DNA of 37,285 bases from assembly GCA_049323975.1 (NCBI GenBank), contig JBMOMY010000019.1, positions 1 to 37,285 of the forward strand, in the 5' to 3' direction. Positions 1 to 37,285 of the stretch are shown here, one piece after another. A program made the position numbers and the translations under genes. The stretch is from Pseudomonadota bacterium. Lineage in GTDB: Bacteria > Pseudomonadota > Alphaproteobacteria > UBA11222. Position 1 is the first letter of the stretch, and every line of letters begins with the position of its first letter. Under the pieces are notes generated by a model. It was not told the DNA's origin. It was given only the letters and a program-made list of their open reading frames with translations, and did no database searches.

Positions 1-35
1 TGGCGCATGGAAGACCTAAAACGGCTTGTATTCAA

Positions 36-2999
36 ATGTACGACTTTTCTTTCCTGGAAGCTATAAAGGATAATGACGTCGTTCCAGGGCCTTTCGATAA
101 GACCCAGGCGGAAGCGATGCTGGCGGATTTTCTTGCGGAGCATGGCGGCGAGGCGCCCCATGAAACCGTTATCCCGGATCTGTGCGCCCATCCGGGAGGC
201 AGACGGATTTTACTGGCGGTGTTTGGCAACAGCTCGTTTCTGAGCCGGCTTGTGTTCCGAGACCCCCTGTTCCTGGCGAAATTGTCGCTACAGGGGCCTG
301 AGAACAGCATGGCGGAGACAAGCCGGGACCTGAAGGAACTTGCGCAGGCGGATCTATCTCAGGAGGAACTGGGCCGGAGGTTGCGCCGGCTTCGCGGCCA
401 GGCGGCGCTGACCATCGCCGTGGCGGATATTACAGGTTATTGGGAATTGCCGCAGGTCTTGCAGGCGCTTTCTGATTTCGCGCAGGCGGTGCTGCAATGC
501 GTGGTGGACGCCTTGTTGCGCGCCAATGCCCGCACAGGGGATGTGCTCCTCGCGGATCCCGCGCGTCCGTCCCATGGATGCGGATATACGATCATCGCAA
601 TGGGCAAGCTGGGATCGCGGGAACTGAATTATTCCAGCGATATCGATCTGATCGTCCTGTATGACCCGGACCGCTCCTCCTATGCGGGCAAAAGAGATGT
701 ACAGGATTTTCAGGTCCGCTTTACCAGAACATTGGTCAGGCTGCTGCAGGATTTCACCGAGGATGGCTATGTCTTCCGGGTTGATCTGCGTCTGCGGCCC
801 GATCCATCCTCCACGCCGATCGCGCTGCCGGCCGGGGCTGCCGAAACTTATTACGAGAGCGCGGGGAAGGGCTGGGAGCGCTCGGCCATGATCAAGGCGC
901 GAGCGGTTGCAGGGGATATCGAACTGGGGGAGCAGTTTCTGAAAAACATCAGCCCATTCGTATGGCGCAGAAATCTGGATTACGCCGCCATCCGCGATGT
1001 GCAGGATATGATCGGTCTTATCCGGGCGCATCACGGCCATGGTGAAATCCAGATCGCCGGACACAATATCAAACAGGGGATTGGCGGCATTCGCGAAATC
1101 GAATTCTACGCGCAAACCCATCAGCTCATTTCCGGCGGGCGCGACCGCCAGTTGCGGGAGCCATCGACGCTCGGAATGATCAAGGTTCTGCAGGAGAAAG
1201 GCCTGCTGAATGAACAGGCCGCGGGTCTTTTGCGGAACGCCTATGTTTTTCTGCGCGTGCTGGAGCACCGTCTGCAGATGACGCATGATGAGCAGACGCA
1301 AACCCTGCCCAAAGATCCGGTTGAATTTGCGCGTCTGGGAAATTTCATGGGTTTTCCGGATCACCAGGAGTTTACCCGGACAGTCCGGCGGCATCTGGAG
1401 AATGCAGCGGCGCAATTTCAGAAATTGATGGCGTTGGAGAACGGCGGCGCGCCGGATAAACAGAAGGCTGCGCCGCAAGCCCTGTCCGAAGATTTCCTGC
1501 AGGGACTTGGATTTGCAGACTCCAAACGGGCCTTCACGATCACCGAAACCTGGCGCAGTTTCCGCTACCGCGCCATGCGCAGCCCGCGCGCCCAGGAATT
1601 GCTGAATCAGCTTACGCCGGAGATCCTGAACGCCCTTGCCGCGACATCGGATCCGGATGGGGCCTTGTTGCGGTTTGATGAATTTCTGGCCGCCTTGCCG
1701 GCAGGGGTCCAGATTTTTTCACTGTTTACCGCAAATCCCTGGCTGTTACGGCTTCTGGCCGAAATCATGGGGATGGCGCCGGGACTGGCGCAAATTCTCG
1801 GGCGGCGGCCCGCCCTGCTGGATGCTGTGCTGTCTCCTGGTTTCCTTGATGATTTTCCCGGCGAAGCGGAACTGGCGAAAGATCTGGAATATGCGCTTGA
1901 AGCAGCGCAGGATTTTCAGGATGTGCTGGATATCACCCGCCGGTGGGTGAATGAGCGGAAATTTCAGGCGGGCGTGCAATTGCTGCGCCATCTGCTGGAT
2001 GGCGCAGCGGCGGGAAAAGCGCTGAGCCGCATCGCCACGACATTGATCCGCACCCTGCTGCCGCGGGTGGAGGATGAGTTCGCCCTTAAACATGGGCGGG
2101 TTCCGGACGCCGCCATGGCGGTCATCGCCATGGGAAAGCTGGGCGGGGAGGAGCTGACCTTCACCTCTGACCTGGACCTGATCTTCATCTATCCCGATAC
2201 GCAGGAGATGTCGGACGGAAAATCGCCCCTCGGCGCCGCGCAATATTTTGCGCGGCTGGGCCAGCGCTTCATCAACGCCCTGACAGCGCTGACCCCGGAA
2301 GGACAATTATATGAGGTCGATATGCGGCTCCGCCCCTCCGGCGGAAAGGGGCCGATCGCGGTGTCTCTCGAAGCCTTCCGCAGATATCATGAGGAACTGG
2401 CCCAGACCTGGGAGCATATGGCGTGGACACGGGCGCGCATTCTCACGGGGCCGGAACAGCTAACCGCCGATATCAATCGCATCACGCATGGTTTTCTGCG
2501 CAGGAAACGCGACGTCGCCTCGCTCGCCCATGATGTCGCCGTTATGCGCGGGAAAGTGGACCGTGAGTTTCACAGTGACAACATCTGGGACCTCAAATAT
2601 GTCCGCGGCGGTATGATCGATGCGGAATTCACGACGCAGTTCCTGATTCTGAACTACGCCGTGGAGTTTGAAGATGTGCTTCATACCAATATCATTTCGG
2701 CGCTTGAACGGCTGCGGTCGCATCAGGCGCTGTCCGAAGCAGGCGCGGAGGATTTTGGCGCGCCGCTTTCATTGCTGCGTGATTTGCAGCAGATAACCCG
2801 TCTGTGTCTCGATGAGCCGCGCGCCGTTCCTGCGGCGCCCCACGCATTCCGGACTATGCTGGCCGATTTGTTCGGGGCGGCCGATTTTTCCGCACTGGAG
2901 CGCAGGATCACGGATGCGGAAAGGATTATATTTGGCGCGTATATGGATATAGTGTTGAGGCAGGCGGGTTTGCGGGAAGAGCCCGCAAGCGATGGATGA
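36..2999 (+). CDS. glnE: Bifunctional glutamine synthetase adenylyltransferase/adenylyl-removing enzyme
   Basis: 987-aa ORF with two nucleotidyltransferase modules, each carrying the GlnE-type motif (AMGKLGSRELNYSSDIDL... and AMGKLGGEELTFTSDLDL...). Length and duplicated architecture are typical of GlnE. Confidence 0.95.
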   Translation: MYDFSFLEAIKDNDVVPGPFDKTQAEAMLADFLAEHGGEAPHETVIPDLCAHPGGRRILLAVFGNSSFLSRLVFRDPLFLAKLSLQGPENSMAETSRDLKELAQADLSQEELGRRLRRLRGQAALTIAVADITGYWELPQVLQALSDFAQAVLQCVVDALLRANARTGDVLLADPARPSHGCGYTIIAMGKLGSRELNYSSDIDLIVLYDPDRSSYAGKRDVQDFQVRFTRTLVRLLQDFTEDGYVFRVDLRLRPDPSSTPIALPAGAAETYYESAGKGWERSAMIKARAVAGDIELGEQFLKNISPFVWRRNLDYAAIRDVQDMIGLIRAHHGHGEIQIAGHNIKQGIGGIREIEFYAQTHQLISGGRDRQLREPSTLGMIKVLQEKGLLNEQAAGLLRNAYVFLRVLEHRLQMTHDEQTQTLPKDPVEFARLGNFMGFPDHQEFTRTVRRHLENAAAQFQKLMALENGGAPDKQKAAPQALSEDFLQGLGFADSKRAFTITETWRSFRYRAMRSPRAQELLNQLTPEILNALAATSDPDGALLRFDEFLAALPAGVQIFSLFTANPWLLRLLAEIMGMAPGLAQILGRRPALLDAVLSPGFLDDFPGEAELAKDLEYALEAAQDFQDVLDITRRWVNERKFQAGVQLLRHLLDGAAAGKALSRIATTLIRTLLPRVEDEFALKHGRVPDAAMAVIAMGKLGGEELTFTSDLDLIFIYPDTQEMSDGKSPLGAAQYFARLGQRFINALTALTPEGQLYEVDMRLRPSGGKGPIAVSLEAFRRYHEELAQTWEHMAWTRARILTGPEQLTADINRITHGFLRRKRDVASLAHDVAVMRGKVDREFHSDNIWDLKYVRGGMIDAEFTTQFLILNYAVEFEDVLHTNIISALERLRSHQALSEAGAEDFGAPLSLLRDLQQITRLCLDEPRAVPAAPHAFRTMLADLFGAADFSALERRITDAERIIFGAYMDIVLRQAGLREEPASDG

Positions 3000-3027
3000 G
3001 AATTGTGGATTTTGGAAAGGATAGAAG

Positions 3028-3498
3028 ATGCTGGAGGCAGGTCAGAAAGCGCCGGATTTCAAACTCAGGACAGATGGCGGGGGTGAAATCAGTCTGGCCA
3101 AGCTGAAGGGAAAGATCGCCATCATCTATTTTTATCCAAAGGACGATACGCCTGGCTGCACGACAGAAGCGATTGATTTCAGCCGGCTTCAACCGGATTT
3201 TGAAAAGGCTGGCGCGACTATTCTGGGGGTTTCCAAGGACAGTGTGGAGCGCCACGACAAATTCAAGTTGAAACATGACCTGACCATCCGGCTGGCCTCT
3301 GACGATTCCGGTAAAATGCTGGCTGATTATGGCGTATGGGTGAAAAAGAAAAATTACGGCCGCGAATATATGGGTATTGAACGAAGCACTTTCCTTATCG
3401 ATTCCAAAGGGGTGATTCGTAATATCTGGCGCAAGGTGAAGGTCAAGGGCCATGCGGAAAATGTACTGGAGGCCGTACACACGCTGCAGGCGATTTAA
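3028..3498 (+). CDS. bcp: Thioredoxin-dependent thiol peroxidase (Bcp/PrxQ-type peroxiredoxin)
   Basis: 156 aa. Peroxiredoxin active-site motif YFYPKDDTPGCTTEA. A GGAAAGGA-like SD lies upstream of the ATG. Confidence 0.93.
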   Translation: MLEAGQKAPDFKLRTDGGGEISLAKLKGKIAIIYFYPKDDTPGCTTEAIDFSRLQPDFEKAGATILGVSKDSVERHDKFKLKHDLTIRLASDDSGKMLADYGVWVKKKNYGREYMGIERSTFLIDSKGVIRNIWRKVKVKGHAENVLEAVHTLQAI

Positions 3499-3720
3499 GT
3501 GCGCCAAGGCCCGGAATTCTCTCACTCGGAATTGAAGGATTCGCCAGAACAGGGGCGGGATGGCGGCTACTGATGCTTTCTGCTCTTTTCTGAATTTACA
3601 AATCCGCGGCAGAGATTTTCTGGTGATAACTGCAAACAAGTGATGGACTCCACTTGTAAATCAGGTTTGAATGGATATAGCGGCGAGGGGGCCGTGGGTT
3701 AGGCAACAAGAGGGGGCCGG

Positions 3721-5004
3721 ATGTTGAACGGCATCTTTGCGGTCGCCGCTAGCCGGTTTAGGCAGCAAATTCCAGAATTTCAAATCTACTTCCGCAACGG
3801 GCGCGGGATTCGCAGATTTACGTTTTCGCCTGCAAGACAATTGTTTCTGTACACGCTGACGTTGTCGGTATTCCTCTGGACAGGCTTTGCTTCTGTAAAA
3901 TACTTTACCCACAACAAGACGGTTGATGCGCGCGTGGCGCAGTATCAGGCGCTTCTGACGGCTTATGCACAGGTTTCGGCAGAGAAGTCCGATCTCCAGA
4001 AACGCCTCGAAAAGGCCGCCGCGTCTCCTCTCTCGTCAGGCGACAGTCTGGAAAACGCAATGGCGCCGCAGGAAATGCGCCAGACGCCGGCCAGAGAGGA
4101 CCTGACCCTCATGTTGCAGCCCAGACCCCGTGTCCTGACCAATCCGGTTCCGCGTGGCAGGGTGAGCCTTGAGGCAGGACCAAAGCCACGTCCAGCCCAA
4201 CCCACGCCGAAACCACAGCCTGACGCGCCGCCGGCTTTTGGGAATCTGGATCGCCCTGTGGCGGCGCAAAAACTTCGTCCTGTCGAAAATGACCTGAATG
4301 ACGCCCTTCTGGGAGAGGCGCAGACGTTCGTTGTTGCCGATGTCGGTGCAGCCATCCGGAATCTGGAAAAACTGATCAATCAGACCGGTCTTAATGCGGA
4401 TGCAATTCTCCGCCGCCGGACACCCACGCACACCGGTGGGGAGGAAGGCGGCGCCAGCGGCGGGCCGCTATTGTCACTGCCGCCAACCATGATCCGTACT
4501 TTCACGACGGACAGGGCGCGCGAAGCGTCGCTGGAATCGTCTGCGCGTTTGAGCAGGCTTGAAATGCTGCGGGAGGCGTTGTTCAGTCTGCCTTTGGCGG
4601 AGCCTGTTGATAAATATTATATTTCCAGTGGCTTTGGCTATCGTAAGGATCCATTTACCCGGGAGCGCGCTTTTCATTCCGGCGCCGATCTCGTCGCTCC
4701 ACATGGGGATCCGGTGCGCTCCAGCGCGCCAGGTATGATTATTTTTGCCGGTTATAACGGACCTTATGGCAATATGGTGGAGATCGATCATGGCAACGGG
4801 GTCAAAAGCCGGTATGGCCATATGAGTCGTCTCGCCGTCTCCAAAGGACAGAAAGTTGGTCTGCGCGATGTTATCGGATATGTGGGTAATACCGGGCGAA
4901 GCGGTACGGCGCATTTGCATTTTGAGGTATGGTTCGATGGAAAGCCGCGTAACCCTCTTAATTTCCTGAAGGCAGGGGAGAATGTTTTTCAGCGGCAGGG
5001 ATAA
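3721..5004 (+). CDS. Membrane-anchored M23/LytM family peptidase (LmdC-like architecture)
   Basis: C-terminal M23 motifs HSGADL, GNMVEIDHGNG and GNTGRSGTAHLHFEV. N-terminal hydrophobic segment LFLYTLTLSVFLWTGFASV, then a coiled-coil-like stretch and a Pro-rich linker (PKPRPAQPTPKPQPDAPP). The exact start is uncertain. Confidence 0.85.
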   Translation: MLNGIFAVAASRFRQQIPEFQIYFRNGRGIRRFTFSPARQLFLYTLTLSVFLWTGFASVKYFTHNKTVDARVAQYQALLTAYAQVSAEKSDLQKRLEKAAASPLSSGDSLENAMAPQEMRQTPAREDLTLMLQPRPRVLTNPVPRGRVSLEAGPKPRPAQPTPKPQPDAPPAFGNLDRPVAAQKLRPVENDLNDALLGEAQTFVVADVGAAIRNLEKLINQTGLNADAILRRRTPTHTGGEEGGASGGPLLSLPPTMIRTFTTDRAREASLESSARLSRLEMLREALFSLPLAEPVDKYYISSGFGYRKDPFTRERAFHSGADLVAPHGDPVRSSAPGMIIFAGYNGPYGNMVEIDHGNGVKSRYGHMSRLAVSKGQKVGLRDVIGYVGNTGRSGTAHLHFEVWFDGKPRNPLNFLKAGENVFQRQG

Positions 5005-5410
5005 GAATCCAAACGCTGTAACGAGCGGACGCCGGAAAGGGCGAGAGATGCCCTCACTCATCGGCCCGGATCTCATCGTATCAGGCAATCTGACCACACA
5101 GGGGGATTTGCATGTCGATGGAGTGGTGGAGGGCGATATAAACTGCCAATCCCTGATCATAGGTCCAGCCGCCACGGTTACCGGGCATATTGCGGCAGTA
5201 GAGGTGCTGGTGCGCGGCAATCTTACCGGCAATATCGAAGCCAGAACGGTGACGTTGAGTAAAACCGCCCGGGTGGATGGCGATATTCTGCATGAAACCA
5301 TCGCCATTGAGGCAGGCGCCTTGCTGGAAGGCCGGTTGACCGGCCGCAACCGTTCCCTGGGCGCCATCATGGAGGCGTTGCCCATGAACCAGGGCGAAGG
5401 CTCCGAATAG
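4982..5410 (+). CDS. Bactofilin family cytoskeletal protein
   Basis: 142 aa with the bactofilin beta-helix repeat pattern (GDLHVDGVVEGDI, VTGHIAAVEVLVRGNLTGNI, VDGDILHETIAIEAGALLEG). The N-terminal MFFSGR resembles the MFSK-type bactofilin membrane-targeting motif. This start overlaps the M23 gene by 23 nt. An alternative ATG is at 5048. Confidence 0.85.
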   Translation: MFFSGRDKNPNAVTSGRRKGREMPSLIGPDLIVSGNLTTQGDLHVDGVVEGDINCQSLIIGPAATVTGHIAAVEVLVRGNLTGNIEARTVTLSKTARVDGDILHETIAIEAGALLEGRLTGRNRSLGAIMEALPMNQGEGSE

Positions 5411-5681
5411 TCCCCGCCGTCAGCCGGGACGATCTTTCTTCCTCACAGAAACAGCAGAGTGTTGCTGAGTGTTTGCTCATCACAATGTCGTGAGGGATGT
5501 ATGTAGTGGATTGTAAATAACCAGATCGGGGTTAGAGTCAATCCGCAGTCATGATTTCCTGACACTGCCTGGAAGACTGGCTGTCTGGCGTTATTTGCTT
5601 TGTGATCAGGAATTACAACCGTCTCAGAAAAGACACCCGGATGCCGGAAGGCTTTCGAAAATAACAAAGGAGACCGTAGGA

Positions 5682-7055
5682 ATGAGCAAACATCGTTTCT
5701 TTCTGAGTGCGCCATTTGCGGTATTGCTGGCGTCCTCTGCTCTTGCAGGCGTGCCGCAGGAAGTGGTGGACAGGCTCGGCAAGGATCTGACCCCGATGGG
5801 GTCGCAAAAGGCCGGCAACAAGGAGGGCGATATTCCGGAATGGACCGGGGGTCTGCAATCTCCGCCCGCCAATGTCACTTATAAAATAGGCGACCGTCAC
5901 CCTGACCCCTTTGCTTCCGACAAGGTCCTGTTCACCATCACCGCAGCAAATATGGCGCAGTATGAAGGCAGGCTGGGTGTCGGGTCAGTGGCCATGTTCA
6001 AGGCCTATCCCGAAACCTACAAGATGAATGTGTATCAAACGCACCGGACCTGTGCGCAGCCGGACGCCGTCTACGAGGTTTTGAAAAGCAATGCGCTGAA
6101 CAGCGCCGGCTCTCCCGATGGTTCAGGTTTTTCTGGCGCAATTCGCTCCACCGCTTTTCCCGTCCCCAGCACGGCGCAGGAGGTGATGTGGAACCACAAG
6201 CTGAAATTCCGCAATTTCAAGGGAACGCGCCAGTTGGCGTTCGCAGCGCCGACCCGCGGCGGCGACTTCACCCTTTATGTCGCGCAGGACGATGTGTATC
6301 AGAAATATGGCGATCCTTCGGTCAAGGACGTGGCGGAACTGGATAATGTTTCTCTTAAATACATCTCCAACACCATCGCGCCCGCCCGCAGCGCCGGCAA
6401 TGTGATTCTCATTCATGAGACCATCAATACGGCGCAGGGGGCCCGGAAAGCCTGGGTCTACAGCCCCGGTACGCGGCGTGTGCGGCGTGCGCCGAACATC
6501 GCCTATGACAACCCGGCGACCAACTCGGACGGTATGGAAGCCACTGACAATTTCGGCGGTTTCAATGGCGCGACGGACCGTTATAACTGGTCATATGTCG
6601 GCCGTCAGGAAACCTATCTGCCGAACAACAACTACCGCTTTGCGCAGCGTGATCTGCAGTACAAGGATATCCTCGTCCCGGGCGGTCATCTCAACATGGA
6701 CTATGTCAGATATGAATTGCAGCGCGCGCATATCCTGGAGGCGAATCTCCGTCCGGAAACCCGCCACCTTTATAAGCGCCGTCAATTCTGGGTCGAAGAG
6801 GATAGCTGGTTCGTGCTGCAGAATACGGCCTATGATGGCCGGGGCGATTTGTGGCGCGTGCTGGAGCAGTTCGCAATGACCTATTACGAAGTCCCGGTCT
6901 GCGACCGGGTGGGCGCGGTCACCTACGATCTGAACGCCGGCCGTTACCTTGCTGGCTCTCTGGTCAATCAGGAACAGCAGATCAGCTGGTATGCTGATGA
7001 ATTGACGGAAGACCGTTACACGCCGGACTCCATCCGCCGTCTTGGCGTACGCTGA
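5682..7055 (+). CDS. DUF1329 domain-containing periplasmic/outer-membrane-associated protein (paralog 1)
   Basis: ATG at 5682 behind AAGGAG (5667-5672). Sec-type signal MSKHRFFLSAPFAVLLASSALAG. The conserved run VPQEVVDRLGKDLTPMG...WTGG... matches my recollection of DUF1329. The ORF-track start at 5595 is an upstream extension. The mature call is 457 aa. Confidence 0.82.
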   Translation: MSKHRFFLSAPFAVLLASSALAGVPQEVVDRLGKDLTPMGSQKAGNKEGDIPEWTGGLQSPPANVTYKIGDRHPDPFASDKVLFTITAANMAQYEGRLGVGSVAMFKAYPETYKMNVYQTHRTCAQPDAVYEVLKSNALNSAGSPDGSGFSGAIRSTAFPVPSTAQEVMWNHKLKFRNFKGTRQLAFAAPTRGGDFTLYVAQDDVYQKYGDPSVKDVAELDNVSLKYISNTIAPARSAGNVILIHETINTAQGARKAWVYSPGTRRVRRAPNIAYDNPATNSDGMEATDNFGGFNGATDRYNWSYVGRQETYLPNNNYRFAQRDLQYKDILVPGGHLNMDYVRYELQRAHILEANLRPETRHLYKRRQFWVEEDSWFVLQNTAYDGRGDLWRVLEQFAMTYYEVPVCDRVGAVTYDLNAGRYLAGSLVNQEQQISWYADELTEDRYTPDSIRRLGVR

Positions 7056-7082
7056 GCGCCGGCTAAATCCTGAAAAGCGAAA

Positions 7083-7110
7083 GGGCCGCGTAATTCGCGG
7101 CCCTTTTTTT
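7083..7110 (+). terminator. Rho-independent terminator after DUF1329 paralog 1
   Basis: GGGCCGCG (7083-7090), a 5-nt loop, CGCGGCCC (7096-7103), then a T7 run. Confidence 0.75.
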
Positions 7111-7418
7111 GTCTTCACGCCAAATCTCTTTTCTGCGGGCGAACGCCTCATGGGCGGGTGGCGCTTTTCAGCGCGGCGCCCGCGCGAAGCTGTGGACGTT
7201 CCATCACATTATCGTGAGACAGGCGAGAGATGCGTTGTAAATATATGCATAAAGAACGATACAGGAATATCCCCGGCAAACGACATGGTCACTTGACCCT
7301 AGGCGATCTCTCGCTTAATACCCATCATTGGGGGATTGCACTTCAAACTAGAAGCCGCGGGTGAAGGCAAACGGGGAGAAAACCGCGGTAAAAATAACAC
7401 TAAATTGAGGATCACGGC

Positions 7419-8792
7419 ATGAAAAGACGAAATTTCCTTTTGGGCGCGCCGTTTGCGGCGCTGCTCACGACGGCGGCGCTTGCTGGCGTCCCGCAGGAGG
7501 TTGTGGATCGGCTTGGCAAGGACCTGACTCCGTTAGGTTCGCAAAAGTCCGGAAACAAGGATGGCGCCATTCCGGAATGGACCGGCGGACTCCAATCGCC
7601 ACCCTCCAATGTCACCTATAAGGTCGGCGACCGTCACCCTGACCCCTTTGCCTCCGACAAGGTTCTGTTCACCATCACCTCGGCCAATGTAGCGCAGTAT
7701 GAGAAGAATCTGGCCGAAGGGTCAAAGGCCATGTTCAAGGCCTATCCTGAAACCTACAAGATGAATGTGTATCCAACGCATCGCACCTGCGCGCAGCCGG
7801 ACGCCCTTTATGAGGTTTTGAAAAGCAACGCGCTGAACAGCGTCGGTTCTTCCACGGGCGTAGGCTTTACAGGCGGTTTGCGTTCCACCGTCTTTCCGAT
7901 TCCCAGCACGGCCCAGGAGGTCATGTGGAACCACAAGCTGAAATTCCGCAACGTCAAATTTACGCGGCAGCTCGCCAATGCGACGCCCACCCGCGGGGGT
8001 GATTTCACCCTGTATGTCTCGCAGAGTGACGGGTATGTGAAATTCAGCGATCCGGCGATCAAGAGTGTAGAAGAACTTGGTAATGTTTCGTTCAAATACA
8101 TCAACAACACCATCGCCCCCGCCCGCAGCGCTGGCAATGTGATTCTCATCCACGAAACCATCAATGAGACGTCGGGCCCCCGTAAGGCCTGGGTCTACAG
8201 CCCCGGCACGCGGCGCGTACGGCGTGCGCCGAACCTTGCCTATGACAATCCGCTGACGAATTCTGACGGGATGGACACCATCGACAATTCCGGCGGCTTC
8301 AATGGCGCGACAGACCGTTTCGACTGGGCTTATGTCGGCCGGCAGGAAGCCTATCTGCCGAACAACAACTACCGTCTGGCGCAGCGTGATCTGCAGTATA
8401 ACGACATCATCGTCGCGGGTGGGCATCCCAACATGGAGTATGTCCGCTATGAATTGCAGCGCGCGCATGTCCTGGATGCGAAGCTGCGTCCCAACACACG
8501 GCATCTCTACTCACGCCGTCAGTTCTGGGTCGATGAAGATGGCTGGTTCGTGGTGCAGAACACGGCCTATGACGGACAGGGCGCATTGTGGCGCGTGCTC
8601 GAGCAGTTCGCGATGACCTATTATGAAGCTCCGGTCTGCGACCGCTCAGGGGCGGCCACTTACGATCTGAACGCGCGCCGCTATCTGACGTCTTCACTCG
8701 TCAACCAGGAGCCGCAAATCAACTGGTTTGCTGACGAGCTGGAGGAAGATCGTTACACGCCGGACGCCATCCGCCGCCTTGGCGTGCGCTGA
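7419..8792 (+). CDS. DUF1329 domain-containing protein (paralog 2)
   Basis: 457 aa with signal peptide MKRRNFLLGAPFAALLTTAALAG. It is collinear and gap-free against paralog 1 by eye, with most residues identical. Confidence 0.86.
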   Translation: MKRRNFLLGAPFAALLTTAALAGVPQEVVDRLGKDLTPLGSQKSGNKDGAIPEWTGGLQSPPSNVTYKVGDRHPDPFASDKVLFTITSANVAQYEKNLAEGSKAMFKAYPETYKMNVYPTHRTCAQPDALYEVLKSNALNSVGSSTGVGFTGGLRSTVFPIPSTAQEVMWNHKLKFRNVKFTRQLANATPTRGGDFTLYVSQSDGYVKFSDPAIKSVEELGNVSFKYINNTIAPARSAGNVILIHETINETSGPRKAWVYSPGTRRVRRAPNLAYDNPLTNSDGMDTIDNSGGFNGATDRFDWAYVGRQEAYLPNNNYRLAQRDLQYNDIIVAGGHPNMEYVRYELQRAHVLDAKLRPNTRHLYSRRQFWVDEDGWFVVQNTAYDGQGALWRVLEQFAMTYYEAPVCDRSGAATYDLNARRYLTSSLVNQEPQINWFADELEEDRYTPDAIRRLGVR

Positions 8793-8819
8793 GCGTCAAT
8801 TATATCCTGAAAAACAGAA

Positions 8820-8846
8820 GGGCCGCGCATTCGCGGCCCTTTTTTT
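8820..8846. terminator. Probable bidirectional terminator between DUF1329 paralog 2 (+) and gshA (-)
   Basis: GGGCCGCG / CGCGGCCC stem followed by T7 on the + strand. On the - strand the same stem is followed by a T-rich tract (cttctgttttt). It sits between convergent stops at 8792 and 8873. Confidence 0.7.
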
Positions 8847-8872
8847 CGCCCGGCATCAGGCCTTCAGAAGGT

Positions 8873-10234
8873 TCAATACGCGAATTCTTCATAGGCGGGG
8901 GCTACGCTGCCGCCCCATTCCCCGTGATAGCGCTTCAACAGGAGTTCGGCGGGACAGTAACCGGTGGCGGCGATTTCCAGAAGAATATCCAGAAAGTGCT
9001 GTTCATCCAGGCCTGTGCCGCCGATACGGGCGCGGGCTTTCAATCCGGAGGCGGAAATTTTCATCGTCTCCTGCGCGATTTCTTTCAGGGTGTGGTTGCG
9101 AAAGGGCGTATGCAGCGCCAGTTTCGGCGCGGTGTCGCGAAGGCGCTGGCGTTCTTCACCGGTCCAGTCCTTCACCAGATCCCAGGCGGCGTCCAGCGCG
9201 TCCTGATCGTACAGCAGGCCGACCCAGAAAGCGGGCAGGGCGCAGAGCGAACGCCATGGCCCGCCATCCGCTCCGCGCATTTCCAGAAATTTTTTCATGC
9301 GCACTTCGGGGAACAGCGTCGTCAGATGGTCGGCCCAATCCCCCATTACGGGCTTTTCGCCGGGCAGCGCAGGCAGGCGCCCATTCAGGAAATCACGGAA
9401 GGATTGGCCGGAGGCGTCGATATATCTTCCATTGCGGTAAACGAAATACATTGGCGTATCCAGCGCATACTGGACATAGCGTTCAAATCCGAAACTTTCA
9501 TCGAAAACAAAAGGAATCATGCCGGCGCGGTCCGGGTCCGTGTCTGTCCATACATGGCTGCGGAAGCTGAGATAACCGTTTGGTTTTCCCTCCGTGAACG
9601 GTGAATTGGCGAACAGGGCGGTGGCCAGCGGCTGCAAGGCCAGCGCCACCCGGAATTTCCGCACCATGTCGGCTTCCGATGCAAAATCGAGATTCACCTG
9701 TACGGTGCAGGAACGGTACATCATGTCCAGCCCGTGGTTCCCGCGCTTTGGCATGTAATCCGTCATGATCCCATAGCGGCCTTTGGGCATGACGGGCACA
9801 TCGCGGCGCGTCCAGTCGGGCGTGAAGCCCAGCCCCAGAAAGCCTATGCCGAGTTCGCCCGCGACCTCTCTCACCTGTTTCAGATGCGTATTCACCTCAT
9901 TGCAGGTCTGATGCAGATTTTCCAGCGGCGCGCCGGAAAGCTCGAACTGTCCCCCCGGCTCCAGGCTGATAGAGCCGCCACCCTGAGTCAGGGCGATGAT
10001 ATTTTTTCCCTCCATTACCGGCTGCCAGCCAAACCGGCGCATGCCTTCCAGAAGCGCGCGGATCCCCGCTGGCCCCTCATAGGGAAGCGGCCGGTGGTCG
10101 GAAAGACGGAAGCCGAATTTTTCGTGTTCGGTTCCGATACGCCATTGCTCCTTCGGTTTACACCCCGAAGCCAGATATTCGGCCAAGTCTGAAAGCCGCT
10201 CGATCTGGCCGCTGGCGGTCTGTGGTCCTGACAT
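8873..10234 (-). CDS. gshA: Glutamate--cysteine ligase, plant/alphaproteobacterial type (GCS2 family)
   Basis: 453 aa. Length and sequence character (…[10 protein letters not shown]…, …[11 protein letters not shown]…, …[10 protein letters not shown]…) match the plant-type GshA found in Alphaproteobacteria. Confidence 0.9.
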
Positions 10235-10277
10235 CTGCTACTCCCGGCCGGTGCTTTTTTGTTTCAATCTACATGGG

Positions 10278-11045
10278 TTAACGACTTGGCGCTACAGGGG
10301 CGGCGTCCCAGTCTCCGCACAGAGCCTGCCATAAGGTCAAGGCGGCGATGGCAGCCGTGTCGGCGCGCAGGATGCGTGGCCCAAGGGATACCGGCGCTAC
10401 CTGCGGCAGCGCCAGCAGGCGCGATCTCTCGGCGGGACTGAAGCCCCCCTCTGGCCCGCACAGGACGGCCCAGGCGGCGTTACGCGCGGTGGTATGTTGC
10501 AATTGGCAAAGTGCTGGCCTGCCTGCGCCGGACTCATCGCAGAACATGATGCGCCTTTCCTGTGACCAGTTTTCCAGCGTCACATTCAGTTTCTCTGGCG
10601 CGTGCAGCATGGGTACGCTCAGCAGTCCGCATTGCTCCGCCGCCTCTATGGCGATTGCGTTAAGGCGTTCCAGGTTGACATGGGGCGCGCTGGTGTATTC
10701 AGTGATGACCGGGTGAATTTCACGCACCCCGAGTTCCGTCGCCTTCTCCACGATGATTTCCAGACGCGTCCGTTTCACCGCTGCGCAGAGCAGCCACAGA
10801 TCGGGCGTTACGGTCTGCGCTCTTATCTTATCGTTGAGGCGTATCCGGGCGTCATGTTTCCCGAGGGCCAGAATGCTGGCGCGCCATTCGCCATCCGCCC
10901 CATTGAACAGACCGATTTCATCTCCAACCTCCCGGCGCATCACGTTGCGCAGATAATGCGCCTGCGGCTGGGGCAGACGGATTTCCACGTCCTCAACAAG
11001 GGGCGCGTCGACAAATAGTCGGATATGTTCACGGGATGCGCGCAT
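10278..11045 (-). CDS. rsmE: 16S rRNA (uracil1498-N3)-methyltransferase
   Basis: The C-terminal 255 aa of the 596-aa track ORF, starting at MRASREHIRLFVD (ATG 11043-11045), show the RsmE pattern (…HYLRNVMR…, …IVEKATELGV…, …GPEGGFSPAE…PVSLGPRILRADTAA). The upstream 341 codons are antisense to ubiA and are not credible. Confidence 0.9.
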   Translation of the reverse strand: MRASREHIRLFVDAPLVEDVEIRLPQPQAHYLRNVMRREVGDEIGLFNGADGEWRASILALGKHDARIRLNDKIRAQTVTPDLWLLCAAVKRTRLEIIVEKATELGVREIHPVITEYTSAPHVNLERLNAIAIEAAEQCGLLSVPMLHAPEKLNVTLENWSQERRIMFCDESGAGRPALCQLQHTTARNAAWAVLCGPEGGFSPAERSRLLALPQVAPVSLGPRILRADTAAIAALTLWQALCGDWDAAPVAPSR

Positions 11046-11081
11046 TGGAACCGGCTTCCGGTCTGTGTTAGTTCTGTGCTG

Positions 11082-11999
11082 ATGACCGAACATAAAGTCA
11101 AACCGCAAGGCGGCGCAATCGCCGATGCGCCCGGCAATTGGGTGGACCGTCTGGCCCCCATGCCCATGCGTCCCTTTCTGCGGCTTGCGAGGATGGACCG
11201 CCCGATCGGCGCCTGGCTGTTGCTGTGGCCCTGCTGGTGGAGCCTGGCGCTGGCGGCGGGCGATTGGCGGCTGGGGATTTTGTTCGCGCTCGGCGCGGTG
11301 GTGATGCGCGGCGCGGGCTGCACCTTCAACGACATTGCAGACCGGGATCTGGATGGGCGTGTGGCGCGCACTGCGAACCGCCCCCTGCCCAGCGGCGCGG
11401 TCAGCCTGTCTGCGGCCTGGACGTTTCTTTTGCTGCAATGCGGGATCGGTTTGCTGATCTTGCTGCAATTCAACCGGTTCGCCATCCTGCTGGGCCTGGC
11501 GTCGCTGGCGCCCGTCGCCATCTATCCATTCATGAAACGCATTACCTATTGGCCGCAACTCTTTCTTGGTATTGCGTTTAACTGGGGCGCTCTGCTCGGT
11601 TGGGCTGCGGTTGCGGGCGGGTTGGCCCTGCCCGCCATCCTGCTCTATCTGGGCGGCGTCTTCTGGACGCTGGGCTATGACACTATCTATGCGCTGCAGG
11701 ACAGGGAGGACGATGCGCTGATCGGCGTGAAATCCACGGCGCTGAAATTCGGGGCGCATGTAAGGGGCGCGGTCGCGGCGTTCTACTGTGCGGCGCTGGT
11801 CCTGTTCGCCGCGGCGGCCTGGTCTGCGGAAGTGGGAGCGTGGTTCTGGGCGGCCTTCGCCCCGGCGGTCGCGCATCTGGGCTGGCAGGCGCGCGCCCTT
11901 GAAATTGACAATCCGGACAGATGTCTGGCGGTTTTCAGGGCCAACCGGGAGTTTGGGCTGCTGATGTTTCTGGCGATCATTGTGGGCAAGGTCTGGTAA
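11082..11999 (+). CDS. ubiA: 4-hydroxybenzoate polyprenyltransferase
   Basis: UbiA prenyltransferase motifs NDIADRDLDGRVARTANRPLPSG and YALQDREDD, with multiple TM segments. The start is taken at MTEHKV (ATG 11082), not the track start at 11025. Confidence 0.92.
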   Translation: MTEHKVKPQGGAIADAPGNWVDRLAPMPMRPFLRLARMDRPIGAWLLLWPCWWSLALAAGDWRLGILFALGAVVMRGAGCTFNDIADRDLDGRVARTANRPLPSGAVSLSAAWTFLLLQCGIGLLILLQFNRFAILLGLASLAPVAIYPFMKRITYWPQLFLGIAFNWGALLGWAAVAGGLALPAILLYLGGVFWTLGYDTIYALQDREDDALIGVKSTALKFGAHVRGAVAAFYCAALVLFAAAAWSAEVGAWFWAAFAPAVAHLGWQARALEIDNPDRCLAVFRANREFGLLMFLAIIVGKVW

Positions 12000-12094
12000 G
12001 AAGCCCATACAAATGGGGCGTTGCATGGTACATTGGGCTTGATAAACGGGACGTGGTATGGTACACATGACCGGTCGTGGCGATTTGGTTTGAT

Positions 12095-12373
12095 ATGATT
12101 AGATCATTTGAACACAAAGGACTTCGCCGGTTTTGGGAAACTGGTTCAACTTCAGAAATACAAAAGTCTCAGGCGGTCAGGTTACGCCTTATCCTGCAGC
12201 GGTTAAATTCCGCCAGGGAGATTCGGGATATTAATTTTCATGACGCGCGCCTGCATCCTCTCAAGGGCGATATGAAGGGTTTGTGGTCTGTGACTGTAAG
12301 CGGGAATTGGCGCATCACCTTTGGGTTTGAAGATGGCGATGCATATATAGTCAATTATCTGGACTATCATTGA
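12095..12373 (+). CDS. higB: Type II toxin HigB (RelE/ParE superfamily, killer protein)
   Basis: MIRSFEHKGLRRFWETG…LHPLKGDMKGLWSVTVSGNWRITFGFEDGDAYIVNYLDYH is the classic HigB/killer-protein pattern. GC is lower than in the flanks. The track start GTG 12077 is a possible alternative. Confidence 0.86.
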   Translation: MIRSFEHKGLRRFWETGSTSEIQKSQAVRLRLILQRLNSAREIRDINFHDARLHPLKGDMKGLWSVTVSGNWRITFGFEDGDAYIVNYLDYH

Positions 12374-12385
12374 GGATATACAGGC

Positions 12386-12700
12386 ATGACTTTGCGGCAA
12401 TATAACCCTCCGCATCCAGGAGAAGTGCTTTGGGGGCTGGATATGCAGCCTGCAGGGCTTACTATCAATGCGGTTGCGGAGCGGTTGGGCGTAGACCGCA
12501 AAACCATTTCGCGGATTATCAACGGCCATGCCGGGATAACGGCGGAAATGTCGATTTTGCTGGGCAAAGCCTTTAACACCACGCCCGATTTATGGCTGAC
12601 CATGCAACGAAATTTCGATCTTTGGCAGGCCGGGCAGCGCCTCGGGAAACGGGCGGACAAGGTAAAGCCGTTCGAGCACCGTTTGCAGCCTGATATCTAG
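12386..12700 (+). CDS. higA: HigA family antitoxin (XRE-type HTH)
   Basis: PPHPGEVL…GLTINAVAERLGVDRKTISRIINGHAGITAEMSILLGKAFNTTPDLWLTMQ is the typical HigA HTH. It lies 12 nt downstream of higB. Confidence 0.88.
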   Translation: MTLRQYNPPHPGEVLWGLDMQPAGLTINAVAERLGVDRKTISRIINGHAGITAEMSILLGKAFNTTPDLWLTMQRNFDLWQAGQRLGKRADKVKPFEHRLQPDI

Positions 12701-12716
12701 CTGTAGGAGCCGCTGC

Positions 12717-13676
12717 GTGATCCACCCTGCCGACTATATTCCGGTGGAAGAAATCGCCAGACTGCGCCGCAGATCACAGTGGCGCTCCATCTGGATGATC
12801 CTGCACGCCTGGGGGGTTGTTTTCGCGGCGATGGCGATGTTTGTAGCCTGGCCAAACCCGTTGACCTTCCTTCTCGCTGTGATGCTGATCGGCGCGCGCC
12901 AGCTCGGCATGGCGATTCTGGTGCATGATGCGGCCCATGGCGCGCTGTTCCGGAACCGCAAACTGAACGACTGGGTCAGCGACTGGCTTCTGGCCTTTCC
13001 GGTGCTGACGGATACGAAGGCTTACCGCGCCTATCATCTGGAACATCACAAATATGTGCAGCAGCCGAAGGATCCGGATATTGGCCTGTCGGCGCCGTTC
13101 CCCATCACGAAATCGAGTTTCCGCCGCAAATTATGGCGCGACGTCACGGGCCGAACCGGCCTGAAACAGCGCCGTGCGCAAATTCGTGCGGCGATCGGCG
13201 CCCCCGGGCTGCCGTGGGGGGCGCGCCTTGCGCTGTTCCGCCAGAAAATGGGGGGTATGCTGATCGTCAATCTGCTGCTGTTCGGCGGATTGAGCGTCAT
13301 CGGATATTGGTATCTCTATCCGCTGCTCTGGGTGGCGCCACTGCTCACCTATTACCTGGTGATCACCCGCATCCGTAACATCGCAGAACACGCCATGGTT
13401 CCGGATAATGACGATGATTTCCGCAACGCCCGCACGACCCATGCAAACTGGCTGATGCGGGCCTTCCTCGCTCCCTATTTCGTCAACTACCATCTGGAGC
13501 ATCATCTGATGATGTTCGTGCCCTGTTACCGGCTGCCGCGCGTGCGCGAAGCCTTCCTCTCGAAGGGGTTGGGGCCCCGCATGGAATACCGGCCCGGCTA
13601 TCGTTCCGTTCTCGGGCTGGCGGTTTCCAGGCCGGAGCCTGTCCTCATGGGCGATCTTTCCCGGCCGGCGGCGTAA
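12717..13676 (+). CDS. Membrane fatty acid desaturase family protein (His-box di-iron enzyme)
   Basis: Three histidine boxes (HDAAHG, HLEHHKY, NYHLEHHLM) and several TM segments. GTG start. Substrate unknown. Confidence 0.85.
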   Translation: MIHPADYIPVEEIARLRRRSQWRSIWMILHAWGVVFAAMAMFVAWPNPLTFLLAVMLIGARQLGMAILVHDAAHGALFRNRKLNDWVSDWLLAFPVLTDTKAYRAYHLEHHKYVQQPKDPDIGLSAPFPITKSSFRRKLWRDVTGRTGLKQRRAQIRAAIGAPGLPWGARLALFRQKMGGMLIVNLLLFGGLSVIGYWYLYPLLWVAPLLTYYLVITRIRNIAEHAMVPDNDDDFRNARTTHANWLMRAFLAPYFVNYHLEHHLMMFVPCYRLPRVREAFLSKGLGPRMEYRPGYRSVLGLAVSRPEPVLMGDLSRPAA

Positions 13677-14341
13677 TGGGCGCGCGGGAGGCGTTGCGGG
13701 ACCCGGAAAATTTCATCCGTGGCAATACGGTTCTGACTGCCCCGCCTCTCGTCCCGGAACTGCGGCTTCATGTGGCGGCCGAAATGCTGCCTATCTGGCA
13801 GATGACGGAAGAAGAAATGCAGCAGGCGGGCCTGCCGCCGCCTTTCTGGGCCTTCGCCTGGGCGGGGGGGCAGGCGCTGGCGCGGTATATTCTGGATCAT
13901 CCTGAACATGTGGCGGGCAAAAACGTGCTGGATTTTGGCGCGGGTTCGGGAATTGTGGGTATCGCTGCGGCGCAGGCCGGGGCTGCGCGGGTATGCGCGG
14001 CGGAAATCGACCCGGTCGCCCTGGTTGCGATCGCCCTGAATGCGCAGGCCAATAACGTGGAGCTTACATGCCTTGAGGGCGATCTGACCGGAGAGCCTGG
14101 CGGCGCGTGGGAGGTCGTGCTGGCCGGTGACGTCTGTTATGAAGGGCCGGCGTCCCGGCGCATCATGGGCTGGCTGACGGATCTGAACCGTTCCGGCGCG
14201 CTGGTGCTGGTGGGGGATCCGGGCCGCACCTATTTTCCAAAAACAGGAATGGAAAAATTGATAAGTTATGCGGTGAAAACCACGACCGAACTGGAAGACA
14301 CGGATTTGCGCAATACCAGTGTCTGGCGGCTGATGAGCTGA
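13676..14341 (+). CDS. Class I SAM-dependent methyltransferase (COG3897/Nnt1-like)
   Basis: SAM-binding motif I VLDFGAGSGIVGIAAAQAGA and a later acidic motif (VLAGDVCY). The ATG shares an A with the desaturase TAA (TAATG). Confidence 0.8.
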   Translation: MGAREALRDPENFIRGNTVLTAPPLVPELRLHVAAEMLPIWQMTEEEMQQAGLPPPFWAFAWAGGQALARYILDHPEHVAGKNVLDFGAGSGIVGIAAAQAGAARVCAAEIDPVALVAIALNAQANNVELTCLEGDLTGEPGGAWEVVLAGDVCYEGPASRRIMGWLTDLNRSGALVLVGDPGRTYFPKTGMEKLISYAVKTTTELEDTDLRNTSVWRLMS

Positions 14342-14350
14342 GCCTGCATC

Positions 14351-15877
14351 ATGGCCTATGATTCACTGAGAGAGTTCATGGCCCGTCTCGAACGGGAAGG
14401 CAAACTGGTCCGCGTCAGCGCGCCGGTCTCGACCGTTCTGGAGATGACCGAGATTCAAACCCGTCTGCTGGCGGAAGGCGGGCCTGCCGTTCTGTTCGAA
14501 AATCCGGTGCTGGCGGATGGGGGAAAAAGCTCCATGCCGGTCCTGGTCAATCTGTTCGGTACGGTCGAGCGGGTGGCGATGGCGGTCACCATGGGTGATG
14601 CGGACCGCCGCAGCGGTGGCGATCTGCGGGATGTCGGCGAGACACTGGCTTTCCTGCGTCAGCCCCAGCCTCCGGAAGGCTGGCGCGAAGCGGCGGGTAT
14701 GGCCCCATTGCTCCGCACCGTGATGAATATGCGCCCGAAAACGGTGCGCGGCGCGCCGGTGCATGAGGTGGTTCTGACCGGCGGAGACATCGATCTTGCG
14801 CGCCTTCCGGTGCAGACCTGCTGGCCCAATGAGCCGGCGCCGCTGATCACCTGGCCTCTGGTGGTGACCAAAGGACCGGGCGGCAGCGCCGAGGACAGTT
14901 ACAATCTGGGCATTTACCGCATGCAGATTCTCGGGCGGAACCGCACTTTGATGCGCTGGCTGCGGCACAGGGGCGGAGCGCAGCATCACGCGCGCTGGGG
15001 CGCGGTGAGGCCGGAGCCCCTGCCCGCTGCGGCGGTGATCGGCGCCGATCCCGGCACGATCCTCGCGGCTGTGACGCCGGTACCCGATACGCTCAGTGAA
15101 TATCAGTTCGCGGGTCTGCTGCGCGGCGGGCGGGTGGAGCTGGCTGAGTGCAAGACAGTGCCCCTGAAGGTTCCCGCAGAGGCGGAGATCGTTCTGGAAG
15201 GGCATGTGTCCCTGACGGATTACGGCGATGAGGGCCCCTATGGCGATCACACCGGCTATTACAATTCCGTCGAACCGTTTCCCGTCTTCACCGTAAGCGC
15301 CATCACCATGCGCCGCGATCCGGTCTATCTTTCCACTTTCACCGGACGCCCGCCGGACGAGCCAAGCATTCTGGGCGAAGCGCTGAACGAACTGTTCGTC
15401 CCGTTGCTCCGGCAGCAGTTTCCCGAGATCACTGATTTCTATCTGCCGCCCGAAGGCTGCTCCTACCGCATCGCCGTGGCGTCGATCCGCAAGGCCTATC
15501 CTGGCCACGCCAAACGTGTGATGATGGGGGTGTGGTCCTATCTGCGCCAGTTCATGTACACGAAATGGGTGATCGTGGTGGATGACGGCATCGATATCAG
15601 GGACTGGAAAGATGTGATGTGGGCGGTTTCCACCTGCATGGACCCTGTGCGCGACATCACTCTGATGGAGAACACCCCGATCGATTATCTGGATTTCGCA
15701 AGTCCTGAAAGCGGACTTGGCGGCAAGATCGGCCTGGACGCCACCGCCAAATGGCCCCCCGAAACCCGGCGGGAGTGGGGGACGCCCATCCGTATGACCG
15801 AGGAAGTGATTCGGACGGTTACGGAAAAATGGCCGCAACTGGGCCTGCCCGGCTCCGGCAAACCCATATGGAAATAA
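14351..15877 (+). CDS. ubiD: UbiD family decarboxylase (4-hydroxy-3-polyprenylbenzoate decarboxylase)
   Basis: 508 aa with a typical UbiD N-terminus ([22 protein letters not shown]…EMTEI) and core (…YNLGIYRMQ…, …[10 protein letters not shown]…). It lies 9 nt after the methyltransferase. Confidence 0.93.
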
Positions 15878-15951
15878 GTTCAGGAACCGGATAGCCTGTT
15901 AGCGCGATTGGGCGCGATGGAGACGTACTACACATCCACAGGGGGGGAATC

Positions 15952-16401
15952 ATGGAACAACTGGAACAGGTAGCTACGCAGATGGGGGAAACGGTCGCAG
16001 TGCTGAGCAATGGGATCATCCCCATTTCGACACTGTATATCGGTATCAATGTCCTGCTAAATCTGATCCTGGCCATACTGGTGGTGCGGGCCAGAGTGAA
16101 GACCGGAGTTGAAATCGGTGACGGAGGGAAGAATGAGCTTATCCAGGCGCAGCGCGTGCAGGGGAATAACGTCGAATATGTGCCGTTTGGCCTGCTGGTT
16201 CTGATTGCGGTGGAAATGGCGGCGGCGCCCGTCTGGATGGTGCACACACTTGGCGCAGGCTTAAGCGTTTCGCGTGCGGCCCACGCCTTTGGCCTGTCGC
16301 AATCCACCGGCCGCTCCGCCGGGCGCTTCCTTGGAACTCTCGGAACCTGGCTGGTGCTGCTGGTTGGCGGAATAGCGTGTATTTATTATGGGCTCAGGTG
16401 A
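15952..16401 (+). CDS. MAPEG family inner membrane protein (YecN-like)
   Basis: …GDGGKNELIQAQRVQGNNVEYVPFGLLVL…WMVH… parallels E. coli YecN. Four hydrophobic segments. An alternative ATG is at 15982. Confidence 0.82.
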   Translation: MEQLEQVATQMGETVAVLSNGIIPISTLYIGINVLLNLILAILVVRARVKTGVEIGDGGKNELIQAQRVQGNNVEYVPFGLLVLIAVEMAAAPVWMVHTLGAGLSVSRAAHAFGLSQSTGRSAGRFLGTLGTWLVLLVGGIACIYYGLR

Positions 16402-16515
16402 TTGCGTATAACCCAGTATCAGGCTGGGTTGGGGCAATTCACCGGTTGTTGAGTATAACGGTTTTTGCTTGCTTATGCTCCGTCAATGACGTATAAGAAC
16501 CCGTGAGGCGGCGGG

Positions 16516-16831
16516 ATGAGCCATATCGCTGAAACCCGCCATTACGCCGCCCGCGCCCGGAAGCTGCTGGATGAGAATGACAGGAAGGCGGTACGGGGCA
16601 TTCTCAGGATTGATCCGCTACATGGCGCCATTATCCCTGGATCAGGCGGCGTGCGGAAGATGCGTTATGCCCTGCCTGGCCGGGGAAAGTCTGGCGGCGT
16701 CAGGATCATCCATTATTATAAAAGCCTTGGATGACATGGTGTTTCTGCTGGATATATACGCTAAAAAGCAGAAGGAAAACCTGACCAGAGGGGAAATCAA
16801 CGAGATCAAGAAACTGGTTGGCAGGCTATAG
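16516..16831 (+). pseudogene. RelE-like (DUF1044/HigB-2-like) toxin gene interrupted by a frameshift
   Basis: Frame 1 reads …GSGGVRKMRYALPGRGKSGGVRIIHYYKSLG and stops at TGA 16732-16734. The family's C-terminal part (DDMVFLLDIYAKKQKENLTRGEINEIKKLVGRL) continues in the next frame to TAG 16829-16831. Removing one nt within 16725-16730 restores YYKSLDDMVFLL. Confidence 0.75.
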
Positions 16832-16840
16832 GAGGGTGTG

Positions 16841-17113
16841 ATGGGCGATGTTTACAAGGGCGTCAAGGCAGGTCTGGAAGACGCCATAGCCGGGCGTTAC
16901 ACGGTTTATAAGGAAGAACCCGTAGATCTCAAAGTCCTCCGGCAACAGTTAAGCATGACGCAAGAGCAGTTTGCCCAACGCTTCGGGATCCCCCTTGCCT
17001 CATTAAGGAACTGGGAACAGAATCACCGGCTGCCCAGTGGCCCGATACGATCTTATCTGCGGGTCATTGAAAAGAATCCCAAGGCTGTGCTCAAAGCACT
17101 GATGAGCGCGTGA
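16841..17113 (+). CDS. HTH-type antitoxin / transcriptional regulator (COG2944-like) partnered with the RelE-like gene
   Basis: …LSMTQEQFAQRFGIPLASLRNWEQNHRLPSGPIRSYLRVIEKNPKAV… is the typical partner of DUF1044 toxins. AGGAGGG SD lies at about 16832-16836. Confidence 0.82.
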   Translation: MGDVYKGVKAGLEDAIAGRYTVYKEEPVDLKVLRQQLSMTQEQFAQRFGIPLASLRNWEQNHRLPSGPIRSYLRVIEKNPKAVLKALMSA

Positions 17114-17239
17114 TTTGAAAGACCGGTCAATTAGAACTGCGCTTTTTTCACGGGTAAGTAAGAATGTGTGGTCCGGCGCGGCGCCAGAGATTGGCGGGCG
17201 AAAGGGAGATGGAACACTTTTGCAATTCAAGGAGCTGAC

Positions 17240-18610
17240 ATGCCGGCAGTAAGCGCTTCCGCCCGGAAATATGATGAAGCCGAATTACGCAATCTCGCAG
17301 ATGACGTCATCGCGCGGGTGAGAAAGGCGGGGGCGGACGCCGCCGATCTGCTGGTGGTGTCGGGCTCGTCCCTGTCCGCCTCCTGCCGGATGGGAGAGAT
17401 CGAGGATATCGAACGTTCCGAGGGACAGGATCTCGGCCTGCGCGCCTTTATCGGCAAACGTCAGGCCATCGTTTCCTCCAGCGATCTGAACGGAGCCACC
17501 CTCGATCAGCTGATCGAGCGGGTGGTCGTCATGGCGAGACTGGCCCCCGAGGACGCCTATTGCGGCCTTGCGCCCGATGAAGTGCTGGCCCGGGAATATC
17601 CTGAACTGAATATTCACGATGCGACGGAGCCTGACATGCCCGCGCTGATTGATGCGGCGCGCCAGACGGAAAAGACGGCGCGTGCGGTCGAGGGCGTCAC
17701 CAATTCCGAAGGGGCGAGCGCCGGATGTAGCCACAGCCGGATCGTCCTGGCTGCGAGCAACGGCTTTTCAGGCAGTTACGCTTCTTCCTCTTTCAGTCTG
17801 TCCTGTTCTGTGCTGGCCGGGGAAGGCACGGCGATGCAGCGGGATTACGAATATTCCTCCGCACGGCATTACGCCGATCTATCGTCGCCGGAAGAGATTG
17901 GCCAGGTGGCGGCGCAGCGCGCGGTCAGCCGCCTTAACCCGCGCAAGATCAAAACCCAGCAGGCTCCCGTTATCTATGCCCCGCGCGTGTCGAACGGATT
18001 GCTGGGGCATCTCGCCGGGGCGATCTCCGGGGCGGCGGTTGCGCGCGGCGCGAGTTTTCTGAAAGACAGAATGGGCAAGGCGGTTTTCGCCAGCGGGGTC
18101 ACCGTGATCGACGATCCGCACCGTAAACGCGGCCTGCGTTCCAAACCTTTCGATGGGGAAGGGGCCGCCACCAGACCCTCACTGATCATCGAGGACGGCG
18201 TGCTGAAGACCTGGTTTCTCGACAGCGCATCGGCCCGGCAACTGGGTCTGCAAAGCACCGGCCATGCGTCGCGCGGGCCAGGCTCCACTCCGTCCCCTGC
18301 GCCCACCAACCTGTATATGCGCGCTGGCGTGATTTCCGCTGTGGACATGATAGCCAGCGTCAAGCGCGGGCTGTTCATCACCGAACTGATCGGTATGGGG
18401 GTCAATCCGTTGACCGGCGATTACAGCCGTGGCGCGGCTGGGTTCTGGATTGAAAATGGCGCCTTCGCCTATCCCGTCAGCGAAATCACCGTGGCGGGAA
18501 ATCTGCTGGACATGTTCATGCACATGACCCCGGCGGATGACCTTTCCTTCCGCTATGGCATGGACGCCCCAAGCCTGATGATCGAGGGAATGACGATTGC
18601 CGGTGAGTGA
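17240..18610 (+). CDS. pmbA: TldD/PmbA family metalloprotease PmbA (TldE)
   Basis: ATG 17240 behind AAGGAG. PmbA-like motifs include …LLVVSGSSLSASCRMGEIEDIERSE… and the C-terminal …GDYSRGAAGFWIENG…. Confidence 0.9.
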   Translation: MPAVSASARKYDEAELRNLADDVIARVRKAGADAADLLVVSGSSLSASCRMGEIEDIERSEGQDLGLRAFIGKRQAIVSSSDLNGATLDQLIERVVVMARLAPEDAYCGLAPDEVLAREYPELNIHDATEPDMPALIDAARQTEKTARAVEGVTNSEGASAGCSHSRIVLAASNGFSGSYASSSFSLSCSVLAGEGTAMQRDYEYSSARHYADLSSPEEIGQVAAQRAVSRLNPRKIKTQQAPVIYAPRVSNGLLGHLAGAISGAAVARGASFLKDRMGKAVFASGVTVIDDPHRKRGLRSKPFDGEGAATRPSLIIEDGVLKTWFLDSASARQLGLQSTGHASRGPGSTPSPAPTNLYMRAGVISAVDMIASVKRGLFITELIGMGVNPLTGDYSRGAAGFWIENGAFAYPVSEITVAGNLLDMFMHMTPADDLSFRYGMDAPSLMIEGMTIAGE

Positions 18611-19388
18611 ACCCTTTGCCTCCGAACACCGTCTCAGCATCAGCGCCGCGCGCGAAGCAGGCGAACTTGTGATGAAATATTTTGGCGGGGATTACGCCAG
18701 ATGGGACAAGGGCGGGAACAATCCGGTGACAGAGGCTGATCTGGCGGCTGACCGCCTGCTGCGTGACCGGCTCTCTTCGTTCGATCCGGAATATGGCTGG
18801 CTTTCTGAGGAAACAGAAGATGACAGCAGCAGGCGTTCCGCCCGCCGGTCCTGGGTTGTCGATCCGATCGACGGCACCCGCGCCTTCATTCGGGGCCAGC
18901 CCCATTTCGCCATCAGTATCGCTCTTGTAGAAGAGGCGCGGCCGGTTTGCGCGGTCGTGTTCAACCCTGCCACGAACGAATTGTTCGACGCCGTGGCGGA
19001 AGGTCCCGCGCGGCTTAACGGCGAGGTGATTACCGTTAGCGGTAAAAACGCGTTGCAGGATGCGCGGATACTGGCGTCGAAAGGAGTGTTCGAGCAGAAA
19101 CGCTGGAAATCGCCCTGGCCGGTAATGCATGTGGAAGCCCGCAATTCCATTGCGTATAAAGGCGGCCTCATCGCGGCGGGTATCTTCGATGGCTGTCTGC
19201 TGTTTTCGGGCGCTTATGACTGGGATCTGGCGGCGGCGGACCTGATTGTCCGCGCGGCCGGGGGCTGCATGACCGATCATTCAGGCCAGCGCCTGCGCTT
19301 CAATCAGCAGGCGCCGCGTCAGAAAAACATGGTCGCCGCGGGGCCGGAACTGCACGCCCTGCTGCTGGAGCGGCTGTCATGGGGGTGA
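18597..19388 (+). CDS. Inositol monophosphatase family protein (CysQ/SuhB-like phosphatase)
   Basis: IMPase motifs WVVDPIDGTRAF and WDLAAADLIV. The TTG start overlaps the pmbA stop; GTG 18603 is an alternative. Confidence 0.85.
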   Translation: MPVSEPFASEHRLSISAAREAGELVMKYFGGDYARWDKGGNNPVTEADLAADRLLRDRLSSFDPEYGWLSEETEDDSSRRSARRSWVVDPIDGTRAFIRGQPHFAISIALVEEARPVCAVVFNPATNELFDAVAEGPARLNGEVITVSGKNALQDARILASKGVFEQKRWKSPWPVMHVEARNSIAYKGGLIAAGIFDGCLLFSGAYDWDLAAADLIVRAAGGCMTDHSGQRLRFNQQAPRQKNMVAAGPELHALLLERLSWG

Positions 19389-21343
19389 GCGGCCATCTTG
19401 CGGGCGCGCCGAAGCTTTTTACGCGCTTCTCGCTCTGGCTCGTCAATCTGCCCCGGGCCGCCAAGCTTACGATTTGCGTGATATTTGACGCCGCGCCGGT
19501 GCTGGCGATCAGCCTGGCGGGGGTATATGGCTATGAATTGCTGTGCCAGTGCGTCATCCGGGAGACGGTCCGCTACGCCGCTGCCATGGCGCTGGGGCTC
19601 GTGACGCTTGGGGTGTTTGTCCTCACCGGCCTGTACAGACCCATGCTGCGTTATCGCGATCCGCTGATCATTTTTCCGGTTCTGGTTTCCACGGCCTCTG
19701 CGGCGGGGCTGATAGCGCTGGGGGCTTCCGTATTCAGTCAATTGCCCCATATTCTTCCCATGACCGGTCTGTTATGGCTGGGGCTGGTGGGGCTGATGCT
19801 GGTCTGGCGGCTCACCGGCGGGGCGGTGCTGAATTTGACGGCGCGGCAGGGCGCGCCGGAGGCTTCCCAGGTGGCGATCTACGGCGCCGGCCGCGCGGGC
19901 GTGGCGCTGGCCGAAGCCATGGCGAAGGACGATACGCTGAACGTCGTCTGTTTCGTCGATGATGACAGCCAGTTGCAGGGACGCACCGTGCAGGGAATCA
20001 AGGTGCGGCATGCGGGCGCCCTGCGCCGGCTGGCCGGGCAGGGGCGGCTCGATCTCGTGGTGCTCGCCCTGCCTTCGGCAAGCCCGGCGCGGCGTGCGGC
20101 GATCATCAATCAGCTAGCCGAACTGCAGGTGAAGGTGGAGACCGCCCCCAGTCTTGAGGAAATCATTTCCGGCTGGCGGCGGGTGAGTGATATCCGCGCC
20201 GTCAGTCCCGAAGAACTGCTATCGCGTGAGCCTGTCGCGCCTGATCTCGCCCTGCTGGAGCAGGAACTACGCGGCCGCGCGGTCATGGTGACGGGGGGTG
20301 GCGGCTCCATTGGCTCCGCAATCGCCAGGGCGGTGATCGCCCATGCGCCGTCCAGGCTGATCATATTTGAGATGTCGGAATTCGCGCTTTATTCCATAGA
20401 GCGCGAATTGCGGGAGCAGATCGCGGCGCGCGGCGGCAGAACGCAACTGATCTGCCTGCTGGGTTCGGTGCTGGACGATCCGGGTATAAAGCGCGCCCTG
20501 GCGGCGCACCGTCCTGAAATCATTTACCACGCCGCCGCATATAAGCATGTGCCGCTGGTGGAGTTGAACCCGATTGCGGGCGCAAGCAACAATATCACCG
20601 GCACCCTGAATGTGGCGCGTGCGGCAGAGGTATATGGCGCCAAGAAATTCGTGCTGATATCGACGGACAAGGCCGTGCGGCCCGCCAATGTGATGGGCGC
20701 GGCGAAACGGGTGGCGGAAAAAGTGGTGGAGGCGTTGGGTCAGAGCGGAACCAGAACCGCCTTCGCCATGGTGCGTTTTGGCAATGTGCTGGATTCGGCG
20801 GGATCGGCGGTTCCGCTTTTCCGGGAGCAGATCCGCAATGGCGGGCCGGTGACCGTAACCGACCCAAGGATGGTGCGCTATTTCATGACCATACCGGAGG
20901 CCGCAGATCTCGTCATTCAAGCGGGCGCCATGGCGCAGGGGGATGGCGACATTTTCCATCTCGACATGGGTGAGCCCGTCAATGTCGCCGATCTGGCCCG
21001 CAAACTGATCCATCTGTCGGGTTTTTCCGTGCGGGAGCCAGGCGTTCCGGGGGATATCGAGATCCAGTTCACCGGACTGCGCCCCGGTGAGAAACTTTTC
21101 GAGGAGCTGCTGGTGGATGGAAAGAGCGCACCCACCGTCCATCCCCGGATTTTCCGGGCGTCTTCTGTGGGCGCACGATGGGAAGCGCTCTCCCCCTATC
21201 TTGAACGGCTTGAGAGGATTTTCGCCAATCAGGATGTGGAAGGGTTGAGCGGCGTTCTGGGGGAACTGGTGGAATCCTATTGCGGGCAGCGCGCACCGCA
21301 GGCCGGGCCGAGCAGGCCGGGGCTCGTGGAGGAAAGCGCTTGA
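19379..21343 (+). CDS. Membrane-bound nucleotide-sugar 4,6-dehydratase (CapD/WbpM/PglF family polysaccharide biosynthesis protein)
   Basis: 654 aa. N-terminal TM segments, then a Rossmann motif VTGGGGSIGS and SDR catalytic YKHVP…STDKAV. This is the typical WbpM/PglF architecture. Confidence 0.9.
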   Translation: MGVSGHLAGAPKLFTRFSLWLVNLPRAAKLTICVIFDAAPVLAISLAGVYGYELLCQCVIRETVRYAAAMALGLVTLGVFVLTGLYRPMLRYRDPLIIFPVLVSTASAAGLIALGASVFSQLPHILPMTGLLWLGLVGLMLVWRLTGGAVLNLTARQGAPEASQVAIYGAGRAGVALAEAMAKDDTLNVVCFVDDDSQLQGRTVQGIKVRHAGALRRLAGQGRLDLVVLALPSASPARRAAIINQLAELQVKVETAPSLEEIISGWRRVSDIRAVSPEELLSREPVAPDLALLEQELRGRAVMVTGGGGSIGSAIARAVIAHAPSRLIIFEMSEFALYSIERELREQIAARGGRTQLICLLGSVLDDPGIKRALAAHRPEIIYHAAAYKHVPLVELNPIAGASNNITGTLNVARAAEVYGAKKFVLISTDKAVRPANVMGAAKRVAEKVVEALGQSGTRTAFAMVRFGNVLDSAGSAVPLFREQIRNGGPVTVTDPRMVRYFMTIPEAADLVIQAGAMAQGDGDIFHLDMGEPVNVADLARKLIHLSGFSVREPGVPGDIEIQFTGLRPGEKLFEELLVDGKSAPTVHPRIFRASSVGARWEALSPYLERLERIFANQDVEGLSGVLGELVESYCGQRAPQAGPSRPGLVEESA

Positions 21344-22437
21344 GCTTCCCTTTCGCCACAGGCGCCGCCCTCGGCCCCTTTGCGGCGCTGAGCCATTTTT
21401 TCTTTCTGCTGATGATTGCTGCATTTTCGGCCGCCCTGACCTGGGTCATGATCCGTCTGAATATTTCCGACGTGCCGAACGCGCGCTCTTCCCATGTGCG
21501 GCCAACGCCCAAAAGCGGCGGGGTTGCGATTGCGGCGGCGTTTTTCTCTGGCCTCGCCGTGTTATATCTGCATAGCGGCACGGCGCGGCTGCCATCCGGG
21601 CAATTCACCTGGTTTCTTGCAACCTCCGGGCTGATGTTCGGGGCGGCCTTCTGGGACGATCTCGCCGGGTTGCGCGCCGGGGTCAAATTCGCCACGCAGT
21701 TTGTCTGCGCCGCGCTGTTCAGTTTCTTCGTCGCCCATATCGATGTGCTTGCGTTTCCCCTGTTAGGGGAAGTGTCCCTGGGCGTCATTGGGCACGCCAT
21801 GACGGTTCTGTGGATCATCTTCTTCATGAATGCGTTCAATTTCATGGACGGCATTAACGGGCTGGCGGGGGGCGGAGCGCTGATCGCCACCGCCTTTCTC
21901 GGGGGGATCGCCTTTTTTGCCGGCGCGCATTTCGTCTATCTGGGCGCTCTGTGCCTGTTCGGGGCGGTGCTGGGCTTTTTTGTCTTCAATTTTCCCCATG
22001 GCCGCATCTTCATGGGGGATACAGGCAGCCAGATCATCGGTTTCGTGTTTTCAGGACTGGCGGTGATCGGCGCGCGGGCCGATATCGGCCAGGTGTCAGT
22101 CATGGTCGCGCCCGCGCTGTTCGCCTGCTTCCTGTTCGATGTGCTGGCGACGCTCTGTTACCGGCTGTGGCGCAGACAGCGGCTTTCCGAGGGGCACCGG
22201 GAGCATCTCTATCAGATCAGCAACCTGCTTGGCTTTTCGCACCAGAGGGTCAGTTATATTTATTTTGGCCTGCTGCTTCTGAATGGCGTCTTCGCGGCCG
22301 CGCTGCAGGCGGCGCAACCCTCGGCGCGCCTGCCTTTGCTGCTGGGCGGAATTCTGTTACACGCGCCCCTCGGCTTACTGGTTTATGGGGCTGGGCTTCG
22401 TCAGGGCGTCGTCCATTTCCCGTCGGACAAGGGATGA
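21340..22437 (+). CDS. Glycosyltransferase family 4 polyprenyl-phosphate HexNAc-1-phosphate transferase (WbpL/WecA/MraY superfamily)
   Basis: Polytopic membrane protein with NAFNFMDGINGLAGG and FMGDTGSQ motifs. The proposed TTG start at 21340 overlaps the upstream TGA (TTGA) and follows GGAGGA (21326-21331). The track start at 21280 is less likely. Confidence 0.85.
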   Translation: MSFPFATGAALGPFAALSHFFFLLMIAAFSAALTWVMIRLNISDVPNARSSHVRPTPKSGGVAIAAAFFSGLAVLYLHSGTARLPSGQFTWFLATSGLMFGAAFWDDLAGLRAGVKFATQFVCAALFSFFVAHIDVLAFPLLGEVSLGVIGHAMTVLWIIFFMNAFNFMDGINGLAGGGALIATAFLGGIAFFAGAHFVYLGALCLFGAVLGFFVFNFPHGRIFMGDTGSQIIGFVFSGLAVIGARADIGQVSVMVAPALFACFLFDVLATLCYRLWRRQRLSEGHREHLYQISNLLGFSHQRVSYIYFGLLLLNGVFAAALQAAQPSARLPLLLGGILLHAPLGLLVYGAGLRQGVVHFPSDKG

Positions 22438-22438
22438 G

Positions 22439-23302
22439 CTAACCGGCCCACTCGAAATCCAGGCCAAGATCCAGGCAGGTGCTGGAATGGGTCAGCGCCC
22501 CGCTGGAGATGAGATCGACGCCGGAAGCGGCGATATCCGCCACTGTGGCGAGGGTGACATTGCCGGAAGCCTCCAGAATGGCGCGCCCGGCGGTGATGCG
22601 AACGGCTTCGCGCAGCATGTCCGGCGCCATGTTGTCCAGCAGGATGATGTCAGGGGATTCCAGCAAAGCCTCCGCAAGCTGGTCCAGCGTGTCCACCTCC
22701 ACCTCGATTTTCACCATATGTCCGGCCCGCGCACGCGCCAGCGCGACGGCCTTGCGCACGCCGCCAGCCACCCCGATATGGTTGTCCTTGATCAGGATCG
22801 CGTCGTCCAGCCCGAAACGGTGATTGGCGCCGCCGCCCGCCCGCACCGCGTATTTCTGAAGGGCGCGCAGGCCGGGTATGGTCTTGCGCGTGCAGCAGAT
22901 CCGCGCTTTATGTCCCGTAATGGCCGTAACCATGCGCGCGGTTCCGCTGGCGACGCCCGAGAGATGTCCCAGAAAATTGAGCGCCGTGCGCTCCGCGGCC
23001 AGGGCGGCCCGGGCCGGACCCGTGATGCGTGCGATGACGCTGCCGGGTGAAACAGCGTCCCCGTCCTGCAGGAATTTTTCCACCTCCAGACGCGCGTCAA
23101 CGGTCCTGAAAACCGCTTCTGCGACGGGAAGCCCCGCCAGACAGCCCGGCTGACGGCTGCGCAGAGTGACGCTCACGGCCGCATTTTCCGGAATGATGGC
23201 GTCACTGGTCAGATCGCCTGCGCGTCCAAAATCCTCGGCCAGGGCCGTCTGCACCAGCGGCATATAGAGCAGGGGGGAGAGAAAGAGATTCTGTACGGTC
23301 AT
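22439..23302 (-). CDS. nadC: Nicotinate-nucleotide diphosphorylase (carboxylating) / quinolinate phosphoribosyltransferase
   Basis: 287 aa with …TRKTIPGLRALQKYAVRAGGGANHRFGLDDAILIKDNHI… and …LLDNM…, typical of NadC. Its start overlaps the nadB stop by 4 nt. Confidence 0.95.
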   Translation of the reverse strand: MTVQNLFLSPLLYMPLVQTALAEDFGRAGDLTSDAIIPENAAVSVTLRSRQPGCLAGLPVAEAVFRTVDARLEVEKFLQDGDAVSPGSVIARITGPARAALAAERTALNFLGHLSGVASGTARMVTAITGHKARICCTRKTIPGLRALQKYAVRAGGGANHRFGLDDAILIKDNHIGVAGGVRKAVALARARAGHMVKIEVEVDTLDQLAEALLESPDIILLDNMAPDMLREAVRITAGRAILEASGNVTLATVADIAASGVDLISSGALTHSSTCLDLGLDFEWAG

Positions 23303-24894
23303 GCAAAGCTGCGGGCCATGGGGAAATCCACCGCCTCCCTTTCAGGGCTGAAGAAGGAGCGTTTGCGCAGGGCCGGATTTTCTTCCGGATAATCTTCGCG
23401 GAAATGTCCGCCGCGGCTTTCGCGGCGCTGAAGGGCTGCTGCGCAGATCAGGCTCGCCGCGTGGATCATATTACCGATGCGGGCGTAACGGTTGCCGGTC
23501 TTGCGGTCCAGTTCCTCCAGTTCCGCCAAAGCCTCGCGCAATCCCGCTTCACTGCGGACAACGCCGGCATGCCGGGACATGATGTCCCGCAGTTGCACAA
23601 GCCATGCGGCGCTTTCCGGCCCGTCATGGGATCGCCAGCGGGGCGTGAACTCCGCGGCGGCGGGCAGGGAAGGAAATCCGCCCTTTTGATAAAGGCCCGC
23701 TATATCCGCCGCTGCCCTTGCGCCAAACACCATGCCTTCCAGCAGGGAATTGCTGGCCAGCCGGTTGGCGCCGTGCAGGCCCGTCGCCGCCACTTCGCCG
23801 CAGGCCCAAAGCCCGGGCAGACTGCTTCTGCCATTGCAGTCCGTGGCGATGCCGCCCATGTGATAATGTTCCGCGGGCGCGACGGGGATCAGATCCCGTG
23901 AAGGATCAATTCCCGCCGCCATCGCAAGGGCGTAAACGGTCGGGAAGCGTGCGGGAAACGCCTTGCCGATGGCGGCGCGGCAATCCAGATAGACCTTGTG
24001 GCCGTCGCGCAATTGCCGCCAGATGGCGCGGGCGGCGATGTCGCGCGGCGCCAGTTCTCCCGCGGCATGCACAGGAAGCATGAACCGCTCCCGCATCTCA
24101 TTGACCAGTACAGCGCCCTCGCCGCGCAGGGCTTCGGTCGCGAGGGGCGCGGGATTGCGTCCAATATCCATTGCGGTGGGATGAAACTGCACGAATTCGA
24201 GATCGGCCAGCCGCGCCCCGGCACTGGCCGCCATCGCCAGCCCTTCTCCCGCGCATTGCGGTGGATTGGTGGTGAGGGCGTATAGCGCCCCGATTCCCCC
24301 CGTGGCCAGCACCACGGCGCCTGCAGTCAGGACCAGCGGGGGCGCGTCAGGGGCGTCTGTTCTGCGAATGGAAAGGCCACAGACCCGGCCTCTGGAAACC
24401 AGTAATTCCTCGGCAGCGAAATTTTCGGCAAGGGTGATGGAAGGGCAATTGCGCACGGCCTCGATAAGGACGCGCATAAGGCCTGCGCCGGTGCCGTCAC
24501 CGTGAATATGCAGGATCCGGTTGACGGAATGCGCCGCCTCACGGCCCACGGCAAGCTCCCCCATAGGGGTCCGGTCAAACTCGGCGCCAAGGGCGATCAG
24601 TTCCTGAATACGCGGAAGCGCATCACGGGTCGCAAGGGCGACGATATCGGGATCTGCAATGCCTGCAGAGGCCAGGATCGTGTCTTCGCCGTGCTGGCGG
24701 GGGCTGTCGTCCTTGCCGATGGCCGCCGCAATTCCCCCTTGCGCCCAGAGGGTCGCCGCCCCCTCCCCAAGGGGTGTGTTCATCAGCAGGATGACAGGAT
24801 GGGGCGCCAGTTTCAGCGCCGCCGTCAGGCCGGCGACGCCGCCTCCCACGACCACGGCATGGGCGTCTTTAAAAGCAGTGTGATCCATGCGCAT
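23299..24894 (-). CDS. nadB: L-aspartate oxidase
   Basis: 531 aa. N-terminal FAD motif [13 protein letters not shown], …WAQGGIAAA…, and …HYHMGGI…[25 protein letters not shown]…. Confidence 0.95.
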   Translation of the reverse strand: [531 protein letters not shown]

Positions 24895-24906
24895 CGTTTT
24901 TTCAAT

Positions 24907-26022
24907 TCAGGCTGAAACCAGCTCGCGCGGCGCGCCAACGATTTCCGCCTTGCCGCCGGTGCCCACGCCGCCCTGCCACTGCGCGCCGGAAGAAGGCGTG
25001 CCCAGGGCCAGCATGCGTTCGATGGCCAGACGGGCGCGCGGCGCGATCTGGGGATCGATTTTCACCTCATGCTTCATTTCCCGAAGGGAGCGCAGAATCT
25101 TGGGCAGCGTGATTCTTTTCATATGCGGGCAAAGATTGCAGGGCCGGATGAATTTCACGTTCGGCAACTCAACCGCGACATTGTCGCTCATCGAACATTC
25201 GGTGATCATCACCACTTTGGCGGGCTGGGCCTTGTGCACATAGCCGATCATGCCTGCGGTCGATCCGGCGTAATCCGCCTCGTCCAGCACGTCTGGCGGG
25301 CATTCCGGATGGGCCAGCACGATCACCCCGGGATTGGCTTCGCGGTACTCGCGGATGTCTTTGGCGCTGAACTGTTCATGCACCATGCAGCGTCCGCGCC
25401 AGGTAAGGACTTTAACAGAGGTCTGGCGGGCGACATTCGCGGCCAGATAATGATCCGGCAGGAACAGCACTTTATCCGTACCCAGAGATTCCACGACCTG
25501 AAGCGCGTTGGAGGAGGTGCAGCAGATATCCGTCTCCGCCTTCACCTCAGCGCTGGTGTTCACATAAGTCACAACCGGAACGCCCGGAAAATGCTCTTTC
25601 AGCAGCCGCACATCCGCGCCCGTGATGGATTCCGAAAGCGAACAGCCTGCGGACATGTCGGGGATCAGGACGGTTTTATCCGGATTCATCAGCTTCGCGG
25701 TCTCGGCCATGAAATGCACGCTGGCCTGAACGATGATTTCCGCATCGGCCTTCGCCGCCTCCCGCGCCAGCGCCAGACTGTCGCCGCAGATGTCAGCCAC
25801 CCCATGGTAAATTTCCGGCGTCATATAATTGTGCGCCAGAATGATGGCGTTCTTTTCCCGCTTGAGTTGATTGATGGCGTGTATATACGGGGCGAAGAAC
25901 TGCCACTCGATTTCGGGAATGACGTCTTTCACCCGCGCATAAACATCTGCGGTGGCGCGTTCAACGCCTGAGGTGAATTCCAGCCCGTCGCGGGCGAGTT
26001 CGGCGGCGCTATTCATGATCAT
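24907..26022 (-). CDS. nadA: Quinolinate synthase
   Basis: 371 aa with …ILAHNYM…, …VHFMAETAK…, …CCTSSNA…, …MITECSM… and three conserved Cys regions for the 4Fe-4S cluster. Confidence 0.95.
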
Positions 26023-26050
26023 TTCCTCTGGCTGCTGGGAGGCGTTATTA

Positions 26051-26071
26051 TTATACTCATTTAGAGCATAA
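26051..26071 (-). promoter_or_regulatory. Candidate NadQ operator 1 (21-bp imperfect palindrome) overlapping a perfect -10 TATAAT for nadA
   Basis: The + strand reads TTATACTC-ATTTA-GAGCATAA (arms TTATRCTC / GAGYATAA). On the - strand TATAAT (26050-26055) lies about 30 nt upstream of the nadA ATG. Confidence 0.6.
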
Positions 26072-26110
26072 ATTGGCTCTAAAAAAACACCGGCTCCTCT
26101 ACCGGCGCAT

Positions 26111-26131
26111 ATAGGCTATATGTGAGCATAA
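26111..26131 (-). promoter_or_regulatory. Candidate NadQ operator 2 (one consensus arm GAGCATAA, degenerate partner) overlapping a TTGACA-16-TATAGC promoter-like element
   Basis: The + strand reads ATAGGCTA-TATGT-GAGCATAA. The - strand TTGACA at 26137-26142 is followed by a 16-nt spacer and TATAGC. Confidence 0.4.
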
Positions 26132-26163
26132 AGCCCTGTCAACAAGATTATGACAGAAATATT

Positions 26164-27189
26164 TCAGCGTGTTGTGGAAATGCGCACCCCTGCGGCCAGC
26201 CTTTCCCGCAGCACTTCCTTACGGAAGCGGAACAGTGCGGCCGGGCGCCCGCGGGGCTGGATCTGGATTTCCCCGGTGCTTTCCACCACGCCGCTGCGTT
26301 CCACCAGGCGGCGGAAATTCTGTTTGTGCAGCCGCTCGCCCAGAATGGCCTCGATCGTGCGCTGCAGATGAAACAGGCTGAATGTTTCGGGCATTAGATC
26401 GAATACGATCGGACGGTATTTCAGCTTTGCCCGCAACCGTCCCATGGCGGTTGCAAGAATGCGGCGGTGATCCGACATCATGGGATTGCCCATGGAGGGG
26501 AGCATGCTTTGTTCCTGCCGCCTGCCCGTAATTTCACGCTGCGCCTCGGCGGCGAGACCCGCCTCATACAGCAGCTCATAACGCTCCAGGACGATTTCCT
26601 CATCCCAGACGGTCTCGTCCAGGGCAAAGCAGAGGCGCGCCCGGTCAAGGCGTTGCCTCTTTTCATTACGGGAGGTAGCCTTGTCAACCCATTGCCGGAG
26701 CAGAGGGGCAATGACTTTATCAATAAAATCGGGACGGGAGTTCCGCCAGTCCTCCCACGGAAAATAATCATACCAGGACCGCCAGGCGGTGTTCTGCGTG
26801 GCAGCCATCTGCGCTTCTTTGGTGAGCGCGAGATAGCCCACGGAAATCACCCGTGGCCCGCCTTCGCGTTCGCGGGGATGACGGCCTCTGTCGCCAAAGG
26901 TATAGAGCTGTTCGACATATCCCAGCGTCACGCCGATACTTTCGGAAACGGTTTCACGCAGGCCCCGGTCCAGGGTGCGGTGGTTGGCGGCGTCAAAGGG
27001 GCCAGAGGGCAGGGCCTCGCCCGCGACATCAAACCCGCGCGCAATGGACCGTGCTTCCGCCGCATCGAGCGCCAGGCCATGGCGCACCAGTACCAGCGGC
27101 CTGTCCTCCGTAACGGCGACGATCACCGCGCTCAGGTCAATGACCATGTCATTGGGACGTTCTTTGGAAGCGGGCTTTCGGGACTCCAC
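26164..27189 (-). CDS. nadQ: NadQ/NrtR-type Nudix-related transcriptional regulator of NAD biosynthesis
   Basis: The C-terminal winged-helix part …DHRRILATAMGRLRAKLKYRPIVFDLMPETFSLFHLQRTIEAILGERLHKQNFRRLVE… is typical of Nudix-related NAD regulators. The N-terminal half is Nudix-like and degenerate. Its position directly upstream of nadABC fits NadQ (COG4111). The start is proposed at GTG 27189 (AGGA 5 nt upstream). ATG 27147 and ATG 27243 are alternatives. Confidence 0.8.
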   Translation of the reverse strand: MESRKPASKERPNDMVIDLSAVIVAVTEDRPLVLVRHGLALDAAEARSIARGFDVAGEALPSGPFDAANHRTLDRGLRETVSESIGVTLGYVEQLYTFGDRGRHPREREGGPRVISVGYLALTKEAQMAATQNTAWRSWYDYFPWEDWRNSRPDFIDKVIAPLLRQWVDKATSRNEKRQRLDRARLCFALDETVWDEEIVLERYELLYEAGLAAEAQREITGRRQEQSMLPSMGNPMMSDHRRILATAMGRLRAKLKYRPIVFDLMPETFSLFHLQRTIEAILGERLHKQNFRRLVERSGVVESTGEIQIQPRGRPAALFRFRKEVLRERLAAGVRISTTR

Positions 27190-27199
27190 TGTAGTCCTG

Positions 27200-27706
27200 C
27201 TATAATTTGGCGGGCAGGGAAAAAAGCGCGCCCTCCATGTCAAACACCCCCGGCCCGATTTCCTCCACCGCCTCGATCATGCGGCCCTGGCGTGACATCA
27301 GCTTGTCCGCCAGCGCCACCAGAAGCCTGTTGGGTTGCGCATGCCGGGCGCGGGCGCGCAGCAGCCGGGCGGCCTGGAATTCATCCACCTCATTCAGATG
27401 ACAGAGCGCGATATAGGCTGCGGCGGTTGAGCGGCTGATCCCCGCCCAGCAGTGGATGAGCATAGGGGCGTTCCGGTCCCAGCTATCCAGAAAGGTCAGC
27501 AATTCCCTGATATGCGCTTCCGCCGGAACGGTCAGGCCCTCACGCGGGGTGGTGATATCGTTAATGGACAACCGAAGGTGGCGCTCGCTTTTCAACACTC
27601 GTGGCGTGTCAATCATGGAATGGGGATCCAGAAGCGAAACCAGATGCGACGGAGAATGCCTGTCGATTGCGGAATATAGCTGGCTTAGGGGGCAGATATA
27701 AAGCAT
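27200..27706 (-). CDS. Cys-based phosphatase, protein-tyrosine/dual-specificity phosphatase-like (COG5350-like)
   Basis: CX5R P-loop LIHCWAGISRSTAAAY. The start MLYICPLSQL (ATG 27704-27706) overlaps the upstream TGA (ATGA). 168 aa. Confidence 0.8.
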   Translation of the reverse strand: MLYICPLSQLYSAIDRHSPSHLVSLLDPHSMIDTPRVLKSERHLRLSINDITTPREGLTVPAEAHIRELLTFLDSWDRNAPMLIHCWAGISRSTAAAYIALCHLNEVDEFQAARLLRARARHAQPNRLLVALADKLMSRQGRMIEAVEEIGPGVFDMEGALFSLPAKL

Positions 27707-28329
27707 CAGGGGGCTCTTTGCGTAGCCAGCGCATTGAAGCGCCGCAGAAACGCGCGCTTTGCTTGGGCCGGGGATAACAGACGGATTTCCGGGCAACTGA
27801 GATTGCGGGGACGTTGAAAGATTTTTCCGGCCTCTTCCAGAGAAAAGCCCGCCAGGTGAACAGCTTCGAAATAGGCGCTGGCGCGGTCAGCGCGTTTGAT
27901 GTCCGCTGCGACGCCAGCGGGCAGGAGCGCGGGCAATCCGAAACGAAGACGGATGGCGCGGTCCAGCCTGAGCTCCATGCTTTTGTAATCCGTGCCGGCA
28001 GCGGCCTTGAACGGGCTGATCAGATCGCCAACCACATATTCCGCCGCATCGTGCAGTAACGCCGCCAGGCGCCAGCGGTTCCCGGCGCGGGGTTGCGCGC
28101 ATTCATAAAGCGATACAACCAGAAGCGAGTGCTGGGCCACACTGAAGGGCCAGACGCCGCGGGTCTGGCCATTCCATCGCGCGACTCTGGATAAACCATG
28201 TGCAATGTCTTCGATTTCCACATCCAGCGGGGACGGATCAAGTAGATCTAGTCGGCGCCCGCTCAGCATACGCTGCCAGGCCCTTGGAGTAGACAGATAA
28301 TTATCCTTTTTTTCGCCAGTTTTAACCAT
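27706..28329 (-). CDS. HD domain-containing phosphohydrolase (YfbR/COG1896-like)
   Basis: …VAQHSLLV… and …ALLHDAAEYVVGDLISPFK… form the HD metal-binding signature. 207 aa. Confidence 0.82.
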   Translation of the reverse strand: MVKTGEKKDNYLSTPRAWQRMLSGRRLDLLDPSPLDVEIEDIAHGLSRVARWNGQTRGVWPFSVAQHSLLVVSLYECAQPRAGNRWRLAALLHDAAEYVVGDLISPFKAAAGTDYKSMELRLDRAIRLRFGLPALLPAGVAADIKRADRASAYFEAVHLAGFSLEEAGKIFQRPRNLSCPEIRLLSPAQAKRAFLRRFNALATQRAP

Positions 28330-28469
28330 GATTTTGCCAACAACAAGCTAAATATATCTAAATTAAATTAATCATCTTTAATCTATACGTAATGTTTAAA
28401 AGATTGTGTCAAAATTTGGGCAAAAAATTATGATATTATTGGGTATTTCTACTTATTGAAAACCTCAGA

Positions 28470-29102
28470 ATGCTTCTTACCTCCTTTTACATGGGAGGTA
28501 ATATTTTGGATCAAAACAAAATCATTACTCAAGTTTTCACCTACTGGCGTTCCATGTGTATGGAAGACAGACTGCCTTCGCGCGCGGATATCATTCCGGC
28601 GGATATAAAAGAGTTATTACCGTTTCTGCTGCTCGCCGATGTGGGCAAATTAACGGCAACGGGCGCCGAGATCAATTTGCGTTTGACTGGCACTCATATT
28701 GACCGGGTGTTGGAAGTTGATCTGACGGGCTGTCCCATAGGCGGATTTGACAGGAACTGGCTGGATTTCGTGATCGGCCGCGATTTTCTCGAAGCTGCGG
28801 AGCAACGCAGCGCAATCATGAGCATTCATGAATTAAGGCTTACGGAAAAACCCTATCCGAAGGCAATCATGCGCCCTGGCGACAAGGCGCATTTGCGTTA
28901 TCAGCGCCTGATTCTGCCATTATCGACGGATGGACAAAGGGTGGATATGCTTTTGGGCGCCCTGGTGGCGGATATTCACGTGGATGCAACCTACCTGTGG
29001 CGCAACCAATATTCTTTCAAGGAGCTTTCGAAGCAGCGCCTGCCGGTTCCCTATTCCCTGTCATGCCCGCAGCTACAGGAGCGCGCTGTCAAAGCGGTAT
29101 AG
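28470..29102 (+). CDS. PAS_5 (DUF1457) family PAS domain protein
   Basis: …FTYWRSMCMEDRLPSRADIIPADIKELLPFLLLADV… matches the N-terminal signature I associate with the alphaproteobacterial PAS_5 family. The 5' end is AT-rich. An alternative ATG is at 28491. Confidence 0.68.
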   Translation: MLLTSFYMGGNILDQNKIITQVFTYWRSMCMEDRLPSRADIIPADIKELLPFLLLADVGKLTATGAEINLRLTGTHIDRVLEVDLTGCPIGGFDRNWLDFVIGRDFLEAAEQRSAIMSIHELRLTEKPYPKAIMRPGDKAHLRYQRLILPLSTDGQRVDMLLGALVADIHVDATYLWRNQYSFKELSKQRLPVPYSLSCPQLQERAVKAV

Positions 29103-29562
29103 GAGCGCCTGGCTCCTGCTTGGAGATGCGGATGGTGAGCGAGGTCTTTACGCTGGCCACATTGGGCGCCGGGGTCAGTTTGTTCGTCAGGAAATTCTGA
29201 AATTCGGTAAGGTCATGCGCCACGCATTTCAGGATAAAATCGATCTCTCCGTTCAGCATATGACATTCCCGCACGACAGGCCAGCCGGCGACCATCCGCT
29301 CAAAGGCGACCAGATCCGTCTCGGCCTGGCTTCGTAGGGAAACCATGACGAATACGGTCACCTCATAACCCAGCGCGCGGGGATCGATGTCCGCGTGATA
29401 GCCGCGAATGAAGCCTGCTTCTTCCAGTGCGCGGACCCGGCGCAGACAGGGCGGCGCCGAAATTCCTGCTCTGGACGCCAGTTGGATATTGGTTATTCTT
29501 CCATTGGCTTGCAGTTCGTGCAGGATCTTGCGGTCGATTTCGTCTAGCTTTACCCTTTGCAT
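29089..29562 (-). CDS. Lrp/AsnC family transcriptional regulator
   Basis: MQRVKLDEIDRKILHELQANGRITNIQLASRAGISAPPCLRRVRALEEAGFIRGY… followed by a RAM/AsnC_trans_reg domain. The start is taken at ATG 29560-29562 (157 aa). Confidence 0.9.
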   Translation of the reverse strand: MQRVKLDEIDRKILHELQANGRITNIQLASRAGISAPPCLRRVRALEEAGFIRGYHADIDPRALGYEVTVFVMVSLRSQAETDLVAFERMVAGWPVVRECHMLNGEIDFILKCVAHDLTEFQNFLTNKLTPAPNVASVKTSLTIRISKQEPGAPIPL

Positions 29563-29658
29563 GGCTGCTGAATTCCGGGACTTAGGATGTATGTATGGGG
29601 TATTATTATTATAATATCCGGCAATTAGATAACCCATATCGAACCCTGTCCAGAATCA

Positions 29659-30663
29659 ATGAATAGCGTCCAGACGCCATTATCGCCCCCCCAAACCGCC
29701 TGCTGGATTGTGACTGATGGCAATGCGGGTATGGAAAATCAATGTCTTGGACTTGCAGAGGCGCTGGGCGTGAGACCTATTGTGAAACGCATCAGACTGC
29801 GCGCGCCCTGGAACTGGCTGCCGCCAAGACTGGGGGCGTTGGGGAATCCGCTGCGGCGCCTGGATCCTGCTGGCGACGCCCTTGACCCTCCCTGGCCGGA
29901 ACTGCTGATCGCCACCGGACGCAAGACAGTCGCGGTAACGGCCGCCATCCGGCGCATCAGCAACAAGACCGTCGCTGTGCAAATTCAAAATCCGCATTTT
30001 CCCTCAAGCGCGTTCGATCTGATCGTTGCGCCCCGGCATGACGGGTTGAATGGCGGCAATATCATCTGCACAGCGGGCGCGTTGCATCGCGTGACGCGGG
30101 TGCGTCTGGATAAAGCTGCGGAAGAATTTCGCGCGGGTCTGGCGCACTTGCCGCGGCCGCTTTTTGCGGTGCTGATCGGGGGGCCCAACAAGGTCTACCG
30201 CATGAATCCTTCAGTGATAGAGAGGTTGTGCGCCGGGTTGCGCCATCTGACATCGGTTGCGCGATGCAGTTTTGCCGTGACGCCTTCGCGCCGCACCGGG
30301 GAGGCGAATATCACAGCGCTGCGTCAAGGTCTGAAAGAAGTTCCGCATATCCTCTGGGAAGGACAAGGCGCCAACCCCTATTTCGGTTTTCTTGGGCTTG
30401 CGGATGCAGTGGTTGTCACTGCCGATTCCGTGAACATGATCAGTGAGGCCGCCGCCACGGGCAAGCCGGTCTTTGTGTTTGATCTGCCTGGAGGATCGGC
30501 AAAATTCAGGGCCTTTCATGCCGGGATGCGGGAAAGCGGCGCGGTACGCCCTTTCGTTCCGGATGAAATTTTGCCGCTCGAATCATGGACGCCGCCGGAA
30601 ATTGATGATACGGCCATGGTGGTCAGAGCCGTGCGGCGTTTACTCATTATTCGAAACCATTAG
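29659..30663 (+). CDS. ELM1/DUF1022 family protein (predicted GT-B-like fold; function unknown in bacteria)
   Basis: 334 aa. …WIVTDGNAGMENQCLGLAEALG… and …VTADSVNMISEAAATGKPV… match my recollection of the ELM1/DUF1022 (COG3660) family. Confidence 0.78.
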   Translation: MNSVQTPLSPPQTACWIVTDGNAGMENQCLGLAEALGVRPIVKRIRLRAPWNWLPPRLGALGNPLRRLDPAGDALDPPWPELLIATGRKTVAVTAAIRRISNKTVAVQIQNPHFPSSAFDLIVAPRHDGLNGGNIICTAGALHRVTRVRLDKAAEEFRAGLAHLPRPLFAVLIGGPNKVYRMNPSVIERLCAGLRHLTSVARCSFAVTPSRRTGEANITALRQGLKEVPHILWEGQGANPYFGFLGLADAVVVTADSVNMISEAAATGKPVFVFDLPGGSAKFRAFHAGMRESGAVRPFVPDEILPLESWTPPEIDDTAMVVRAVRRLLIIRNH

Positions 30664-30678
30664 GGATGCTGCGGACGC

Positions 30679-31305
30679 ATGCTTGATTTTGAGGCATTGA
30701 AGGCGGCCCCTCTGCGGCAGGATCCCTTTCCTTACCTGTGTGTGACGGGCTTTCTGGGCGCGCTGTCGCTTGGCGAAGTCAACAGGGATTTTCCCGAAGT
30801 GCCGGGGCCGGGTTCCTACCCGCCTGACCGCCTTGATGTGCATGGCGGTTTCGCCAGATTGCTGGCGGAGTTGAATGGAGCGGAATTTCAATCGGTAATG
30901 TCCCAGAAATTCGGCCTCGATCTTTCAGCCTTTCCCACTATGTTTACAGTGCGCGGATATTGCCGTGCGGCTGACGGGCAGATCCATTGCGATAGCGAAA
31001 GCAAGATTATCACTGTCCTGCTGTATCTGAATCCCGCCTGGGAAAAGGAAGGCGGGCGGCTGCGCCTGCTGCGCGGGCCGAATGACCTTAATGACATGGT
31101 CTGTGAAGTGCCGCCCAATGGCGGAACCCTGTTGGCCTTCCGCCGCTCTGATCATAGCTGGCACGGGCACGAACCCTATGAGGGACAGCGCCGCGCCATT
31201 CAGATGAACTGGGTCCAGAACCGTGGCGTCGTCTGGCGTGAGCAATGGCGCCACCGCCTGTCGGCGGGAGTCAAGCGGCTCATCCCTTCCAGCCAGGAGG
31301 AATGA
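30679..31305 (+). CDS. 2OG-Fe(II) oxygenase superfamily protein
   Basis: 208 aa. HxD (IHCDSE) and distal His (HSWHGH) with the RxxxQ-like 2OG-binding end (RRAIQMNW). It lies 15 nt after the ELM1-like gene. Confidence 0.8.
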   Translation: MLDFEALKAAPLRQDPFPYLCVTGFLGALSLGEVNRDFPEVPGPGSYPPDRLDVHGGFARLLAELNGAEFQSVMSQKFGLDLSAFPTMFTVRGYCRAADGQIHCDSESKIITVLLYLNPAWEKEGGRLRLLRGPNDLNDMVCEVPPNGGTLLAFRRSDHSWHGHEPYEGQRRAIQMNWVQNRGVVWREQWRHRLSAGVKRLIPSSQEE

Positions 31306-33278
31306 TGGCGTTAAGTCTCGAAACCTTTTCCAATGCCGATATGAAAGGCGGATGGCGGCCTGGCAATAATGCCGGCGGCCATTCGCTGTTCAAGGCGCTG
31401 GGGCATCCCATGGCCGCGCAACGCGGTCAGGCGCTGTATGACGCCTGCCGGCTTAACGGACCGTTGGCGCTCTATGATCCGCGGGGAACGGCTGTCGCCT
31501 TTGATGCGCTTTTCGGGATTTCCCGCTGTGACATCCGGGAAATTTTCGTCCAAAGGGTGGAGGACCAGGGACGCGAGATATTGGGCCGCCCCGCGAAACT
31601 TCTGACGGAATTGCCGCGCTCGGCCGCAAGAACGTTGCTGGTGCTGGCCTTTGACGCGGAGCGCCTGATCGCGCAATTCAGCCCGCTGCTGCCGGAAGGA
31701 ATGATTGTTCGGTCGCTGGATGACATGCGTATTGATGAGAATATGCTGGCCAATCGCGCCGATTACACGGATCCCATGAATTTCGCCACCAATTTTGCGC
31801 TGTTTCGCGACGCAGCCGGAAAGGATGGCGCAGAGGGGCTGCACACTGTGCTGACCACGGCCAATTACTGGGCGCTGAATGGGGCGGAAGAGCCCGCTCT
31901 GTGGCTGTGTCTGTTCAGCGCTGCAGGAGACGTGTTGGCGGAATGGCGCGAAGCTCTGCCCCAGCCGGGCGCATTGCTGCGCATCGACAGCCGCGAAGTG
32001 CGTGCGCGCTTCGGTCTGGGCGATTTTTGCGGATCCCTTTTCATTCATGCGCTGCGGCCGGCAAAGCACGACATCGTGAAATATGCGCTGGATGTTTATG
32101 GGGCGGATGGCCGCGCATTTTCCTGCACCCATGACGCCAATGCCTGGCCGGCGGATTTTTATGCGGGCATGCCCGCGCCGGAACAGGGCGAGCGGGTCAT
32201 TCTCCACATTCAGAACAGCCACCCCACGCCTATTCCTGCGGGGGCGGTTGGATTTGGCGTCATAGGCGGGCAGGACGTATCCCGACTCGATAAGGAAATT
32301 CCGCCATTTGGGGTTCACTCATTGGATATTGCGGAAGTCCTGCCCCAGGCGCGCTGGCCCGAGCAGATCGAGATTCACGCAGGGCGTTATTTCGTGCGTC
32401 CACGCTATGAAGTTCTGCGCCCTGATGGCCGCCGCCGCATCGCCCATGCAAATGTGGAGCGCACGGATCTGCGCGCCGACGCCAATATCCCGTCGCTTTC
32501 CCTCAGCATGGGAAAGGGATATGTCATGCCGCTGCCGGTGCCGCCGCTGAAGGAGTTCGCCTCGCTGCTGCTGCCGACCCCTATGGCGCGTGACCAGCGC
32601 GAATTACCGCTTCGCATCGAGCTTTATGACGCGGATGGTGAAAAGGCGGCCGGGCGCTATCTTGGCCGTATTCAGCGCAGGGACAGCATGGCGCTCGAGA
32701 TAGATGGCTGGCTGCGCGACGCCGGAGCGGTTCTTAAATCGGGTTTCGGGCACGCGGAATTCATGTATGATTTCCAGGATGGAGGTGAGGCGGACGGCTG
32801 GCTCCATGCGCTCGGGAAATATACCCTTCGCGCCAGCGGGCATATGGCGGAAACCATTTTCGGCGCGCATATCTACAATACGCCGGTGATTTACAAGGAC
32901 GAGCCGCAATCCTATACCGGCGCGCCGCCCGGACTTACCACACGGCTCTTCCTGCGGCTGGGGCAAAATCTGGGCAGGGGAGCCGATGCGCTGTGCCACC
33001 TGATCTATCCCGCCTCCTTACCCTGGCGTGAGAAATCCAGTACACGGATCATTCTGCACGACGGCGGCGGAGTCCCCGTTGCGGAGAAGCAGGTTAGCAT
33101 AGCCTGCGGCGGAAGCCTGTTCTGGCGTTACGCGAAAATGTTCGACGCCGGCGAAAGGAACGCGGCTGGCAAGGACGCCTATATCATTGTTCGGGACGCG
33201 ACCTGCCGGCTTTTCGGGTTTCACGGGCTGATTCTGGATGGTGAATGCTTTAGCCTGGATCACATGTTCGGATTTTAG
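31302..33278 (+). CDS. Hypothetical protein, 658 aa, no family recognised
   Basis: Long ORF with coding-like composition. The ATG at 31302 (ATGATG) overlaps the oxygenase TGA and follows AGGAGG (31295-31300). No signal peptide or TM segment is evident. Confidence 0.75.
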   Translation: MMALSLETFSNADMKGGWRPGNNAGGHSLFKALGHPMAAQRGQALYDACRLNGPLALYDPRGTAVAFDALFGISRCDIREIFVQRVEDQGREILGRPAKLLTELPRSAARTLLVLAFDAERLIAQFSPLLPEGMIVRSLDDMRIDENMLANRADYTDPMNFATNFALFRDAAGKDGAEGLHTVLTTANYWALNGAEEPALWLCLFSAAGDVLAEWREALPQPGALLRIDSREVRARFGLGDFCGSLFIHALRPAKHDIVKYALDVYGADGRAFSCTHDANAWPADFYAGMPAPEQGERVILHIQNSHPTPIPAGAVGFGVIGGQDVSRLDKEIPPFGVHSLDIAEVLPQARWPEQIEIHAGRYFVRPRYEVLRPDGRRRIAHANVERTDLRADANIPSLSLSMGKGYVMPLPVPPLKEFASLLLPTPMARDQRELPLRIELYDADGEKAAGRYLGRIQRRDSMALEIDGWLRDAGAVLKSGFGHAEFMYDFQDGGEADGWLHALGKYTLRASGHMAETIFGAHIYNTPVIYKDEPQSYTGAPPGLTTRLFLRLGQNLGRGADALCHLIYPASLPWREKSSTRIILHDGGGVPVAEKQVSIACGGSLFWRYAKMFDAGERNAAGKDAYIIVRDATCRLFGFHGLILDGECFSLDHMFGF

Positions 33279-33329
33279 GGTTAGACTGGCGGCTTGCCTG
33301 GGAATTGATATCGAAAACAGGATGGGAGC

Positions 33330-33965
33330 GTGGCTGAAAAACTGAAACGCATACGCCGGACCCCGGAAGAGGCCCGGCGGGTGATACTGGATGCGGCTGA
33401 ACGCCGTCTGTCAGAACTTGGACCGGAAGGCATCCGACTGCAGGAAATCGCCGCGGATGTGGGTATTTCCCATCCAACTATCCTGCATCATTTCGACAGC
33501 CGCGAAGGGCTGGTGCTGGCGCTTACCCAGCGCGCGACAGATCAGCTGCGGGCGGATCTTCTTGCGGCTTTCACCACGCCTCAGACCAGTGATGCGGATA
33601 TTCACCGTATTCTGGACCGGGTGTTTGACGTGCTGAGCCGGCGGGGCCATGCAAGACTCCTTGGCTGGATGATCCTCAGCGGCATTGCCGGCAGGCAGAC
33701 AAGCCCCGGTCTGCTCAAGGAACTGACCGATCTGATTCATGGCCTGCGCAGCGAGGAGTGCCGGGCGCGCAACCTGCCTGTTCCAGAGCGCGAGGATACC
33801 CTGTTCATGGTGATGCTGGGGGCGATTACGGCGTTTGGCGATGGCCTGTTTGGCCCTCTGGTGCGCCGGGCTATCGGGGCCGGGGATGACAAGACCCTGC
33901 CAGACCGGTTCCGCGCCTGGTTCGCCAGATTATTACGAAGCCAGATATTCCCGCCGCCGGAATAA
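33330..33965 (+). CDS. TetR/AcrR family transcriptional regulator
   Basis: N-terminal HTH …EEARRVILDAAERRLSELGPEGIRLQEIAADVGISHPTILHHFDSREGL…. GTG start. Confidence 0.88.
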   Translation: MAEKLKRIRRTPEEARRVILDAAERRLSELGPEGIRLQEIAADVGISHPTILHHFDSREGLVLALTQRATDQLRADLLAAFTTPQTSDADIHRILDRVFDVLSRRGHARLLGWMILSGIAGRQTSPGLLKELTDLIHGLRSEECRARNLPVPEREDTLFMVMLGAITAFGDGLFGPLVRRAIGAGDDKTLPDRFRAWFARLLRSQIFPPPE

Positions 33966-34028
33966 CCGCTGGGGCTGCTTTGTCGGAGAGCTGATATTTT
34001 CTGACTGGATGTTTTTAAACAGAAAGAC

Positions 34029-34430
34029 CTACGGGCGGAAAGGATTTGTGATGCGCAGCCGCCCCCCGAGCAGAGCGCCATCCTGCATATCTTCCGTCCA
34101 CAGAATATCGCACGAGGCCTGCAAAGCCGCAGCCGCGATCATGGCGTCACAGATGGAAAGAGTGTGCCTCTCGGCCAGGGCAAGCCCGCCTTCATGGGTT
34201 TTAATTGTCAGCGGCTCCACCCGCAGCAGCCCGCGCACCAGGGACAGAAACCCGTGCGTTTCGTCCCAGGACAATTGCATCTTGCGCCGCGCCACATTGG
34301 CGATTTCGTTGAGAACCTGCACGCTGATCACGCCGCCGGAGGCGATCAGACTTTCCACCCGTTCGGCCTTTTCCGCATCGGACCCGGCAAGATACAAAAG
34401 AATGTTGGTGTCAAAAAAACTATCGGGCAT
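34029..34430 (-). CDS. vapC: PIN-domain toxin VapC (type II TA)
   Basis: 133 aa. MPDSFFDTNILLY… (first acidic residue), …VQVLNEI…, …SICDAMIAAAA…, …LWTEDMQ… give the PIN acidic quartet pattern. Confidence 0.88.
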   Translation of the reverse strand: MPDSFFDTNILLYLAGSDAEKAERVESLIASGGVISVQVLNEIANVARRKMQLSWDETHGFLSLVRGLLRVEPLTIKTHEGGLALAERHTLSICDAMIAAAALQASCDILWTEDMQDGALLGGRLRITNPFRP

Positions 34431-34450
34431 TCTGAATTATCTGTAGTCCC

Positions 34451-34663
34451 CTACCGGGCATTCGCCTCTTCCCGGTCGAACCGGAAATCGGCGGGAAGGC
34501 GGCCACGATAGGCGCGCAGGCGGCTCAGAAGTTCCTGCGGGCCGGGTTTGCGCGACACCCCAAACGTGCGGGCGTCTGCAACGTGAATTTCAATATCATC
34601 GCCCTCTTTCAGGCCCAGCGCCTTGACCACCTCCGCGGGCAGCCGTACCGCCAGACTATTGCT
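34451..34663 (-). pseudogene. vapB: MazE/AbrB(SpoVT)-type VapB antitoxin remnant lacking its first ~9 codons and any upstream start codon
   Basis: My own translation of the - strand gives SNSLAVRLPAEVVKALGLKEGDDIEIHVADARTFGVSRKPGPQELLSRLRAYRGRLPADFRFDREEANAR, ending at TAG 34451-34453, 20 nt upstream of vapC. In this frame an upstream TAA lies at 34712-34714, and no ATG/GTG/TTG occurs until GTG 34630. Confidence 0.65.
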
Positions 34664-35054
34664 GCGAGGGCAGCGTCGGGTGGGCCGGCGGCAGTCCGGT
34701 ATTTTGCGGACTTAGGAAGAACAGCGGCTCCTCCAGCCCCAGGGGCTGATGGTACTGATAGCGCCCGGTGATCAGCGCCAGACGGGTTGGTGAACATACT
34801 GCCGAATTGGCGTAGGCCTGCATGAATTTCATGCCGTCCCGCGCCAGACTGTCGATATGCGGCGTCGTGAAATCGCGCTGGCCATAGCAGGAAACATCCG
34901 CATAGCCAAGATCATCGGCCATGATGAAAACGATGTTTGGTCTGCCGGGTTTGGCTAGGGCCATGCGTGGGCCGCCAGAACCCGCAAGCGCGAGGGCGCC
35001 CGCCGCCGCGCCCTTCACGAAATGACGGCGATTTATCAAACTGTTGCCTGCCAT
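34656..35054 (-). pseudogene. Truncated arylsulfatase-family gene (N-terminal ~130 aa only, with Tat signal)
   Basis: Twin-arginine signal NRRHFVKGAAAGALALAG. Sulfatase motifs NIVFIMADDLGYADVSCYG and the CxPxR-type site SAVCSPTRLALITGRY, then …GLPPAHPTLPS and a stop. Full-length family members are several-fold longer. Confidence 0.75.
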
Positions 35055-35230
35055 GAATTTCCCCCGGCCGGCCCATGATGATTTGTGGTTGTTATGGGCT
35101 GTGATCCTGGCGCGGCGGAAAGGGGGCCGTCAAGCAGGGGTGCGTGCGGAGCTCGCTTCGTTATGGAAGAAGCTGCGCTCTTCCCCATGACGGTTGCCCT
35201 GTCAGGCACGGGGCTTTGCGCCAGTTCCCG

Positions 35231-36217
35231 TCACCGGTTCAGCGACTGCATCTGGGCCTCATCATAACGGCCGCCAGATGCGGCGCCCGGGGGAAGGATG
35301 CGGTCGATGCGCGCGATGTCGTCGCTGGTGAGGCGCACGTCCAGCGCCCCCAGATTTTCCTCCAGGCGCGCGGGTTTCGTGGTGCCAGGAATGGGAACGA
35401 TATCCTCACCCCGCGCCAGCAGCCAGGCGAGGGCGAACTGGGCCGGCGTGCAGCCCTTCTTTCGGGCCATCGTTTCGACCTCGCTGACGAGATCGAGATT
35501 CTTCTGGAAATTTCCGGCCTGAAAGCGGGGCGAATAGCGGCGGTAATCATCCGCGGCCAGATCCTCGATCCGCCGGATCTGCCCGGTCAGGAAGCCGCGT
35601 CCAAGGGGGCTGTAGGCCACAAAGCCGATGCCGAGCTCCCGCACCGTCGAGAGGATCGCCGCCTCGGGATCGCGGCTCCAGAGTGAATATTCCGTCTGCA
35701 GGGCAGAGAGGGGATGGACGGCATGCGCGCGGCGGATCGTGGCGGGCGAGGCCTCCGAAAGACCGAGGAAGCGCACCTTCCCCGCCCGGACGAGTTCCGC
35801 CATCGCGCCAATGGTCTCCTCGATCGGGGTCTGGGGGTCGACGCGGTGCTGGTAATAGAGATCGATATGCGCCACTCCCAGCCGTTTCAGCGAGGCGTCG
35901 CAGGCTTCGCGGATATAGGCCGCATCCCCACGCACGCCCAGAAACCCGCCATCCCCGCTGCGCTGAACGCCGAATTTGGTGGCGATCACAACGCGGTCGC
36001 GCCGGCCGGCGATTGCCTTGCCGATCAGTGTTTCATTGGTGAAGGGGCCGTACATATCGGCGGTGTCGAGCAGACTCACCCCGAGATCGATCGCCCGGTG
36101 AATGGCCGTCACCGCTTCCGCCTCGTTGCGTCCGCTGTAAAAATCGGACATCCCCATGCAGCCAAGACCAATGGCCGGGACTTCGAGACCCTGGGAGCCG
36201 AGCTTTCGCATTTGCAT
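35231..36217 (-). CDS. Aldo/keto reductase family oxidoreductase
   Basis: 328 aa. [24 protein letters not shown]…LLDTADMYG… and the C-terminal …[13 protein letters not shown]… are hallmarks of AKR11/13-type enzymes. Confidence 0.92.
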
Positions 36218-36378
36218 GTGCTGTTCTCCTCTTCGCTATGCGCCGGAGCGTTTTTCGCCGGTCATTCTTTTCCAGCCTGACCGGACTGGCCGATCAATCT
36301 GAGGTATAAAGGGCGTGGGGGAATTCAATCAGAGATTCCCGCATATGGGAAGACGGAAGACCCCAGAAGGGGGAGAAT

Positions 36379-36915
36379 ATGCGCAAACCGGATTCGAAAA
36401 ACGGGCGCCGCGGCAGGCTCGTGACCGTCAACGACAGGATGCAGCGGAATTACCGTTATGTCCTGACAGAGCCGATGGGCCGAAATTTCGACCCCGAGTT
36501 CAGGCCCGAATTGACTCCAAAGGAAATGCTCGCGCTCGGCGTTTTCGCCGGCAAATACATGACTGACTGCCGGGAGGAATTTCCCGCGGACTGGTTCACA
36601 CATGCCCGGTTATCGCCGGCGGGCAGGAAAACCGCTCTCAACTATTTCGGGGTCGACGCCAGCCAGCCGCTGTCCGAATGGCGCAGGAAAGGCTGGCTGC
36701 ATCCGGACGATCCGCGCGGCTGGTTCCAATGGTATTGCCGCTATTATATGGGGCGGCGGATGCCGGAGGAGGACAGGCGTCAGATCACGCGCTGGAAGGC
36801 GTTTCGCCGGCACGTCGCGCAGATCAGACAGAATTGCGCGCCGGGGGACCCGTTTTGCCGGCCGCGTCAGCGGCAGGCCCTGCTGCACTGGGCCTATGAC
36901 AGCCGCAGGATCTGA
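36379..36915 (+). CDS. Conserved-looking hypothetical protein (178 aa, W/R/C-rich)
   Basis: ATG behind GGGGGAG. Coding-like composition. The distinctive motif is GWLHPDDPRGWFQWYCRYYMGRRMPEEDRRQITRW. No family name can be assigned from memory. Confidence 0.68.
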   Translation: MRKPDSKNGRRGRLVTVNDRMQRNYRYVLTEPMGRNFDPEFRPELTPKEMLALGVFAGKYMTDCREEFPADWFTHARLSPAGRKTALNYFGVDASQPLSEWRRKGWLHPDDPRGWFQWYCRYYMGRRMPEEDRRQITRWKAFRRHVAQIRQNCAPGDPFCRPRQRQALLHWAYDSRRI

Positions 36916-37087
36916 GAGATGCGCCAGCCGGGAAGTAAGATTGCCCTGTCCGCATTCGTCAGCAGAGGGCAGAAGCAGCGCCGCGCAGGCGGGCGGCGGT
37001 TGATCCGCTGTGTCACCCGGGGCTCTGTGCCACCCATGTCTTAGGTACAATCCGTTACCTGTCTGTCCGGAACGTACATGGGAAGGA

Positions 37088-37164
37088 TGGCGAGAGTGAC
37101 GGGACTCGAACCCGCGACCTTCGGCGTGACAGGCCGACGCTCTAACCAACTGAGCTACACCCCC
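37088..37164 (-). tRNA. tRNA-Asp (anticodon GTC)
   Basis: The reverse complement folds as a 77-nt cloverleaf: GGGGGTG-TA-GCTC-AGTTGGTTA-GAGC-G-TCGGC-CTGTCAC-GCCGA-AGGTC-GCGGG-TTCGAGT-CCCGT-CACTCTC-G-CCA. The acceptor stem has two G-U pairs and CCA is encoded. Confidence 0.93.
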
Positions 37165-37285
37165 AATCCGTCCACCGATGTAGGCCAGAGGGTGTCTCCT
37201 GTCAAGTAAACCCATGCGTACAGGAAGCCAACATTGTCCTTGGCAGGGAAAAAGGTTTGTGCTTCATACCCTTTCAGGGTTTTGG

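What the first reader, a model, noticed from the sequence alone, without database searches (positions are those of the whole stretch)
29659..33278. Tightly packed operon of three uncharacterised proteins: ELM1/DUF1022-like, small 2OG-Fe(II) oxygenase, 658-aa orphan
Three co-directional ORFs are packed as one unit. The gap between the ELM1-like gene and the oxygenase is 15 nt. The 658-aa ORF starts at an ATG that overlaps the oxygenase stop (ATGA at 31302-31305), directly behind AGGAGG. I cannot assign the large protein to any family. I know of no experimentally defined bacterial role for ELM1/DUF1022 proteins. The oxygenase has an intact HxD...H triad, so it is probably active. None of the three shows a signal peptide or TM segment, so a cytoplasmic pathway is implied. 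Regulators bracket the unit: a divergent Lrp/AsnC gene 96 nt upstream and a TetR gene 51 nt downstream. This is the most plausible location for an undescribed system in the window.
Basis: partly seen in the sequence, partly recalled or inferred. Interest (0 to 1): 0.7.

Follow-up and report, generated by a model that had tools for sequence, protein, structure and literature searches.

The report
Conserved ELM1-oxygenase-unknown protein envelope operon
Three tightly packed genes form a real gene cluster that is widespread in Alphaproteobacteria: a sugar-transferase-like ELM1 protein, a small iron/2-oxoglutarate hydroxylase, and a 657-aa protein with no recognisable family or fold, and their neighbours in other genomes suggest an undescribed step in building or decorating lipopolysaccharide.

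Summary

Two points of the interpretation need correcting.

- The large protein (here "BIG") is not an orphan. It has at least 4,817 homologues, in at least 579 species genomes. It still has no Pfam, NCBIfam or PDB match and no global fold match, despite a confident model (pLDDT 85).
- TetR is an accidental neighbour. Relatives carry a Coq4 gene between BIG and TetR.

Gene-neighbourhood results:

- ELM1 lies upstream of BIG in 64 of 73 informative genome loci and is present in 40 of 45 informative metagenome loci.
- This holds even for BIGs only 35-40% identical to the window's.
- The oxygenase is facultative, present in 43 of the 73 genome loci.
- ELM1-oxygenase pairs also exist without BIG.
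- The order OG-BIG-ELM1 also occurs.

ELM1 models as a GT-B fold enzyme. In other lineages the ELM1-BIG pair sits next to LPS genes: Kdo transferase WaaA, a heptosyltransferase, GT4, and WaaL/LpxL. In many alphaproteobacterial loci it flanks a double PAP2 (LpxE-like) phosphatase and an ArnT-like transferase.

Best reading: a cytoplasmic LPS core/lipid A module with a new enzyme family (confidence about 0.5). The biochemistry is untested.

The parts
29659..30663 (+). ELM1-like protein (334 aa): GT-B fold, probable nucleotide-sugar glycosyltransferase and hub of the module
   Evidence: PF06258 at E=1.9e-103. AF2 model pLDDT 93. Foldseek probability 1.0 to GT-B enzymes: UDP-GlcNAc 2-epimerases, MGD1, MurG, TreT and glycogen synthase. 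Basic pI of 10.0; 41 of 51 orthologues have pI above 9. PF06258 belongs to Pfam clan CL0113 (PMC10327509).
30679..31305 (+). Small Fe(II)/2-oxoglutarate oxygenase (208 aa), prolyl-4-hydroxylase-like; facultative member of the module
   Evidence: PF13640 at 45.9 bits against a cutoff of 27. H103, H162 and R171 are invariant and D105 is conserved in at least 90%. PDB sequence hits 9blq_A at 8e-13 and 9ei6_A at 2e-7. Lies between ELM1 and BIG in 43 of 73 genome loci.
31295..31300 (+). AGGAGG Shine-Dalgarno sequence inside the end of the oxygenase gene
   Evidence: Read directly from the sequence. It is 1 nt from ATG 31302 and 4 nt from ATG 31305.
31302..33278 (+). BIG: 658-aa (probably 657-aa, starting at 31305) soluble protein of an unannotated conserved family. 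It has a small alpha/beta N-terminal domain followed by several beta-sandwich domains
   Evidence: No hit in Pfam, NCBIfam, PADLOC, PHROGs or PDB sequences. At least 4,817 homologues. AF2 pLDDT 85 and pTM 0.88. No global fold match. Family-wide invariant His, Arg, Asp and Asn residues.
29089..29562 (-). Lrp/AsnC-family regulator, divergent from the operon. It is a conserved neighbour and a possible regulator
   Evidence: PF13412 and PF01037. Divergent Lrp is present in 55 of 73 genome loci and in most metagenome loci.
29563..29658 (.). AT-rich divergent promoter region. It carries a palindrome-like element (consensus GTAATATTATTAC in relatives) and a TATAAC-like box
   Evidence: Alignment with five close relatives. 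Inverted repeats at 29594-29638.
33330..33965 (+). TetR-family regulator. It is adjacent and possibly read through from the operon, but it is not a conserved partner
   Evidence: PF00440. Found only in the window's own clade, where a Coq4 gene separates it from BIG. A terminator-like site appears only after it, at 33982-34005.

Best explanation
The three genes are one co-translated operon. It encodes a cytoplasmic module that works on an envelope glycolipid, most likely the Kdo-lipid A/inner-core stage of lipopolysaccharide.

- **ELM1-like protein.** It is a basic, peripheral GT-B glycosyltransferase that transfers a sugar from a nucleotide sugar. The fold is shown here; the activity is inferred.
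- **BIG.** It belongs to a new protein family that almost never occurs without ELM1. It is inferred to be an ELM1-dependent partner enzyme acting on the same substrate. It has many invariant His, Arg, Asp and Asn residues and beta-sandwich domains. These are taken to fit a site that binds an anionic sugar or phosphate, perhaps with a metal.
- **Oxygenase.** The P4H-like Fe(II)/2OG oxygenase is an optional tailoring hydroxylase. This would be functionally analogous to Kdo 3-hydroxylase KdoO (established knowledge of that enzyme, not tested here), but the protein is not a member of that family.
- **Lrp.** It shares the divergent promoter region and may control the operon.
For: **Operon.** The gaps are 15 nt and a 1-4 nt overlap, with no internal terminator-like site. 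Across other loci the median gaps are 24 nt (ELM1 to OG) and 23 nt (OG to BIG).

**Functional linkage.**
- ELM1 lies co-directionally within 1.2 kb upstream of BIG in 64 of 73 genome loci. It is present in 40 of 45 informative metagenome loci.
- It is retained next to BIGs that are only 35-40% identical to the window's: L084, L092, L093, L094.
- All sub-combinations occur: ELM1-OG without BIG, ELM1-BIG without OG, a paralogous oxygenase OG2 next to BIG without ELM1 (L060), and the permuted order OG-BIG-ELM1 (L147, L165).

**LPS link.**
- WaaA-ELM1-BIG in L056 and L066, and WaaA-BIG in L068.
- ilvE-zfCHCC-ELM1-BIG-GT4-GT9 heptosyltransferase in L050.
- glnE-(ilvE)-zfCHCC-ELM1-ELM1-OG-BIG-GT4 in L074 and L138.
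- LpxL, GT2, WaaL and GT4 beside ELM1-BIG in L093.
- A tandem-PAP2 membrane phosphatase lies near BIG in 32 of 80 metagenome loci, and in 17 loci it sits between ELM1 and BIG. It has the KxxxxxxRP/PSGH/SRxxxxxHxxxD motifs and weak PDB hits that include LpxE 6ebu.
- An ArnT-like GT-C lies near BIG in 17 of 80 metagenome loci. Its best PDB hit is ArnT 5ezm at E=0.002.
- Elm1-family proteins are predicted glycosyltransferases in the A. baumannii LOS outer-core locus (PMC4172580, PMC10327509).

**ELM1 properties.** GT-B fold and a conserved basic pI.
Against: - There is no biochemical or genetic evidence for any of the three proteins.
- In the window itself no LPS core gene is adjacent. The nearest sugar genes are Polysacc_synt_2 and Glycos_transf_4 at 19379-22437.
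- In most alphaproteobacterial loci the flanks are housekeeping genes (greA, lrp, trxB). Inherited synteny may therefore inflate the adjacency counts, and the loci are not phylogenetically independent.
- BIG shows no detectable similarity to any carbohydrate-active enzyme.
- PAP2 and ArnT-type enzymes act at the periplasmic face of the membrane, whereas the trio is cytoplasmic.
- The top structural neighbours of ELM1 include UDP-GlcNAc 2-epimerases. An epimerase-type activity is therefore not excluded.
Confidence: 0.5

Rival explanations
1. Protein hydroxylation followed by glycosylation. The P4H-like oxygenase hydroxylates a residue of a cytoplasmic protein, possibly BIG itself, and the ELM1-like GT-B glycosylates it. 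This would resemble the Skp1 PhyA/Gnt1 pathway or EarP acting on EF-P (recalled knowledge of those pathways).
For: - The oxygenase's nearest solved relatives are labelled prolyl-4-hydroxylase-like, and there are weak hits to HIF/EF-Tu prolyl hydroxylases.
- ELM1-OG is a widely conserved pair located beside translation and transcription genes such as greA and tyrS.
- BIG has invariant segments that are modelled as disordered.
- A 9-aa insert, WRPGNNAGG, is present in 45 of 50 OG-containing loci against 18 of 41 OG-less loci.
Against: - The insert correlation is phylogenetically confounded and has exceptions in both directions.
- The insert is absent from distant family members.
- OG is missing from about 40% of ELM1-BIG loci.
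- The recurrent neighbours are LPS and lipid A enzymes, not protein-modification factors.
- EarP-type or other protein glycosyltransferases are not among the top 50 structural neighbours of ELM1.
Confidence: 0.12
2. Cytoplasmic small-molecule sugar metabolism. ELM1 acts as a synthase of a soluble glycoside or compatible solute, or as a nucleotide-sugar epimerase. Phosphatases and BIG then process the product.
For: - Top structural neighbours of ELM1 include UDP-GlcNAc 2-epimerases, the trehalose synthase TreT and glycogen synthase.
- Occasional neighbours are a glycerate kinase (L087), a HAD phosphatase (L090) and a CX5R phosphatase-like protein (Azospirillum and the window's clade).
Against: - Each of these neighbours is sporadic, seen in one to a few lineages.
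- No transporter or osmoregulatory gene recurs.
- The recurrent neighbours are membrane-lipid and LPS enzymes.
- The basic pI of ELM1 fits a membrane-surface enzyme.
Confidence: 0.13
3. Synteny without shared function. The genes are independent housekeeping genes kept together only by inheritance of an old alphaproteobacterial gene order (carAB-greA-lrp-...-trxB).
For: - The same backbone surrounds the genes in most loci.
- ELM1 occurs alone next to greA in L089.
- BIG occurs without ELM1 in Ferrovibrio and in L083.
Against: - The ELM1-BIG pair is kept in quite different contexts outside that backbone, namely the waaA, glnE/ilvE and mnmC neighbourhoods.
- It survives a change of gene order, OG-BIG-ELM1.
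- Start/stop overlaps recur.
Confidence: 0.1

Closest known systems
Elm1-family predicted glycosyltransferases GtrOC1/14/19/22 of the Acinetobacter baumannii LOS outer-core locus (PMC4172580, PMC10327509)
   Same: They share the Pfam family PF06258 (clan CL0113, GT-B). They are soluble proteins encoded in an LPS/LOS core locus flanked by ilvE. The ELM1-BIG pair has the same position in L050 and L138.
   Different: No BIG homologue or P4H-like oxygenase is described as a partner in that locus. The A. baumannii proteins are themselves uncharacterised biochemically. The window's ELM1 lies in a greA/lrp/trxB-type alphaproteobacterial lineage, not in an outer-core locus.
Arabidopsis ELM1 (mitochondrial fission factor that names PF06258; recalled knowledge)
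   Same: The Pfam family is the same, and the window protein matches the full-length model (residues 23-328 against model positions 1-303 of 304).
   Different: The plant protein is described as a recruiter of dynamin-related protein at the mitochondrial outer membrane, not as an enzyme. The bacterial context here points to glycolipid biosynthesis.
Prolyl-4-hydroxylase-type 2OG oxygenases (PF13640; PDB 9blq 'putative hydroxylase', 9ei6 'P4H alpha subunit domain protein', PPHD 4iw3). Functional analogue in LPS: Kdo 3-hydroxylase KdoO
   Same: It has the HxD...H triad plus the 2OG-binding Arg, scores above the Pfam threshold, and is a small soluble enzyme.
   Different: The substrate is unknown. 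It did not hit the KdoO family in the Pfam scan. It is only 208 aa and has no extra domain.
Lipid A head-group remodelling enzymes LpxE/LpxF (PAP2 phosphatases) with ArnT/RgtD-type GT-C transferases (Rhizobium, Cupriavidus; recalled knowledge plus PDB 6ebu and 5ezm)
   Same: Homologous-looking genes are inserted between ELM1 and BIG in many alphaproteobacterial loci.
   Different: These genes are absent from the window. They are integral membrane enzymes acting at the periplasmic face, whereas the trio is soluble and cytoplasmic. They support the functional context only.
Skp1 prolyl hydroxylation/glycosylation pathway (PhyA + Gnt1) of Dictyostelium and Toxoplasma (recalled knowledge)
   Same: A P4H-type oxygenase is genetically paired with a cytoplasmic glycosyltransferase.
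   Different: No target protein is identified here. The oxygenase is dispensable in many loci, and the neighbours point to LPS.

Membership tests
PF06258 Mito_fiss_Elm1 / GT-B superfamily | Full-length match to the family HMM above the gathering score | tested here: met
   346.2 bits against a cutoff of 27; residues 23-328 match model positions 1-303 of 304.
PF06258 Mito_fiss_Elm1 / GT-B superfamily | Two Rossmann-like domains (GT-B fold) | tested here: met
   AF2 pLDDT 93. Foldseek probability 1.0 and TM about 0.5 to MurG, MGD1, UDP-GlcNAc 2-epimerases and TreT.
PF06258 Mito_fiss_Elm1 / GT-B superfamily | Nucleotide-sugar-dependent glycosyl transfer | not testable with these tools
   Conserved SRRT and DSxxMxSE motifs fit a nucleotide-sugar site, but there is no assay. 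No family member has a solved structure.
2OG-Fe(II) oxygenase, P4H-like (PF13640) | HMM match above the gathering score | tested here: met
   45.9 bits against a cutoff of 27.
2OG-Fe(II) oxygenase, P4H-like (PF13640) | HxD...H iron triad and a basic residue that binds 2OG | tested here: met
   H103, H162 and R171 are invariant and D105 is conserved in at least 90% of 40 sequences.
2OG-Fe(II) oxygenase, P4H-like (PF13640) | Prolyl (or other defined) substrate | not testable with these tools
   Only the depositors' labels of the nearest PDB relatives are available. Literature look-ups for 9BLQ and 9EI6 failed.
Any described protein family, for the 658-aa protein | Significant sequence or profile match to Pfam, NCBIfam, PADLOC, PHROGs or PDB | tested here: not met
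   No hit for the protein, for 53 homologues scanned singly, or for the family profile.
Any described protein family, for the 658-aa protein | Global structural match to a solved or viral predicted structure | tested here: not met
   Best Foldseek E is about 5e-5 with TM about 0.1 and rmsd above 18 Å. The matches are only generic beta-sandwich arrays. AlphaFold DB was not available.
LPS core / lipid A biosynthesis locus | Co-localisation with hallmark genes (waaA, heptosyltransferase, waaL, lpxL, lipid A phosphatase, ArnT-like) | tested here: inconclusive
   Met in related loci: L050, L056, L066, L068, L074, L093, L094, L138, plus 32 metagenome loci with PAP2x2 and 17 with ArnT-like. Not met in the window itself.
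LPS core / lipid A biosynthesis locus | Altered LPS when the genes are mutated | not testable with these tools
   This needs genetics and mass spectrometry.
Single operon | Co-directional genes, short gaps or overlaps, no internal terminator, and spacing conserved in relatives | tested here: met
Single operon | One transcript spanning both junctions | not testable with these tools
   No transcript data are available.
TetR as dedicated regulator of the unit | Conserved adjacency with the regulated genes | tested here: not met
   TetR is seen only in L003, L005, L007 and L008. In L008 a divergent Coq4 gene separates it from BIG, and its spacing in L005 and L007 is the same.

The most novel reading that the evidence does not exclude
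BIG founds a new enzyme family with a previously unseen domain arrangement. Together with ELM1-type GT-B proteins it carries out an unassigned, widely conserved step of lipid A/inner-core assembly in Alphaproteobacteria and some Gammaproteobacteria. That bacterial activity would then be the ancestral function of the ELM1 family, which plants later recruited for mitochondrial fission.
Probability: 0.25. Interest if true: 0.75.

Novelty: new variant of a known kind. Interest (0 to 1): 0.55.

Why it matters
ELM1-family proteins are common in Alphaproteobacteria and in the A. baumannii LOS locus, yet they have no demonstrated bacterial function. This work gives them a constant genetic partner, a 650-aa family that is annotated nowhere. 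It also gives them a testable functional context at the Kdo-lipid A/core stage of LPS. If that context is confirmed, it would add a new enzyme family and perhaps new chemistry to LPS biosynthesis. That pathway is relevant to envelope integrity, symbiosis and antibiotic targeting. It would also suggest what the bacterial ancestor of the plant mitochondrial fission factor ELM1 did.

Tried and rejected
- **Defence system or phage origin.** PADLOC returned only a generic 2OG model hit for the oxygenase, and PHROGs returned nothing. Rejected.
- **Plasmid or mobile origin.** BIG is absent from 72,556 plasmids, and GC content matches the rest of the window. Rejected.
- **Riboswitch or other RNA element around the operon.** No Rfam match at E up to 1 in 28000-34600.
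- **Internal repeats in BIG.** Profile-profile comparison of its segments gave nothing significant.
- **Known fold for BIG.** Foldseek against PDB and BFVD returned only generic beta-sandwich arrays. A family profile against PDB sequences returned nothing.
- **Solved ELM1-family structure.** None was found by sequence.
- **TetR as cognate regulator.** Rejected.
- **BIG N-terminal 'WRPGNNAGG' insert as the oxygenase target.** There is a correlation, but it is confounded by phylogeny and has exceptions in both directions. Left as weak.
- **Literature.** Only three of ten paper searches completed. DUF1022 found no paper; PF06258 and Mito_fiss_Elm1 both led to the two A. baumannii OCL papers. An existing description of this cluster therefore cannot be excluded.
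- **Pfam cap.** It was exhausted before the PAP2x2 and ArnT-like genes turned up. Those calls rest on motifs and PDB hits.

Full report
**1. Observation**

- The ELM1-oxygenase gap is 15 nt.
- ATGA at 31302-31305 overlaps the oxygenase stop codon, and AGGAGG lies at 31295-31300.
- That Shine-Dalgarno sequence is only 1 nt from ATG 31302 and 4 nt from a second ATG at 31305. The 99%-identical database protein is 657 aa. The real start is therefore probably 31305, giving a TGATG overlap. Either start implies translational coupling.
- TetR begins 51 nt after BIG.
- The '96 nt' to Lrp holds if Lrp starts at Met26 (29562). Homologue lengths and alignment starts support that.
- No terminator-like site lies within the unit or before TetR. 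One follows TetR at 33982-34005.
- None of the three proteins has a hydrophobic segment; the highest Kyte-Doolittle 19-residue window is 1.38.

**2. Family assignments**

- The first protein is a full-length PF06258 Mito_fiss_Elm1 member (E=1.9e-103).
- The second is PF13640 2OG-FeII_Oxy_3. Across 40 homologues H103, H162 and R171 are invariant and D105 is conserved in at least 90%, so an active enzyme is likely.
- Its closest solved relatives by sequence are 9blq_A ('putative hydroxylase', 8e-13) and 9ei6_A ('P4H alpha subunit domain protein', 2e-7).
- The third protein, BIG, has no hit in Pfam, NCBIfam, PADLOC, PHROGs or PDB sequences. This holds whether it is searched singly, as 53 separate homologues, or as a profile.

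**3. BIG is not an orphan**

- It has at least 4,817 homologues in the 5.8-billion-protein collection. All named ones are called 'hypothetical protein', and identities are 57-76% across genera such as Parvibaculum, Tepidicaulis, Ferrovibrio and Minwuia.
- It falls into 565 clusters at 50% identity. Most are fragments; those covering the whole query are about 600-720 aa.
- It is encoded in at least 579 species-representative genomes and at least 536 metagenome stretches.
- It is absent from 72,556 plasmids.

An AlphaFold2 model built on 53 homologues is confident (pLDDT 85, pTM 0.88).

- It shows a small alpha/beta domain at about residues 28-142, followed by an all-beta region at 163-658.
- Two invariant segments (6-26 and 535-546) are modelled with low confidence.
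- Foldseek against PDB and BFVD finds only generic beta-sandwich arrays, with TM about 0.1.
- No internal sequence repeats were detected.

In an alignment reaching down to 35% identity, a set of polar residues stays invariant or nearly so (657-aa numbering):

- N159
- H276-D277-x-N279
- Q354
- R365-x-R367-Y368-E369
- H381/N383/R386/D388
- H522/N525
- E533-P-Q-S-Y537
- R635
- D652-H653, in the conserved C-terminal ...LDHMFGF

By inference this pattern looks like an active or ligand-binding site for an anionic substrate.

**4. ELM1 is a GT-B fold protein**

- The model has pLDDT 93.
- Foldseek gives probability 1.0 matches to UDP-GlcNAc 2-epimerases, MGD1, MurG, TreT and glycogen synthase.
- No ELM1-family structure has been solved.
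- Orthologues are typically very basic (median pI 9.6, 41 of 51 above 9), while BIG is acidic. By general knowledge of enzymes such as MurG, a basic pI suits a peripheral membrane enzyme.
- PF06258 belongs to the GT-B clan CL0113.
- Its only discussed bacterial members are predicted glycosyltransferases in the A. baumannii LOS outer-core locus, and the family is described as having 'no known function in bacteria' (PMC4172580, PMC10327509).

**5. Gene neighbourhood**

Genome loci:
- In 73 informative loci, ELM1 lies co-directionally within 1.2 kb upstream of BIG in 64.
- The oxygenase lies between them in 43.
- A divergent Lrp is present in 55.
- Median gaps are 24 nt (ELM1 to OG), 23 nt (OG to BIG) and 75 nt (ELM1 to BIG when OG is absent).

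Metagenome loci:
- In a second, independent sample of 80 loci chosen around a distant family member, 40 of 45 informative loci contain ELM1.
- In 16 of them the oxygenase lies directly upstream of BIG.
- Two loci have the permuted order OG-BIG-ELM1.

Distant BIGs:
- BIGs only 35-40% identical still have ELM1 directly upstream: L084, L092, L093, L094/L095.

Exceptions:
- Ferrovibrio has Lrp-BIG-TrxB without ELM1.
- L083 and a few others also lack an adjacent ELM1.

The reverse case:
- ELM1-OG pairs with 52-57% identity exist without BIG in Azospirillum, Pseudoxanthobacter and Brevundimonas.
- ELM1 stands alone in L089.

A second oxygenase:
- A paralogous oxygenase, OG2, is about 220 aa, has an HTD...H motif, falls below the Pfam threshold and hits 9ei6 at 5e-5.
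- It substitutes or adds in L085, L060 and L090.

So ELM1 is the hub. BIG almost always comes with ELM1. The oxygenase is a facultative third member.

**6. The regulators**

- TetR occurs only in the window's own clade. In L008 a divergent Coq4-family gene separates it from BIG, and that gene is missing in the window. It is therefore not a cognate regulator.
- Lrp is a conserved neighbour, but it belongs to an old carAB-greA-lrp ... trxB backbone.
- The lrp/ELM1 intergenic region carries a conserved AT-rich palindrome in the window's clade. This is compatible with Lrp control but does not prove it.

**7. Functional context**

Outside the alphaproteobacterial backbone, the ELM1-BIG pair sits in LPS loci:

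- WaaA (Kdo transferase)-ELM1-BIG in L056 and L066, and WaaA-BIG in L068.
- ilvE-zfCHCC-ELM1-BIG-GT4-GT9 heptosyltransferase, tightly packed, in L050.
- glnE-(ilvE)-zfCHCC-ELM1-ELM1-OG-BIG-GT4, followed by sugar-nucleotide genes, in L074 and L138.
- LpxL-type acyltransferase, GT2, WaaL-type ligase and GT4 beside ELM1-BIG in L093 and L094.
- From my own knowledge, glnE-ilvE-waaF-waaC-waaG is the core locus in Pseudomonas aeruginosa. ilvE also flanks the A. baumannii OCL (PMC4172580).

Within alphaproteobacterial metagenome loci, two further genes recur near BIG:

- A tandem-PAP2 membrane protein lies near BIG in 32 of 80 loci, and in 17 loci it sits between ELM1 and BIG. It has two KxxxxxxRP/PSGH/SRxxxxxHxxxD motif sets and weak PDB hits that include LpxE 6ebu.
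- An ArnT-like GT-C lies near BIG in 17 of 80 loci. Its best PDB hit is ArnT 5ezm at E=0.002, followed by STT3.

These are the classic lipid A head-group remodelling activities (established knowledge of LpxE/LpxF and ArnT/RgtD).

**8. Interpretation**

The best-supported reading is a cytoplasmic module acting on Kdo-lipid A/inner core.

- ELM1 would be the glycosyltransferase.
- BIG would be an ELM1-dependent partner enzyme of a new family.
- The oxygenase would be an optional hydroxylase.

What is shown:
- operon architecture
- family and fold assignments
- conservation of the associations
- LPS and lipid A neighbours in related loci

What is inferred:
- substrate
- enzymatic activities
- order of action
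- any role for Lrp

Weaknesses:
- There are no experimental data.
- No LPS gene lies directly next to the trio in this window.
- The adjacency counts are phylogenetically non-independent.
- BIG has no similarity to any known enzyme.
- The PAP2 and ArnT-like calls could not be checked against Pfam.

Rivals are:
- protein hydroxylation-glycosylation (0.12)
- soluble sugar metabolism (0.13)
- mere synteny (0.10)

**9. Verdict**

This is a real, conserved gene cluster of unknown function.

It is best classed as a new variant of a known kind, an LPS/glycoconjugate assembly module, built around an unannotated protein family with no recognisable fold. Interest is moderate to high for envelope biologists and for the origin of the plant ELM1 family.

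The literature search was largely blocked by time-outs, so prior description cannot be fully excluded.

Noticed in passing
window 29563-29658 (core about 29594-29640): The AT-rich lrp/ELM1 divergent intergenic region carries a palindrome-like element (GTAATATTATTAC in relatives) and a TATAAC-like box. Both are conserved among the five closest relatives. It may be an Lrp operator or a shared promoter.
   Followed up: partly
window 33279-33329; L008 7976-8770: In close relatives a Coq4-family gene (PF05019) lies between BIG and TetR, divergent from TetR. It has been deleted in the window, which leaves TetR 51 nt behind BIG and possibly read through from the operon.
   Followed up: yes
window 27200-27796 (-); L085 9562-10143: A CX5R (HCWAGISRS) dual-specificity-phosphatase-like protein lies upstream in the window's clade. 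A homologue sits immediately after the oxygenase in Azospirillum, so it may be a further accessory member. Its ORF overlaps the adjacent HD-domain ORF (27706-28329) by 91 nt, so its TTG start is probably miscalled.
   Followed up: partly
L085 8151-8807, L060 5180-5848, L090 9269-9949: A second family of 2OG oxygenase-like proteins ('OG2') is about 220 aa, has an HTD...H motif, is 22-30% identical to the window oxygenase and falls below the Pfam threshold. It appears next to ELM1 and/or BIG in some lineages.
   Followed up: partly
L050 2543-2704, L074 2870-3058, L093 4626-4835, L094 2381-2593, L138 4853-5014: A small zf-CHCC (PF10276) gene sits next to ELM1 in five loci outside the alphaproteobacterial greA-lrp backbone. 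PF10276 is, from recollection, NDUFS6-like. Separately, a GT-B-like subunit of Tetrahymena complex I (8b6f_A0) ranked fourth among the structural neighbours of ELM1. No explanation.
   Followed up: no
L097-L175 (e.g. L103 4501-5865 and 5841-7334): Many alphaproteobacterial metagenome loci carry a fused double-PAP2 membrane phosphatase between ELM1 and BIG, often with an ArnT-like GT-C on the opposite strand. The fused double PAP2 is itself unusual.
   Followed up: partly
window 31302-31380 (BIG residues 6-26): A 9-aa insert, WRPGNNAGG, lies in the conserved but low-confidence N-terminus of BIG. It is present in 45 of 50 oxygenase-containing loci against 18 of 41 without. The correlation is confounded by phylogeny.
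   Followed up: partly
window 34029-34430 (-) and 34656-35054 (-): There is a PIN-domain (VapC-like) toxin gene and, next to it, a 132-aa N-terminal fragment of a sulfatase. The fragment is probably a pseudogene remnant.
   Followed up: no
window 10278-12068 (-): A 596-aa ORF has its RsmE-type RNA methyltransferase and PUA domains only in the last 230 residues or so. The first 360 or so residues have no Pfam match. Either the start is miscalled or this is a fusion.
   Followed up: no
window 5595-7055 and 7419-8792: Two tandem paralogous DUF1329 (LolA-like) genes.
   Followed up: no
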